The translations under genes were made by a program, and so were the position numbers. The notes beneath the pieces are model-generated. The model was not told where the DNA came from. It worked only from the letters and a program-made list of their open reading frames with translations, and made no database searches. From an uncultured beta proteobacterium (GTDB lineage: Bacteria; Pseudomonadota; Gammaproteobacteria; Burkholderiales; Casimicrobiaceae), in assembly GCA_963805355.1 (NCBI GenBank), contig CAWDTZ010000004.1, positions 203,757 to 267,756 on the forward strand: a stretch of DNA of 64,000 bases, written 5' to 3'. Below, one piece after another: positions 1 through 64,000 of the stretch (within the stretch, counting starts at the first letter, position 1; each line of letters starts with the position of its first letter).

Positions 1-1
1 C

Positions 2-1087
2 GCGCGCAGTCCAGTGCGGCACCTCCTTGGCCTCGACACCGAGGGACAGGTATTCCGCGATCGCTTCCTGATCGCCGACATCCGCATGGCGTCGGATTTT
101 CCGGCCGAGCGCCGCTTCTGGTTCGACCCGCCGTTCCATCCCAATCAGTCGGTGCTGCTGCACCGGCAGCCCGACAACGTATGGCGCGTCGATTTCCAGC
201 TAGGCTGGGACGCGGACCCCGAGGTGGAGAAGCAGCCGGAACGCATCCTGCCGCGCCTGCGCGCCATGCTCGGCTCCGACGCCAGGTTCGAGATCGAGTG
301 GGCCAGCGTCTACACGTTTCAATGCCGGCGGATGCAGAAATTCCGCCAGGGCCGCGTGCTGTTCGCGGGGGACGCGGCCCATCTCGTCAGTCCCTTCGGC
401 GCGCGCGGCGCCAACAGCGGCGTGCAGGACGCGGACAACCTGGGCTGGAAGCTCGACCTCGTGTTGCGCGGTCTCGCCCCCGCAGGCTTGCTCGACAGTT
501 ACGACGACGAACGCGTGACTGCGGCCGACGACAACATCCGCAACTCGACGCGCTCCACCGACTTCATCACGCCCAAGAGCCCGATATCCCGGGTATTCCG
601 CGACGCGGTGCTTGGACTCGCGCGGGATTTTCCTTTTGCGCGGCGGCTGGTCAACAGCGGACGATTGTCGGTGCCCACGGTGCTGGCGGAGTCCTCGCTC
701 AACACACCGGACGTCGAACCCTTTGCCGGCGCGATGGTGCCCGGCGCGCCGGCCGCCGACGCGCCGGTGGCCGGGCCGCATGGCGATTGGCTGCTCGACT
801 ACCTCGGCGGCACGTTCGTGCTGCTGGTTTTCGCATCGCCTGTGGCCGCTGACGTCGTGCGTGTGCTCGCCGGCGACGACGTGCCATGTCGCGTGGTGGT
901 AATCGGCGGCGATGCGCCTGCGGCGCTGGTCGACACCACCGGCCTGGCAGCAGCGCGCTACGACGGCACGCCCGGCACCTGCTACCTGTTTCGCCCCGAC
1001 CAGCATGTGTGCGCGCGCTGGCGCAGCTTCAGTCCGTCGCGGGTACGCGCGGCGATCGCACGCGCCTGCGCGCGCGCCGATTCGTGA
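2..1087 (+). CDS. FAD-dependent aromatic hydroxylase (class A flavoprotein monooxygenase, PheA/TfdB/MhpA-like), 5'-truncated by window edge
   Basis: The frame is open to the window start. FAGDAAHLVSPFGARGANSGVQDADNLGWKL is the conserved FAD-binding fingerprint of this family. It is followed by a C-terminal tail of about 150 aa, as in MhpA-type enzymes. Confidence 0.8.
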   Translation, partial: ARSPVRHLLGLDTEGQVFRDRFLIADIRMASDFPAERRFWFDPPFHPNQSVLLHRQPDNVWRVDFQLGWDADPEVEKQPERILPRLRAMLGSDARFEIEWASVYTFQCRRMQKFRQGRVLFAGDAAHLVSPFGARGANSGVQDADNLGWKLDLVLRGLAPAGLLDSYDDERVTAADDNIRNSTRSTDFITPKSPISRVFRDAVLGLARDFPFARRLVNSGRLSVPTVLAESSLNTPDVEPFAGAMVPGAPAADAPVAGPHGDWLLDYLGGTFVLLVFASPVAADVVRVLAGDDVPCRVVVIGGDAPAALVDTTGLAAARYDGTPGTCYLFRPDQHVCARWRSFSPSRVRAAIARACARADS

Positions 1088-1097
1088 GGTCATTGTC

Positions 1098-1310
1098 ATG
1101 CTCAATATCGAAGCCAATCTTGCCGCGCCCGACGATTTCTACGAGGCGCTCCTGGGCATCCACCGCGACCTGACGGAGGCGCAGAGCGCGCTGGTCAATG
1201 CGCGGCTGATCCTGCTGCTGGCCAACCATATCGGCGATGCCACCGTGTTGCGCGAGGCGATGCAGGCCGCGCGCGCCGGAGCAATTGCCGCCACCGGGGC
1301 CGGTCGCTGA
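1098..1310 (+). CDS. small DUF2783-like protein
   Basis: 70-aa ORF ([47 protein letters not shown]...) with its ATG 11 nt after the hydroxylase stop. The family assignment is from memory of the small protein that accompanies such hydroxylases. Confidence 0.55.
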
Positions 1311-1350
1311 GCGCGACCCGGCTTCTTCAGCGAGGACGCAAAGTTCAATC

Positions 1351-2703
1351 ATGAGTGCCACGATCCTGTCACCCTCGGCCGCGGCGGTTGCCGCGCCCGG
1401 ACGCGTCGCACCGCTTGCCTACCAGTCGGGCTTCGGCAATGAATTCGCCACTGAAGCGCTGCCCGGGGCGTTGCCGCAGGGCCAGAATTCACCGCAGCGT
1501 GCGCCGTATGGGCTCTATGCGGAGCAGTTGTCGGGCACGGCCTTCACCGCGCCGCGTGCGTCGAATTTTCGCGCCTGGGCCTATCGGATACGCCCGGCCG
1601 CAATGCACGAGCCCTTCGCTCCGCTGGCCCATGCGCGCTGCTCCAGCGTATTCGGCGAGGTGCCCGTGCCGCCCAACCAGATGCGCTGGGACCCGCTGCC
1701 GCTGCCCACCGCGCCCACCGACTTCATCGACGGCCTCGTTACCATGGCCGGCAACGGCTCGGCGCAGGGCATGGCCGGTTGCGCCATCCATGTCTATGCC
1801 GCCAACCAATCGATGACCGACCGCTTCTTCTACGATGCGGACGGCGAATTGCTGATCGTGCCGCAGCAGGGGCGGCTCATGTGCCTGACCGAATTCGGCC
1901 GCATCGAGGTCGAGCCGCAGGAAATCGTCGTGATTCCGCGCGGCGTGCGTTTTCGCGTCGAATTGCCCGACGGTGCCGCGCGCGGCTACGTTTGCGAGAA
2001 CTTCGGCGCGGCGTTCCGGTTGCCGGACCTCGGTCCGCTGGGATCGAACGGGCTGGCCAATCCGCGCGATTTCCTGACGCCGCATGCGTGGTACGAGGAT
2101 CGCGAGGGCGCGTTCGAACTGGTCGCCAAGTTCATGGGCCGCCTGTGGCGCGCCGCGATCGACCATTCGCCGCTGGATGTGGTGGCGTGGCATGGCAACT
2201 ACGCGCCCTACAAATACGACTTACGCCGCTTCAATGCGATCGGTTCGATCAGCTACGACCATCCGGACCCGTCGATCTTCCTCGTGCTGCAATCAGTGAG
2301 CGATACACCCGGCGTGGACATGATCGATTTCGTGATCTTTCCGCCGCGCATCCTGGCGATGGAGCACACGTTCCGGCCACCGTGGTTTCATCGCAACGTG
2401 GCGAGCGAATTCATGGGCATCGTCCATGGCGTCTACGACGCGAAGGCGGAAGGCTTTGTTCCGGGCGGCGCCAGCCTGCACAACTGCATGACCGGGCACG
2501 GGCCGGATGTGGACACCTTCGAGCGCGCCAGTACGGCCGATCTCTCGCAGCCCACGCGCATCACCGACACGATGGCCTTCATGTTCGAGACGCGGCTGCC
2601 GATCCTGCCCACGCGTCACGCGCTCGAATCGGCGCAGCTGCAGCCGGAGTACTACCGCTGCTGGCAGGGCCTGCGCAAGCACTTCAATCCGCACCAACCG
2701 TGA
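1351..2703 (+). CDS. hmgA: homogentisate 1,2-dioxygenase
   Basis: Starts at ATG 1351. Carries [46 protein letters not shown] plus a conserved C-terminal region ([16 protein letters not shown]). About 450 aa, the canonical HmgA length. The longer track ORF from 1237 overlaps the upstream gene and is rejected. Confidence 0.95.
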
Positions 2704-2720
2704 ACCCGACGGACGCCACC

Positions 2721-3503
2721 ATGACCGCTGCCTACGACACCATTCTTACCGAAACCCGCGACCGCGTCGGCATCGTCCGGCTCAACCGTCCGCAACGGAT
2801 GAACGCGCTCAACGACGTGCTGGCGCGTGAATTGGGCGCGGCATTGCACGCGTTTGACGACGATCCCGCCATCGGCTGCATCGTGCTTACCGGCAACGAG
2901 AAGGCCTTTGCCGCGGGTGCCGACATCGGCGCGATGGCGCAATGGGACTATGCCAAGGTGTTTGGCGACGACTACATTACGCGCGACTGGGAGGCCGTGC
3001 GGCGCATCCGCAAGCCGGTGGTGGCTGCCGTCGCCGGCTATGCGCTGGGCGGCGGCTGCGAACTGGCGATGGCATGCGACACGATCATTGCGGCAGACAC
3101 GGCCAAGTTCGGCCAGCCCGAGATCACGATCGGCACGATGCCGGGGATGGGGGGCACGCAGCGGCTGCCGCGCGCAATCGGCAAGGCCAAGGCCTTCGAC
3201 TGGTGCCTCACCGGACGCATGGTGGACGCCGTCGAAGCCGAGCGCACGGGTCTCGTGGCGCGCGTGGTGGCCGCCGCCGCGCTCGAGACCGAAGCGTTGG
3301 CGTTCGCGACGAAGATCGCGTCGTTTTCGCTGCCCGTGGTGCTGAAGATCAAGGAAGCGATCAACCGCGCGTACGAGTCGACGCTGGCGGAAGGGTTGCT
3401 GTTCGAGCGCCGCGAATTCCACGCCACTTTTGCGCTGGCGGACCAGAAGGAAGGCATGGCCGCGTTCGTGGAGAAAAGGAAGCCGGTGTTCCGGCATCGC
3501 TAG
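2721..3503 (+). CDS. enoyl-CoA hydratase/isomerase (crotonase family)
   Basis: Starts at ATG 2721. Shows [20 protein letters not shown] and [15 protein letters not shown]. 260 aa. Confidence 0.9.
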
Positions 3504-3577
3504 GATCAGCGCGCACGGTAGAATCGGGACTGCGGTGTCGGCACTGGTAGCCGCGCCTCCTGACCCGGATCGTGCTC

Positions 3578-4198
3578 ATGACGCCTCATCGCCTGCTGGT
3601 CGTCCCGTTGCTGCTGTGCTTTGCCCTCGCCGGGTGCATGTCGATGTCCACATCGACATCGATCAAGGGCGTGTGGAAGGATCCCAAGTTTACCGGCCCG
3701 CCGCTGCGCAAGATCTTCGTGATCAGCCTGATGAAGATCCAGCCCGGCGGTCGTGATGCGGTCGAGGACGCCATTGTCGCGCAGCTGAAGGCCGGCGGCA
3801 CCGATGCCGTGGCGGCGCACACCGTCAAGGGCGACGACACCGAGTTGATCACCGTCATCCGCAATTCCGGGGCCGATGGCGTCCTGATGGCGCAGGTGCG
3901 CTGGCTGGCGGCCTTCGAGCCCTACACCGTCACCGAGACGATGGATGCGCCGACGCCGGACAAGATGGGACTTTCGGATTTCTTCAAGGACCAGGGGGCG
4001 GATGAGCCGGGCGACTACAAGGTTGCGCGGATCGGTACCGGACTATGGGTCGGGGCCTTCAACAAGCAGGTGTGGACGGCCTTCACCGACTCGTATGACG
4101 CCGCCAAACTGGCCCGCAACATTCCCGACTACACGACCAAACTGGTTGCCGCGCTTGCCCGGGACGGCATGATCGTGCCACCCAGGCCTGCCAACTGA
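3578..4198 (+). CDS. lipoprotein of unknown function
   Basis: Signal peptide with a lipobox (LCFALAG-C). ATG 3578 is preferred, GTG 3572 is possible. No catalytic motif recognised. Confidence 0.6.
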   Translation: MTPHRLLVVPLLLCFALAGCMSMSTSTSIKGVWKDPKFTGPPLRKIFVISLMKIQPGGRDAVEDAIVAQLKAGGTDAVAAHTVKGDDTELITVIRNSGADGVLMAQVRWLAAFEPYTVTETMDAPTPDKMGLSDFFKDQGADEPGDYKVARIGTGLWVGAFNKQVWTAFTDSYDAAKLARNIPDYTTKLVAALARDGMIVPPRPAN

Positions 4199-4222
4199 TT
4201 CACTTCACGGAGATCACGACCC

Positions 4223-4843
4223 ATGTCGATGTTGCGCACCCTGGCCCTCGCGGGCATGACCTTGCTGCTGGCCGCATGCCAATCCACCAGCATCCGTTCG
4301 GCGTGGTACGACACCAACTACAAGGGGGGCGTGCTGCGCAAGGTGGTGGTTGTCGCCAGCGACGGCACCACGGCGGACAGCCGCGTGGTGGAGGACATCA
4401 TCGTGCAGAAACTGAATGCCGCGGGGGTACAGGGCATTCCTGGCTACGCCACGGTGCCGCCCGAAGCCCGTCACGGCGAAGCGTCGTTCTCGGCGGCCGT
4501 GGCGGCCACCGGCGCCGATGCGGTGCTGATGGTGCGGCTGTTGCGCGTGGATACCAAGACGCAGGTGTCGACGATGATGGTTCCCGGCCGCGGATTTGGA
4601 CCCTACGGCGGCTTCTATGGCGGCTTCTACGGCGGCCCGGGCTTCTATCCGGTGGCGGACGTCACGCAATACGACGTGGCGTCGGTGGAGACCAACCTGT
4701 ACGACGCCCGCACGCGCGCGCTGATCTGGGCGGGCACGACCGAGACGATCAACCCATCGAACGTGGGCAAGGAGGCGCCTGGCTTCGCCGACCTGCTGGT
4801 CACGCAGTTTCGCGCGCGCGGATTGTTGCCGGCCGCGAAGTAG
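4223..4843 (+). CDS. lipoprotein, paralog of 3578..4198, with Gly/Tyr-rich segment
   Basis: GGAGA lies about 10 nt upstream of the ATG. Lipobox LLLAA-C. Shares the pattern SI[KR]..W.D..[FY].G..LRK and VED.IV..L with its neighbour. Contains GRGFGPYGGFYGGFYGGPGFYP. Confidence 0.6.
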   Translation: MSMLRTLALAGMTLLLAACQSTSIRSAWYDTNYKGGVLRKVVVVASDGTTADSRVVEDIIVQKLNAAGVQGIPGYATVPPEARHGEASFSAAVAATGADAVLMVRLLRVDTKTQVSTMMVPGRGFGPYGGFYGGFYGGPGFYPVADVTQYDVASVETNLYDARTRALIWAGTTETINPSNVGKEAPGFADLLVTQFRARGLLPAAK

Positions 4844-4848
4844 CGCAG

Positions 4849-5334
4849 TCAGGGCTGCCGGCTGAAGCGCATCACATCGCCGTTGGCGAGCGTCAGGGCC
4901 AGCTCCGCGCGCGCGACGCCGAACGTGGCCGCGCGTTCCAGGTCGCGCAGGAACTCGCTGTCGCGCGAGCCGGCCTCGCACCCCATCTTGGTGACGGCGA
5001 ATGGCCCCATCTTCAAGTTGGCGCCGTTGAGTGCATAGGCGCCGGCGCCACGATTGCAGTCGGCGCGCACGGTGACGCGACCGCCGGCCTGGAACGCCAG
5101 CGTGAAGCGATCCGCGCCCGCCGGCGGCACGACCGGTGCGCTGCCCTGCTGCGTGCCCAGCCATCGCCACACCACGCCCACGAGGTCGTTGCTGTCGGCG
5201 GCAATCATGGGCGGCGGGGGCGTGCTGCCGGGCGCGAACGCCGGCACGCGGTTGAGACTGCCTTCGTTGGCGGGTGCGGCGCATGCCGCCAGCAAGGGCA
5301 GCAGCGCCACCAGCCGGAAAATCGAGCGGAGCAT
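4849..5334 (-). CDS. META/HslJ-domain lipoprotein
   Basis: Lipobox LLAA-C. RFTLAFQAGGRVTVRADCNRGAGAY...MGPFAVTKMGC fits the META (DUF306) pattern. Confidence 0.65.
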   Translation of the reverse strand: MLRSIFRLVALLPLLAACAAPANEGSLNRVPAFAPGSTPPPPMIAADSNDLVGVVWRWLGTQQGSAPVVPPAGADRFTLAFQAGGRVTVRADCNRGAGAYALNGANLKMGPFAVTKMGCEAGSRDSEFLRDLERAATFGVARAELALTLANGDVMRFSRQP

Positions 5335-5448
5335 GTTCGGTCATCCTGTACTGAGCAAAAATCGATGATAACGCGGCATGGCTGCGGTCGTGCGCGGACG
5401 GGTAGAATCTTCGACTTCGCCGTCATCGCCCGATTGAGTCCCGTCACC

Positions 5449-6710
5449 ATGTCCCGTCATGCCGCCATCCTTGCCGCGCTGAATGCAAAGCGCGTTTTCG
5501 ACCATTGCGAAACGCTGGGCCGGTTGTCGGAACTCGACGGTGGATTGACTCGCGTTTTCCTGTCGCCGCAGCAGGCGCAGGCCAACGCGCTGGTGCTGGA
5601 ATGGATGCGCGAGGCCGGGCATGCAGGCGCACCTCGACGCGATGGGCAATTGCGTTGGCCGTTACGAAGGCACGACACCCGGTTTGCCGTGCCTGATGCT
5701 GGGTTCGCATCTCGATACCGTGCGCGATGCGGGCAAATACGACGGGATGCTGGGCGTCCTGTCCGCGATCGAATGCGTTGCGGCGTTGCATGCAACAGCG
5801 CACGCGACTGCCGCATGCCATCGAAGTCGTCGGCTTCGGCGACGAGGAGGGCGTGCGCTTCGGCTCCACCCTGCTTGGCAGCCGCGCGGTGGCCGGCACT
5901 TTCGACCGCGCGCTGCTCGACAAGACCGACGCTGCCGGTATCACGATGCGCGATGCGCTGCTCGCGTTCGGACTCGATGTTGCCGGCGTCGATACGGTCG
6001 CCCGGCGACCGGAGCAGGTGCTGGCCTACGCGGAACTGCATATTGAGCAAGGTCCGGTGCTCGAGGCCGAGGGCCTGGCCGTGGGCGTGGTCACCGCCAT
6101 CAACGGCGGCAATCGTTTCAGTATCGAATTGACCGGCATGGCTGGCCACGCCGGCACGGTGCCGATGGGATTGCGCCGCGACGCGCTGGCGGCGGCGGCG
6201 GAATGCATCCTGGCCGTCGAGCGCATTGCCGGTTCGATGCCCGAAGTGGTCGGTACCGTGGGCCGCATTGACGCGCGGCCCGGCGCGATGAACGTCATTC
6301 CGGGCAAGGTCGTGTTTTCGCTCGACGTGCGCGCGCCCACCGATGCGCAGCGGCACACGGCAGTCGCGGCGATCCGCGCCGGTTTCGAAGGTATCGCGCA
6401 GCGCCGCCATGTCGGCATCGCATTCGCGCCGTTGTGGGACGCAAAGACGGCACCATGTGCAGCGGCCATGCAGGCACAGTTCGCCGCGGCCATCGAGCAT
6501 GAGGGCCTGCCGGTACGTCACCTGCCCTCGGGCGCCGGACATGACGGCATGGCGTTGATCGATATCGCGCCCATCGGCATGCTGTTCGTCCGTTGCGAAG
6601 GCGGCATCAGTCACAACCCGGCCGAGGCCGTCACGTTGGCCGACGTCGCCACCGGCACGCGAGTGTTCGCGCGCTTCATCATCGATTTTGTGCCGCCACC
6701 GCGCGTTTGA
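5449..6710 (+). pseudogene. M20-family amidohydrolase (allantoate amidohydrolase / N-carbamoyl-L-amino-acid hydrolase-like) disrupted by two frame shifts
   Basis: The homologous reading passes through three frames. The first is MSRHAAILAALNAKRVFDHCETLGRLSELDGGLTRVFLSPQQAQANALVLEWMREAG. After about 5617-5620 it continues as MQAHLDAMGNCVGRYEG..GSHLDTVRDAGKYDGMLGVLSAIECVAALHA. After about 5794 it continues as QRTRLPHAIEVVGFGDEEGVRFGSTLLGS... to the stop at 6710. Confidence 0.8.
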
Positions 6711-6715
6711 TCGCC

Positions 6716-7963
6716 ATGTCCGATATCGCCACCGCCATTAGCAGTTACCTTTCCCGGCACCGTCACGACGAGGAGGCCTTCCTGGCCGAACTGGTCAAGG
6801 TGCCTTCCGACAATCCGCCGGGCGATTGCGCGCCACACGCGCAACGCGCCGCGCAACTGCTCGAGGCGATGGGGCTCACGGTGGAGCGCCACGTGGTGCC
6901 CGCTGCGGAAGCCGCCGCCAACGGCATGATCTCGTGCACCAACCTCGTGGTCCGCGTGCGTTTCGGCAACGGCACGGGTCCGGTCATCGCGATGAACGCC
7001 CACGGCGACGTCGTGCCACCGGGCCTCAACTGGACGGCTGATCCCTATGGCGCCGAGGTGCGCGACGGCTATATGTACGGCCGCGGCGTGGCGGTGTCGA
7101 AGTCCGATTTCGCCACCTACACGTTTGCGTTGCGCGCGCTGCAGGACGCTGCCGCGCAAGGCATGCGTTTCGACGGCACGGTCGAACTGCACTTCACCTA
7201 CGACGAGGAAGTGGGCGGTGCGATCGGGCCGGAATGGTTGCTGGCGCGCAAGATCAGCACGCCCGACTTTGCACTCTCCGCCGGCTTTGCCTACGGCATC
7301 ACCACGGCGCACAACGGATGCCTGCATCTCGAAGTCGAGGTGATCGGCAAATCCGGTCATGCCGCGGAGCCGGAAAAGGGTGTGGATGCGCTCGAGGCTG
7401 CCAACGGGTTGCTCACCGATCTCTATGCATTGCGCAAGACCTATGGCGCATTGCGGTCGACGATCACCGGGATCGGTTCGCCCACGCTGGTGGTCGGCCT
7501 GATCAAGGGTGGGATCAACACGAACGTGGTGCCGGACAATGTCGTGTTCCGCATCGACCGGCGGATCATCCCGGAGGAAAACCCGGCGGAAGTCGAAGCG
7601 ACGTTGACGCGGCAGGTCCACGAATTCGCGCGCCGATGGCCTGCCGTCAAGGTCAAGGTGCGCAAGATCCTGCTGGCGGTGCCCTTCGTGCCGATTGCCG
7701 GGCAGGAAAAACTGGTGGCGGCCTTGCAGCGCCATGGGGAGGCGGTGATGGGCGAGCCATTGCGCACGCATGGCGTGCCCATCTACACCGACGCCCGGCT
7801 CTATACCGCCGCCGGCGTGCCCGCCGTGCTCTACGGCGCCGGGCCGCGCACGCTGGTGGAGGCCAACGGCCATCGCGCCGATGAAAAACTGAAGCTCGAC
7901 GATTTGCACAAGGCCACGCTGGTGGTGGCACTGGCGTTGGCGGATCTGCTGACGCCCGCATGA
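6716..7963 (+). CDS. M20-family metallopeptidase/deacylase (ArgE/DapE/CPG2-like)
   Basis: Starts at ATG 6716. Shows VIAMNAHGDVVPPG, HFTYDEEVGG and GKSGHAAEPEKGVDA. 415 aa. Confidence 0.85.
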   Translation: MSDIATAISSYLSRHRHDEEAFLAELVKVPSDNPPGDCAPHAQRAAQLLEAMGLTVERHVVPAAEAAANGMISCTNLVVRVRFGNGTGPVIAMNAHGDVVPPGLNWTADPYGAEVRDGYMYGRGVAVSKSDFATYTFALRALQDAAAQGMRFDGTVELHFTYDEEVGGAIGPEWLLARKISTPDFALSAGFAYGITTAHNGCLHLEVEVIGKSGHAAEPEKGVDALEAANGLLTDLYALRKTYGALRSTITGIGSPTLVVGLIKGGINTNVVPDNVVFRIDRRIIPEENPAEVEATLTRQVHEFARRWPAVKVKVRKILLAVPFVPIAGQEKLVAALQRHGEAVMGEPLRTHGVPIYTDARLYTAAGVPAVLYGAGPRTLVEANGHRADEKLKLDDLHKATLVVALALADLLTPA

Positions 7964-8003
7964 TGTCACGGCTGGCGGCGCGGGTGTCCCGTGAACCGCG
8001 GCA

Positions 8004-9230
8004 TTGCCTTTGAGCACGCCGTCGCCCATTCCGTCCGGCCCGACGATGACATTGCTGTGGTGGCGGGTCAGCGCGCTGGGCGTGGCGCAGATTGTCGCGT
8101 GGGGTACGCTGTTCTACACGATTGCGGTGCTTGGCGCCGCGATGCGCGCCGATACGGGCGTGAACGAACTCTGGCTGTTCGGTAGTTTCACGGCGGGCCT
8201 TTTCCTGTCCGGCATGTTGTCGCCTTATGTCGGACGCCAGATCGATATCCTGGGCGGGCGCCGCGTACTGATGGTGGGCTCGCTGCTGGGGGCGATGGCG
8301 TGTGCGTCGCTGGCCGTCGCGCAAGGTCCGGTGACCGTGCTGGCCGGATGGCTGCTGGCGGGCATTGCGATGTCCGCCGGGTTGTACGATCCGGCGTTTG
8401 CCACGCTGCACCAGATGGCCGGTGTCAACTATCGCCGCACTGTCACGGCGCTGACCTTGTTTGGCGGTTTTGCCAGCACTGTCTTCTGGCCGTTGTCGCA
8501 GTACCTGCTGGAGACGGTGGGGTGGCGCGGGGCATTCGCGGTCTACGCCGGACTGCATTTCGCGCTGTGCCTGCCGATCCATGCGTGGGGCGTGCCGTCC
8601 GGACTGGGCGCGACGCGGCCCGCCGAACCCACGGCGGCGCCGGTGCAAGGGCCGGCGCCGTTGCCGCGCGAACGCGAGGTATTCATGTGGCTTGCCACCG
8701 CGCTGTCGCTGGTGGCCTTCATCAGCACGGCGATTGCCGCGCATTTCATCACGCTGATGACAGCCAGCGGGCTCTCCGCGCGCGATGCTGTGCTGATCGG
8801 AGCGATGATCGGACCGATGCAGGTGGCCGGACGCATCGTCGAATTCACGTTCACCAGGCACGTCCGCGCGCGTACCGTGGGCACGCTGGCGTTCGGGCTG
8901 ATGGTCGTGGCGCTGGCGATCTTCACGCAGGTGCGCGGCGTGTGGATTTTGGCACTTGCGTTCGTCATTCCGTATGGCTGGGCCAACGGCGTGGTGACGA
9001 TCGTTCGCGGTACCGTGCCGGCGGAGCTCTTCGGACCGCGCAATTACGGCGCGCTGCTGGGTCGGTTGGCGCTGCCGCAATTCATCCTGAAGGCGCTGGC
9101 ACCGTTCGCGCTGACGCTGCTTTTCTTCGTCGACCCGCAGCGCGTCTACGCGCCCTATGCGCTGTTGCTGGTGGGCGTGCTGGCGTTTGCGGCGTATCGC
9201 GCCGCGGTCGCTGCCGCGGCGCGTCCCTGA
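8004..9230 (+). CDS. MFS transporter
   Basis: About 12 hydrophobic segments and a GRQIDILGGRR loop motif between TM2 and TM3. Start is ambiguous (8004 or ATG 8046). Confidence 0.8.
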   Translation: MPLSTPSPIPSGPTMTLLWWRVSALGVAQIVAWGTLFYTIAVLGAAMRADTGVNELWLFGSFTAGLFLSGMLSPYVGRQIDILGGRRVLMVGSLLGAMACASLAVAQGPVTVLAGWLLAGIAMSAGLYDPAFATLHQMAGVNYRRTVTALTLFGGFASTVFWPLSQYLLETVGWRGAFAVYAGLHFALCLPIHAWGVPSGLGATRPAEPTAAPVQGPAPLPREREVFMWLATALSLVAFISTAIAAHFITLMTASGLSARDAVLIGAMIGPMQVAGRIVEFTFTRHVRARTVGTLAFGLMVVALAIFTQVRGVWILALAFVIPYGWANGVVTIVRGTVPAELFGPRNYGALLGRLALPQFILKALAPFALTLLFFVDPQRVYAPYALLLVGVLAFAAYRAAVAAAARP

Positions 9231-9235
9231 GCCGG

Positions 9236-9258
9236 GGCCGCGGATCGCCGCCGCGGCC
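9236..9258 (+). terminator. GC-rich hairpin after the MFS gene (possible terminator)
   Basis: GGCCGCGG-atcgccg-CCGCGGCC, an 8-bp perfect stem 6 nt after the stop. There is no T-tract. Confidence 0.3.
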
Positions 9259-9311
9259 ATCGGGTACCATCTGCCTATTCCCGCGTGCGTGCGCGGCATT
9301 GGAGAATCCAG

Positions 9312-10319
9312 TTGAAAAAAGTTGTATGGGGCGTGATCAGTACCGCCAAGATCGGCCGCGACCGGGTGTTGCCCGGCATGCTCAAGAGTGGACTGCTCGA
9401 AATTCGCGCAATCGCTTCGCGTGATGAAGCCACGGCGGTCAAGACCGCTGCCGCGCTCGGCATTGCGCAGGCCTACGGCTCGTATGAGGCATTGCTGGCC
9501 GACCCCGAGATCGAGGCCATCTACAACCCGCTGCCCAATCATCTGCACGTGCCGCTGACGCTGCGGGCGGCCGCCGCGGGCAAGCATGTACTCTGCGAGA
9601 AGCCGATCGCGTTGACGGCGATCGAAGCCACGGAGCTGCGTGCCGTCGCCGGCAGGGTGCTGATTGCGGAAGCCTTCATGGTGCGTTTCCATCCGCAATG
9701 GCTGCGCGCGCGCGAATTGGTGAGGAGCGGCCGCATCGGCACGCTGCGCGCGGTGCAGATGTTCTTCGGCTACAACAACGTCGACCCCAACAACGTCCGC
9801 AACAAGGCCGACATCGGCGGCGGCGGACTCTACGATATCGGCTGCTACGCGATCGTGGCGGGACGCTTTTTCCTTGAAACGGAGCCCACGCGCGGCATCG
9901 CGCTGGTCGATCGCTGCCCCACCTTCAGCACCGACCGGATGACCAGCGGGCTGGTCGATTTCGGCGACGGCCGGCGGCTTGATTTCACCGTGTCCACGCA
10001 GATCGCGCCGCATCAGCGCATTCAGCTGTGCGGCACCAAGGGTCGTATCGAGATCCCCATTCCGGTCAATGCGCCGCAGGGCGCCGCCACCCATATTTAC
10101 ATTGACGATTGCTCGTCGCTGGAGGGCGCGGGCATCGTCAGCGAAACGCTGCCGCCAAGCGACCAGTACATGCTGCAGGGTGAGGCGTTCTCGCGCGCGG
10201 TTCGCGGCGAGATCCCGCTCGAATATGGCATCGAGGATGCTATCGCCAACATGCGCGTCATCGACGCGCTGTTCCGCTCCGAGACGAGCGGGACTTGGGA
10301 GCCGATCCGGTCAGCGTAG
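9312..10319 (+). CDS. Gfo/Idh/MocA family NAD(P)-dependent oxidoreductase
   Basis: TTG start at 9312, preceded by GGAGA at 9301. N-terminal VVWGVISTAKIGRD Rossmann motif and the LCEKP motif. Confidence 0.85.
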   Translation: MKKVVWGVISTAKIGRDRVLPGMLKSGLLEIRAIASRDEATAVKTAAALGIAQAYGSYEALLADPEIEAIYNPLPNHLHVPLTLRAAAAGKHVLCEKPIALTAIEATELRAVAGRVLIAEAFMVRFHPQWLRARELVRSGRIGTLRAVQMFFGYNNVDPNNVRNKADIGGGGLYDIGCYAIVAGRFFLETEPTRGIALVDRCPTFSTDRMTSGLVDFGDGRRLDFTVSTQIAPHQRIQLCGTKGRIEIPIPVNAPQGAATHIYIDDCSSLEGAGIVSETLPPSDQYMLQGEAFSRAVRGEIPLEYGIEDAIANMRVIDALFRSETSGTWEPIRSA

Positions 10320-10373
10320 AAGGGCGCGAACGCCGATCGTCCTTCCTGCGGTGCTCCGGGGCGGAAGTCCTGC

Positions 10374-11489
10374 CTACGGTACGATCGGCGCGATGCCTCG
10401 CTCGTACCAGGACTGCGACCGATTGACGAGCGCCACCACGACCAGCATCACCGGCACTTCGACCAGTACGCCGACGACGGTGGCCAATGCGGCGCCCGAG
10501 TGGAGTCCGAAGAGGCTGATCGCCGCGGCGACGGCGAGTTCGAAGAAGTTGGACGCGCCGATCAGTGCCGAGGGCCCGGCAACGCAATGCGCGACGCCGA
10601 GGCGCCGGTTGAGCCAATAGGCCAACGCGGCATTGAAGAACACCTGGATGACGATGGGGACGGCAAGCATCGCGATGATCAGCGGCTGCTGCAGGATTTG
10701 CTCGCCCTGGAACGCGAATAGCAGGATCAGCGTTGCCAGCAGCGCGACAATCGAAACCGGCGCCAGCCGGGCACGCACGGCCTCGAACGCCGCTTCGCCC
10801 CGTTGCAGCAACAGGCGTCGCGCGACCTGCGCGATGAAGAGCGGCACCACGATATAGAGCGCGACCGACACCAGCAGCGTGTTCCACGGCACGATGATCG
10901 CGGAAAGCCCGAGGAGCAGGCCCACGATCGGCGCGAATGCGACGATCATGATCGCGTCGTTCAGCGCAACCTGGGATAGCGTGAAGTAGGGATCGCCGCG
11001 GGTAAGCTGGCTCCAGACGAATACCATCGCCGTGCAAGGAGCGGCGGCCAGAAGGATCAGGCCGGCGATATAGCTGTCCTGGGCGTCCGCAGGCAGCCAC
11101 GCGGCGAACACGTGCCGAATGAACAGCCAGCCCAGCAGCGCCATCGTGAAGGGCTTGACGGCCCAGTTCACGAACAGCGTGACGCCGATCCCACGCCAAT
11201 GCGCGCTGACCTGGTGCAACGCGCCGAAGTCGATGCGCAGCAGCATCGGAATGATCATCAGCCACACCAGCAGGCCCACCGGGAGATTGACTTTGGCGAT
11301 CTCCAGCGCGGAGAGCGTCTGGAACGGCGCGGGCCATCCGTGGCCGAGCGCGATGCCGCTGATGATGCACAGCGCGACCCACAGCGACAGCCAGCGCTCG
11401 AAGACGCCCATGGCAGGCGGTGTGGCGGGAATTGTGCAGGCGGCCGCCGCACCGTCGTGCGTCGTTGGATCAACCGCAGGTAAGGTCAT
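10374..11489 (-). CDS. acr3: ACR3-family arsenite efflux permease
   Basis: [22 protein letters not shown]..., a polytopic membrane protein. Its ATG overlaps the arsC stop (ATGA). An alternative start exists at 11411. Confidence 0.9.
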
Positions 11490-11989
11490 GCGCCGGTCAC
11501 GCCGATATCGCGCAAATGCGCCTGCAGCGACAGGCGGTTGAGCGTGGCCAGTGGCAGGCTCGTGAAGAGGCGGATGCGTTGGATCAGGACATGCGATGCG
11601 GCGGAGAAGGCGCGCCGCTTCTCGTCATCCGTCCCTTCGACTGCCGCCGGATCGGGAATGCCCCAGTGTGCCGTCATCGGCTGGCCGGGCCACACCGGGC
11701 ACACTTCACCGGCCGCGTTGTCGCAAACGGTGATGACGAAGTCGAGCGGCGGCGCATCAGGCCCGGCAAAGCGCTCCCACGGTTTGCTTTCGAGGCCTTC
11801 CGTCGGCATGTGGCTGGCACGCAGCAGTTCGAGCGCCAAGGGATTGACCTTGCCCGAGGGTTTCGAGCCGGCGGAATACGCGTTGAATCGTCCGCCCCCG
11901 GCCTGGCGCAGGATGGCTTCGGCCATGATGCTGCGCGCCGAGTTTCCGGTACACAGAAACAATACGTTGTAGGGGCGGACGGTGGTCAT
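11486..11989 (-). CDS. arsC: arsenate reductase, LMW-PTPase (thioredoxin-coupled) type
   Basis: [19 protein letters not shown]-loop (CX5R-S) and the VITVCD motif. 167 aa. Confidence 0.9.
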
Positions 11990-12014
11990 GGCGTGAATCC
12001 GGATTGAAATAGCA

Positions 12015-12578
12015 TCAGTCGGGCGCGCAACAGTCCGACGCGGCTTTGGCACTGGTCGCGTCAGGCGACGGCGCGCAACAAGCCGATGCCATCGCGCCGG
12101 CGGCGGCCCTCGGCGCGCAGCAGCCGCCGGTGGTCGTCGACACCGACCCGCCCGCGGCGGCCAAACCGCAGGCGGCCGTGGACGCCGCAGGCTGCCCGTC
12201 ACCATCGAAAAACGGCACGCTGTCGAGCGAATGGAACGCTTCCCAGGCAATGCCCTGCGGGTCGGTGACCCAGTGCTTGTCCGAGCGCGCATAGCAGCAA
12301 CTGACGCCGGCTTCGTCGACGACGGTGGCGCCATCTGCCGCCGCAAAATGCGTGCGCAACTCGGCCAATTCGTCGGCGTTGTCGGCCTGCATGCCCAGGT
12401 GATTCACGCCGATGCGCGCGCCGCGTTGCGAGATGGCAAAGTTGACGCGTGGATCGTCGAGCATCCACTTGGCGTAATCGCTTTTCTCGACGGAAGGCGC
12501 GAGTCCGAAGAGATCGGAATAGAAACGGATGCTGGCGGCGAGATCGGGCACGCCCAGATGCACATGAAAACGCTTCAT
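12015..12578 (-). CDS. arsI: ArsI-type C-As lyase (VOC/glyoxalase fold) with Cys-rich tail
   Basis: [10 protein letters not shown]..., a vicinal Cys pair in [24 protein letters not shown], and a tail with three CCAP motifs. The start overlaps the arsR stop (TGATG). Confidence 0.75.
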
Positions 12579-12991
12579 CATTGACTCCTGGTGCGCGGTT
12601 TGGAGGGCTTGCACGATGCGGCAGGGGCGCATTCGCTGTCGCAGGCAACGTTGCCGCCGGCGCGGCAGCAATGGTCGGTGAGATAGCCAATGAGGCCGTT
12701 CATGCCGGCGACGTTGGCGCGATACCAGATGAAGCGGCTTTCGCGGCGGTCGAGAATCAGGCCGGCATTGGCCAGTTCCTTCAGGTGGAATGAAAGCGTG
12801 GCGGGAGGCAGTTTCAACTGCAAGGCGATGGCGCCCGCGGTGAGGCCCTCCGGCGCGTATTCGATCAGCAGCCGGAAGATCGCAAGGCGCGTTTCCTGGG
12901 CGAGCGCGGCCAGGGCCGCGACGGCGCGTGCCACATCGGTGGACGTTGCCTGGTTGGTCGCGCTCTGGGCTGCAGTTCGCTGAGATTTCAT
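12578..12991 (-). CDS. arsR: ArsR/SmtB family metalloregulator
   Basis: Winged HTH (ETRLAIFRLLIEYAPEGLTAGAIALQLKLPPATLSFHLKEL) and a C-terminal Cys cluster (HCCRAGGNVACDSEC). Confidence 0.9.
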   Translation of the reverse strand: MKSQRTAAQSATNQATSTDVARAVAALAALAQETRLAIFRLLIEYAPEGLTAGAIALQLKLPPATLSFHLKELANAGLILDRRESRFIWYRANVAGMNGLIGYLTDHCCRAGGNVACDSECAPAASCKPSKPRTRSQ

Positions 12992-12993
12992 GA

Positions 12994-13009
12994 TTCCAAT
13001 AATATGGAA
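12994..13009. promoter_or_regulatory. AT-rich inverted repeat TTCCA-N6-TGGAA at the arsR start (candidate operator)
   Basis: ttccaATAATAtggaa lies immediately upstream of the arsR ATG, in the only AT-rich patch of this region. Confidence 0.3.
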
Positions 13010-13117
13010 ATAATAAACCGGCGTCAAGGACAGCGCGTGAAGAATGGGGTCGGCGGCAACGGCGGCCGTGGTTCCAGCTTCGCCTCCGGTGACCTCCATG
13101 ACGCGAGGCCGACGCGT

Positions 13118-13152
13118 CGCCTGCCGGGACGCTCAAGCCCTCCCGGCAGGCG
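13118..13152 (-). terminator. strong GC-rich hairpin downstream of the dehydratase/RraA-like operon
   Basis: CGCCTGCCGGGA-(11 nt)-TCCCGGCAGGCG, a 12-bp perfect stem 10 nt after the stop at 13162. No clear U-tract. Confidence 0.5.
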
Positions 13153-13161
13153 ATGCCATCC

Positions 13162-13881
13162 TCAGATGCCGCGTTCCTTGCGCCATACCTCGAAGGCCGC
13201 GCGCGTCTCGGCGTTGGGCGGGTAGGTGCCGGCAAGTATGGCGCCGCCCTGCACGCGTTCGAGAATGAAGAGTTCCATCTTTTCCTGCTCGATGGCCTGC
13301 ACCGCGACTTCGTCCGCCAGATGTTGCGGGATCACGACCACGCCCTCGTCGTCGCCGACGATGATGTCGCCAGGATAGACCGCCACGCCGCCGCAGCCGA
13401 TCGGGACGTTCTGGTCGATCGCGTGGTGATGGAGCAGGTTGAGTGGCGCGCTGCCGCCGGCGCAGTACACGGGGAAATCCATTTCGGCGATGGCGCCGCT
13501 GTCCCGTACCGGACCATCCGACACGAGCCCGGCGGCACCGCGCACCATGAGGCGCGTGGTCAGGATCTGTCCACCCGAAGCCACGCGCGTCTCGCCCCGG
13601 CAATCGAGCACCAGTACATGACCCGGCGGCACGCTTTCAATGGCCTTGCGCTGCGGATGATCGGGATTGTCGAACGCGCTGATCTGGTCCAGGTCTTCAC
13701 GCGACGGGATGTTGCGCATGGTGAACGCAGGCCCGACGAGATTGCCGCCGGAGGGCGTGGTCAATTGCGCGATGCCCTGGATGAAGACGTTGCGGAAGCC
13801 GCGCTTGAAGAGCTGCGTGCACAGCGTTGCCGTGCTGACGTGGCGCAGCAGCTCGCGGGTGGCGGGAGCAAGTTCGGACAT
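13162..13881 (-). CDS. RraA-family protein (HMG/CHA-aldolase-like)
   Basis: GGQILTTRLMVRGAAGLVSDGPVRD and GDIIVGDDEGVVVIP motifs. ATG 13881 has AGGAG 6 nt upstream, so the longer track start (TTG 13914) is less likely. Confidence 0.8.
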   Translation of the reverse strand: MSELAPATRELLRHVSTATLCTQLFKRGFRNVFIQGIAQLTTPSGGNLVGPAFTMRNIPSREDLDQISAFDNPDHPQRKAIESVPPGHVLVLDCRGETRVASGGQILTTRLMVRGAAGLVSDGPVRDSGAIAEMDFPVYCAGGSAPLNLLHHHAIDQNVPIGCGGVAVYPGDIIVGDDEGVVVIPQHLADEVAVQAIEQEKMELFILERVQGGAILAGTYPPNAETRAAFEVWRKERGI

Positions 13882-13910
13882 GTTCATCTCCTGGTAGGGC
13901 GTCGCCCCGG

Positions 13911-15644
13911 TCAATGAATCTCGGGATCGGGCGTTTGCGCGCCCGCTTCAAGGAAATCGAAATCGCAGCCCTCGTTGGCCTGCGTGACGTGCTTCAGATA
14001 CAGCGTGCCGAAGCCGCGCGTGTAGTGTGGTGGCGGCGCGACCCAAGCGTCACGGCGGCGCGCGAGCTCGGCGTCATCCACCTTCAGCGTGAGTGTGCGC
14101 GCCGGCACGTCGAGCTCGATGATGTCACCGTCCTGGACGAAGGCGAACGGGCCGCCCACATGCGATTCGGGCGCGACGTGCAGTACGCACGCTCCGTAGC
14201 TGGTACCGCTCATCCGTGCATCCGAGATGCGCAGCATGTCGCGCACGCCTTGCTGCAGCAGTTTCTTCGGGATCGGCAGCTGCCCCCATTCCGGTAGCCC
14301 GGGCGCACCTTGCGGGCCTGCGCTCTGCAGCACCAGCACGCTGTCCTTGTCGACCACGAGGCCCGGATCGTCGATGCGTGCCGCCATGTCGTTGTAGTCG
14401 CGGAACACGACGGCAGGTCCGGCGTGGCGCATCAGATGCGGCTCCATCGCCGCGGGCTTGATCACCGCACCATCGGGGGCAAGGTTGCCGTGCAGCACCG
14501 CCAGCCCATCGTGCACGACCAGCGGGTTGGCGCGGGTGCGGATCACGTCGTCGTTGTAGACCGCCGCGCCGAGCAGGTTGTCGCCGAGCGTTTTGCCATT
14601 GACGGTCAGCGCGGACCCATCGAGCAGGTCGGTGAGCCGCGACAGCATGCCGCGCAACCCGCCGGCGTAGTAGAAATCCTCCATCAGGTACTTGCCCGAC
14701 GGCCGGATGTTGGCCAGCACCGGCGTTCGCCGCGCCAGCGCATCGAAACGTGCGAGGTCGAGCGGCACCCCCGCGCGCCGCGCGGTGGCGATGAGGTGCA
14801 CGATGGCGTTGGTGGAGCCGCCCAGCGCCAGCACGGTGGTCACGGCATTGTCGATCGCACGCGCATCGACGACGTCGCGGATGAGGAGGTCTTCCCACAC
14901 CATCTCGACGATGCGCTTGCCGGATAGCGTGGCCATCTGCGCGTGCCGGGAGTCGGGCGCGGGAATGGACGTGGCGCCCGGCAGCGTGAGCCCCATCGCT
15001 TCGGTGGCACCCGTCATCGTGGACGCGGTGCCCATCGTCATGCAATGACCCGGTGACCGCGCGATGCCGTCCTCGACCCCTTGCCAGTCTTCCTCGGTGA
15101 TGTTGCCGGCGCGCAGTTCGGCCCAGTACTTCCATGTGTCGCTGCCGCTGCCCAGGAAATTGCCGCGAAAATCACCGCGCAGCATCGGTCCCGCGGGTAC
15201 GAATATCGCGGGCAGGTTCATCGACAGCGCGCCCATCACCAGCGCCGGCGTCGTCTTGTCGCAACCGCCCATCAGCACGCAGCCGTCCGCCGGATAGCTG
15301 CGCAGCAATTCCTCCGTCTCCATCGCCAGCAGGTTGCGATAGAGCATCGTCGTGGGCTTCTGGAACGGCTCGGCCAGCGAGATCGCCGGCATCTCGATGG
15401 GAAAGCCGCCGGCCTGCCACACGCCGCGCTTGACCTCCTCCGCGCGCTGGCGGAAGTGGCTGTGGCACGAGTTGATCTCGCTCCACGTGTTGATGATCGC
15501 GATCACCGGCTTGCCCTGGTAATCGGAGCGGTGATAGCCCATCTGCGCAGTACGCGAGCGGTGGCCGAACGAGCGCAGATCGTTGACGCCATACCAGCGG
15601 TGACTGCGCAGCTGCTCAGGGGTCTTGCGGGGTTTGGTGCTCAT
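13911..15644 (-). CDS. IlvD/Edd-family dehydratase (sugar-acid dehydratase-like, 577 aa)
   Basis: [33 protein letters not shown] and [12 protein letters not shown]. The length and N-terminus resemble pentonate dehydratases rather than biosynthetic IlvD. Confidence 0.85.
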
Positions 15645-15716
15645 GGGGGGCCTGGGTTGCGATTGACGTTGGATGCAGTTTGCCGTTGCGGGATGGCTCC
15701 TGGCAGTTTGGTGCCA

Positions 15717-17477
15717 CTATGGACGCCGGCGGCGCCCCCATGTCCATGCGCGCCACAGCACGAACGGGATGCCGACGATGGTCAACAGACCCCACAGGCC
15801 GGCCGCATAGTCGGAGGGCCGTAGTGTATGCGGCAAGAGGTCGGGGTCGCGCAGCGCGGCAGGGAAGGGACGTGGCGGCACGGGAACGATCTGCACCAGC
15901 GCGGGGTCGTTGGGGATGCGGCTCTTGTATTCCCACGTGGTAACTGCGGGTGCGTCGCCAAACTTGCGGCTCGACGGAAACTGCGGAAAGCGCACGAAGG
16001 CGAGCGCGTCCATGTCCTCCGCCAGCATCTGCGCCAGTGCGCCGTGCTCCGCAGCCCCTTGTCCGCGCGTCATCGCGATCAGGCTGCCGAAGATTTCCTC
16101 CAGCGCCGCGGCAGGCATCAGGCGCGTCTGGTCGGTGCGCAGGTAATCGAAGGCCAGCTTGGCCTTGCCGATCGAAAGCTCCTTGATCGCGATGAACGGA
16201 AAGCCGAGCCACGCCAGCCATCGGCTCGATGGTCCGCGCGCCGGCACCGACCAGCCCAATGCGCGCAGCGTGTCGACGCTGATGCTCGTGCAGTTCTCGT
16301 TCGGGTGGTAGTACTCGATCTGGTGCCGATAGAACTGGTTGAACACGCGGTTCAGCGCCCCCTGCACCAGCGCCGCGGCGCGTTCATCCCGCAGCACCAG
16401 CACCAGCATGGTGGTGGGGCGGTACCAACCCTGGCCGCTGTTCAAGTCGGCCAGGTAATTGTCGAGTGGCAACGGGGCGGCAATGATGCCCTTTTCGCTT
16501 TCGACATCGAGCGAGTAGAAATTGTTGACGAGCCAGTTGCCGATGCTGCCGTCGGCCTGCACCCGTCCCGTGACCAGCGCAAAATGCCCGCCTTGCGCCT
16601 CGTCGTCGTCGCCTTGCGCGCCGTTGACCATGAAGGCCAGTACCGCCCGCCCGGCCCACGTGGAGAGGTCGTTGTCGGTGTCAGTGCCACGCTGCCACAG
16701 CGTGGTCGCCTGGTAGGGGCTCTGCGCGCCGCCGCGTGGCGCCTCGCGCATCAGCGCGCGCATGGCCTCGGGCTCGCCCGGGGCCGTCGGCAGTGCGCGC
16801 GTTGGCGGTGCGGCGGGACCCACGCGCCAGCCTTCGGGCCAGAACGTGCGGACCTCGAACCCGTCAGGGGCGGACGCGCCGCGAACCGTCAAGGCGCGAT
16901 CGCGAAAAAACGCAATGGACGAGGCATCGAAATACGAGCGATTGAGCGGGATCTTGGCGATCGGGCGAAAGGGCACGTTGCCTTGCGCCGTGGTGAGTTC
17001 GCCGGGGTCGGCGCCAATCGTCGCATGGCGCAGGATCTGCGGCGCGGCGATCCACACCAGTGGCGGATACGCCAGCGCCGCCGTCGGCGCACGATTCGTG
17101 GCCCATTGCCGCACGTCGTCGTAGGCGTGCACACCCGGCGTGAACGACGCCACCGGCACGCCGTGGTCGGGGACGGCGATGGTCTCGTCGCGGAAGTACC
17201 AGAGCGCCTGGCGGATCGTGGGGCAATCGGTGCACGCGCCGGTCGCGATCCGGAAATTGCGCGCCGAATAGAGTCCGAAATCGCCGTCGGCGGTGGCAGG
17301 TTCGAGGAGGGACGCGAAGGCGCCCTGGGTGGCATGCACGAGGATTAGCGCGAAGGTGGCAATGCGTGCGCGTCGCGCCGGCATCGGACCGGGCGCGGAC
17401 GGCGGCAGAAGAACCATGCGCGCGATTATGGAGGCGAAGTGCGCCCGCGTCACCGGGCGCACGCGTTGACCGGCCAT
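15717..17477 (-). CDS. uncharacterised exported/membrane-anchored protein (586-aa ORF)
   Basis: Possible signal peptide (MPARRARIATFALILVHATQGAFA; alternative starts 17417 and 17384) and a C-terminal TM helix followed by RRRRP. Motifs GGHFALVTGRV and YYHPNENCTSISVDTLRALGW. Lies 5 nt downstream of phnE. Confidence 0.55.
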   Translation of the reverse strand: MAGQRVRPVTRAHFASIIARMVLLPPSAPGPMPARRARIATFALILVHATQGAFASLLEPATADGDFGLYSARNFRIATGACTDCPTIRQALWYFRDETIAVPDHGVPVASFTPGVHAYDDVRQWATNRAPTAALAYPPLVWIAAPQILRHATIGADPGELTTAQGNVPFRPIAKIPLNRSYFDASSIAFFRDRALTVRGASAPDGFEVRTFWPEGWRVGPAAPPTRALPTAPGEPEAMRALMREAPRGGAQSPYQATTLWQRGTDTDNDLSTWAGRAVLAFMVNGAQGDDDEAQGGHFALVTGRVQADGSIGNWLVNNFYSLDVESEKGIIAAPLPLDNYLADLNSGQGWYRPTTMLVLVLRDERAAALVQGALNRVFNQFYRHQIEYYHPNENCTSISVDTLRALGWSVPARGPSSRWLAWLGFPFIAIKELSIGKAKLAFDYLRTDQTRLMPAAALEEIFGSLIAMTRGQGAAEHGALAQMLAEDMDALAFVRFPQFPSSRKFGDAPAVTTWEYKSRIPNDPALVQIVPVPPRPFPAALRDPDLLPHTLRPSDYAAGLWGLLTIVGIPFVLWRAWTWGRRRRP

Positions 17478-17482
17478 TCGCT

Positions 17483-18256
17483 TCAGGCCATGCGCAGGCG
17501 CAAACCGTTGGACAGCACGTCCACCACGGCCACCAGTCCGATCATCGCGAACAGGACCGTGGCCGCTTCATGCGTCTGGAAGAGCGACAGGTGAAAGTAG
17601 AGCATCTGGCCCAGGCCACCGGCGCCGACGACGCCCAGGATGGTCGCCGCGCGGATATTGTTCTCCCACCGGTACAACGTATAGCTCGTCAATTGCGGCA
17701 GGGCCTGCGGCAGCGTCGAGTACCAGAAGGCGGCGGCGGGTGCGACCCCGTTGCGGCGCAACGCCTCGTTGACCTCGGGGGGGACGTTTTCGAGCGATTC
17801 GGCGAAGAGGCGCCCCAGCACACCGGTGGTGTGAAAGGCCAGCGCCAGCGTGCCGGCAAAGGGGCCCAGCCCCGCCGCCACGACAATCATCGACGCCCAT
17901 ACGAGTTCGGGGATTGCACGCGCCACGTTCAGCACGCCGCGCGCAGCCAACTTGGCCGGCATGCCCCAGCGCCCCGCGGCCGGCAAGGCCAATGCGAGGC
18001 CGCCGATCACGGCCAGCAACGTGCCCAGCACCGAGATCGCCAGTGTTTCAAGCGCGGCCCATCCCGTTCGGGCGAGGAACGACGCGTCCATCGCTGGCGG
18101 CACGAAGCCGCGCGCGAAGTCGCCCATCTTGCCCAGAGCTTCGAGCGAGAACAGGCTGGCCCAGTCACCGGACAGCGTGGCCACGCAGGCGGCGAGAAAC
18201 AGCAGGAACGCGAACGGAGCGACGATGGTACGGGCAAAGCTGTTCATGCGAGCCAC
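17483..18256 (-). CDS. phnE: phosphonate/phosphite ABC transporter permease
   Basis: PhnE-type permease with an EAA-like loop. Overlaps the upstream phnE by 13 nt. Confidence 0.85.
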   Translation of the reverse strand: MARMNSFARTIVAPFAFLLFLAACVATLSGDWASLFSLEALGKMGDFARGFVPPAMDASFLARTGWAALETLAISVLGTLLAVIGGLALALPAAGRWGMPAKLAARGVLNVARAIPELVWASMIVVAAGLGPFAGTLALAFHTTGVLGRLFAESLENVPPEVNEALRRNGVAPAAAFWYSTLPQALPQLTSYTLYRWENNIRAATILGVVGAGGLGQMLYFHLSLFQTHEAATVLFAMIGLVAVVDVLSNGLRLRMA

Positions 18257-19077
18257 CGTCGCAGCGTGCCGCTGAAGGCGTCGGCGACGAACACCAGTGC
18301 CACGAAGACGAGCAGCATCGTCAACACTTCACCGCCCGCCAGCATCTTCAGCGACAGCTCCATCTGCTGGCCAAGTCCACCGGCGCCGACAAAGCCCATC
18401 ACGACGGAGGCGCGGATCGCGCACTCCCAGCGATAGACGGTATACGACATGAGCTCGGGCAGGCATACCGGCAACGTGCCGTATAAAAAAGCCTGGCTGC
18501 GCGACGCGCCATTGGCCAGCAAGGCGCGCGTGGCCTGCGCCTCGCCCGACTCCAGGATCTCGATGTACACCTTGCCGAGCATGCCGCCGTAGGTGAGCGC
18601 GATGGCGATGACGCCGGCGGTGTCGCCCAGGCCCACGGCGCGCACGAACAGCAGCGCCCAGACGATTTCCGGGATCGACCGCAGCAGGATCAGCAACGAA
18701 CGGATCGCCCACCGCGCGCCGGCGCATAACGTGCACATGCGCCCGCCGGCCAACGCCGATACCGACAGCACGCGCGTGGCGAGCAGCGCAAACGGCGCGG
18801 CGATGATGATGGCCAGCGTGGTGCCGACCGTGGCGATCGCGACCGTCTTCCATGTGGCGCCTGCCACCAGCGCGAGAAAGGGCAGGTCGACCCGCGGCGG
18901 AAAGAACGTCGCGAGAAACTGGCGCGTGGAACGCAGGCTGGCCTCGCCCCAGAGCGAAGCCGGATTGAACTCCGCGAGCCAGCCGGTGGGGATCAGCACG
19001 ACGACCGCGACGAGTGTCCAGGCGATGCGCGCGCGCCAGGCCGGATCGACGGGCGGTGTTGCGCGCAATGCGTGCAT
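18244..19077 (-). CDS. phnE: phosphonate/phosphite ABC transporter permease
   Basis: Second PhnE paralog, polytopic, in the same operon. Confidence 0.85.
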   Translation of the reverse strand: MHALRATPPVDPAWRARIAWTLVAVVVLIPTGWLAEFNPASLWGEASLRSTRQFLATFFPPRVDLPFLALVAGATWKTVAIATVGTTLAIIIAAPFALLATRVLSVSALAGGRMCTLCAGARWAIRSLLILLRSIPEIVWALLFVRAVGLGDTAGVIAIALTYGGMLGKVYIEILESGEAQATRALLANGASRSQAFLYGTLPVCLPELMSYTVYRWECAIRASVVMGFVGAGGLGQQMELSLKMLAGGEVLTMLLVFVALVFVADAFSGTLRRWLA

Positions 19078-19089
19078 CGCCGCGTGCCC

Positions 19090-19923
19090 TCAGAGGCAGC
19101 GCGTCAACGTGCGGCGCGCATCGTCTTCATCGGGAGGGGTCTGGAACGACACACCCAGTTCGGTGCCGTACAGCTGCGCGAGCAATGCATCGGTGACGAT
19201 TGCGCGCGGCAGATCGAACATCACCTTGCCGTCGCGCAACCCGATGAGGCGCGGAAAGCGCGCCAGCGCGAGATCGACGGCATGCAACGACACCACCAGC
19301 GTTGCTGCGCGCTCGCGCGCCGCCATCTGCAGGACCTCCAGCGCCGCGCCGGCCAGCGCGGGGTCGAGCGCCGACACCGGTTCGTCGAGCAGGAAGAGGC
19401 GTGCGCGCGACACCAGCAGGCGTGCGAGACCGACCCGCTGGCGCTCGCCGCCCGAGAGCCGGTCGCAACGCAGGAAGAGCTTGTCCTCCAGGCGGAACTG
19501 CGCCAGCGCATCGCGCGCCGCGATCACATCGCGCGGGTGCACCAGCGACCGCAGGGCCTCCCACGTCGTCCACTGCGGCAGGCGACCCGCCAGCACGGCG
19601 TTGACCACGCGCTGGCGCGGCGCCAGTGGCGGCACCTGCGGCGCGAGGAAGAGATGACCGCGCAATGCATGCAGCGCGCGATCGGAAAGCGACCAGGGAT
19701 CGGCGCCGAACAGGTTGACGCTGCCCGCCGTCGGCCGCATCGCGCAGGCCAGGGTGGTCAGGAGCGTGGTCTTGCCCGCGCCCGAGGGCCCGATGATGGC
19801 CACCTGCTCGCCCGGCGCCAATGCGATCGAAATGCCGGTCAGGGCCGCACGGCCGTCGGCATAGGCGACGGTGGCCGCCGACAACGACGACGGCAGCAGC
19901 GGCGCGGGCACCGGCGAGCGCAT
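19090..19923 (-). CDS. phnC: phosphonate/phosphite ABC transporter ATP-binding protein
   Basis: Walker A (GPSGAGKTTLL), signature (LSGGERQRVGLARLL) and Walker B (LFLLDEP). Confidence 0.9.
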   Translation of the reverse strand: MRSPVPAPLLPSSLSAATVAYADGRAALTGISIALAPGEQVAIIGPSGAGKTTLLTTLACAMRPTAGSVNLFGADPWSLSDRALHALRGHLFLAPQVPPLAPRQRVVNAVLAGRLPQWTTWEALRSLVHPRDVIAARDALAQFRLEDKLFLRCDRLSGGERQRVGLARLLVSRARLFLLDEPVSALDPALAGAALEVLQMAARERAATLVVSLHAVDLALARFPRLIGLRDGKVMFDLPRAIVTDALLAQLYGTELGVSFQTPPDEDDARRTLTRCL

Positions 19924-19948
19924 GGCGATGCGGCGTGTCGATTGCAGC

Positions 19949-20833
19949 TTACTTGAGGAGGCCTGCGGAGCGAGCGGCCTCCTCGATGCCCTTGTAGTTC
20001 TCGACCTTGGTCGGCACGAATTTCGTTGCCCGCTGCAGCTTCAGAATCTCGGCGTCCTCGGGCTTCGATGGATCAAGGGCGAGGAATGCGGCGCGGATCT
20101 TCGCGATCAGCGCCGGATCGAGATCGCTGCGCACCGTCCAGTTGTAGTCGTAGTAGGGCGGTGTCGTGTAGAACACCACCACTTCCTTCGGGTCGATCTT
20201 CTTGTCTTCGAGCAACTTGTTCCATACCGAGATGTTGAGCGCGCCGGCGTCGACCTTGCCGCCTGCCACCTGGAATGCGGTCGCGTCATGCGCGCCGGAG
20301 TAGGCCACGCGCATGTCCTTGTCCGGATTGAGCCCCGCCTTCAGCATGAAGGAGCGCGGCATCAGGTGGCCGGACGTCGACGACACCGAACCGAAGGCAA
20401 AATTCTTGCCCTTGAGATCGGCAAGGCTCTTGATGCCGCTGCCGGCCTTGGTGATGAACACGGACTTGAATTCCTCGTCCTCGGCACGCTGCACCAGCGG
20501 CGTGGCGCCGCCATTCGTGCGATGGTTCGCCTGGACGAAAGTGAAGCCGCCGTACCAGACCATGTCGAGCTTCTTGCCCGCGAGCCCCTCGACGGTGGCG
20601 GCGTAGTCGGTGACGGGCGTGAATTCGACCTTGGCGCCGGTCTTGGCCTCGAGATACTTGCCGAGCGGCGCGAACTTGCGCTGCAGTTCGGTGGGTGCCT
20701 CATCGGGGATTGCCGAGACCTTGAGCACGGTTTGCGCGGTGGCGAGCGCGCTCATCCCGAGCACCGTTCCGAACACGAGCGCCCAATGCGCGCCGCGCAT
20801 CGTACGCGCAGAAGAGAATTTCGACATGGACAA
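19949..20833 (-). CDS. phnD: phosphate/phosphite/phosphonate ABC transporter substrate-binding protein
   Basis: Signal peptide, then LKVSAIPDEAPTELQRKFAPLGKYLE...YGGFTFVQA, typical of the PhnD family. Confidence 0.85.
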   Translation of the reverse strand: MSMSKFSSARTMRGAHWALVFGTVLGMSALATAQTVLKVSAIPDEAPTELQRKFAPLGKYLEAKTGAKVEFTPVTDYAATVEGLAGKKLDMVWYGGFTFVQANHRTNGGATPLVQRAEDEEFKSVFITKAGSGIKSLADLKGKNFAFGSVSSTSGHLMPRSFMLKAGLNPDKDMRVAYSGAHDATAFQVAGGKVDAGALNISVWNKLLEDKKIDPKEVVVFYTTPPYYDYNWTVRSDLDPALIAKIRAAFLALDPSKPEDAEILKLQRATKFVPTKVENYKGIEEAARSAGLLK

Positions 20834-20921
20834 ACTCCAGGCAGGATGGGACAGCGCGCCACCGGCGCGCGGGAAGATGGGCTCGCGCTATGATCGCGAC
20901 CTCGAAGTATAACCACCACGG

Positions 20922-21887
20922 ATGCGCAGGATGCCGGGCTACCGAATTGTCGAACGACTGGTCCGCGATGCGGTCGCCGAACGCGACGCGCTCGCTGCGG
21001 GGCTGCAGGCGGTTGTGGCCACGATTCCGCCGCGCTATTTCTACGATGCTTTGGGTTGCGCGCTGTTCGGCGCGATCTGCGAGCTGCCGGAGTATTACCC
21101 CACCCGCACCGAGCGGGCGATCTTCAGTGACTATCGCGACGAAATCGCCAATGCGGTGGGGCGCGGGCACCAGTTGGTCGACCTAGGGGCCGGAGACTGC
21201 GGCAAGGCGCTCGCGTGGCTGCCCTTTCTTGCGCCGTCGCGCTACATCGCCGTCGACATCGCCGGCGCCGAGATCGGCCGTTCGCTGGCGAAGATGGCGG
21301 TTGAATTCACGGAGATCGACATGCTGGGCGTGGTCGCCGACTTCACCAGCGGCCTCGATCTCGAGCAGGACCTCGATCCCGCCCCCGTCACGTTTTTCTA
21401 TCCGGGCTCGTCGATCGGGAATTTCACGCCAACGGGGGCGTCAGCGTTCCTGCAGCAGATCAAGCTGCATTGCGCCGGGCGCGACGACAGTGGGCTTCTG
21501 ATCGGCGTGGACACCAAGAAGGACAGGGCGCGACTCGACGCCGCCTACGACGACTCGGTGGGCGTCACGGCAGCATTCAACCGCAACGTGCTGAATCACG
21601 TCAACCGTGTGCTGGGCAGCAACTTCCGGCCGGAGTCGTTTGCGCATCGTGGCTTCTACAACGAAGCGGCTGGCCGAGTCGAGATGTATCTCGAGGCGAT
21701 CGGCAGTCAATGCGTGCGCTGGCCGGGGGTGGAGCGCAATTTCGCCGCGGGCGAGCGCATCCACACCGAGAATTCGTACAAATACTCACCCCTCGAGTTC
21801 ACGGCGTTGCTGCGCGGCGCCGGCTTCGAGCGCGTGCAATGCTGGCAGGATTCGCGGCGCGACTTCGCGGTGTATCACGCCACGTGA
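20922..21887 (+). CDS. EgtD-like SAM-dependent histidine N-alpha-methyltransferase family protein
   Basis: IPPRYFYDALGCALFGAICELPEYYPTRTE, LVDLGAGDCGK and ERIHTENSYKYSPLEF are hallmark EgtD-family motifs. Confidence 0.8.
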   Translation: MRRMPGYRIVERLVRDAVAERDALAAGLQAVVATIPPRYFYDALGCALFGAICELPEYYPTRTERAIFSDYRDEIANAVGRGHQLVDLGAGDCGKALAWLPFLAPSRYIAVDIAGAEIGRSLAKMAVEFTEIDMLGVVADFTSGLDLEQDLDPAPVTFFYPGSSIGNFTPTGASAFLQQIKLHCAGRDDSGLLIGVDTKKDRARLDAAYDDSVGVTAAFNRNVLNHVNRVLGSNFRPESFAHRGFYNEAAGRVEMYLEAIGSQCVRWPGVERNFAAGERIHTENSYKYSPLEFTALLRGAGFERVQCWQDSRRDFAVYHAT

Positions 21888-21896
21888 GGCGGGCAC

Positions 21897-22745
21897 CTAC
21901 CGGTCGGCGCCGCCGGTGCCCGCGGTTTCCATGCGTTCATGCCCCACCACCTTGCGCAACGCAATGCGGTCGAGCACCTTGACGACGCGGCCGTGGACCT
22001 GAATCAGGCCTTCCTCGTGAAAGCGCGAAAAGAGGCGGCTGACCGTTTCCAGTTTCAACCCCAGGTGGCTGCCGATCTCCTCCCGCGTCATGCGCAGGAC
22101 GAATTCGACGGACGAGTAGCCCCGCTCGTGGTAGCGCTGCGCCAGGTCGAGCAGGAAGGTGGCAAGCCGCTGATCCGCCTGCATCGTGCCCAGCATGAGC
22201 ATCGAATGGCGTTCCCGCGCAATGTCCTTCGACAGCAGGCGCGTCAGGCTGTGCTGAACGTGGGCGTTTTGCCGGGCAAGCGTCTCGATGCGGTCGAAGG
22301 GGATGGCACAGACTTCCATGTCCTCGAGGGCGACCGCTTCGCAGTCATGGCTGTCCGCCGCAATGCCGTCCGTACCGAGCACATCGCCCGCCATGTGATA
22401 GCCGGCGACCTGGCAGTGGCCGTCTTCACCCGGCAACACCGTCTTGCATGAGCCCGAGCGAATGGCGTAGAGCGCCGAGAATTTCTCCCCGGCCCGAAAG
22501 AGGACGTCGCCCTTGCGCATCCGGATGCGTCGCGCCACCAGAGGGTCCAGCAGCCGCATCTCGGCCGCGTCGAGCCCATTGGGCATGCATTGATTCCTTG
22601 CACTGCACAGCGAACAGGGCGATGACGTGCGTGGAAATTCCCGCAGGTTCGATTGCGGAGCCGGATTGGCCCCATGCCCGGATCGATGCTGGTCTTGAAC
22701 GGCAGTGGTTGCAGGCATGGCAGGCCCTTTTTCGTGTCGGTCCAT
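21897..22745 (-). CDS. fnr: FNR-type (CRP/FNR family) oxygen-responsive transcription factor
   Basis: N-terminal C-X2-C-X5-C (PCSLCSARNQC) plus VCAIPF (equivalent to the fourth Cys ligand in VCEIPF of E. coli FNR). Also a cNMP-like beta-roll and a recognition helix (LETVSRLF) that keeps the E--SR motif which reads TTGAT. Confidence 0.85.
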   Translation of the reverse strand: MDRHEKGPAMPATTAVQDQHRSGHGANPAPQSNLREFPRTSSPCSLCSARNQCMPNGLDAAEMRLLDPLVARRIRMRKGDVLFRAGEKFSALYAIRSGSCKTVLPGEDGHCQVAGYHMAGDVLGTDGIAADSHDCEAVALEDMEVCAIPFDRIETLARQNAHVQHSLTRLLSKDIARERHSMLMLGTMQADQRLATFLLDLAQRYHERGYSSVEFVLRMTREEIGSHLGLKLETVSRLFSRFHEEGLIQVHGRVVKVLDRIALRKVVGHERMETAGTGGADR

Positions 22746-22754
22746 ACGGTCACA

Positions 22755-23141
22755 TCAGTGCGGCAGCGGATCGAGATTGGCAACAACGTCGCGCACTTTG
22801 CCGAACTCGAGACTCTTGTCGAAAAATCGACTCGCGCCCGCTTCGAGGCAGACACGACGATACTGTAGGATCGGGTGGTTTGTCAGCACCAGATACATCG
22901 TGGTAGGCGACAGTGGCTGTAAACCGCGCAAGACATCGACGGCTGTTCCGCCGACGAGTTGGTAGTCGAGCACGACGCAATCCGGACTGGTGCGCCGGAT
23001 GCCGGCAATAGCCTCGTCGGGGGACTCCGCGCAGCCGACGACGGCGACGCCCGGAAGTTCGTGCAGCATCTCTACCAGGTGATCCCGGATCGGTGGCGAG
23101 TCCTCGACGATGAAAACCTTGGTGCGGATGGCGATGCTCAT
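22755..23141 (-). CDS. single-domain CheY-like response regulator receiver
   Basis: KVFIVEDSPPIRD...VVLDYQL...LVLTNHP, a receiver domain only. Its stop is 9 nt before the fnr ATG. Confidence 0.85.
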   Translation of the reverse strand: MSIAIRTKVFIVEDSPPIRDHLVEMLHELPGVAVVGCAESPDEAIAGIRRTSPDCVVLDYQLVGGTAVDVLRGLQPLSPTTMYLVLTNHPILQYRRVCLEAGASRFFDKSLEFGKVRDVVANLDPLPH

Positions 23142-23174
23142 GGAGTCCAAGTATCCGCACCACAGGCGCAACCG

Positions 23175-23196
23175 TCGATCAGGCGGGCCTGATCGA
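23175..23196. promoter_or_regulatory. perfect 9-bp inverted repeat TCGATCAGG-cggg-CCTGATCGA
   Basis: Lies between the NarL-type regulator stop (23275) and the receiver gene start (23141). No U-tract on either strand, so it could be an operator or a terminator. Confidence 0.3.
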
Positions 23197-23220
23197 TGGC
23201 CTAAGGCAACGCTGATTCTG

Positions 23221-23251
23221 GGGTAGGGATGCGCCAGGTTGCGGGTAGGGA
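23221..23251. repeat. direct repeat GGGTAGGGA x2, 22 bp apart
   Basis: GGGTAGGGA occurs at 23221 and 23243. A related inverted copy (GGGTAAGGC on the minus strand) lies around 23253-23261. Confidence 0.4.
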
Positions 23252-23274
23252 ACGCCTTACCCCCGGGGCTTCCG

Positions 23275-23925
23275 TCACGCGGGCGTGCTGGAGTCGTCGA
23301 CGAGCCGGTGCTTCAGTGCGTAGTGGATAAGCTCGGCGCCATTGCCGACATGCAGCTTTTCCATCAGCCGCGCCTTGTGGGTGCTGACGGTTTTGCCGGA
23401 CAGGTTCAACTGCGTTGCGATATCAGTGACCGACCTGCCCGACACCAGCAGGTTGAACACCTGGTACTCCCGGTCGGAGAGCGTGGTGTGCGGCGGCCCA
23501 TCGCTGTGCGGCATCGCGTCGAGTGCCAGTTGCTCGGCCACTTCGGCGCTGATGAAAGCGCCGCCTCCAGCCACCTTGCGAATCGCGGCCACGAGCTGTG
23601 TGGCGGCACTCTCCTTCGTCAGGTAGCCCGAGGCGCCCGCCTTGATCGCGCGCACTGCATATTGGTGTTCCTGGTGCATGCTGAGCACCAGCACCCGGAG
23701 GCGCGGCTTTTCCCCCTTCACCAGCTTGATGAGGTCGACGCCGCTGCGCCCCGGCATCGACATGTCGAGCAGCAGCACCGCGACGTCGAGTGAGCGCACC
23801 TGCTGCAATACCTCCGTTCCGTCGCGCGCCTCGCCCACGACCTCGAGATCGCCGGCCGCGAGCAGCAGTTGCTTCAGCCCCTCGCGCATGATGGTGTGGT
23901 CGTCGGCAATCAGGACGCGGATCAT
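23275..23925 (-). CDS. FixJ/NarL-family response regulator (receiver + LuxR-type HTH)
   Basis: IRVLIADDHTIMREG..LLLDMSMPG..., then LSDREYQVFNLLVSGRSVTDIATQLNLSGKTVSTHKARLMEKL. The ATG overlaps the kinase stop (ATGA). Confidence 0.9.
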   Translation of the reverse strand: MIRVLIADDHTIMREGLKQLLLAAGDLEVVGEARDGTEVLQQVRSLDVAVLLLDMSMPGRSGVDLIKLVKGEKPRLRVLVLSMHQEHQYAVRAIKAGASGYLTKESAATQLVAAIRKVAGGGAFISAEVAEQLALDAMPHSDGPPHTTLSDREYQVFNLLVSGRSVTDIATQLNLSGKTVSTHKARLMEKLHVGNGAELIHYALKHRLVDDSSTPA

Positions 23926-25595
23926 GCTTTCTCCGCGTCGTTGGCGATGGGCAGCAGCACTTCGACCACGGTGCCCTTTCCCGGCTCGCTGGTGATGGTG
24001 GCGTCGCCACCGAGAAGGTACGCGCGCTCGCGCAGGCCGATCAGCCCGAACGATCCCGCCTTGCGCGGGTCGTTCCGGTCGAACCCTCTGCCGTTGTCAT
24101 GGATACTCACGGTGATCCCGGCCGCGTCCAGATTGATCGCCACCTCGACCTGCTTCGCTTCGGCGTGCTTGGCGATGTTGGTGAGCGCCTCCTGCACCAC
24201 GCGAAACACCGCGGTCGAGTGCGCCGTCGGCACGTGCATCTCGGGGTTGCTGATTGCCAGCTCACAATGAACATTCGTCCGTTGCATGAAATTTTCCACC
24301 AGCCATTCTACGGCGGGAATGAGTCCGAGATCGTCCAGCAGCAGCGGCCGGAGGTCGGCGGCGATCCGCCGCGTGGCCGCGACCGTGGCGCCAAGCAACG
24401 CGGCCATCCGGTCCAGCCGCTCGGCAAGCGATGCTTCGGCCGCGGGCATTTTTTCCCGACACCAGGCGACGTCCATCTGAATCATGGTCAGTGCCTGCCC
24501 CAGTTCGTCGTGCAATTCGCGCGCGATACGATTCTTCTCCTGCTCGCCCGCGAGATCGGCCGCGGCCGACAGCTGCTGCAAATCCTCCTTCGACTGGCGC
24601 AATGCCGCCTCAGCCTGCGCCCGCGCGGTGACGTCACGCAGGATGGCGGTGAAGAACTTCGTACCGCCTTCGGTGAGTTGGGAAATCGAGGCTTCGATCG
24701 GAAATTCAAGGCCGTTGTCATGCCGCCTGCCCGTGACCGTGCGCGAGCCGCCCATCCGCCGCGACACCGTCCCGTCTTCGCCGAAGCGACGCACGTGATC
24801 CGGATGATGTACGCGCGCGTCGGCAGGCATCAACGCCGTCAGTGGCATGCCGACCGCCTGGCCGCGTGGGCAGCCGAACATCGCCTCCGCCGCGACGTTG
24901 AACAGCACGATGTTCTGGTCGGCACCGGCGATGATGATCGAATCCATCGCGGAGTCCAGTATCCCCTGCAGGCGCGCTTCGCTGCGCACCAGCATGGACT
25001 CGGTTTGCACACGTTCGGACACGTCGCGGAGGATCACCGTGAAGTATTTCCGGCGGTCTTCCATGTGCTGCGAAATCGAGGCTTCGATGGGAAATTCGGT
25101 GCCGTCGGCGCGGACTGCCCCCAGCACGGTTTGATGACCGAAGTGGCGCGACGTCGTTCCGGTACTGCCGAAATTGCGGATATGTGCATGATGTGCCGCG
25201 CGAAACTGCGCCGGAATCAGCCGGTCCAGCGGCTGACCCATGACGTCTTCGCGCCGCCATCGAAACGCATTTTCCGCCGCGGCGTTGAACAGGACGATGC
25301 ACTGGTTTTCATCCACGGTGATGATCGCGTCCATCGTTGTTTCGACGATGTCGCGGACACGCGTTTCCAGCCCCACGATGGCCCGCGTCGCGGATTGCTG
25401 CTGCCGCATCTGCGCGAATATCACGAACGCTGCGACCATCGCGGCGATCGTGCCCAGGACGCCTGCGCCGGCCACCAGTCCCAGGCGCAAGCCATCGTGC
25501 CACCACGCCGCCAGACCGAGTGCCACTGTTGCCGCGATCAGGGCGATGACCAGCACGAACAGGGCGTGCTGAAGGCCGGTAATCGGAGTCGACAT
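23922..25595 (-). CDS. sensor histidine kinase: 2 TM + two FixL-like PAS domains + HisKA_3/HATPase
   Basis: Starts at ATG 25595 (MSTPITG...). H-box ELHDELGQ and ATPase motifs (DNGRGF, GLIGLRERA). Both PAS domains carry R..H...[IV]R.FG....[ST]R....[RQ]TV.G.R.[DN]G.EFPIEASISQ. The upstream 286 codons of the track ORF overlap the next gene and are rejected. Confidence 0.85.
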   Translation of the reverse strand: MSTPITGLQHALFVLVIALIAATVALGLAAWWHDGLRLGLVAGAGVLGTIAAMVAAFVIFAQMRQQQSATRAIVGLETRVRDIVETTMDAIITVDENQCIVLFNAAAENAFRWRREDVMGQPLDRLIPAQFRAAHHAHIRNFGSTGTTSRHFGHQTVLGAVRADGTEFPIEASISQHMEDRRKYFTVILRDVSERVQTESMLVRSEARLQGILDSAMDSIIIAGADQNIVLFNVAAEAMFGCPRGQAVGMPLTALMPADARVHHPDHVRRFGEDGTVSRRMGGSRTVTGRRHDNGLEFPIEASISQLTEGGTKFFTAILRDVTARAQAEAALRQSKEDLQQLSAAADLAGEQEKNRIARELHDELGQALTMIQMDVAWCREKMPAAEASLAERLDRMAALLGATVAATRRIAADLRPLLLDDLGLIPAVEWLVENFMQRTNVHCELAISNPEMHVPTAHSTAVFRVVQEALTNIAKHAEAKQVEVAINLDAAGITVSIHDNGRGFDRNDPRKAGSFGLIGLRERAYLLGGDATITSEPGKGTVVEVLLPIANDAEKA

Positions 25596-25660
25596 CGCCG
25601 GATTAAAGCATACCGAGGCGGTGTTTCGTGGGCCACCGCGATCCACCGCTGCTGCCGTGA

Positions 25661-27397
25661 CTATCGGGCGGGCGGCTTCCCGCCGGCGGACCCGGCCGGC
25701 GGCCCCTTGCCAAGGCGTTCGATGACGGGGCGCCAGGCCTGCGGCGATCGGCCGATGGCCAGCGACAACTCGGCGTCGTAGTGCACCGTGTAGGAGGCTT
25801 CGTCGGCAGCCAGTTCGTCGCGGGCGCACAACTGCTTTTCCAGCACGGCGACATCGGCATCCGACGCATCGGTTCCACGCCGGCTGCGCCCGACGATGCG
25901 GTGCCGCAGCGTGGCCTCGCTCGCGGAGAACGCGAGCAGCAAGAATGGCACGCCCAATTCGGTGGCGAGGTCCCGGAAAATGTCGCGCTGCCAGCGCTGC
26001 AGGAATGCACCGTCGACGATGGTCGCGAAGCCGGCGGCGGCAACGTTCGCCGCGAGCGCGCGCACGTGGTCGTAGGTTTGCCGGTTGGCGTCGTGGGAAT
26101 AGAGCCGTGCGGCGCAAGGGCCACCGGGCCGCCGCGTGGGTGGCACGCCCAATCGACGCTTGCGTTCGATGTCCGTGCGGATGCGCACGGCGCCGATGTG
26201 CTCCAGCAGGAACTGCGACAGCGCCGTCTTGCCGGAACCCGAAACGCCATGCGTGATCACGAGGGCGGGCGCGAAAGCGCGGGCGCAGGCTTGTGCAAGC
26301 CGCAGGTATCCATCGCGCTCGCGGAGCAGCGGCGCGGACTCGTCGGCGGAAGAAAGCTGGGCCATTCGCAGCTGCGCGATCTTGGCGCGGACCAGTGCCC
26401 GGTAGACGAGGTAGAAGCGCAGCACGGCCAGCCCGGCATAGTCGCCGGTGCATTCCAGGTAGGCATTGAGAAAGCGGTGCGCCAGTTCCGCGTGGCCGCG
26501 CTCGCGCAGATCCATGACGGTGAACGCGACCTCGCTGAGGACATCGATCCAGCGCATCTCATCGTTGAATTCGATGCCATCGAAGATCACGATTTCGCCG
26601 GCAAGGACCGCGATGTTGCCGAGATGCAGGTCGCCGTGGCATTCGCGTACAAAGCCGTGGGCAAGCCGCTCCCGGAATACCGGCAGGAGTGCGGCATATT
26701 CGCGCTGGGTCCACGACTCGAGCTGATCCAGGTCCTGCCGTCCCGACGTCGTGGCCATGGCGGGGCGCAACTGGTTGAAATTCGCAAGCGCGGCGTCCCG
26801 GATCGCTTCCGGCGTGCCACACGCGGGCGGAGGCACGCCGCCGGCAATGGCCACGTGGAAGTCGGCGACACGGCTGGCCAGCGCGTCGATGTCGCGCGGC
26901 GCAAGCTCCCCGCGCGCCAGCAGTTCGCTGGCCAGCGCATGTTGGGCAAACTCGCGCATCCTCACCGCATACTCCAGCACCGGCCCGGTGCCGCCGAGCA
27001 TGGGCATTGCGGGCGTGCCGGTGACCGCGACCACGTCGAGGTAGAGCGCCGGCGCCAGCCGACGGTTCAGCCGCAGTTCCTCTGCGCAAAAGTGACGCCG
27101 GGCCGCAAGCGTCGTGAAATCCAGAAAGCCCAGGTTGACCGCCTTCTTGATCTTGTAGGCGTGGGCGCCGGTCAGCAGCACGTAGGAGATATGCGTCTCC
27201 AGTACGGTTACGCTGGTGCAATCCGGGCCGTGCAATGCGGGGCGGGCTAGCGCCGCGACCAGGCGATCCTGCCCGCTCCCGGGGGCCACTCTCGTGCCTG
27301 GCGACAGGAATTCTTGCGGGGAAGCCGCGTCCGGGAGATCATTCGTCACGACATCGGGATCCGCGGTCAAAAGTTGCGCGACAATATGCTTCGACAA
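25661..27397 (-). CDS. bifunctional APH-like phosphotransferase / P-loop (AAA_33-like) protein
   Basis: Kinase catalytic motif (HGDLHLGNIAV) in the N-terminal half and a P-loop (HGVSGSGKTALS) in the C-terminal half. TTG start at 27397 is uncertain. Confidence 0.7.
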   Translation of the reverse strand: MSKHIVAQLLTADPDVVTNDLPDAASPQEFLSPGTRVAPGSGQDRLVAALARPALHGPDCTSVTVLETHISYVLLTGAHAYKIKKAVNLGFLDFTTLAARRHFCAEELRLNRRLAPALYLDVVAVTGTPAMPMLGGTGPVLEYAVRMREFAQHALASELLARGELAPRDIDALASRVADFHVAIAGGVPPPACGTPEAIRDAALANFNQLRPAMATTSGRQDLDQLESWTQREYAALLPVFRERLAHGFVRECHGDLHLGNIAVLAGEIVIFDGIEFNDEMRWIDVLSEVAFTVMDLRERGHAELAHRFLNAYLECTGDYAGLAVLRFYLVYRALVRAKIAQLRMAQLSSADESAPLLRERDGYLRLAQACARAFAPALVITHGVSGSGKTALSQFLLEHIGAVRIRTDIERKRRLGVPPTRRPGGPCAARLYSHDANRQTYDHVRALAANVAAAGFATIVDGAFLQRWQRDIFRDLATELGVPFLLLAFSASEATLRHRIVGRSRRGTDASDADVAVLEKQLCARDELAADEASYTVHYDAELSLAIGRSPQAWRPVIERLGKGPPAGSAGGKPPAR

Positions 27398-27430
27398 GTG
27401 CCCATGCTAGCGTGGACCGCGGGGAGGGGC

Positions 27431-27444
27431 TTGATCCGCGTCAA
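27431..27444. promoter_or_regulatory. FNR/FixK-type box TTGATccgcGTCAA
   Basis: 9/10 match to TTGAT-N4-ATCAA. Lies in the divergent region between the APH-like gene and the NapC/NirT gene. Confidence 0.5.
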
Positions 27445-27605
27445 TCTGCGCGTAGCCAGCGTCTGCCGGTGACGTCGCCACGGCGGTTTGACCTGTGTCA
27501 ATTGGCCCGGCGTGGCACTGCCGTATCGTGGCGCATCCAGCGCGCGCCAATCGCAAGAGCGGCATATTGCCGCCCTGGCGGCACCGCCTTATAGGAGCAA
27601 ACGCT

Positions 27606-28202
27606 TTGAAAACCGACGAACCTGGCAACCGCCGCCCCGGATTGTTTGCGCGCACATGGAAGCGTCTGTCCACGCCCAGCGCACGCTGGTCGGTGCTGGC
27701 CCTGGTCGTCCTTGGCCTGATCGTCGGTGCCGGCGCCACCATCGGCACGCAGGTGATGGTGGCGGCCACCGGCACCGATGAATTCTGCGGTGGCGCATGC
27801 CACTCGATGACGTGGGTGGCCGCCGAACACAAGGCCAGCGCCCATCACGTCAATCGAACCGGCGTGCAGGCCGGCTGCCACGACTGCCATATCCCGCACC
27901 AGTATCCGGCCATCCTGTTCTACAAGGCGAAAGCCGGGATCAAGGACGCGATCGGCGAGGCGCGCGGCGTCATTTCCACCGAGGAAAAATTCAAGAAGGA
28001 GCGGCTGCGCATGGCCAAGGTGGTCTGGGCGGAATTCAAGGAGACCAACTCCGAGAACTGCCGGACCTGCCACAAGATCACCCCGGAGATCGTCGCGAAG
28101 CAGAAGGATTTCGTGCAACCGATGCACCAGCAGTTCCTGGCGGGAACGGCAACCTGCATCGACTGCCACAAGGGCGTGGGCCACGAGGCCCCCGAGGAGT
28201 AG
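27606..28202 (+). CDS. NapC/NirT/CymA-family membrane tetrahaem cytochrome c (quinol dehydrogenase)
   Basis: N-terminal TM (WSVLALVVLGLIVGAGATIG) and four CXXCH motifs (CGGACH, CHDCH, CRTCH, CIDCH). TTG 27606 has AGGAG 7 nt upstream; GTG 27495 is an alternative start. Confidence 0.85.
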   Translation: MKTDEPGNRRPGLFARTWKRLSTPSARWSVLALVVLGLIVGAGATIGTQVMVAATGTDEFCGGACHSMTWVAAEHKASAHHVNRTGVQAGCHDCHIPHQYPAILFYKAKAGIKDAIGEARGVISTEEKFKKERLRMAKVVWAEFKETNSENCRTCHKITPEIVAKQKDFVQPMHQQFLAGTATCIDCHKGVGHEAPEE

Positions 28203-28209
28203 CGGACGG

Positions 28210-28755
28210 TCAGCGCCTGACCGGGTGCTTGGCGAGCTTGCGTTGCAGGGTGCGCCGGTGCATCGACAATGCACGGGCGGCCCCGGAAATGTTGTCGTTG
28301 TGGGCGCGCAGGACGCGCGTGAGCTGCTCCCACTCCATGCGCTTCAGCGACATCGGGCGGACGCTGGGGAGCGCTGCGGCATTGCCGGCCTCATGATGGA
28401 AGGCGGCGACGATCTCGTCGCCCGTGGCCGGCTTGCATAGGTAATACACCGCGCCGAGCTTGATGGCCTCGATGGCCGTCGCAATGCTGCCGTAGCCGGT
28501 GAGGACCACTATGCGCGCGTCCGGATGGCGCTTGCGCAGTGTGGCCACGAGTTTCAATCCCGATTCCCCCGCGATTTTCAACTCGACCAGCACCAAGTCC
28601 GGGGGATTCCGGTCGGCCTGCGCGAGCGCGGCACTGACCGTGCCGGCACAGCTGATGAGAAAGCGCCGGCTCGCCAAGGCCCGCGCGATGTCTGCGCAGT
28701 AGGCGGCGTCATCGTCGACCACCAGTACATTGCTTCGTCGCGGCTCTGTCATCAT
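28210..28755 (-). CDS. RegA/ActR/PrrA-family redox response regulator (receiver + Fis-type HTH)
   Basis: VLVVDDD...LVLVELKI..., with C-terminal NISGAARALSMHRRTLQRKLAK. 181 aa, as in RegA/ActR. No kinase gene is adjacent. Confidence 0.8.
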   Translation of the reverse strand: MMTEPRRSNVLVVDDDAAYCADIARALASRRFLISCAGTVSAALAQADRNPPDLVLVELKIAGESGLKLVATLRKRHPDARIVVLTGYGSIATAIEAIKLGAVYYLCKPATGDEIVAAFHHEAGNAAALPSVRPMSLKRMEWEQLTRVLRAHNDNISGAARALSMHRRTLQRKLAKHPVRR

Positions 28756-28839
28756 CGGACCCGGGAACCCGTCCCATTGTGCCTGCGGCCGATTGCCACA
28801 GGTTCGGGCGGATCATGCCGGATGGAGGCACGCGCGACA

Positions 28840-28853
28840 TTGATTTTGATCAA
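28840..28853. promoter_or_regulatory. perfect FNR/FixK box TTGATtttgATCAA
   Basis: 10/10 consensus. Its centre is about 91 nt upstream of the RegA-type gene start. Confidence 0.6.
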
Positions 28854-28876
28854 GCGCGCGGTGTGGACGCGGCAAC

Positions 28877-28907
28877 GGAAAAGGCCGGCATCGAGCCGGC
28901 CTTTTCC
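28877..28907. terminator. bidirectional rho-independent terminator
   Basis: GGAAAAGGCCGGC-atcga-GCCGGCCTTTTCC, a 13-bp perfect stem with an A/T-run on both sides. Lies 27 nt downstream of the cytochrome c stop. Confidence 0.8.
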
Positions 28908-28933
28908 ATTGTCCTGCGGGACGGACGCGTCGA

Positions 28934-29227
28934 CTACATCGCAAGAACCCACTTGACGAGCGACTTGACGTCGTCGGGGCTTGCCTTGACGGCCGGATGG
29001 CCCGTTGCTGCGGTGAGCTTGGCGACAAGCGTCGCTTCCGCGTCGGCCTTGCCCTTGTACTTGGCGGCGACGTCCTTGAACGACGGACCCATTTTCTTGG
29101 CATCCACCGCATGACAATTGAGACAGCCACTCTTCTTGGCGAGGGCCTCCTGGGCATTGGCCGTGCCCGCGGCCGCAAGGCCAAACGATACGGCAATGAT
29201 CATGCCGGTAAACAGGTTCAACTTCAT
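28934..29227 (-). CDS. periplasmic monohaem class I cytochrome c
   Basis: Starts at ATG 29227. Signal peptide MKLNLFTGMIIAVSFGLAAAGTANA, a single CLNCH, and MGPSFKDVAAKY. 97 aa. Confidence 0.85.
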   Translation of the reverse strand: MKLNLFTGMIIAVSFGLAAAGTANAQEALAKKSGCLNCHAVDAKKMGPSFKDVAAKYKGKADAEATLVAKLTAATGHPAVKASPDDVKSLVKWVLAM

Positions 29228-29449
29228 GATTGCTTCTCCCTTGCTCGAATAGGTGGGTCTTGAGTTTATGCCCGCACGCTGCACGCCATTCTATGTTAAC
29301 GCATGGTGCCCGGTTCCGGTTGTCATGACATCCGGCGCGCGGCGTGTCGGGATGCGACATATTGCCGCGTTTTCCGGCCGTGGCACGCGGTATGCGGGTC
29401 GCGCCGAACCTTGCGTCCGAAGGTGTCGGCAGGGATACTTTCTGCCAGC

Positions 29450-29950
29450 ATGCCTCGGGGAGCGCGCGTGGATGTGCGAAAGTCGGCGCTGGTCGAGCAT
29501 TCCGCCAGCGAGATGTTCGACCTGATCGAAGGCGCCGAGCATTACGGTGATTTCCTGCCATGGTGCACGGGTGCGACCATCATCGAGCGCGATGATACGG
29601 TGGTGATCGCGCGCATTGCGGTCAAGTACCGCGGTATCGCGTTCAGTTTCACGACGCGCAACCCCAAGCAGCGTCCGCACTGGATGGCCATCCACCTCGA
29701 GAACGGTCCGTTCAGCGCGTTCGAAGGCGAGTGGCGGCTGCGGGAGCTGGCGCCCGACGCCTGCAAGGTCGAATTCGCATTGCACTACGAGTTCGACCAT
29801 CGCCTGGTCGGCCGGTTTGCGGCGCCGGTATTCGACGGCATTGCGCGTACGATGATCGATGCATTCGTGCTGCGCGCGGATCGGGTTCTGCCGGTCCGCC
29901 CGCCACCGCTTGCGCGCGGCAATTTTCCCGACGATGGAGGTTCATCATGA
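29450..29950 (+). CDS. SRPBCC/RatA-like (CoQ-binding START-fold) protein
   Basis: VDVRKSALVEHSASEMFDLIEGAEHYGDFLPWC matches the RatA/Coq10-type N-terminus. GTG 29468 (GGGAG 5 nt upstream) is an equally plausible start. Confidence 0.7.
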   Translation: MPRGARVDVRKSALVEHSASEMFDLIEGAEHYGDFLPWCTGATIIERDDTVVIARIAVKYRGIAFSFTTRNPKQRPHWMAIHLENGPFSAFEGEWRLRELAPDACKVEFALHYEFDHRLVGRFAAPVFDGIARTMIDAFVLRADRVLPVRPPPLARGNFPDDGGSS

Positions 29951-30432
29951 CCGAGCAAGTTGATTTCGATGCTTTGCGCACCTCCCGACTTGGAGCCGAG
30001 CTGACCGACGCGCAGGCGCGCACGCTCGCGGGCATCGTCACCTTTCGCGATCTGCCAACCGGCACGGTGCTGGTTCCGGAAGGTGCGGCCGACGATCACC
30101 TTTACGTCATTGTCAGCGGCGTACTCGGCGTGGTGCGCAATGCGGGCAGGGAGGATGAAATCACGCTGGTTTCGCTGGGTACCGGCGACTTGGTCGGCGA
30201 GCTCGGCTTCATCGACGGATCGCCGCACTACGCGGCGCTGGTGGCCACCAGCCCCACCCGCGTGTTTGGACTCGAGCGCGCAAAGCTGGAGTCGTTACTG
30301 CAGGTCCATCCGGAAATCGTCTATCGCGTGATGCGGGCGATCATCCGCACTGTGCATCAGATCCAGCGTCGCCTTTCGATGCAGTCGGTGGAGCTTGCCA
30401 ACTATATCTACAAGCAGCACGGCAGGTATTAG
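29947..30432 (+). CDS. stand-alone cyclic-nucleotide-binding (CAP effector) domain protein
   Basis: The ATG overlaps the upstream stop (ATGA). GDLVGELGFIDGSPHYAALVA beta-roll/phosphate-binding-cassette-like region. No HTH. 161 aa. Confidence 0.8.
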   Translation: MTEQVDFDALRTSRLGAELTDAQARTLAGIVTFRDLPTGTVLVPEGAADDHLYVIVSGVLGVVRNAGREDEITLVSLGTGDLVGELGFIDGSPHYAALVATSPTRVFGLERAKLESLLQVHPEIVYRVMRAIIRTVHQIQRRLSMQSVELANYIYKQHGRY

Positions 30433-30538
30433 CACGGCAGTCCTCGATTGCTTATTGCGCCTTCGCCGCATTCGCGCGACATGCCGACGATGCATTGTTG
30501 CAACAGTTCCGCCCCTGCTGTAACAACTTTGCCTGCGC

Positions 30539-30552
30539 TTGATATAGATCAA
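30539..30552. promoter_or_regulatory. perfect FNR/FixK box TTGATatagATCAA upstream of the decahaem gene
   Basis: 10/10 consensus. A candidate -10 (AAGAAT, 30574-30579) places the box centre near -41.5 (class II geometry). Confidence 0.65.
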
Positions 30553-30678
30553 GGCAGCCAATCTGACGACGGCAAGAATGTCCCAACGATGTCGCCGGCC
30601 CTGGCGAAGCTGATGCCGTAACAAGCGGCGCAGGCAGGCGCCGGTCGCGGCCGGGATGGCTTAAACGGAGGCAGGGAC

Positions 30679-31623
30679 ATGCGCTTGGAACTCAATACGC
30701 TGACGCGCTGGCTGGCGGTTCTGGCGACCGCCCTGATCGTGCTTCCGGCCACAGCCCAGCAGCCGCCGGCGGCCAAGGACAATGTCTGCCTGACCTGCCA
30801 CGCGGATGCCATGAAGGGGATGGCCACATCGAAGCATGCCGTCACCGGGGATGCGCGCACGCCGTTCGGCAGCGGGCAGGGATGCCAGGCCTGCCACGTC
30901 AACGCCGAAGAGCATCTCAAGGATCCGACGAAGTCGAAGCCGATGACCTTCGCCAAGTCGCTGCCGGGGCATGATCGCAGCGAGCCGTGCCTGACCTGCC
31001 ACAAGGGCGGCACCAAGATTCACTGGGCGGGCAGCGCGCATGACCGTAACGACATCGCCTGCAACGACTGCCACAAGGCGCATGCAGCGAAGGATCAGGT
31101 GCTGGTTGCCGCGACGCAGGCCGGCGTCTGCTTCGACTGCCACAAGAACGTGCGCGCCGCCACGCTGAGTGCATCCACCCATCCGCTCAAGACGGGATGG
31201 ATGCCGTGTTCGTCCTGTCATCAGCCGCACGGCTCGGTCGGCCCCGCCAATCTCATCAAGAACACGGTCAACGACACCTGCTATACGTGCCATGCGGAAA
31301 AGCGCGGCCCGTTCCTGTGGGAACACCCGCCGGCGCGTGAAGACTGCGCCAACTGCCATGCCCCGCACGGCTCGAACAACGCGCCGATGCTGGTGGCCCG
31401 CGGTCCCTTCCTGTGCCAGCAGTGTCACCAGAATCCGTTCCATCCGAGCACGGTCTACAGCGGCAACAATCTGCCGCCGTATTCGATACCCAATCAGGAT
31501 CCGAACAAGTCGCCGATAGCGGGTGCGCCTTCCGGCGACAAGATGCTGGGCCAGAACTGCGCGAATTGCCACACGAAGGTCCACGGCAGCAACCACCCGT
31601 CCGGCGCGCGCTTTACGCGCTGA
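30679..31623 (+). CDS. mtoA: periplasmic decahaem c-type cytochrome, MtrA/DmsE/MtoA/PioA family
   Basis: Signal peptide and ten CXXCH motifs in 314 aa (CLTCH, CQACH, CLTCH, CNDCH, CFDCH, CSSCH, CYTCH, CANCH, CQQCH, CANCH). GGAGG RBS. Confidence 0.9.
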   Translation: MRLELNTLTRWLAVLATALIVLPATAQQPPAAKDNVCLTCHADAMKGMATSKHAVTGDARTPFGSGQGCQACHVNAEEHLKDPTKSKPMTFAKSLPGHDRSEPCLTCHKGGTKIHWAGSAHDRNDIACNDCHKAHAAKDQVLVAATQAGVCFDCHKNVRAATLSASTHPLKTGWMPCSSCHQPHGSVGPANLIKNTVNDTCYTCHAEKRGPFLWEHPPAREDCANCHAPHGSNNAPMLVARGPFLCQQCHQNPFHPSTVYSGNNLPPYSIPNQDPNKSPIAGAPSGDKMLGQNCANCHTKVHGSNHPSGARFTR

Positions 31624-31660
31624 CCGAGCTACCTTGAACCGCTGGAAGAAAGGTCAAGAC

Positions 31661-34069
31661 ATGAATGCGGTGAAATGCAAGGGATCGTTCATGAGGAAGC
31701 CGCTGGCCACGGCCATCGCGCTACTGGTCGTGGCGCCGGGGATGGCGCTATCCGAGCCGCTGTTCCAGGTGCCGCTCTATGGCAACGCAGACATGACCCG
31801 GTACGAGACCAATAACGTCGAGCTCGGGATCGGCTACAACGACGTCAGTGGCGACGGCTACAAGTTCGGCGAGTTCTCGGGGCTGTACAAGAAGGATCCA
31901 TTCGCGATCGGCAACTTCAACTGGGCGCAGCGCGACCTTGCCACGGGTGGATTCGGCAACGCCTGGGGATGGAATCTCGGGCTGCCATCACGCCAGTTGG
32001 GCGGCGCCTTCGGTACCCAAGGCAAGTGGAAGGTCAACGCCGAGTTCGACCAGCTCACGCACTACGACACCAATTCGGCCAGCTTCATCCATCAGGGACT
32101 CGGCTCCAACAATCTCACGCTGCCCGCCGGCTTTGCGGGTATCACTGCCGGCAACTCGCAGCCGCCGTCCAACGTCACGGAGATCAACAAGTATCTCGAA
32201 GGCGGGTATGGCATCAAGGTCGACCGCGACTTCCTGAAAGTCGGCGGCGGCTACGCCTTTGGCGGCAAATGGGAATTGACCGGCAAATATGACTACCAGA
32301 AGCGCGACGGCACCAAGCTCACCGGTTCGGTGATCGGCAGTTCCGGCGGCAATCCGCGCGCGGCCCTCCTGCCGTCCCCGGTCAACGACAACACGCAGCA
32401 GATCGACATCGGGCTGGGATATACCTCCGATGTCGCGCAATTCAACATCAGCTACTGGTACTCGAAGTATTCCAACGACGAATCCACGTTCAATTGGCAG
32501 AATCCGTTCGCGAACCAGACGGGACTCTGGCAGGCGGGATCCGGGGTCGGATTCTCGACCGGTTACGGCAGCATGTCGCTGGCGCCGGACAACGACTTCC
32601 AGCAGGTCCAGGCAACGGGTGCCTACAATTTCACGCCCACCACGCGCCTGACCGGTACCTTTGCCTATGGCGTGGGACGCCAGAACCAGTCCTATGATCC
32701 ATACACCATCAACGTGGCGCCGCGGGTGTCGCCCGGTCTGTCGGTGCCGATCGGGTTGCCGCAGGGTTCGCTCGACGGCAAGATCGAGAACACGTTGTTC
32801 GACCTCACGCTGACCTCACGGCCCATCGCCCGGCTGAACCTTCGGCTCAATTATCACTACAACGACCACAACAACAAGACACCGGAGAATCAATATCTCT
32901 ACGTCGGCGGCGACTCGGCCAACCAGCCGGCCGTGCCGCCCGGGCAGGTGGCCAACCAGGTCGCCTCCGGTGCGATCCGCACGAACCTGCCTCCTGGAAC
33001 GACCGAAAACAAGTTCACGATCGACGCGGACTATCCCATCGCGCGCGGAACCACCGTGCGGGCCTGGTACAACTATCTCAAGACCGACTACAGCGTCGGC
33101 GCCGACGAACTGCGCTACGACACCAACGTCAACACGCTCGGGCTCGAATTGCGGTCCCGCGCCAACGAACTTGTTTCAGGCTTCGTCAAGTACCAGTACG
33201 ACCAACGCCGAGGTTCCGACTTCGACCAGAATCGTCCCTACGACGCCAGCTACACGCCGGCACAGGTGGCGGGCACGCCCTTCGACAACCTGCCCACATT
33301 GCGCCAGTACTACGTCGCGAATTACGACCAGGACGGGATCAAGGCCAACGTTTCCCTCACTCCAAGCGGCCCCGTGACGTTCTCGCTGCAGGCCAACTGG
33401 TACGAGCGCAAGTACAACGGGCCCGATTGCGGCGGCCCCAACGACCAGCTGGTGCTGCCCGCGGTCTTTCCGTCGCAATGCCAGGGCCTCCAGAACCAGA
33501 CGGGCCAGTCGTATACCTTCGATGCGCAATACGTGCCGATGGAGGCCGTCAATCTGTACGCGTTCTACACGTGGTCGCAACTCGAGCAGAACCAGGACGG
33601 GCGGCAATACAGCGGCGGAGGTTCGCTGGTGTCGCAGTCGACCGACGCCAACCGCAACTGGTCGGTCAACACCCAGAGCGCCGACAACGCGGTGGGTATC
33701 GGCGGCAAATACGCGCCGGCGGACAAGCCCTATGACGTCGGTTTCCAGTACCTCTACAGTCAGGGCGTGACCAGCACCAGTCCGTTTGCGGCGGCGGGGC
33801 TGACCAACGCTTCCACCGGGGCATTGGGCGCCAGCGCCGTTCCCGACGTGAAGAACACGCTGAATTCGTTCCAGCTCTTCGGCAAGTACAAGTACAGCAA
33901 GAACCTGCTGTTCCGCGCCAACTACTGGTACCAGCAACTGAGCGCCGATAACTGGGCGTACGACGGCGCGACGCCTACGTCGAGCAATAACGTTCTGCTC
34001 ACCGGGCAGTCGACGCCGAACTACACTGCCAACGTGTTCGGCATCTCGCTCGCGTACACGAACTGGTAG
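31661..34069 (+). CDS. mtoB: MtrB/PioB/MtoB-family outer-membrane beta-barrel (porin partner of the decahaem cytochrome)
   Basis: About 800 aa with a signal peptide and alternating Gly/aromatic/Asn-rich beta-strand composition. The C-terminal residue is aromatic (..LAYTNW). Lies directly downstream of the decahaem gene, and its size matches PioB/MtoB rather than the shorter MtrB. Confidence 0.8.
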   Translation: MNAVKCKGSFMRKPLATAIALLVVAPGMALSEPLFQVPLYGNADMTRYETNNVELGIGYNDVSGDGYKFGEFSGLYKKDPFAIGNFNWAQRDLATGGFGNAWGWNLGLPSRQLGGAFGTQGKWKVNAEFDQLTHYDTNSASFIHQGLGSNNLTLPAGFAGITAGNSQPPSNVTEINKYLEGGYGIKVDRDFLKVGGGYAFGGKWELTGKYDYQKRDGTKLTGSVIGSSGGNPRAALLPSPVNDNTQQIDIGLGYTSDVAQFNISYWYSKYSNDESTFNWQNPFANQTGLWQAGSGVGFSTGYGSMSLAPDNDFQQVQATGAYNFTPTTRLTGTFAYGVGRQNQSYDPYTINVAPRVSPGLSVPIGLPQGSLDGKIENTLFDLTLTSRPIARLNLRLNYHYNDHNNKTPENQYLYVGGDSANQPAVPPGQVANQVASGAIRTNLPPGTTENKFTIDADYPIARGTTVRAWYNYLKTDYSVGADELRYDTNVNTLGLELRSRANELVSGFVKYQYDQRRGSDFDQNRPYDASYTPAQVAGTPFDNLPTLRQYYVANYDQDGIKANVSLTPSGPVTFSLQANWYERKYNGPDCGGPNDQLVLPAVFPSQCQGLQNQTGQSYTFDAQYVPMEAVNLYAFYTWSQLEQNQDGRQYSGGGSLVSQSTDANRNWSVNTQSADNAVGIGGKYAPADKPYDVGFQYLYSQGVTSTSPFAAAGLTNASTGALGASAVPDVKNTLNSFQLFGKYKYSKNLLFRANYWYQQLSADNWAYDGATPTSSNNVLLTGQSTPNYTANVFGISLAYTNW

Positions 34070-34100
34070 TCCTGCCGAGCCGCCCGCCGAGTTGAGAGGC

Positions 34101-36956
<2,856 letters not shown>

Positions 36957-37034
36957 CGTCTTCCCTCTGGCACGGCGTGACTACACCGCCCACGCCGCGC
37001 CACTGCAACCTACTACCGCGCATGCTCGTCCAGT

Positions 37035-37048
37035 TTGATGCAGGTCAC
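37035..37048. promoter_or_regulatory. weak FNR-like box TTGATgcagGTCAC
   Basis: 8/10 match, about 85 nt upstream of the 951-aa dehydrogenase start. Confidence 0.25.
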
Positions 37049-37119
37049 GTGCGCATGCGTTAGGGGCGGCCCCGCCGAATCCGGGCCACGGGCTCGACCC
37101 TTTGGAGTTTTGCGCTGCG

Positions 37120-37133
37120 TTGATCCATGTCAA
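37120..37133. promoter_or_regulatory. FNR/FixK-type box TTGATccatGTCAA upstream of nuoA
   Basis: 9/10 match, about 100 nt upstream of the nuoA ATG. A possible -10 (TACTGT) sits at 37156. Confidence 0.5.
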
Positions 37134-37232
37134 ACGGGCCGGAGGAGGAGGCGCCTACTGTACGCAAACACGGAAAGGCGCGCGAGACGCCGGTGACATG
37201 AACCGTGATAACAGGGATGGGCTGCACGCTGC

Positions 37233-37610
37233 ATGGATACCACGGTCAACCCTTACGTCGTTTTCCTGCTTTACATGGGGGCCATCCTGTCCTTTGTCGC
37301 CATCACGCTGGCGATGAACTACATGCTCGGCCCCAAGCCCGTCGGCTCCGCGCTGAAAATGGAACCTTTCGAGTGCGGCGCCACGCCCGTCGACATTCGC
37401 AACATCAAGGCGGTTCCGATCAAGTACTACGGCGTGGCGATTGCCTTCATGCTGTTCGACCTTGAAACCGTATTCCTGTTCATCTGGGCGCTGGGGGCGC
37501 AGCCCTTGACGAGCTTCATGCTGGCGACGTTCGGCATCTTCATCTTCCTGCTGGTGCTGATCCTGCTCTATGTCTACAAGGCCCGGCTGCTCGAGGCCGT
37601 CACGGAGTAG
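37233..37610 (+). CDS. nuoA: NADH:quinone oxidoreductase subunit A
   Basis: 3 TM and the EPFECG motif (KMEPFECGATP). Confidence 0.9.
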   Translation: MDTTVNPYVVFLLYMGAILSFVAITLAMNYMLGPKPVGSALKMEPFECGATPVDIRNIKAVPIKYYGVAIAFMLFDLETVFLFIWALGAQPLTSFMLATFGIFIFLLVLILLYVYKARLLEAVTE

Positions 37611-37612
37611 CC

Positions 37613-38134
37613 ATGGCATTCACGCCCATTCCGATTCCCATCCATGCCGCCGGCGGCAAGTCCGCCGCGTTCGAATACCTCACCACCAAGAAGGACGAGC
37701 TGGTGGGCTGGGCGCGCAAGTTCTCGCTGTTTCCCTATCCGTTCGTCACCGCCTGTTGCGCGATGGAATTCATGGCGGTCAGCTCGTCGCCCTACGACAC
37801 CGACCGTTTCGGTGCCGCGTTGCCGCGGTTCTCGCCGCGCCAGGCCGACCTGCTGATGGTCGTGGGCACGGTGACGCACAAGCAGGCACCGGTCCTGTAC
37901 CGGGTCTACGAGCAGATGTGCGAGCCGAAATGGGTGATGGCGTTCGGGGTCTGTGCCACCAGCGGCGGGTTCTACCAGAACTACGCCGCCGTGCAGGGCA
38001 TCGACAAGATCATCCCGGTGGACGTCTACGTGCCCGGGTGTCCGCCGCGTCCGGAGATGGTGATTGACGGCATCATGCAGCTGCAGGACAAGATCGCCCG
38101 GTCCCGGCACCCCATCTTGACGCAGGACTTCTGA
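37613..38134 (+). CDS. nuoB: NADH:quinone oxidoreductase subunit B
   Basis: N2 cluster ligands (CCAMEFM, GVCATSGG, PGCPP). Confidence 0.95.
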   Translation: MAFTPIPIPIHAAGGKSAAFEYLTTKKDELVGWARKFSLFPYPFVTACCAMEFMAVSSSPYDTDRFGAALPRFSPRQADLLMVVGTVTHKQAPVLYRVYEQMCEPKWVMAFGVCATSGGFYQNYAAVQGIDKIIPVDVYVPGCPPRPEMVIDGIMQLQDKIARSRHPILTQDF

Positions 38135-38604
38135 TGGCGGCCATCCTGGAGCGCCTGCGGCAGCGTCTTTCGTCAATGGACTGCGCGGTGACCGGGGCGC
38201 ATGGCATGACGGTGGTGTCCTTGCCACCGTCGCAATTGATCGAAGTGGTGATGGTGCTGAAGGACGAGTTCCAGTTCGATCTGTTTCTCGACGTCACGGC
38301 CATCGACTGGCTGCCCCGGCTACCGCGCTTCGAGGTAGTCCACCACTTCTATTCCACCGCGCACTTCGTACGGGTTCGACTGAAGACGGTGGTGCCCGAC
38401 GCCGATCCGACGGTGGCGTCGCTGGTGCCGCTCTATGGGTCGGCCGGCATCATGGAACGCGAGTGCCACGACATGTACGGCATCGGATTCAATGGCAATG
38501 CCGACATGCGGCCCATTCTGCTGTACGAGGGCTTCGTCGGGCATCCACTGCGCAAGGACTATCCGAAACTGCGGGAACAGCCGCTGGTTCCGTATCGCAA
38601 GTGA
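38134..38604 (+). CDS. nuoC: NADH:quinone oxidoreductase subunit C (short, 156 aa)
   Basis: TAIDWLPRLPRFEVVHHF...ERECHDMYGIGF. The ATG overlaps the nuoB stop. Confidence 0.85.
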   Translation: MAAILERLRQRLSSMDCAVTGAHGMTVVSLPPSQLIEVVMVLKDEFQFDLFLDVTAIDWLPRLPRFEVVHHFYSTAHFVRVRLKTVVPDADPTVASLVPLYGSAGIMERECHDMYGIGFNGNADMRPILLYEGFVGHPLRKDYPKLREQPLVPYRK

Positions 38605-38625
38605 GCGGAAGCGAGGACATCGTTC

Positions 38626-39867
38626 ATGGCCCCCCTCGACGCCAAGCCGCCCGAATTCACGGTGCCGAACCCGGTGCGTCCGGCGTTCGACACGACGGGC
38701 CACGATGACCACGTCATCGTCAATATCGGCCCATCGCACCCGGCCACGCACGGCACCGTGCAGATCATCGCTGAACTCGACGGCGAACGCGTGGTGCGCA
38801 CCGACGTGCATTGTGGCTACCTGCACCGCGGCTTCGAGAAGGAATGCGAATCCCACACCTGGCACAACCTCATTCCGTATGTGGATCGCCTCAACTATGT
38901 GTCGGCCCTGATCAACGACTTTGCCTACTGCGAGGCCGTGGAAACGCTTGCGGGGATCACGATCACGCCGCGGTGCCGGCATCTGCGCACACTGCTGTCG
39001 GAGTATTCACGCGTCGTCGACCACCTGACCTGCATCGCGGCCGGGCTCATGGAACTGGGCGCCATGACGGCATTCCTGTACCTGGTGATGGTCCGCGACT
39101 ACATGTACGAGCACCTTGCCGCACTGACCGGCGCGCGCGTGACCTACACCTACGGCCGCATCGGCGGCCTGGCGCGCGACCTGCCCGACGGCTGGCTCGC
39201 GCGACTCGAGGTCATCCTGGACCAGTACGAGGATTTCGTCGGCCGCGTGCATGGGCTGATGGATCGCAACCGCATCTTCATCGACCGCATGCGCAACGTC
39301 GGCGTGATCTCGACTGCCGACGCGATCAACTGGGGCTATACAGGCGTAATCCTCCGGTCCACCGGCGCGCCGCGGGACCTGCGCCGGGACACGCCGTACC
39401 TCGCCTATGCGGACCTGGACTTTGACGTGCCGGTAGGGATCAACGGCGATAACTATGACCGCTACTACGTCCGGATGTGCGAGATGGACGAGTCGGTGCA
39501 CATGATCCGGCAGTTGATCGACACGCTTCCCACCGGTCCGATCAATGTGGACGATTATCGCTTCACGCTACCCGAGAAGCATCTCGTCTATGCAGAGATC
39601 GAATCGCTGATCAACCATTTCAAGCTGGTGATGGACGGCCCGCAGGTACCGGCGGGCGATGCCTACGCCGCGCACGAATCGCCCAACGGCGAACTGGGTT
39701 TCTACATCGTCAGCACGGGTGGAGGCATCCCGGCCAAGGTGCACGTGCGCGCCCCGAGCTTCGTGCACATGGGCGGCGCGCACCGGATGCTCGACGGCTA
39801 CCAGCTTGCGGACATCGTGCCGACTTTCGGCTCGATCAACATGATCGGCGGGGAGTGCGACCGATGA
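38626..39867 (+). CDS. nuoD: NADH:quinone oxidoreductase subunit D
   Basis: NIGPSHPATHGT, HCGYLHRGFEK and a C-terminal GSINMIGGECDR. Confidence 0.95.
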   Translation: MAPLDAKPPEFTVPNPVRPAFDTTGHDDHVIVNIGPSHPATHGTVQIIAELDGERVVRTDVHCGYLHRGFEKECESHTWHNLIPYVDRLNYVSALINDFAYCEAVETLAGITITPRCRHLRTLLSEYSRVVDHLTCIAAGLMELGAMTAFLYLVMVRDYMYEHLAALTGARVTYTYGRIGGLARDLPDGWLARLEVILDQYEDFVGRVHGLMDRNRIFIDRMRNVGVISTADAINWGYTGVILRSTGAPRDLRRDTPYLAYADLDFDVPVGINGDNYDRYYVRMCEMDESVHMIRQLIDTLPTGPINVDDYRFTLPEKHLVYAEIESLINHFKLVMDGPQVPAGDAYAAHESPNGELGFYIVSTGGGIPAKVHVRAPSFVHMGGAHRMLDGYQLADIVPTFGSINMIGGECDR

Positions 39868-39919
39868 CTGCGCGGACGGGTGGTGGTGACCGCATGGGTG
39901 CGCCGATGGTGGAGAGGCA

Positions 39920-40390
39920 ATGAAGCACCTCATCCCGGAATTCGAAAAACTGAAGGCCCGCTTCCCCGCGGGCTTCGAGTCCTCGCTCGTGCTGCCCTGC
40001 GTGCGCCGCATCCAGGAGGATCGCGGTTTCGTGGCCGAGGCCGACATCGACGGCCTGGTCGAATACCTCGGCGTTCCCCGCATCCAGATCGAGGAAGTGC
40101 TGTCCTACTACACGCAGTTCCGGCGCGCGCCCATCGGCCGCTGGCATCTCCAGGCCTGCCGCAACGTCACCTGCTCGATGCGCAGCGCGGAGCGTCTCAT
40201 CGATCACCTTTCGGAGCGGCTGGGCGTCGCGCCCGGGCAGACCACACCCGACGGCGCCTTCACCCTTTCCACGGCCGAGTGCCTCGGCTCGTGCGGTACC
40301 GCGCCGGTGGTCATGGTCAATGACACGTATCACGAGAACATGAGCGTCGAGAAACTCGACCGGCTGCTCGAAGATTTGAAGGGGTCGTGA
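39920..40390 (+). CDS. nuoE: NADH:quinone oxidoreductase subunit E
   Basis: 2Fe-2S ligands (QACRNVTC...ECLGSCGTAP). Confidence 0.9.
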   Translation: MKHLIPEFEKLKARFPAGFESSLVLPCVRRIQEDRGFVAEADIDGLVEYLGVPRIQIEEVLSYYTQFRRAPIGRWHLQACRNVTCSMRSAERLIDHLSERLGVAPGQTTPDGAFTLSTAECLGSCGTAPVVMVNDTYHENMSVEKLDRLLEDLKGS

Positions 40391-40434
40391 TGCGCCATCC
40401 CGGCAAGCGTGCGATGTGGCGGAGGCTTGGTTAG

Positions 40435-41733
40435 ATGCCCGGCCACCAACTGCTGATGACGTTTCCCGTCACGGCCACTTCGCACACCCTGGCGGACTAT
40501 CTCGCGCGGGACGGCTATGCGACGTTGCGGCGCGTGCTGTCGACGATGAAGCCCGAGGAGGTTACCAAGGAGGTCAGCGCATCGGGGCTTCTCGGACACG
40601 GTGGCGCCGCGTTTCCGGCCGGCCGGAAGTGGGGCGTGATCCATCTCAACGACAACCAGCCGCACTATCTGTGCGCCAACGCCGACGAGGGCGAGCCCGG
40701 CACCTTCAAGGATCGCTGGATTCTCGAAAATGCGCCGCACCTGCTGCTCGAGTCCATGCTGATTGCCGCTTATGCACTGCAGGTCCGCCACGCGTTCGTC
40801 TACATCCGCGGCGAATTCGACCTGCCATACCGGCGACTGGCCGCTGCCGTCGAGGAGGCCTACGCAGCAGGGTATTTTGGCGAGCGCATCCTGGACAGCG
40901 AATTTTCCTGCGACGTTGTCGTCTACCGCGGCGCGGGTTCGTATGTTTGCGGCGAAGCCTCGGGCCTGCTGTCGTCGCTCGAGGGCAAGCGTGGCTATCC
41001 GCGCAACCGGCCACCGCGGCTGACCGTGCAGGGACTCTACAAGCGACCCACGGTCGTCAACAACGTGGAAACGCTGGCCAACATCGCCGGAATCATTGCG
41101 CACGGGGCCGATGCATACAAGCTTGTGGGTACCGCCAAATGTCCCGGCACACAACTGGTCTCCATTTCCGGCCATATTGCGAAGCCGGGCGTCTACGAAG
41201 TGGAGTACGGCTATCCGATGGCCCGATTCCTGCGCGAGGATTGCGGTGGCATGTTGCCGGGTCAGGCATTGAAATGCATCGTCCCCGGTGGCATTTCCAC
41301 CAAGGTGCTTACGGCTGCGGAAGTCGAGCCGCTCACCTTCGATCACCAGTCGTTCGCAGGCGCCGGTTCGTCGCTGGGCTCGGGCGGGATGATCGCCATT
41401 GCCGAGGGCACCTGCATGGTGCGCCTGCTGCAGGTGATGCTGCGCTTCTATCACCACGAATCGTGTGGCCAATGCACGCCTTGTCGCGAAGGCATGGGCT
41501 GGTTGCACCGGATCATCGATCGCATCGTCGCCGGGCAGGGCCAGCCCGAGGATATCGAAAGCCTGTATCGGATATCGCGGTTGCAGGACGGCATGACGAT
41601 CTGCGGGATGGGCGACGCCGCCGGCTACGCGACCATCGGCATCCTCGACAAGTATCGCGGCGAGTTCGAATACTGGATCCGGGAGAAGCATTCGCAGCTC
41701 GAAGGCAATCTCGAGGGAGCCGTGCATGCCTGA
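40435..41733 (+). CDS. nuoF: NADH:quinone oxidoreductase subunit F
   Basis: GHGGAAFPAGRKW, NADEGEPGTFKDR and ESCGQCTPCREG. Confidence 0.95.
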   Translation: MPGHQLLMTFPVTATSHTLADYLARDGYATLRRVLSTMKPEEVTKEVSASGLLGHGGAAFPAGRKWGVIHLNDNQPHYLCANADEGEPGTFKDRWILENAPHLLLESMLIAAYALQVRHAFVYIRGEFDLPYRRLAAAVEEAYAAGYFGERILDSEFSCDVVVYRGAGSYVCGEASGLLSSLEGKRGYPRNRPPRLTVQGLYKRPTVVNNVETLANIAGIIAHGADAYKLVGTAKCPGTQLVSISGHIAKPGVYEVEYGYPMARFLREDCGGMLPGQALKCIVPGGISTKVLTAAEVEPLTFDHQSFAGAGSSLGSGGMIAIAEGTCMVRLLQVMLRFYHHESCGQCTPCREGMGWLHRIIDRIVAGQGQPEDIESLYRISRLQDGMTICGMGDAAGYATIGILDKYRGEFEYWIREKHSQLEGNLEGAVHA

Positions 41734-43168
41734 AATCTTCATCAACGGGCAGTCGGTGCAGGCTGAGACCAACCAGACCGTCATGCAGGCGGCACTGGCC
41801 AACGGCTTCTACATCCCGTACTTCTGCTGGCATCCGCAATTGTCCATTGCTGGGAACTGCCGCATCTGCACCGTGCAGGTCGAGGGCCGCAGCTGGGTCG
41901 AGATCGCATGCAACATGCCCGTGACGGAAGGGCTGCACATCCTGACCGATTCCGATCTGGTGCGGGAGCACCGCAAGGCGACGATGCAGTTCATCACGCT
42001 CAACCATCCGGTCGACTGCGGCATCTGCGACAAGTCCGGCGAATGCACGCTGCAGGACTACCACTTCGCCTACAACGGCTCGCCGTCGGTGTCGCGCGAG
42101 CCGAAGGTGCACGCGACCAAGTATCACGACCTGTCCGCGCGCATCCTGCTCGACAACGAGCGCTGCATCCTCTGCTCGCGCTGCGTGCGCTTCACGCGCG
42201 AAATCTCGAAGTCGAACGCCCTGGGCATCAAGAATCGTGGCGACGTATCGCTGGTGCGCGCGGCCGAGGATTCGCCGCTCGATGGCGATCCCTATTCGGA
42301 TAACGTGATCGACATCTGCCCGGTCGGCGCGCTGCTGTCCAAACCGTTCCTGCACAAGGCGCGCGTCTGGTACCTGCAGCCCACGCCGTCGGTGTGCCCC
42401 GGCTGCGAACGCGGCTGCAGCGTCAACATCTGGCACCGCAAAGCCGAGTGGCGCCTGCGGGCGCTGGATCTGGCGCAGAACACCAGCGTCGCGCGTGTGA
42501 CGCCGCTTGACAACCCGGCTGTGAACGGGCCATGGATCTGCAACAAGGGACGCGACCTGGCGCAGGTGTTCGAGCGTCCGCGCGCCGACCACGCGATGCT
42601 GAAGGGCAAGCCGGTCGAGCTGGCGGTGGCCATCGACGCCGCGTGCCAACTGATCGACAAGGCCAATCACGCAGTGGCGCTGGTGTCGAGCTGGGGTTCG
42701 AACGAGGAGCTTGCCGCCTTCAAGGCGGCTTTGGGCGGCCGCTTCGCCACGTTCGTCAAGCGCGACCAGGAAGCCGTGCCCGGCGAGCGGATCGAGGACG
42801 ACCTTCTGATCCGTCCCGACAAGAATCCGAACACCGCCGGCGCGCGCGCCATTTTCGGCGAATCGAGCACGGTTGCGCCGACCTTTCCGGCCGGCACCGA
42901 CCTGGTGCTGGTCTGGGGCGAAGGCTGCCATTTCGCGCGCCTTCCCGCCGCCGCCAAGGTCATCTTCCTGAATTCGTACCTGCAGCCCGAGAATGGCCAT
43001 GCGGACGTCTTCCTTCCCATCAGCATCCAGACCGAGCGTGCCGGGCACTACACCAACTTCGCCGGCGTGGTGAGCGGGTTCGAGCGCTGTTTCGAGAAGA
43101 AACCCGCGGTGGCGGACGCGCAGGAACTCTTTACCGCACTGGCGGTTGGGGCAACGGTCCCGTCATGA
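41726..43168 (+). CDS. nuoG: NADH:quinone oxidoreductase subunit G, truncated form (480 aa)
   Basis: 2Fe-2S (C..GNCRIC), HPVDCGICDKSGEC, CILCSRCVRF, CPVGAL and CPGCERGC. The molybdopterin-oxidoreductase-like part is much shorter than usual. Confidence 0.85.
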   Translation: MPEIFINGQSVQAETNQTVMQAALANGFYIPYFCWHPQLSIAGNCRICTVQVEGRSWVEIACNMPVTEGLHILTDSDLVREHRKATMQFITLNHPVDCGICDKSGECTLQDYHFAYNGSPSVSREPKVHATKYHDLSARILLDNERCILCSRCVRFTREISKSNALGIKNRGDVSLVRAAEDSPLDGDPYSDNVIDICPVGALLSKPFLHKARVWYLQPTPSVCPGCERGCSVNIWHRKAEWRLRALDLAQNTSVARVTPLDNPAVNGPWICNKGRDLAQVFERPRADHAMLKGKPVELAVAIDAACQLIDKANHAVALVSSWGSNEELAAFKAALGGRFATFVKRDQEAVPGERIEDDLLIRPDKNPNTAGARAIFGESSTVAPTFPAGTDLVLVWGEGCHFARLPAAAKVIFLNSYLQPENGHADVFLPISIQTERAGHYTNFAGVVSGFERCFEKKPAVADAQELFTALAVGATVPS

Positions 43169-44313
43169 TCCAGGACCTGGTTGTCCACTTGGTCTACATC
43201 GGCTACGCGCTGGGCGTGTTGCTGACGTTCGGCACCGTGCTCACCTGGGTGGAGCGCAAGCAGGCGGCCGTCATGTCCGATCGCATCGGCGCCAATCGCG
43301 CCTATGTGCGTATCCCGTTCACCAAGGTCAAGCTGGTCTGGTGGGGCCTGTTCCACGGCATCGCCGATGGACTCAAGATGTTGTTGAAGGAGGATTGGCG
43401 GCCCCGGTCCTACGACTGGTACGCCTACGCCGTGGCCCCGTGGGTGGTGTTCACGCCGGTGCTCCTCGTGTTCGCGGTCATTCCGTTCGGCGGCACACTG
43501 GACCCGGGCAACCTGCTGCAAGCGCTGCCCGCGGCCGCGGCCTGGTTCGATGGCCAGACCTATCCGATGCAGATCGCACGGCTCGATGCCGGGCTGCTGA
43601 TCGTCTTTGCGTTCGGTGGCATGTCGATCATCGGTGCCATGCTGGCCGGCTGGTCGTCGTCGAATAAATTCTCGATGCTGGGCGCATCGCGGGCCGGCTC
43701 GCAGATGATCTCCTACGAGCTGGTCATGGGGCTCACCGTGCTGGGGCTGATCCTGATCTACGGCACGCTTGACCTCAACGTCATGGTGCAGCGGCAATCG
43801 GGCATCGTGCTGGGATTTTTGCCTGCGTGGGGCGTGATCTACCAGCCGTTTGCCGCCATTCTTTTCATGGCCGCGGCGATCGCCGAAAACAAGCGCATCC
43901 CATTCGACTTGCCGGAGGCCGAGTCCGAGCTCATTGCCGGCTTCTACACGGAATACAGCGCGATGAAAATGGGACTCTTCATGTTCGCCGAATTCATCGA
44001 AATCGCCATCGTGTCGGCACTTTTCGCGACGCTGTTCCTCGGGGGTTACAACCTGCCTTACATGTCCGATGCCGGCTTCACCTTTCCCGGCCATCATGTC
44101 GTGCCCATGGCGCACGGCCTGATCGTCGCGACGCAGCTCCTGGTATTTCTCGGCAAGGTGCTGCTGATGTCGAGCTTCCAGATCCTGATCCGCTGGTCGC
44201 TGCCGCGCTTCCGCTACGACCAGGTGCTGGTGTTCGCGTGGAAATTCATGCTGCCGCTGGCCATCGCCAACCTGGCGGTCACTGCCGTCGCCGTGTGGGC
44301 CCTTACGCCATGA
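43165..44313 (+). CDS. nuoH: NADH:quinone oxidoreductase subunit H
   Basis: The ATG overlaps the nuoG stop (ATGA). VERKQAAVMSDRIGANR and GWSSSNKFSMLGASRAGSQMISYE. Confidence 0.9.
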   Translation: MIQDLVVHLVYIGYALGVLLTFGTVLTWVERKQAAVMSDRIGANRAYVRIPFTKVKLVWWGLFHGIADGLKMLLKEDWRPRSYDWYAYAVAPWVVFTPVLLVFAVIPFGGTLDPGNLLQALPAAAAWFDGQTYPMQIARLDAGLLIVFAFGGMSIIGAMLAGWSSSNKFSMLGASRAGSQMISYELVMGLTVLGLILIYGTLDLNVMVQRQSGIVLGFLPAWGVIYQPFAAILFMAAAIAENKRIPFDLPEAESELIAGFYTEYSAMKMGLFMFAEFIEIAIVSALFATLFLGGYNLPYMSDAGFTFPGHHVVPMAHGLIVATQLLVFLGKVLLMSSFQILIRWSLPRFRYDQVLVFAWKFMLPLAIANLAVTAVAVWALTP

Positions 44314-45041
44314 GCGCGGCGGATCGTCCCATGCCCGAATCCCGACGTGCGCCGCACGAAGGTACTCCGGCACCTCGCAAACCGCACGTGCGTAAGGTGT
44401 ACTGGAACGCGCCCACGATGACGTGGTGGGAGCGGGCGTACCTGTTCGAGATCCTTCGCGGTCTCTTCATTACCGGCGGGGTGTTCCTGCGGAACATGGG
44501 CAAGTGGATGACCGGGCGGAAAGGCGCGCTCACCACATATTACCCGGAGGAAACGCGTGCTGACTATGCGGCGGGCAACCGCGGCAAGCACATCCTGACG
44601 CAGCGCCCCGACGGCCGGCCGCAGTGCATCGCCTGCAACATGTGCGCGACCGTGTGTCCCGCGCAAGTGATCGAGATCGACGCCGCATTCGACGCCGGCG
44701 ATCCGGCGCATCCCAAGTACCCATCCCGGTTCGAGATCGACTACTCACGCTGCATTTTTTGCGGGCTTTGCGTCGAGGCCTGCCCCGAAGACGCCATCCG
44801 GATGGTCAAGGAGACCCCGGCGTTGCCATCCGGCGATCGCGATCATATGTGGCTCAACCTCGCCGAACTCATCAGCTGGAATCCGCAGCGCGACGTCGCG
44901 AAGCCGTATCCGCCGCGCGACGAGGCGGCGGTGGGCGATCGGGTGGCGGATGCGGCGGTCAAACCCAGACAACCGCACCATGAGGCGGCCAGTCCCTATG
45001 GACAGCCGGCCGCTGCCGGAACGACGGGGCACACGCGATGA
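44310..45041 (+). CDS. nuoI: NADH:quinone oxidoreductase subunit I with N- and C-terminal extensions (243 aa)
   Basis: Two CxxCxxCxxxCP motifs (CIACNMCATVCP, CIFCGLCVEACP). ATGA overlap with nuoH. Pro/Ala-rich tails of about 40 and 60 aa. Confidence 0.9.
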   Translation: MSAADRPMPESRRAPHEGTPAPRKPHVRKVYWNAPTMTWWERAYLFEILRGLFITGGVFLRNMGKWMTGRKGALTTYYPEETRADYAAGNRGKHILTQRPDGRPQCIACNMCATVCPAQVIEIDAAFDAGDPAHPKYPSRFEIDYSRCIFCGLCVEACPEDAIRMVKETPALPSGDRDHMWLNLAELISWNPQRDVAKPYPPRDEAAVGDRVADAAVKPRQPHHEAASPYGQPAAAGTTGHTR

Positions 45042-45562
45042 TCGACACCATTCTCGGCAACCTGGATACGGCGCTGTTGTACGTTTTCGCCGCGTCCGCC
45101 CTCGTCGGCGCCGTGCTGATGCTCGTGCTGCGGCACCCGATGCAGGTGGCAATGGCCCTGATTTCGACGATGGTGTTCCTGGGCGGCATCTACGGCCTGC
45201 TCGGCGTGCACTTCATTGCGGCCTTCCAGGTGCTCATCTACGTCAGCGCGATCATGGTGTTCATGGTCTACGTGATCATGCTGCTCGATACACGCGACGC
45301 ATCATTCACGCACCGCTTTTCGTTCCTGGTCATGCCCGGGAGCGTCTTCGGGGTGCTGCTCTTTGCCTTGCTCGGGTACGCGATCTGGTTTGGCGTTGAC
45401 TACGTGGCGAGCACGGCGGCGTCATTCGGCCTCGCGCAGTTCGCCGCCGCGTTCCTGACCGAGTACTGGCTGCAATTCGAACTCACTTCGGTGCTGCTGG
45501 TGGCCGCGGTCGTCGCCGCGCTGGCCGTGATCAAGGGCAGCAGGGGCCGCGGCCGTGGATAG
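45038..45562 (+). CDS. nuoJ: NADH:quinone oxidoreductase subunit J
   Basis: 5 TM in the operon position expected for nuoJ. FQVLIYVSAIMVFMVYVIML. Confidence 0.85.
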   Translation: MIDTILGNLDTALLYVFAASALVGAVLMLVLRHPMQVAMALISTMVFLGGIYGLLGVHFIAAFQVLIYVSAIMVFMVYVIMLLDTRDASFTHRFSFLVMPGSVFGVLLFALLGYAIWFGVDYVASTAASFGLAQFAAAFLTEYWLQFELTSVLLVAAVVAALAVIKGSRGRGRG

Positions 45563-45563
45563 G

Positions 45564-45857
45564 ATGCAGATGCTCCTGCTGGTCGCCATGGCGCTCTTTG
45601 CGCTGGGTCTCGTCGGCGTCATTGTCCGGCGCAACCTGCTGGTGATGCTGATGTGCATGGAATTGATGCTGAACGGCGTGAACCTGTCGCTGGTCACCTT
45701 TGCCCAGCAAACCGGAACGACCGCTGGGGCGGTGCTGGTCTTCCTGATCTTCGTCGTGGCGGCGGCGGAAATTGCCATTGCCATTCCCATCGTGCTGGTG
45801 CTCGTCCGGCAGCGTCGCACGCTGGACGCCGACGCCTACACGGACCTGAGCGGATAG
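45564..45857 (+). CDS. nuoK: NADH:quinone oxidoreductase subunit K
   Basis: 3 TM and MCMELMLNGVNLS. Start is ambiguous (GTG 45555, ATG 45564 or ATG 45570). Confidence 0.85.
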   Translation: MQMLLLVAMALFALGLVGVIVRRNLLVMLMCMELMLNGVNLSLVTFAQQTGTTAGAVLVFLIFVVAAAEIAIAIPIVLVLVRQRRTLDADAYTDLSG

Positions 45858-45862
45858 CCGCG

Positions 45863-47729
<1,867 letters not shown>

Positions 47730-47737
<8 letters not shown>

Positions 47738-49268
47738 CGCCGTGCTGCTCAACGTCGTCCTGTTCCTGCCATTGGCCGGCATCGCGCTTTTGCTGCTCGT
47801 CCCCACCCGGTCCGAGGGCGCGATTCGCTGGGTGACCTTCTGGGTCATGGTCGTGCAACTCGCCCTCACGGTGCAGCTGTATGTGCATTTCGACGCGACC
47901 GTGCCTGCGTTGCAGTTCGAGACTCGAATGCCGTGGATCGCGGCTTGGGGCGTGTATTACCAGATCGGGCTCGACGGCTACAACATCCTGCTGGTGCTGC
48001 TCACCGCATTTCTCGGTCCGCTGGTCGTGGCCGGCGCATTCAGCGCGATCAGGAAGGACATCAAACTGTTTTACGCGATGGTGTTGCTGATCCAGTTCGC
48101 GATGCTGGGTACCTTCGTCGCACAGGATCTCTTTGTGTTCTACCTGTTCTGGGAAACGATGCTGATCCCGATGTTCCTCATCATCGGCATCTGGGGCGGC
48201 GAGCGGCGCATCTACGCGACGATCAAGTTCTTCCTGTACACGGCGTTCGGCAGCATCCTGATGCTGGCGGCGGTGATCTACCTCGTCTATTCGCTGCAGG
48301 CAACCAGCGGCGTGACGTCGTTTGCCTTTGCCGACCTCTACCGCGCGCAACTGCCACTGTCGGTGCAACTGGTCCTGCTGTCCGCTTTCGGTCTCTCCTT
48401 TGCGATCAAGGTGCCTATCGTTCCGTTTCACACCTGGCTGCCCGATGCCCACGTCGAGGCGCCCACCGCGGGTTCGGTCATCCTGGCCGGGGTGCTGCTG
48501 AAGATGGGCACGTACGGCTTCATGAAGCTGGGCTTTCCGCTTTTCCCCGATGCCACGCGCCACCTGGCGCCACTGATCATGACGCTGGCCGTCGTTTCGA
48601 TCATCTACGGCGCCTGCCTGGCGCTGGTGCAGAACGACATCAAGAAGATCATCGCGTATTCGTCCATCAGTCACCTGGGCTATGTGATGCTTGGACTCAT
48701 CAGTCTCGACCTGATCGGCATCCAGGGCGCGATCATCCAGATGGTCAGCCACGGCCTCACGGCAGCCGGCCTCTTCCTGCTGGTCGGTATGATCTATGAG
48801 CGCTGCCACACGCGTGAGCTTTCCGCGTACGGCGGGCTGGCCAAGCTGCTGCCAGTCTATTCGGTGTTCTTCATGATCCTGACGCTGGCATCGATCGGCT
48901 TGCCTACCACCAGCGGCTTCACCGGCGAATTCCTGGTGCTGTTGGGCGCGTTCAAGGCGTCCTGGCCGTTGCATGTCGCCGGCAACTCGCTGCCGCTCGT
49001 CCTCGCGGGCAGCGCGGTGCTGGGCGTGGTGCTCGGCGCGCTCTACATGCTGCGATTCGCGCAAGGCTTCCTGTTCGGCAAGGCGAAGGCGCCACAGGCG
49101 CCGCTTGTGGACCTCAACCTGCGCGAAAAACTGATCCTGGCGGCGATCGTCGCTGCCGTGTTCGTGTTGGGCCTCTTTCCCAACGAGCCACTTTCGAAGT
49201 CCGAACTTGCGGCAAAGGACTTCCAGCAACGGGTGATGAGCGTGGCCATTCCCGGAGATAGACCATGA
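47730..49268 (+). CDS. nuoM: NADH:quinone oxidoreductase subunit M
   Basis: FYLFWETMLIPMF and KVPIVPFHTWLPDAHVEAPTAGSVILAGVLLKMG. Confidence 0.95.
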
Positions 49269-50653
49269 GCTGGCTTGCCATCCTGACCGCCCTGGCACCG
49301 GAGAACCTGCTGCTCGCGGGGATAGTCGTGCTGATCGGCGCCGAGATTCTCGCGCAACGTGCATCGGCCGCGCTGGCGATTGCGCTGGTCATCGTGGCTT
49401 CGGCTTCCCTGGTTGCCACACTGCTGTTCGCCAGCGGGTATGCGGCCACGCCGTTCCCGGGCCACTACTCGATCGCGCCGGCCGGATCGCTTGCCAAGGC
49501 TCTTGTGCTGGCACTGGCGCTGCCGGTGCTGCTGCTGTCGCGCGACGACTTCGCCGAGGATGGCCAGTTCCATATCCTCGTGCTGTCATCGTTGTACGGT
49601 TTCTGCCTGTTGCTGTCGGCGGACAGTTTCCTCACGCTCTTCCTCGGTCTCGAGATCATGTCGCTGCCCGTGTACGTCCTGGTGCTGCTGGCGTTCAAGC
49701 GACCGGAAAGCCCGGAGGCGGCGTTGAAGTACCTGATCCTGGGTGGAACGGCGACCGCGATGTTCCTGATGGGCATCTCGCTGCTCTACGGTGGCACCGG
49801 CACGCTGGCGATCTCGACCTTCGCGGCAGGCTTGCGCTCCTCCGACACGATGGCGACGGCAGGCGTGACGCTGATCCTGCTGGCGTTCTTCCTGAAGGGG
49901 GCGATCGTGCCGTTCCATGCGTGGGCGCCGGACGCGTATGAAGGCGCGAGCATCCCGGTCACCGCCTACATGGCGACCATCATCAAGGCGGGCGTGCTGC
50001 TGGCGGCGCTGCGGCTCTTCGGCACGGAAGTCGTGTCGCGGCCCGTCGACGACCTGCTCGCGTTCCTGCCGCTGGTGTCGATCGTATGGGGCAATCTGGC
50101 GGCCATGCGCCAGCAGAGCTTCCGCCGGATGATCGCGTACTCCTCGGTGGCCCATGCGGGCTACTTGTTCTACGCCTTCCTGGGCGATGGCGCGGGCCGT
50201 TTCCAGGCGGTCCTGTTCTACCTGGTCGCGTACGGACTCATGAATCTCCTGGCATTGGCGTCGCTGCCGTCCGGCGACAACGATGTTCAACGCGATCGAC
50301 TCGACAACCTGAAGGGACTGTTCCAGCGCAGCCCATTTGCCGCGCTGATGATCGGCATGGCAATGCTGTCGCTGGCTGGCATCCCGCCGTTCCCGGGCTT
50401 CGTCGCCAAGTTCCTGATCTTCCGCAACGTGATGGCGGCGGGCTACACCACCTATGCAGTGCTGGGCCTGGTCGGCAGCTACCTCGGCATCTACTTCTAT
50501 CTGCGGGTGATCCAGTTGATGTTCATGAGCACGGATGTCGTGGCGACGCAACGGCCCGTCCACAATCGCGCGGCACTTGGCGCCAGCGGCCTGTGCCTGC
50601 TGGCGGTGATGGCCGTCGCCTTGTTTCCCGGGTGGGTGCTGGCTCAGCTGTAG
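49265..50653 (+). CDS. nuoN: NADH:quinone oxidoreductase subunit N
   Basis: ATGA overlap with nuoM. LGLEIMSLPVY and KGAIVPFHAWAPDAYEGA. Confidence 0.95.
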   Translation: MSWLAILTALAPENLLLAGIVVLIGAEILAQRASAALAIALVIVASASLVATLLFASGYAATPFPGHYSIAPAGSLAKALVLALALPVLLLSRDDFAEDGQFHILVLSSLYGFCLLLSADSFLTLFLGLEIMSLPVYVLVLLAFKRPESPEAALKYLILGGTATAMFLMGISLLYGGTGTLAISTFAAGLRSSDTMATAGVTLILLAFFLKGAIVPFHAWAPDAYEGASIPVTAYMATIIKAGVLLAALRLFGTEVVSRPVDDLLAFLPLVSIVWGNLAAMRQQSFRRMIAYSSVAHAGYLFYAFLGDGAGRFQAVLFYLVAYGLMNLLALASLPSGDNDVQRDRLDNLKGLFQRSPFAALMIGMAMLSLAGIPPFPGFVAKFLIFRNVMAAGYTTYAVLGLVGSYLGIYFYLRVIQLMFMSTDVVATQRPVHNRAALGASGLCLLAVMAVALFPGWVLAQL

Positions 50654-50693
50654 TCTCCAGCCGCGGCGCGAATGCCCGCAGTTGCCGGCGATG

Positions 50694-51170
50694 TCAGTTG
50701 CCGGCCCGCTTCGCCACCGGCGAGTGCATGTCCAGCAATTGCAGCCGCGTGGCCTGCAGCCGCTCCGAGACCACGCCCAGCAGCCGGTGCATCAGCACGT
50801 AGCCGAACTGGGCATCCTGCTTGCACGCGATCAACAGCTCGCCGCCGTCGAAGGCCAGTGCTTCGACGCGCTCGAGCGCGCGGGCCTGGAAGTGCTTGCG
50901 CTTGCCCATCAGGATGGCCGACCAGCCGAGCTCGTCGCCAGCGGTCAGCGTCTGCACGCGCAATGTGTGGTCGGGCACGGCAATCTCCAGCGCGACGAGT
51001 CCCGACAGGATCAGGTAGAACTCCCCGCATTCGTCGCCCTCGTGGAAGATGAGCTGGTCGCGTTCGAAGCGGACGCGAGTGGCCATTCCCGCGAGCTTGC
51101 TCACATGCTGAGGCTGGAATTCCTCGAGGAACGGATGTCGCTGCAGCAGGGTTACGACTGCCTCGGTCAT
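50694..51170 (-). CDS. stand-alone cyclic-nucleotide-binding (CAP effector) domain protein
   Basis: Starts at ATG 51170. IFHEGDECGEFYLILSGLVALEI...GDELGWSAIL. No HTH. 158 aa. Confidence 0.8.
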   Translation of the reverse strand: MTEAVVTLLQRHPFLEEFQPQHVSKLAGMATRVRFERDQLIFHEGDECGEFYLILSGLVALEIAVPDHTLRVQTLTAGDELGWSAILMGKRKHFQARALERVEALAFDGGELLIACKQDAQFGYVLMHRLLGVVSERLQATRLQLLDMHSPVAKRAGN

Positions 51171-51220
51171 GACTGCCCACCATCCTTTCGTGTGCCTGGC
51201 CGTGGGGCCGATGTGCCGCT

Positions 51221-52888
51221 TCAGCCCGCGGTGTAGTTTGCGTATCCGGGTTCGTACATGTGCGACTTGACGAATTCGAGCAGGTTGGCCGGTTGCGGCA
51301 CGTCGGCCAATCCTTCGCGCAATGCAACCGTGAATACTTCGGCGGCGATTTGCGCCGAGACGTCGCGCACGTTCTTCAACGGCGGAAACAGGCTGCCCTG
51401 CGCGAGGTCCGCGGCCGTCACCTGCGCGGCGAGCGTGCGTGCCGCCGCCATGAACATCGACTCGGTCACGCGCGACGCGCGAGACAGGATGAGGCCGAGT
51501 CCCATGCCCGGAAAAATGTAGGAGTTGTTGCCCTGACGTGGCACGAAGGTCTTGCCGCCCAGCGTGACGGACGGGAAGGGCGAGCCGCAGGCGAAGAGCG
51601 CCCGGCCGTCGGACCATTGATAGGCCTGCTCGGCTGTGCACTCGGATTTGGACGTGGGATTCGACAGCGCAAACACCATGGGCCGGGTGTTGATCGCCGC
51701 CATCGTGCGCACGATCGCCTCGGTGAAGGCGCCACCTACTGCGGCCACGCCGATGATGGCCGTCGGCTTGAGTGCCTGCACGGCCTCCAGCAGTGTGCCG
51801 GCCGGCTCGTGCGCGTGTGCAAACGGCAGCTTGTGGGCCGCCAGGCCGGTGCGCTGCGCCACCACCAGTCCCTGCGAGTCGAACAGCCAGCAACGCTGGC
51901 GCGCCGACGCCTGATCGAGGCCTTCCGCGACCATTGCCGCCACCACCAGTTCGGCAATACCGGTGGCCGCTTCACCGGCACCCTGGAACAGCAGCGTCTG
52001 TTCGCCCAGTTTGCTGCCGGTGATCCTCAATCCGGACAGGATGCCCGCCAGTGCGACGGCGGCCGTGCCCTGGATATCGTCGTTGAAAGTAGGAATCCTG
52101 TCGCGGTAGCGCTGCAGCAACCGGAACGCATTGTGGTTGGCGAAGTCCTCGAACTGGATCACAACGCCGGGGAAGACCTCCCGCGCCGCGGTGATGAATT
52201 CATCCACGAGCGCGTCGTATTCGGCGTCGCGCAGGCGCGGCTGCTGCAGCCCGAGATACATCGGGTCCTGCAGCAACGCCGGATTGTTGGTGCCGACATC
52301 CAGCAGCACCGGCAGGCAGGCGGTGGGTGCGACCCCCGCACAGGCGGTGTACAGCGAGAGCTTGCCGACCGGGATGCCCATCCCGTTGGCTCCGAGGTCG
52401 CCCAGGCCGAGGATGCGTTCGCCATCGGAAATCACGATGATCGAAACGTCACGGCGGGGCCAGTTGGCGAGAACCTCGGCGACACGCCCGCGATCGTGGG
52501 CGCTGACGAAAATGCCGCGCGGCCGCTGGAAGATGTGGCCGAACTGCTGGCAGGCGAGGCCCACGGTGGGCGTGTAGACGATGGGCGTCGTCTCGTCCGG
52601 ATAGTCCATCAGAATGCGGAAGAACAGCGACTCGTTGCGATCATGTAACGCGGTCAGGTTGATGAACTTCTCGAGGTCCGAGGTCTTGCGCCGGAAATTC
52701 TCGAGTACGCGCGCCACCTGCTCGTCCTGCGAGCAGATACGGGGGGGCAGCAGTCCGCGCAACCCGAGGCCGTCGCGCTCGGCGGCGGTGAACGCGGTGC
52801 CCTTGTTGTAGACGGGGTCCTGCAGCAATTGCATGCCCCGCAGATCCGGCCTTGCCGGCAACGGCGATCCAGCTGATGGGTGCGGCAT
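51221..52888 (-). CDS. maeA: NAD(P)-dependent malic enzyme (large, SfcA/MaeA type)
   Basis: LLQDPVYNKGTAFTAAER, IVYTPTVGLACQ, VISDGERILGLGDLGANGMGIPVGK and FQGAGEAATGIA. Confidence 0.9.
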   Translation of the reverse strand: MPHPSAGSPLPARPDLRGMQLLQDPVYNKGTAFTAAERDGLGLRGLLPPRICSQDEQVARVLENFRRKTSDLEKFINLTALHDRNESLFFRILMDYPDETTPIVYTPTVGLACQQFGHIFQRPRGIFVSAHDRGRVAEVLANWPRRDVSIIVISDGERILGLGDLGANGMGIPVGKLSLYTACAGVAPTACLPVLLDVGTNNPALLQDPMYLGLQQPRLRDAEYDALVDEFITAAREVFPGVVIQFEDFANHNAFRLLQRYRDRIPTFNDDIQGTAAVALAGILSGLRITGSKLGEQTLLFQGAGEAATGIAELVVAAMVAEGLDQASARQRCWLFDSQGLVVAQRTGLAAHKLPFAHAHEPAGTLLEAVQALKPTAIIGVAAVGGAFTEAIVRTMAAINTRPMVFALSNPTSKSECTAEQAYQWSDGRALFACGSPFPSVTLGGKTFVPRQGNNSYIFPGMGLGLILSRASRVTESMFMAAARTLAAQVTAADLAQGSLFPPLKNVRDVSAQIAAEVFTVALREGLADVPQPANLLEFVKSHMYEPGYANYTAG

Positions 52889-52945
52889 TTGGGCGTCCTC
52901 TCTAGTTGGGTCCGGTGCGCGGCGCCGCGGCGGCCGCCCGGTTGC

Positions 52946-54574
52946 TCAAAGGGTTTCGGGAATCATCTTGATCGCGCCACACGGGCACTCGGACACGCAG
53001 ATGCCGCAGCCCTTGCAGTAGTCGAAGTTGAATTCGAAGCGCTTGCCCGGCCCCAGCTTGATCACTGCGTTGTCGGGACACACGCCGTAGCAGTTGTCGC
53101 ATTCGAAGCAATTGCCGCACGACAGGCAGCGCCGCGCCTCGAACAGCGCGTTGGTCTCGTCCAGTCCGCTTACCACTTCGTCGAAGGTGGACGTGCGGCG
53201 GGCGAGTTCGAGTACCGGCCGCACCGTCTTGGGCGCGTCGCTGTAATACCAGGGATTGAGCTTCTCGAAGGTGGCCAGCGCATGCTTTTCCGCCGGCGCA
53301 TAGTCGGTGCCGGAGAGCCACGCGTGAATGTTGCGCGCCGCTTTCCGGCCGTGGCCGACGCCGACGGTCACCGTGCGTTCGGAGGGCACCATGTCGCCAC
53401 CGGCAAAGATGCCGGGGTAGCCGGTCATCATGTTGGGCGCCACCTGTACGGTGCCTTCCTTGATCGTGAGTCCCGGCACGCCGTCGAGCAGCGACAGGTC
53501 GACATCCTGTCCCAGCGCCAGGATGAGCGAGTCGGATTCGAGCGTTTCGAACTCGCCCGTCGGCTGCGGAAATCCCTTCTCGTCCAGCGCCATCTTTTCA
53601 ACGGTCAACGTGCCTTCGTTGGCCATGTTCTTGATGGTCGACAGCCACTTGATCAGCACGCCTTCCTGCAGCGCTTCCTCCACCTCGAAATCGTGCGCGG
53701 GCATCTTCTCGCGCGTGCGCCGGTAGACGATGATGGCTTCGGACGCGCCCAGCCGCTTGGCGGTGCGCGCGACGTCCAGCGCGGTGTTGCCGCCGCCGTA
53801 CACCACCACGCGCCGACCCAGCATCGGCTTGTCCTCGTTCTCCATGCTGCGCAGCACCGCCACGGCATCCAGCATGTGCGCGGCCTCGCCTGCCGGGATG
53901 TAGGCGCGCTTGGCGATGTGCGCGCCCACGGCAAGGAACGCGGCGTCGAACCTGCCCGCACGCATCGTCGCCAGGATGTCAGTGACCTTGGTATTGAGTT
54001 CAAGCTCGATGCCGAGGTCGAGGATGCGCTTGACCTCGGCATCCAGCACGTCGCGCGGCAGACGGTACTTGGGGATGCCGAAGCGCATCATGCCGCCGGC
54101 AAGCGGCCCGGCTTCGACGATGCACACAGCATGACCCAAGCGGCGGAGGTGATAGGCCGCGGAAAGTCCCGATGGGCCGGCGCCAACGATCAGCACGCGC
54201 TTGCCCGTAGCCGCGGGAGGTGCAGCAAACTTCCAGCCGCGCTTGATGGCCTCGTCGCCCAGAAATCGCTCGACCGAATTGATGCCCACGGCCTCATCGA
54301 GCTTGCCGCGATTGCATGCCCCCTCGCAGGGGTGATAGCACACGCGGCCCATGATTGCCGCCAACGGATTGTCCTGCGTCAGCGCCCGCCACGCCGCTTC
54401 GTAGTCGCCCGACTCCGCGTGGTACAGCCATCCCTGAATATTCTCGCCTGCGGGGCAGGCATGGTTGCAGGGCGGCAGCAGGTCGACGTACTGCGGGCGG
54501 TTGGTGCGCCATGCGCCCGTTTTGTTCGCCAGGCTGGAGCCGGCGTCCAGCGTGATTGCATAGGGCTTTTCCAC
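52946..54574 (-). CDS. GltD/NfnB-like NAD(P)H:acceptor flavoprotein fused to a C-terminal 2x[4Fe-4S] ferredoxin domain
   Basis: N-terminal Fe-S region (CNHACPAGENIQGW...CYHPCEGACNR), dinucleotide folds (VLIVGAGPSGLSAAY, VVVYGGGNTALD) and a C-terminal CLSCGNCFECDNC...CKGCGICVSECPCGAI. Confidence 0.8.
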   Translation of the reverse strand: MEKPYAITLDAGSSLANKTGAWRTNRPQYVDLLPPCNHACPAGENIQGWLYHAESGDYEAAWRALTQDNPLAAIMGRVCYHPCEGACNRGKLDEAVGINSVERFLGDEAIKRGWKFAAPPAATGKRVLIVGAGPSGLSAAYHLRRLGHAVCIVEAGPLAGGMMRFGIPKYRLPRDVLDAEVKRILDLGIELELNTKVTDILATMRAGRFDAAFLAVGAHIAKRAYIPAGEAAHMLDAVAVLRSMENEDKPMLGRRVVVYGGGNTALDVARTAKRLGASEAIIVYRRTREKMPAHDFEVEEALQEGVLIKWLSTIKNMANEGTLTVEKMALDEKGFPQPTGEFETLESDSLILALGQDVDLSLLDGVPGLTIKEGTVQVAPNMMTGYPGIFAGGDMVPSERTVTVGVGHGRKAARNIHAWLSGTDYAPAEKHALATFEKLNPWYYSDAPKTVRPVLELARRTSTFDEVVSGLDETNALFEARRCLSCGNCFECDNCYGVCPDNAVIKLGPGKRFEFNFDYCKGCGICVSECPCGAIKMIPETL

Positions 54575-54583
54575 GAGAGGCTC

Positions 54584-55570
54584 CTAGGGCAGCAAGCCGA
54601 ACCTTGCGATGTTGTGATCGGCCATTTTCTGGATCATCGCAAGGCGTTCCTGGTCGGGCGTTTTGCCGAACAGGTGGGCGAAGCGCTTCTGCAGCTTCAG
54701 GTATTCGGTCACAGGCACCTGGTGACGGATGTGCGTGCGCGCGGTGATTTCGCCATGATGGGCTTCGAACAGCGGATAAAGGCCGGTCTCGACGGCGAGC
54801 CGCGCCACCTTGATCGTGTCTTCCGGCGCCGACCCCCAGCCCAGTGGACAGGGCACGAAGATGTGGACGTAGCGCGCGCCCTCGATGCCCATCGCGTAGG
54901 TGACCTTGCGCTCCAGGTCGCGAAGATTCGAGACGCTGGCAGTGGCGACGTACGGAATGTTGTGCGCCATGGCGATCAGCGGGACGTTCTTGCCGGTGCC
55001 GAAGACGTTGCCGGGATGCAGTCCCAGCGCCGGTGTCGTCGCGGTACGCGCTGCCGGTGGCGTCGCGCTGGAGCGCTGCACGCCGGTATTCATGTAGGCC
55101 TCGTTGTCGTAACAGATGTAGAGCACGTCGTCGTTGCGCTCGAACATGCCGGAGAGGCAGCCGAAGCCGATGTCGGTCGTGCCGCCGTCGCCACCCTGGG
55201 CGATGACGCGCACGCCCTTGTGTCCCAGCGCGCGTTGCGCCGCGGCAACCCCGGAGGCCACGGCGGCGGCGTTGCCGAAGAGCGAGTGGATCCACGGCAG
55301 CTGCCAGGAGGTTTCGGGGTAGGGCGTCGAAAAGACTTCGAGGCAGCCGGTGGCGTTGACGGCGATCAGCTTGTTGCCGGTCGCGCGCATCGCGGCGTCG
55401 ATCGCGTAGCGCGCGCCCAGCGCTTCGCCACAGCCCTGGCAGGCACGATGGCCGGAGTTGAGTGAATTGGTGCGGTGCATGTCGGCCTGCACCGTACGCT
55501 GGTCCTCGGCGAGGAGCCGGTTGCCGACGGTGAACGTGCCGGTCTGGTAGAACTTGATTTGCGTTTCCAC
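54584..55570 (-). CDS. porB: 2-oxoacid:ferredoxin oxidoreductase beta (TPP-binding) subunit
   Basis: HRACQGCGE, GGDGGTTDIGF and YDNEAYMNTG. Confidence 0.9.
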   Translation of the reverse strand: METQIKFYQTGTFTVGNRLLAEDQRTVQADMHRTNSLNSGHRACQGCGEALGARYAIDAAMRATGNKLIAVNATGCLEVFSTPYPETSWQLPWIHSLFGNAAAVASGVAAAQRALGHKGVRVIAQGGDGGTTDIGFGCLSGMFERNDDVLYICYDNEAYMNTGVQRSSATPPAARTATTPALGLHPGNVFGTGKNVPLIAMAHNIPYVATASVSNLRDLERKVTYAMGIEGARYVHIFVPCPLGWGSAPEDTIKVARLAVETGLYPLFEAHHGEITARTHIRHQVPVTEYLKLQKRFAHLFGKTPDQERLAMIQKMADHNIARFGLLP

Positions 55571-55586
55571 GATCGATCTCCGCGAT

Positions 55587-56840
55587 TCAGCCGATACCCG
55601 ATGCGACCGTGCCGATGTGGCGCAGGATGGCCTCGGCGGTCGGCCCGGTGCGGCGCGTCCTGCTCTCGCGTTCCAGTTCGAAGCTCACCACGTCGGCATT
55701 GAGGTCGAGGAAGGTCACCTGCTCCAGTTCGTCGCGTCCGGCCTCCTCGAACAGCCGGGTGAGCGAGGTGCGGGTGATGGCTCGCCCGCCCAGTCCGGCG
55801 ATGACGGTGTAGCCGTGCAGCGCGATGCCCGACAACGACTTGCGCACGCCATCGGACAGGATGCCGCCCATTCCGACCGCCAGGCATTTCTCCAGCACCA
55901 CCACACGCTGCGCATGCTGCAGCGCCAGGCGCACCACGGCGAGCGGGAAGGGCCGGAACGAACAGATGGAGACCGAGCCGATCTTCACGCCACGCTCGCG
56001 CATCTCGTCGACCACGACCTGGACGGTGCCATTGACCGAGCCGAGCGCGACGACGATGGTCTCCGCGTCTTCCGTGCGATAGGTACGGATGAGGCCGCCG
56101 GAGTCGCGGCCGAACTCCGCCTTGAACTGCCCGGCCAGCTCCGGGATGAGATGCAGCGCGCGCAGCTGCTTGTGATGCTGCAGGTAGCGCACCTCGGTAA
56201 AGGCCTCGGGGCCAACCAGCGCGCCGATGCTCACCGGGTCGGCCGGATCGAGTACCTGCCGCGGCTGATAGGGGGGCAGGTAGGCGTCGACCTGCTCCTG
56301 CGTGGGCACGTCGACCCGGTCATAGGCGTGGGTCAGGATGAAGCCATCCATGCACACCATCACCGGGCAGGACAATTCCTCCGCAAGGCGAAAGGCCTGG
56401 ATGTGCAGGTCGAGCGCTTCCTGGTTGTTTTCGGCGAACAGCTGGATCCAGCCCGCGTCGCGCATCGACATGCTGTCCGAATGGTCGTTCCAGATGTTGA
56501 TGGGACTGCCGATCGCGCGGTTGCCGATGGTCATCACGATCGGCAGGCCGAGCCCCGACGCGTTGTAGACGGCTTCCGCCATGAACAACAGGCCCTGACT
56601 GCTCGTGGCGGTATAGGTGCGCACGCCGGCCGCCGACGCGCCGATGGCCACCGACATCGCGGCGAATTCGGATTCGACATTGATGAACTCGCAGTTCGCG
56701 AGTTCGCCGGTTTTCACCATCTCGCCGAGGCCTTCGACGATATGCGTCTGCGGCGTGATCGGATAGGCACAGATCACCTGCGGCCGGCAAAGCGCGACGG
56801 CTTCGGCGACGGCACGCGACCCCTCGATTTGCTTAAGCAT
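55587..56840 (-). CDS. porA: 2-oxoacid:ferredoxin oxidoreductase alpha subunit
   Basis: Starts at ATG 56840. AYPITPQT, ESEFAAMSVAIGASAAGVRTYTATSSQGL. Confidence 0.9.
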   Translation of the reverse strand: MLKQIEGSRAVAEAVALCRPQVICAYPITPQTHIVEGLGEMVKTGELANCEFINVESEFAAMSVAIGASAAGVRTYTATSSQGLLFMAEAVYNASGLGLPIVMTIGNRAIGSPINIWNDHSDSMSMRDAGWIQLFAENNQEALDLHIQAFRLAEELSCPVMVCMDGFILTHAYDRVDVPTQEQVDAYLPPYQPRQVLDPADPVSIGALVGPEAFTEVRYLQHHKQLRALHLIPELAGQFKAEFGRDSGGLIRTYRTEDAETIVVALGSVNGTVQVVVDEMRERGVKIGSVSICSFRPFPLAVVRLALQHAQRVVVLEKCLAVGMGGILSDGVRKSLSGIALHGYTVIAGLGGRAITRTSLTRLFEEAGRDELEQVTFLDLNADVVSFELERESRTRRTGPTAEAILRHIGTVASGIG

Positions 56841-57411
56841 CGCTGGCCTCCAGGGACTGGTTTGCGATGGCAAAGGCCTCGGTGGCCGCGGCCACGTTCT
56901 TCTCGGCGATCGCGGTCGGAAACTTCTGCCGGATGGCGGCCATGACCGAGTCCAGCGCGATCACGCCGGTTATGGCGGCAAAGCCGCCGAGGAGCGCCGC
57001 ATTGGGCACGGCGCGGCCCACATGCTTCAGCGCAAGGTCCGTGGCAGGAAGCGTGACCAGCCGATACTGCTGGACGCCGCGTGCAAATCCCCCGAGCCCC
57101 AGCCGGTCGATACTGTGCGCGGAGTTGAGCAGGATCGTGCCGCCCGCCGCCAGTCCTTCGAACAGGTCGACCTGATGCAGCAACGTCGGGTCCTGGATGA
57201 TCAGTGCGTCCGGTTGCAGCACCGGCTCGCGCAGCCGGATCTCGCGGTCGTCGATGCGGCAGAACGCCATGACCGGCGCACCCATCCGCTCCGAGCCGAA
57301 GCTGGGGAACGCTTGCGCGTAGCGCCCTTCGAGGAAGGCGGCCACCGACAGCATCTCGGCGCCGGACACCACGCCCTGGCCGCCGCGGCCATGAATACGA
57401 ATCTGGAACAT
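56833..57411 (-). CDS. porG: 2-oxoacid:ferredoxin oxidoreductase gamma subunit
   Basis: MFQIRIHGRGGQGVVSGAEML...FGSERMGAP. Overlaps the porA start by 8 nt. Confidence 0.9.
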   Translation of the reverse strand: MFQIRIHGRGGQGVVSGAEMLSVAAFLEGRYAQAFPSFGSERMGAPVMAFCRIDDREIRLREPVLQPDALIIQDPTLLHQVDLFEGLAAGGTILLNSAHSIDRLGLGGFARGVQQYRLVTLPATDLALKHVGRAVPNAALLGGFAAITGVIALDSVMAAIRQKFPTAIAEKNVAAATEAFAIANQSLEASDA

Positions 57412-57522
57412 CGGACCTCTCCCGCCGCGCTTTCGCAGCCATCGCGGGGCGATGTCCCCGCGCCGCTGCCGATGGCATGCATTCGCGTCTGGGTCATTCT
57501 CGCCGGATTGCCGTCGGCTACT

Positions 57523-57536
57523 TTGATTCAGGTCAA
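57523..57536. promoter_or_regulatory. FNR/FixK-type box TTGATtcagGTCAA in the divergent por/frd promoter region
   Basis: 9/10 match. Centre is 118 nt from the porG ATG and about 115-145 nt from the frdC start candidates. Confidence 0.5.
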
Positions 57537-57674
57537 GACTCCCTTGTGCCGTGGGGGATACGTTGGCGTCCTGATGCAACGCGCACTTTGCTGCGCACAC
57601 GGAACGCGGCGACGAGTCGGCAGGAACGACGGCAGATCGATCGCATGCCGACATTGAAACTGGGGAAGCGCACG

Positions 57675-58484
57675 ATGGAGCGAAGCAGCCCGCTGATCGT
57701 CGGCGTAGGACTGGCCGAACGCGCCCGCAAGAGTCGTTGGCCCGCCAGACTCGACCTGACGCAAAGCGCCACGGGTCTCGCGCTGGCGCTGTTCATGTGG
57801 GGACACATGTTCTTCGTGTCCTCCATCCTGATCAGCAAGGACGCCATGTGGACGGTCACGCGAGCCTTCGAAGGCTACTTCGTCTTCGGCCGGTCGTACC
57901 CATGGATCGTGTCGATCGTGGTGGCCGCGGTCATCACGCTGGTGGTCGTGCACGCGATGCTTGCCTTGCGCAAGTTCCCGGCCAACTACCAGCAGTTCCA
58001 CACGTTGCGCGGTCACATGCGCATGATGAAGCACGAGGACACCACGCTGTGGTTCTGGCAGGTCGCCACCGGCTTCGCGCTGTTCTTCCTGGCATCCGTC
58101 CACCTCTACATCATGCTCACGCGCCCCGATCGCATCGGACCCTTCGCGTCGGCCGACCGGGTATGGACCGACCACATGTGGCCGCTGTACATCGTGCTGT
58201 TGCTCGCGGTGGAATTGCACGGTGGCATCGGCCTCTATCGCCTCGCGGTGAAGTGGGGCAGCCTGGCGGGCGCGAATCCGGATGCCACGCGGCGCCGGTT
58301 GAAGGCCTTGAAGTGGGCCATCACGGTGTTCTTCCTGCTGTTGGGATTCGCCACGCTTGCGGCGTACATGAAGATCGGCGTCGAGCACCGTGATCGCTAC
58401 GGCGAGCGCTACGTGCCTTCGTACCTGCAGATCGCCCCGCCGGCTGCGGTACCAGCTCCGGGCGTCGCCGACCAGCCCCGATGA
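57675..58484 (+). CDS. frdC: fumarate reductase/succinate dehydrogenase dihaem cytochrome b subunit (type B, Wolinella FrdC-like)
   Basis: Five hydrophobic helices with conserved His ([32 protein letters not shown]). The stop overlaps the frdA ATG. The start could be 57645 or 57675. Confidence 0.75.
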
Positions 58485-60499
58485 AGATCATCTATACGGA
58501 TGTGCTGGTGATCGGCGGCGGCCTCGCGGGGTTGCGCATGGGCATCGGTGCCAAACGCCGCGGTCACGATGTGGTGATCCTCTCGCTGGTGCCGCCCAAG
58601 CGCTCGCATTCGGCCGCGGCGCAGGGCGGCATGCAGGCGAGCCTCGGCAACGTGATCAAGGGGCAGGGCGACAACGAGGATGTGCATTTCGAGGATACGG
58701 TGCGCGGCAGCGACTGGGGTGCCGACCAGCGCGTCGTGCGCATGTTCGTCAACACGGCCCCCAAGGCGGTGCGTGAGCTCGCCGCATGGGGCGTGCCCTG
58801 GAGCCGCGTGCAGAAGGGCGACCGCGACGTCATCATCAACGGCGCCAAAGTCACGATCACCGAGCGCGAGGAGGCGCACGGGCTCGTCGCGCAGCGCGAT
58901 TTTGGCGGCACCAAGAAGTGGCGGACCTGCTACGTCTCCGACAGCACGGGCCACGCGATGCTGAACGCGGTCAGCGACCAGGCGATCGCGCATGCGATTC
59001 CGGTCCACGAGCGCATGGAGGCGCTGGCGCTCGTCCACGATGCCGGTCGTTGCCACGGCGCCATCGTGCGCAACCTGGTCACGGGCGAGCTGGTGGCCTA
59101 CGTTGCCAAGGCCACGGCCGTGGCCAGCGGCGGTGCGGGAAGACTCTATCGCGCCACGACCAATGCCGTGATCTGCGAGGGTATCGGCACCGCCATCGCG
59201 CTCGAAACAGGTGTGGCGACGATCGGCAACATGGAGGCCATCCAGTTCCATCCCACCACCATCTTTCCGGCCGGCATCCTGGTCACCGAAGGGTGCCGCG
59301 GCGACGGCGGACTGCTGCGCGATGTCGACGGCAAGCGCTTCATGCCCGATTACGAGCCGGAAAAGAAGGAACTCGCGTCGCGCGACGTCGTTTCCCGCCG
59401 CATGGAGGAACACATCCACAGCGGCAAGGGGGTCAAGTCCCGCTTCGGCGAGCATCTGTGGCTCGACATCACCCTGCTGGGCGCGGCGCACATCGATCGC
59501 AACCTGCGTGAAGTGAAGGACATCTGCCGCTACTTTCTCGGCATCGACCCGATCAAGGACTGGATTCCGGTGCGGCCCTCGCAGCACTACACGATGGGCG
59601 GGATCCGCACCAACCACACCGGCGAGAGTCCGACGCTGCGGGGCCTCTTTGCCGCCGGCGAGGCCGCCTGCTGGGATATGCACGGCTTCAACCGCCTTGG
59701 CGGCAATTCGGTGGCCGAGACGGTGGTTGGCGGAATGATCGTCGGCGAGTTCATCGGCGACTTCTGCGATCGCCCGGAAAACAACGTCCAGGTGTCGACC
59801 GGCCTGATTGGCGAATTCCTGCAACGGGAGCAGGCGAAGATCGACACGTTCGTCGATGGCGGCGGCAAGGAAGAGGCCAACGCGATCCGTGGCGAGATGC
59901 AGGACCTGATGACGGCCAAGGTCGGTATTTTCCGCACCGGCGAAGACCTGGTGGCGGCGGTCGAGGGCCTGCAGGCACTGCTGCGCCGCAGCCGCAACAT
60001 CGGATTGCGCTACCGCGCGCGCGGCGCCAACCCGGAGCTCGTGGCGGCCTACCGGGTGCAGAAGATGCTGAAACTTGCGCTATGCGTCGCCTACGGTGCG
60101 CTGACCCGCACCGAAAGTCGCGGCGCGCATTTCCGGCAGGACTTCCCGCGCCGGAACGATGAACAATGGCTGAAGCGCACGTTGGCGACTTGGCCGCGCG
60201 CGGATGATACGCTGCCAACGCTGGCCTGGGAGGCGCTCGACGTGATGCAGATGGAACTTCCTCCCGGATGGCGTGGCTATGGAACCAAGGATTACGTCGA
60301 TCATCCCGCCACTGCAGTCCGTGCGGCGGAAGTCGCAGCAATCCGCGAGAAGGGTGGCGATGCCGGGCGCGCGGCGGTGCAGGAGCAGTTGATGCCGTTC
60401 GAGGATCTGCTGCCGGACCGATTTCGCGGTCCCAACGAGCGCATCGATGAGCTCCTGAGCCCACCGGGCACCCATGCCGCCTCGACGAGGCAACGATGA
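58481..60499 (+). CDS. frdA: fumarate reductase/succinate dehydrogenase flavoprotein subunit
   Basis: [12 protein letters not shown] and [18 protein letters not shown] (covalent-FAD His). From memory, the N-terminus closely parallels W. succinogenes FrdA. Confidence 0.95.
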
Positions 60500-61269
60500 G
60501 CGACCACACGGTGATTCCGTTGCGCCGGGCCACGGCGGCGGGGCAGCATCGCCAGCTCTCGATCAAGGTGCTGCGCTACAACCCGCAGGAGCCGGGCAGC
60601 GTCCCGCACATGCAAACATACGCGTTGGAGGAAGCCGACGGGATGACGCTGTTCATCGCGCTGAACGAAATCCGCGAAAAGCAGGATGCGTCGCTGCAGT
60701 TCGACTTCGTCTGCCGCGCCGGGATCTGCGGCAGCTGCGCGATGATCATCGACGGCCGGCCGGGACTTGCGTGCCGCACGCTGACGCAGAATCTTGGCAC
60801 GGTGATCACCCTCGCCCCGCTGCCGGTGTTCGAACTGATCGGCGATCTCTCCGTCGATACGGGCAAGTGGATGCGTGCGATGAGCGAGCACCTGCAAGGC
60901 TGGCTGCACATGAAACAGGAGGAAGTGGACCTGTCGCGGCTGGAGGAGCGGATGGAGCCGGAGCTGGCCGACAAGATCTACGAGCTTGATCGCTGCATCG
61001 AGTGCGGCTGCTGCGTGGCCGGTTGCGGCACGGCCCGGATGCGCGAAGACTTCGTTGGCGCGGTCGGGTTGAACCGGATCGCGCGCTTCCGCATCGATCC
61101 ACGCGACACCCGCACCGACGACGATTTCTATGAATTGATCGGCGACGATCACGGCGTGTTCGGCTGCATGTCATTGCTGGCCTGCCACGACGTCTGTCCG
61201 AAGGATCTGCCGCTGGCGACGCAGATCGCATTCATGCGGCGCAAGATGGCCGGCATTGGCCTCAAGTAG
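60496..61269 (+). CDS. frdB: fumarate reductase/succinate dehydrogenase iron-sulfur subunit
   Basis: [32 protein letters not shown] and [10 protein letters not shown]. Confidence 0.9.
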
Positions 61270-61296
61270 CTGCATTGGGCCTGGCCTGGGCCGGCC

Positions 61297-63306
61297 ATGA
61301 GTCCGATCGGCATCACGCTTCTCATGGCCATCGCCTTGGCCGGGTTCGGCTGGCTGGCGTGGCGCAAGCTCGGCATCGTGATGCGCCTGCGGCCGGAAGT
61401 TCGCTGGGACCATCCGTGGACGCGGATCCGGCGCGTCCTCGTCGTTGGGCTGCTGCAATCGCGGATGATTCACGGCGAGCCGGCAGCCGGTATCATGCAC
61501 TGCGTCATTTTCACGGGCTTTCTGGCGCTGCTGGCGCGGAAGGTTCAGCTGATTATCATCGGCTACCAGCCGGATTTCGTCTATCCGGGGTGGCCGGGTG
61601 CAATGTTTGCCGGCGGCAAGGACGTGGTCGAACTCGCGGTGCTGGCGGCAGTCCTCTATGCGTTCTACCGCCGCTTCGTGCAGAAACCGGCCCGGCTCGA
61701 ACCCAATCGGGAAGCGGTCCTCGTGCTGTCGCTGATCGCCGCGATCATGGTCACCGATCTCGCCTTCGACGCGTTTCGCTTCGCGCTGTTCGCGCCCACC
61801 GATCCTGCCATTGCGCATGAGCGCAATTTTGCGTTCGCCGGCGCGGCGCTTGCCGGGACGCTTGCCGGCTGGAGCGAACCTGCGCTGCGCATCGGCCTGC
61901 ACCTGGCTTACTGGGTGCAGATGCTGACCGTGTTCGCGTTCCTGGTGCTGCTGCCCGTCGGCGAACATTTCCACATCGTGACGGCGCTGCCGGGCTTGTT
62001 CTTCGCGCGGGCGGGTCCGCCCAATCGCGTCCCGGCGGTCGACCTTGACCGCTTGATGAACGCAGCCGATGGCGACGATGTGACGGTCGGCGTGCGTACC
62101 GCGCGCGATCTCCTGTGGAAAGATGGCTACGACGCCTTCACCTGTACCGAATGTGGCCGCTGCAAGTCCTCCTGTCCTACCTATCTCACCGGCAAGCCGC
62201 TGGCGCTGAAATGGGTGAACGACAGCCTGAAGAAGCATCTGGTCGCAGAGCGCGAGACCATGCTGGCGGGTGACACGCCCGAACGGTCGCTGCCCGCGCT
62301 GGTGGGCGGTGTGATCAGCGAGGATGCCTTGTGGGCGTGCACGACCTGCGGGTTCTGCGAGTCCGCGTGCCCGATCGAACTCGAGCACCTGGACAAGTTC
62401 TTCCGGATGCGCCAGCAGCGGGTGCTGATGGAGGGCGCTTTCCCGCACGAGCTGAAGGCAGTGTTCGAGGCGTACGAGGCGCAGAGCAATCCGTGGGGTT
62501 TCGATGCGGGAACGCGGGGCGACTGGGCGTCAGGCCTTGGTGTCCCGATTGCAACCACGGCGGAAGAAGTGCGGGACCTCGAGTGGCTGTTCTACGTCGG
62601 CTCGGCCGAGTCCTTCGATCCGCGCGGACAGAAGATCGCACGCGCCTTTGCACAGGTGCTGCAGCAGGCCGGGGTCCGATTCGCGATCCTCGGCGCCGCC
62701 GAAACGTCCACCGGCGAAAGCATCCGCCGCACGGGCAACGAGATGCTGTTCCAGACCCTGGCCGCGCAGCTCGTGGCTACGCTGAACGGTTTGACGGTGA
62801 CGCGCATCGTGACCTGCGATCCGCATGCATTCAACACGTTGCGCAACGAGTATCCGGCGTTCGGCGGGCACTACGAGGTGATCCACCACACGCAACTCTT
62901 GCAGCAATTGCTGGCGGCCGGGAAGATCAAGGTGGCGCCCACGGCCGAACGTGTGATGTTGCACGATCCATGCTATCTCGGTCGTCACAACGGCGAATAC
63001 GAGGCGCCACGCGCCGTGCTGGCGGCGTTGACCGTCGAACCGCTGCTCGAATTTCCGCTCGCGCGCGACAAGTCGATGTGCTGCGGCGCCGGCGGGGGAC
63101 GGATGTGGATGGAGGAGAAGATCGGTCGCCGCATCAACGTGACGCGCGTCGAGCAGGGGCTGCCGCTTCGGCCTGCCGTCATCGCAACGGCCTGCCCCTA
63201 CTGCACGATCATGGTCGGAGACGGGGTTGCCACACTCGGTCGGGCGGAGGCGATCGCTACCCGGGACGTGGCCGAACTGGTGCTCGCGGCGATGGTGCGG
63301 GGATGA
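61297..63306 (+). CDS. membrane-integral Fe-S oxidoreductase: N-terminal polytopic (cytochrome b/DsrM-like) module fused to HdrD/DsrK/GlpC-like 2x[4Fe-4S] + CCG domains
   Basis: About 240 aa with 5-6 hydrophobic helices carrying His (IMHCVIF, HLAYWVQ, GEHFHIV), then CTECGRCKSSCP, CTTCGFCESACP and CCG-type motifs (TCDPH, DPCYLGRHNG, MCCGAGGG, ACPYC). Confidence 0.8.
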   Translation: MSPIGITLLMAIALAGFGWLAWRKLGIVMRLRPEVRWDHPWTRIRRVLVVGLLQSRMIHGEPAAGIMHCVIFTGFLALLARKVQLIIIGYQPDFVYPGWPGAMFAGGKDVVELAVLAAVLYAFYRRFVQKPARLEPNREAVLVLSLIAAIMVTDLAFDAFRFALFAPTDPAIAHERNFAFAGAALAGTLAGWSEPALRIGLHLAYWVQMLTVFAFLVLLPVGEHFHIVTALPGLFFARAGPPNRVPAVDLDRLMNAADGDDVTVGVRTARDLLWKDGYDAFTCTECGRCKSSCPTYLTGKPLALKWVNDSLKKHLVAERETMLAGDTPERSLPALVGGVISEDALWACTTCGFCESACPIELEHLDKFFRMRQQRVLMEGAFPHELKAVFEAYEAQSNPWGFDAGTRGDWASGLGVPIATTAEEVRDLEWLFYVGSAESFDPRGQKIARAFAQVLQQAGVRFAILGAAETSTGESIRRTGNEMLFQTLAAQLVATLNGLTVTRIVTCDPHAFNTLRNEYPAFGGHYEVIHHTQLLQQLLAAGKIKVAPTAERVMLHDPCYLGRHNGEYEAPRAVLAALTVEPLLEFPLARDKSMCCGAGGGRMWMEEKIGRRINVTRVEQGLPLRPAVIATACPYCTIMVGDGVATLGRAEAIATRDVAELVLAAMVRG

Positions 63307-63398
63307 AGGAATCCCTGCCGCGGACGCCCATTCCCTCTCCGGTGAACTACCCGCGAGTGTTTGTCGCTAGAATCACTTCTTTTGAATGGACATTGAGC

Positions 63399-63659
63399 AT
63401 GCGTCTCGCCAAATATGTGAAGTTTCGGGAAGAGAAATTCGGTGCCGTGCTGTTCGAGACGCGCTCCGAGAAAGTGTTCACATTGAACCCCACCGCGGCG
63501 GCCGTGGTCCGTGAGCTCGAGGCGGGGCGTGACGAAGGTTCGATCGTCGCGATCCTGAAGGAGCGCTTCAACGACGTCGACGGTTCGGTCGAGCGCGAGG
63601 TGCTGGCGTTCATCGGCGACCTGCGCGAAAAAGGCCTGCTCGACGGAGCGGCGCCGTGA
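63399..63659 (+). CDS. PqqD-family (RRE-type peptide chaperone-like) small protein
   Basis: KFREEKFGAVLFETRSEKVFTLNPTAAAVVREL...IVAILKERF...REVLAFIGDLREKGLL is the typical PqqD/MftB-like pattern. The frame stays open back to ATG 63303, which overlaps the upstream stop, so the start is ambiguous. Confidence 0.7.
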   Translation: MRLAKYVKFREEKFGAVLFETRSEKVFTLNPTAAAVVRELEAGRDEGSIVAILKERFNDVDGSVEREVLAFIGDLREKGLLDGAAP

Positions 63660-64000
63660 GCCAATCGCTGGTCCCGGAGGCGGTGGGCACGCTAACCGAA
63701 ACGCCCGCTACCACCGAATCCGGTGATCTCGGGGCGCCGCTGTATGTCGCGTGGCAGATCACCAATGAGTGCAACCTGGCGTGCCTGCACTGCATCGAGG
63801 AGAGCGGTCCGGGCAAGGCTTTCAAGGATGAATTGTCGCGCGAGCAGGTCTTTGCCGTGCTCGGGCAGCTACTGGAACAGGAGGTTCCGTACCTTTCCTT
63901 TTCCGGCGGCGAACCGATGGTGCATCCGCATTTCTTCGACATGGTCGAATTCGTCTGCAACGGTGGCGGCCAGCTCAAGATCGAGACCAACGGCCATTTC
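63656..64000 (+). CDS. radical SAM enzyme (PqqE/MftC/AlbA-like maturase N-terminus), 3'-truncated by window end
   Basis: The GTG overlaps the PqqD-like stop (GTGA). CX3CX2C in WQITNECNLACLHC and the SAM-binding motif SFSGGEPMV. The frame is open to position 64000. Confidence 0.8.
   Translation, partial: MSQSLVPEAVGTLTETPATTESGDLGAPLYVAWQITNECNLACLHCIEESGPGKAFKDELSREQVFAVLGQLLEQEVPYLSFSGGEPMVHPHFFDMVEFVCNGGGQLKIETNGHF

Follow-up and report, generated by a model that had tools for sequence, protein, structure and literature searches.

The closest described systems are the Mto cluster of Sideroxydans lithotrophicus ES-1 (mtoD-mtoA-mtoB-imoA/cymA-pmcA; Slit_2494-2498), MtrCAB of Shewanella, PioABC of Rhodopseudomonas palustris TIE-1, which is used for electron uptake, and DmsEFABGH of Shewanella, which serves extracellular DMSO respiration. 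The biology of MtoAB, MtoD and ImoA/CymA has been described (PMC4412085, PMC13390432, PMC12016527). MtoD has bis-His ligation and a potential of +155 mV (PMC4412085). In a 2026 study of Sideroxydans, the partner of MtoA and ImoA was found to be PmcA (His/Met, -143 mV), not MtoD (PMC13390432).

The window, that is, the whole 64-kb stretch of DNA that was analysed, probably contains an FNR-controlled porin-cytochrome conduit of the MtoAB type, which belongs to the MtrAB family and has no MtrC-type surface cytochrome. The initial annotation had read the region as an MtrAB-family pair with a CymA-like and an MtoD-like monohaem partner but without MtrC, with the same parts list as mtoA-mtoB-mtoD-cymA of Sideroxydans. 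This reading was supported by HMMs, PDB matches, a structure model and co-occurrence of the genes. The conduit and its putative partners are as follows.

27606..28202, + strand: NapC/NirT-family tetrahaem quinol/quinone oxidoreductase, CymA/ImoA-like, inner-membrane, 198 aa (PF03264, E 1.9e-51)
28934..29227, - strand: class I monohaem cytochrome c of a short-loop MtoD-like subtype, periplasmic, 97 aa, with signal peptide and CLNCH motif
30679..31623, + strand: decahaem c-type cytochrome of the MtoA/MtrA family (mtoA), periplasmic and barrel-inserted, 314 aa, with Sec signal peptide
31661..34069, + strand: outer-membrane barrel of the MtoB/MtrB/PioB family (mtoB), 802 aa, with signal peptide and C-terminal Trp (...AYTNW)

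The decahaem protein contains exactly ten CXXCH motifs, as the initial annotation had stated, and ten conserved distal His; 20 His were invariant in the decahaem alignment (A1). It scored 268 bits against TIGR03508 (cutoff 192) and matched MtrA in PDB 6R2Q with E 1.7e-62 and 44% identity to the Shewanella protein; Sideroxydans MtoA was approximately 50% identical. In the phylogeny, the protein fell outside the Gallionellaceae MtoA clade, in a separate clade with 97% bootstrap. In published trees, the clades of Mto, Pio and Mtr proteins do not follow function (PMC8805035), so the phylogeny of the decahaem protein cannot decide its function.

The expected beta-barrel of about 800 aa with an aromatic last residue was also found: the porin matched Pfam MtrB_PioB with E 2e-113 and scored 357 bits against TIGR03509. 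Its AlphaFold2 model (pLDDT 86.7) contained 26 long strands, and the best Foldseek match of this model was MtrB (6R2Q_B, E 1.4e-50, target-normalised TM 0.92). No other ORFs with haem motifs were found across the 64-kb window, and the cluster contained neither an MtrC nor a HiPIP (PioC) gene, in agreement with the initial annotation; the intergenic gaps in 27398-34100 were all 246 bp or shorter.

The CymA-like protein has an N-terminal transmembrane anchor and did not reach the NapC, TorC or NrfH equivalog cutoffs. Its assignment to the NapC/NirT family held, but its haem motifs are not all CXXCH: three of them are (CHDCH, CRTCH and CIDCH), and the first is CGGACH (CX3CH), which was kept in the orthologues. 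The protein was 34-43% identical to cymA/imoA products of mto clusters, including that of Sideroxydans. For the monohaem cytochrome, the best PDB match was MtoD (4XXL, E 2.3e-17, versus 5e-15 for c551). In the alignment, Met was absent from the c551 ligand position, and the sole candidate for the distal ligand was the conserved His of ...TGHPAVKAS...; the protein is probably His/His ligated. No PmcA-like second monohaem gene was present in the cluster. Of 84 related loci, 39 contained an MtoD-like and 35 a CymA-like gene, and the typical order was mtoD-mtoA-mtoB-cymA. In the Casimicrobiaceae locus L005, the order was FNR box-regA-mtoA-mtoB-mtoD-cymA, all on one strand.

The regulation of the cluster was studied with the FNR-type box pattern TTGAYN4RTCAA. 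The window contains six perfect boxes, where 0.14 would be expected; four lie within the cluster (no strand is assigned to the boxes).

27431..27444: FNR box TTGATCCGCGTCAA, at the APH/AAA end of the intergenic region between the divergent genes
27488..27501: FNR box TTGACCTGTGTCAA, 105 bp upstream of the cymA/imoA-like start
28840..28853: perfect FNR box TTGATTTTGATCAA, 85 bp upstream of the regA-like start
30539..30552: perfect FNR box TTGATATAGATCAA, 127 bp upstream of the mtoA start
21897..22745, - strand: FNR-type regulator with N-terminal C-X2-C-X5-C, a fourth Cys and an E--SR recognition helix

At least three transcription units had been said to carry such boxes, and this was the case for the cymA, regA-like and mtoAB units; no FNR site was found at the mtoD-like and ratA-CNB units, even with two mismatches allowed. 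In 82 related loci, box density was 0.337 per kb upstream of mto clusters versus 0.022 per kb elsewhere, which is an approximately 15-fold enrichment (Poisson P ~1e-22). Relatives keep boxes upstream of cymA, regA, nuoA and resident conduits. The first two boxes recur as the same pair, exactly 57 bp apart, in L091 (5277 and 5334); a box identical to that at 27488 lies upstream of cymA in L085 (7541), and the regA-upstream box is found at the same place in L085 (8886), L091 (6854) and L092 (7243). In L001, mtoA is preceded at 159 bp by a homologue of the mtoA box, TTGATGTAGATCAA, and an identical box is present in L008; box 30539 travels with mtoAB. A scan with the sigma-70 consensus found no promoters; reading by eye gave -10-like hexamers at class II FNR promoter spacing from box 27488 (TATCGT) and box 30539 (AAGAAT). 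The FNR-type regulator contains the Pfam domains cNMP_binding and HTH_Crp_2, scored 221 bits against Fnr PRK11161 (NCBIfam), just under the cutoff of 228, and was 96% identical to that of L085. It likely reads the TTGAT-N4-ATCAA boxes, and we infer from sequence that the cluster is under FNR control.

The following mechanism may be proposed. After export, MtoA would be loaded with ten bis-His haems and threaded into the 26-strand MtoB barrel, thus forming a haem wire across the outer membrane. The small MtoD-like cytochrome, probably His/His ligated, would carry electrons in the periplasm, and the CymA/ImoA-like tetrahaem protein would exchange them with the quinone pool at the inner membrane. 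A [4Fe-4S]-type FNR, encoded 5 kb upstream, would read the sites of the cymA, regA-like and mtoAB units, so that the system would be expected to be induced at low oxygen.

The direction of electron flow was considered separately. The initial annotation held that the locus fits an Fe(II) oxidiser better; the parts list agrees with this, and the direction itself is one that we can only infer. Inward flow, in which extracellular Fe(II), minerals or a cathode would be oxidised under microoxic or denitrifying conditions, is favoured, with a chance judged to be about even. FNR control, the CX3CH motif of the CymA-like protein and the lactate dehydrogenase and complex I neighbours fit an outward role as well as an inward one.

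Outward extracellular electron transfer is possible but somewhat doubtful. Under anoxic conditions, the CymA-like protein would oxidise quinol derived from lactate or NADH, and MtoAB would pass the electrons on to an anode, humics, Mn(IV), or Fe(III) in soluble or chelated form; in some bacteria, MtrAB works in this way without MtrC. The FNR boxes of cymA and mtoAB form the classic pattern of an anaerobic respiratory chain, and in the Fe(III) reducer Rhodoferax ferrireducens the CymA homologues also have a CX3CH first haem motif (PMC6295460). In Shewanella, MtrA can be replaced in part by MtoA, iron reduction by MtrAB alone occurs in Magnetospirillum (PMC7005843), and the lack of function-specific Mto and Mtr clades (PMC8805035) is also compatible with outward flow. 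Furthermore, the cluster adjoins a Dld-type lactate dehydrogenase gene (34101-36956) and the nuo genes, which have an FNR box of their own, and resident conduits of relatives lie beside lutABC, lactate permease and Dld genes; however, this synteny may be due merely to shared ancestry in one family. Outward flow is also opposed by the absence of any MtrC/OmcA-type surface cytochrome from the 64 kb and by the MtoD-like carrier, since MtoD of Sideroxydans, at +155 mV, would trap electrons thermodynamically on their way from quinol to MtoA (PMC4412085, PMC13390432).

An unusual organisation had been noted, with components on both strands and separated by a RegA-type regulator, a RatA-like START protein and a cNMP-binding protein. 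The interleaved and upstream genes were compared with those of relatives. All of these elements were present.

22755..23171, - strand: single-domain CheY-like response regulator (Pfam Response_reg, E 1.4e-15)
23275..23925, - strand: NarL/FixJ-class response regulator, REC + GerE (Pfam Response_reg and GerE; NCBIfam UvrY/NarL/FixJ class)
23922..25595, - strand: membrane sensor histidine kinase with two FixL-like PAS, HisKA_3 and HATPase domains (Pfam)
25661..27397, - strand: fusion of an APH-type kinase and AAA_33 (Pfam), divergent from cymA
28210..28755, - strand: atypical regulator of RegA/ActR/PrrA architecture (REC + Fis-type HTH), with Glu58 in place of the phospho-acceptor Asp
29468..29950, + strand: RatA/Coq10-type START-fold protein (PF03364, E 3e-31; NF007999, 105 bits, cutoff 258)
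29947..30432, + strand: stand-alone cNMP-binding-domain (CNB) protein, 161 aa (PF00027)

The FNR gene and a FixL-like two-component system, whose NarL/FixJ-class regulator start overlaps the stop of the kinase gene, are located 5 kb upstream of the cluster. Both PAS domains of the kinase matched FixL haem-PAS structures (8JS5, 1D06 and 1DP6; E 1e-17 to 3e-20), and the protein is a candidate O2/redox sensor; in 9 of 84 loci, a homologous kinase gene precedes mtoA by approximately 2.4 kb. The CheY-like regulator occupies the same position in L085 and L091. The APH/AAA_33 fusion is also kept there, with 75% and 64% identity, respectively. The RegA-like protein scored 177 bits against NF033791, below the cutoff of 250; it shares VVELKI(A/G)GESG with its counterparts in L085, L091 and L092, has Ala at the Glu58 position in L005, and is accompanied by no cognate RegB-type kinase gene nearby. 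The ratA stop overlaps the CNB start codon (ATGA), and this gene pair is kept in L085, L087, L091 and L094. The CNB protein is made up of a CNB barrel and a C-terminal helix of 37 residues, lacks a DNA-binding domain, and has His instead of Arg in the phosphate-binding cassette. Foldseek grouped its AlphaFold2 model (pLDDT 89) with N-domains of CRP/GlxR and stand-alone CNB structures. Its relatives form more than 120 clusters at least 66% identical, and in five of the seven loci sampled from the CNB side the gene adjoins an MtrB_PioB/decahaem pair. CNB homologues were likewise found with the clade-E clusters of L004, L009 and L011. The CNB protein is thus a recurrent neighbour of MtrAB-type pairs. 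The FixL-like kinase with the NarL-type and CheY-like regulators may add control, as may the RegA-like protein, in which the Asp-to-Glu change would make action independent of phosphorylation, and the CNB protein.

The organisation proved not to be an oddity of one genome: the order cymA-regA-mtoD-ratA-CNB and its strand pattern were kept in L085 and L091, and mtoAB is the variable element. Between the phosphonate-binding-protein gene and nuo, L085 shows synteny with the window (75-96% identity), but it has only 96 bp at the mtoAB site. At this site, L091, L092, L094, L087 and L089 contain a convergent MtrAB pair, 37-44% (A) and 21-24% (B) identical to that of the window. In L001-L003, from a close relative whose flanking genes are 85-93% identical to those of the window, an 89%/87% identical mtoAB pair is placed between ilvD and a 586-aa gene; in the window, these two genes are neighbours. 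One relative carries FNR box-mtoA-mtoB 15 kb away, and in L001 none of the five genes cymA, regA, mtoD, ratA and CNB occurs within 6 kb. Homology of the two copies stops exactly at the mtoB stop codon. By these comparisons, the five genes are a conserved locus of a Casimicrobiaceae-like lineage, probably a vertically inherited "chassis", in which only FNR box-mtoA-mtoB (~30539-34069) varies as a relocatable two-gene cassette; in relatives, the slot holds another MtrAB pair or none. Because L085 keeps the chassis without a conduit at this site, the chassis does not strictly need this cassette.

It is improbable that mtoAB merely landed in a permissive intergenic site, uncoupled from the cymA, mtoD, regA and CNB genes, which would then serve other periplasmic redox tasks. 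The empty site of L085, the different context in L001 and the FNR box that the cassette brings along are compatible with such a coincidence; however, five other relatives hold another MtrAB-type pair in the same slot, the CymA-like and MtoD-like genes co-occur with mtoAB (35/84 and 39/84) across many taxa, CNB homologues accompany the clade-E clusters, and one regulatory signal is common to the cymA, regA-like and mtoAB units. It is equally hard to credit that metals are not the direct substrate and that MtoAB serves a non-cytochrome surface partner encoded elsewhere (a terminal reductase or haem-b lipoprotein), as DmsEF does: the cassette in L001/L002 is preceded by an EB_dh-domain (PF09459) lipoprotein gene with its own FNR box, a 60%-identical EB_dh fragment precedes the Usitatibacter cluster in L029, and NCBIfam names the decahaem family "DmsE family", but this label of TIGR03508 is a generic one that extends to MtrA, MtoA and PioA, and the window contained no EB_dh homologue (tblastn with the L001 query, E 0.33) and, in Pfam surveys, no molybdopterin DMSO reductase gene.

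An MtoAB-type conduit being the preferred reading, the locus is most similar to Mto of Sideroxydans, with which it shares MtoA, a 26-strand MtoB, an MtoD-type cytochrome, a NapC/NirT protein of the ImoA length (198 aa) and the lack of MtrC and HiPIP. However, its MtoA is only ~50% identical and belongs to a different well-supported clade, and its genes lie on both strands in at least four transcription units, whereas those of Sideroxydans form one co-directional cluster. The MtoD-like loop is 12 residues shorter and has a single His (GHP) instead of HEEEH, the first CymA-like haem motif is CX3CH, and PmcA has no counterpart. Further components of the locus are a RegA-like regulator, a CNB protein and the FNR boxes, and its host appears to be a facultative heterotroph rather than a Gallionellaceae lithoautotroph.

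With Shewanella MtrCAB (6R2Q) and the MtrCAB groups known from Beta- and Gammaproteobacteria (PMC8805035), the locus shares the MtrA wire (E 1.7e-62, 44%), the MtrB barrel (TM 0.92) and a CymA-family partner. It differs in the absence of an MtrC/OmcA decahaem lipoprotein and in its carrier, which is monohaem and MtoD-like rather than tetrahaem STC/FccA. Shewanella MtrCAB is regulated by CRP, whereas the regulator here is apparently FNR. PioABC is likewise an MtrAB-family pair without MtrC, but PioA has an N-terminal extension of ~270 residues (PMC10654088), whereas the window protein has 314 aa in total; the locus also lacks PioC and has a NapC/NirT inner-membrane partner. As in DmsEFABGH, the decahaem protein passes TIGR03508, which is named after DmsE, and the porin belongs to the family of DmsF; however, DmsAB molybdoenzyme genes are absent from the operon and the 64 kb, and mtoB is followed by a convergent lactate-dehydrogenase-like gene. 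The region is one more member of the known Mto/Mtr kind of porin-cytochrome conduit, and its novelty consists in the low-oxygen FNR sites on the conduit and in a mobile two-gene wire that occupies different places in close relatives.

The initial annotation had compared the parts list of this region with the mtoA-mtoB-mtoD-cymA cluster of Sideroxydans, and homologues of these four genes were found within 6.5 kb (27606-34069), where they are interleaved with other genes as follows:

27606-28202, plus strand: NapC/NirT (CymA/ImoA-like) cytochrome, 198 aa
28210-28755, minus strand: RegA-like regulator, 181 aa, REC and Fis-HTH domains
28934-29227, minus strand: MtoD-like monohaem cytochrome c, 97 aa
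29468-29950, plus strand: RatA/START protein
29947-30432, plus strand: CNB, 161 aa, cNMP-binding domain only, its ATG overlapping the ratA stop codon
30679-31623, plus strand: mtoA, decahaem cytochrome, 314 aa
31661-34069, plus strand: mtoB, porin, 802 aa

Exactly ten CXXCH motifs had been reported for the 314-aa cytochrome, and the same number was obtained from the ORF listing and by direct reading. MtoA scored 268 bits against TIGR03508 of NCBIfam (cutoff 192). When 17 decahaem homologues were aligned, 20 His residues proved invariant, ten in CXXCH motifs and ten elsewhere; these ten proximal and ten distal candidate ligands match the expectation for ten bis-His haems. In a search of the PDB, residues 30-311 matched MtrA (6R2Q_A, E 1.7e-62), and chains A (E 1.7e-62) and B (E 8e-17) of 6R2Q, the Mtr complex of Shewanella baltica, were the only solved relatives of MtoA and MtoB; no MtoA, PioA or DmsE structure was found there.

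The gene mtoB follows mtoA after a gap of 37 bp. Its product carries a signal peptide (the N-terminus reads ...VVAPGMALS/EP), ends in Trp (...AYTNW), covers positions 3-633 of the 635 of PF11854 (MtrB_PioB) with E 2e-113, and scored 357 bits against TIGR03509 (cutoff 240). The AlphaFold2 model, built on an alignment of 58 porin homologues, contained 26 strands of at least 8 residues (mean pLDDT 86.7, pTM 0.83). When the model was compared with the PDB by Foldseek, MtrB (6R2Q_B) ranked first, with E 1.4e-50 and a target-normalised TM of 0.92, and the runners-up were 22-strand TonB receptors with TM of about 0.4. The proposal of a beta-barrel of about 800 aa with an aromatic C-terminal residue was thus borne out. 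The conduit core is a member of a well-known kind that is recognised by standard annotation models and has homologues in the thousands, of which 7991 were matched at E 1e-10 or better.

Related loci were collected by a scan of one genome per species, which gave the loci of the 80 closest species (decahaem proteins 41-64% identical, mostly from Burkholderiales MAGs), and by exact look-ups, which gave four more, 84 in total. Neighbours were counted within 10 kb of the decahaem gene. An MtoB-like (MtrB/PioB-family) porin gene was paired with it in 76 of the 84 loci, an MtoD-like gene was present in 39 and a CymA-like gene in 35, and the commonest order was mtoD-mtoA-mtoB-cymA on one strand. These counts and this order indicate that the parts list is a widespread, known arrangement.

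A decahaem tree was built by neighbour-joining with bootstrap. The 80 species of the scan include Gallionellaceae, without Shewanella or Rhodopseudomonas, and S. baltica MtrA, reconstructed out of its alignment with 6R2Q, served as the sole reference in the tree, with no ES-1, PioA or DmsE sequence beside it. The window protein fell into a 12-member clade with L001, L004-L012 and L015, Casimicrobiaceae MAGs included, with 97% bootstrap. This clade was separate from the Sideroxydans/Gallionella sequences, so that orthology to Gallionellaceae MtoA in the sense of a common clade was not found. S. baltica MtrA grouped with L069, L070 and L082 (Marinobacter and others), which carry an MtrC-like decahaem gene of 775-785 aa; the bootstrap value of this Mtr-side split was only 52%, and the deep nodes are weak. 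The window MtoA was about 50% identical to Sideroxydans MtoA and 44% identical to MtrA. In published maximum-likelihood trees, MtoA and PioA form no function-specific clades (PMC8805035); therefore, phylogeny cannot settle function.

A CymA-like protein and a 97-aa monohaem class I cytochrome had been placed within 3 kb upstream of the pair, and both genes were found. The NapC/NirT protein matched PF03264 (Cytochrom_NNT, E 1.9e-51, positions 2-173 of 174), scored under the NapC, TorC and NrfH equivalog cutoffs of NCBIfam, and was 34-43% identical to the cymA/imoA products encoded beside mtoAB elsewhere, Sideroxydans spp. included. It has an N-terminal transmembrane anchor and four haem motifs (CGGACHSM, CHDCH, CRTCH and CIDCH). 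Its description as a tetrahaem NapC/NirT protein therefore stands, with the correction that the first motif is CX3CH (CGGACH, 27786-27803), not CXXCH. This variant was kept in the orthologues of L085 and L091, and it occurred in 5 of 35 aligned CymA-like sequences (the window, L005, L021, L052 and L069). It has been reported earlier for CymA homologues of Rhodoferax ferrireducens (PMC6295460).

For the 97-aa cytochrome, the top PDB match was MtoD of Sideroxydans lithotrophicus ES-1 (4XXL, E 2.3e-17), and cytochromes c551/c552 ranked behind it with E 5e-15 or weaker. MtoD has an unusual His/His ligation via His47 and His95, and its potential is +155 mV (PMC4412085). In the window protein, Met is missing from the c551 ligand position, and the distal loop contains a single His (TGHPAVKAS). 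This loop is 12 residues shorter than that of MtoD, and the lone His aligns with MtoD His91, not His95; the motif xHPxxKAS was kept in all MtoD-like orthologues aligned. Considering the missing Met and the single conserved loop His, His/His ligation is likely but unproven. In a 2026 study of ES-1, the low-potential His/Met cytochrome PmcA, not MtoD, was found to interact with MtoA and ImoA (PMC13390432). The search for haem-motif ORFs revealed one monohaem gene only in the cluster and no second, PmcA-type gene. No monohaem gene follows imoA in L058 (Sideroxydans sp.).

The organisation of the cluster had been considered unusual, and this did not hold: the interleaved genes form a conserved chassis in relatives, and mtoAB is the mobile part. 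The genomic context of CNB was inspected in seven independent contigs. L085 (GCA_038321425.1) shares its gene order with the window over a stretch that starts at a phosphonate-binding-protein gene, ends at nuoA and takes in fnr, cheY, narL, the kinase gene, APH/AAA, cymA, regA, mtoD, ratA, CNB and dld; identities are 75-96%. Its CNB-dld interval measures 96 bp, whereas in the window this interval spans 3.67 kb and holds an FNR box, mtoA and mtoB. In L091, L092, L094, L087/88 and L089, the same slot is occupied by a decahaem/MtrB_PioB pair in the opposite orientation. These resident pairs were 37-44% (decahaem) and 21-24% (porin) identical to the window pair, with flanking chassis genes at 57-83%, and they form a divergent clade of their own, specific to the family, with FNR boxes upstream as well. 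The resident pairs of L087, L089, L091, L092 and L094 were 58-81% identical to one another, and their decahaem genes were at most 49% identical to those of the other fetched loci. The porin of L092 is a 914-aa MtrB_PioB-OmpA fusion.

The nearest relatives of the window pair were found at another site. In L001-L003, which represent a close relative of the window organism (RraA 92%, IlvD/Edd 93%, a 586-aa protein 85-88% and an ABC permease 93% identical), the pair was 89% and 87% identical to that of the window, and the cassette sits between ilvD and the gene of the 586-aa protein, preceded by an EB_dh lipoprotein gene. In the window, ilvD and the 586-aa gene are adjacent (15644 and 15717). The two cassette copies are homologous from around the FNR box up to the stop codon of mtoB, where the homology breaks off exactly. 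Neither repeats, direct or inverted, nor a tRNA were found to flank the cassette, and it had no plasmid match; its GC content is only slightly lower.

Several observations were made at these sites. The EB_dh-domain (PF09459) lipoprotein has an LAAC lipobox and its own FNR box (L001 5462-6499, L002 594-1631); its gene lies directly upstream of the cassette in the close relative and is absent from the window, and a 60%-identical fragment (L029 1-351) precedes a Usitatibacter cluster. The protein could be a surface haem partner. The 586-aa ORF (15717-17477, minus strand), which borders the cassette site of L001-L003 on the right, and a 208-aa ORF (3572-4198, plus strand) are well supported (GC3 0.84-0.85) but had no Pfam match. 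A Dld-II-type FAD/FeS/CCG lactate-dehydrogenase-like gene (34101-36956, minus strand, 951 aa) abuts mtoB, and lutABC, lactate permease and Dld genes flank the conduit slot in L091, L093 and L094.

The accessory proteins were studied as well. The RatA-like START-fold protein was found as annotated. Translational coupling of its gene with CNB was seen in at least four relatives. It scored 105 bits against the NCBIfam "RatA family toxin" model, far under the cutoff of 258, and a toxin assignment was rejected. Because of this low score and the coupling to CNB, it was classed with the Coq10-type START proteins; that it handles quinones is a speculation based on work on Coq10 and PasT.

The cNMP-binding protein was likewise confirmed (PF00027), and its AlphaFold2 model (pLDDT 89) consists of a barrel and a 37-residue C-helix, with no DNA-binding domain. 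In Foldseek searches, this model resembled the N-domains of CRP/GlxR and stand-alone CNB proteins. The Arg of the phosphate-binding cassette is replaced by His in the window protein and in all Casimicrobiaceae-like orthologues and is retained in L009 and L011; cNMP binding by CNB is therefore uncertain. CNB is more conserved than MtoA, with more than 120 clusters at 66% identity or higher, all of about 161 aa. Homologues of 47-55% identity precede the clade-E clusters of L004, L009 and L011, and the association of CNB with MtrAB thus spans two divergent conduit clades.

The third accessory protein had been described as an orphan RegA-type regulator. Its REC/Fis architecture and the lack of a RegB/PrrB-type cognate kinase in the window agree with this description; its score against NF033791 (ActR/PrrA/RegA; 177 bits, below the cutoff of 250) and the missing phospho-acceptor Asp do not. 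The Asp is replaced by Glu58 (VVELKIAGESG; codon 28582-28584, minus strand), a Glu that is kept in L085, L091 and L092 and is Ala in L005. In L005, a Casimicrobiaceae MAG, a 46%-identical regA gene heads the co-directional arrangement FNR box-regA-mtoA-mtoB-mtoD-cymA. Since Glu58 takes the place of Asp, the regulator is probably independent of phosphorylation; it fits a phosphorylation-independent orphan regulator whose level would be set by its own FNR box.

FNR-type boxes had been noted on at least three transcription units, and such boxes do precede cymA, the regA-like gene and mtoA. The motif TTGAYN4RTCAA had six perfect matches in the window against 0.14 expected, and an FNR gene lies nearby:

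21897-22745, minus strand: FNR gene, with a C-X2-C-X5-C cluster, a fourth Cys and an E--SR recognition helix
27431 and 27488: FNR boxes in the divergent APH/AAA-cymA intergenic region
28840: FNR box 85 bp upstream of the regA-like gene
30539: FNR box 127 bp upstream of mtoA
37120-37133: FNR box about 100 bp upstream of nuoA
57523-57536: FNR box upstream of an sdh/frd-like operon

Transcription units were deduced only from strand, spacing and FNR boxes. In 27300-37300, no sigma-70 consensus promoters were found and terminator-like matches were at chance level; by eye, -10-like hexamers were read about 30 bp downstream of the box centres, a spacing that would suit class II FNR promoters. A relaxed search allowing two mismatches gave no FNR site in the mtoD/ratA intergenic region, and an Rfam scan of the whole window found nothing. 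The FNR protein (CSLCSARNQC...DC...ETVSRLFSRF) scored 221 bits against the NCBIfam Fnr model, marginally under the cutoff of 228, and is the putative reader of the TTGAT-N4-ATCAA sites of the window.

The enrichment of boxes was not limited to the window. In 82 non-redundant loci, perfect boxes occurred at 0.337 per kb upstream of the mto cluster against 0.022 elsewhere; 27 boxes were found upstream of mto clusters against 1.8 expected, an approximately 15-fold excess (Poisson P about 1e-22). At least one box was present in 24 of the 82 loci, and nearly all members of the window's clade were among these. No paper connecting MtoA with FNR was found in a full-text literature search. The nuoA box was kept in three relatives (L085 13609, L092 13125 and L093 16009), which suggests that FNR controls the complex I operon in this lineage.

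The fnr gene belongs to an oxygen/redox sensing island (21897-25595, minus strand) 2-5 kb upstream of the cluster, where its same-strand neighbours encode a CheY-like regulator, a NarL/FixJ-class regulator and a membrane kinase. Both PAS domains of the kinase match FixL haem-PAS structures (E 1e-17 to 3e-20), and in 9 of the 84 loci a homologous kinase gene precedes mtoA by about 2.4 kb. An EgtD-like histidine-specific methyltransferase gene (20922-21887, plus strand; Methyltransf_33, E 1e-95) adjoins fnr, as it does in L085. An APH-type kinase/AAA_33 fusion without an NCBIfam match is encoded at 25661-27397 (minus strand); its gene is conserved between the kinase gene and cymA in L085 and L091. 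In the window as in L091, a distance of exactly 57 bp separates its own FNR box from that of cymA. The sdh/frd-like operon (57477-63306) encodes a cytochrome b, a flavoprotein and an FeS subunit, followed by a 669-aa CCG/4Fe-4S protein, and is possibly an anaerobic fumarate reductase. Genes for malic enzyme, a glutamate-synthase-small-subunit-like NAD(P)H/FeS oxidoreductase and 2-oxoacid:ferredoxin oxidoreductase alpha and beta subunits (51221-56873, minus strand) point to an anaerobic-type central metabolism.

On these data the following model is the most likely one. Low oxygen would activate FNR, which would switch on the CymA/ImoA-like oxidoreductase, the RegA-like regulator and the mtoAB cassette and probably also complex I and the fumarate-reductase-like operon. 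MtoA inside MtoB would form a haem wire across the outer membrane, and the MtoD-like cytochrome and the CymA-like protein would tie this wire to the respiratory chain. Observed are the family membership, the fold, the pattern of haem ligands, the box statistics, the synteny and the mobility of the cassette; the binding of FNR, the contacts between the proteins and the direction of flow belong to the model.

The direction of electron flow was considered from the gene content. Inward flow, that is, oxidation of Fe(II), minerals or a cathode, is given an even chance: MtrC is missing, the carrier is of the MtoD type, and the parts match the uptake pathway of ES-1, in which MtoA is made on solid magnetite (PMC12016527). 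Outward flow is a serious though lesser possibility, for which speak the predicted FNR control, typical of anaerobic respiration, the CX3CH CymA, which resembles that of an Fe(III) reducer, the adjoining lactate-oxidation and complex I genes, and the known reversibility of Mtr and Mto conduits (PMC8805035, PMC7005843). Other roles, such as service to a DmsEF-like partner of the kind of the L001 EB_dh lipoprotein, are unlikely.

For the Casimicrobiaceae-like Burkholderiales as a whole, it is tentatively proposed, at less than even confidence, that a conserved FNR-wired chassis, made up of CymA/ImoA, the short-loop MtoD, the phosphorylation-independent RegA-like regulator, the Coq10/RatA START protein and CNB, offers a fixed slot in which MtrAB-family conduits are exchangeable plug-ins, inserted, inverted, lost or moved, and that the highly conserved CNB and the Asp-to-Glu regulator constitute a hitherto undescribed layer of control reserved for porin-cytochrome conduits. 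If this is true, MtoAB-type clusters in general would be under low-oxygen control by FNR. Such clusters serve as iron-oxidation markers in metagenomes, and nearly all knowledge of them comes from Sideroxydans ES-1. The four in-cluster boxes, the nearby FNR gene and the enrichment across loci predict when the conduits are expressed. Near-identical genomes with, without or with a relocated conduit, and others with a different one, provide a natural experiment on the partners needed. CNB and the RegA-like protein are conserved accessories that were not discussed earlier for these systems. What goes beyond the known picture is contextual, namely the recurrent FNR wiring, the chassis with exchangeable cassettes and the two accessory regulators. 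The basic picture of porin-cytochrome electron transfer is unchanged, with nothing overturned, and the findings are moderately interesting to those who study extracellular electron transfer.

The cluster was compared with the known systems. Unlike DmsEFAB, it has no dmsAB in the operon, and a convergent FAD/FeS oxidase gene follows mtoB; Pfam surveys, which sampled the nuo operon (38-51 kb) at one ORF, gave no molybdopterin oxidoreductase in the window. A DmsE identity was rejected on this gene context, not on phylogeny, and "DmsE family" is the generic label of TIGR03508. Unlike in PioABC, MtoA measures 314 aa in all, without the long N-terminal extension of PioA, and there is no PioC HiPIP gene, the gaps of the cluster being at most 246 bp. 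Unlike in MtrCAB, no MtrC/OmcA decahaem lipoprotein gene stands beside the pair, and the window contains no further haem-motif ORF beyond the cluster set; the reported absence of MtrC and HiPIP was thereby upheld. In comparison with the Sideroxydans Mto pathway, the cluster lacks a gene for a PmcA-type His/Met monohaem partner (PMC13390432), whereas it shares with that pathway the joint presence of mtoA, mtoB, mtoD and imoA/cymA without MtrC.
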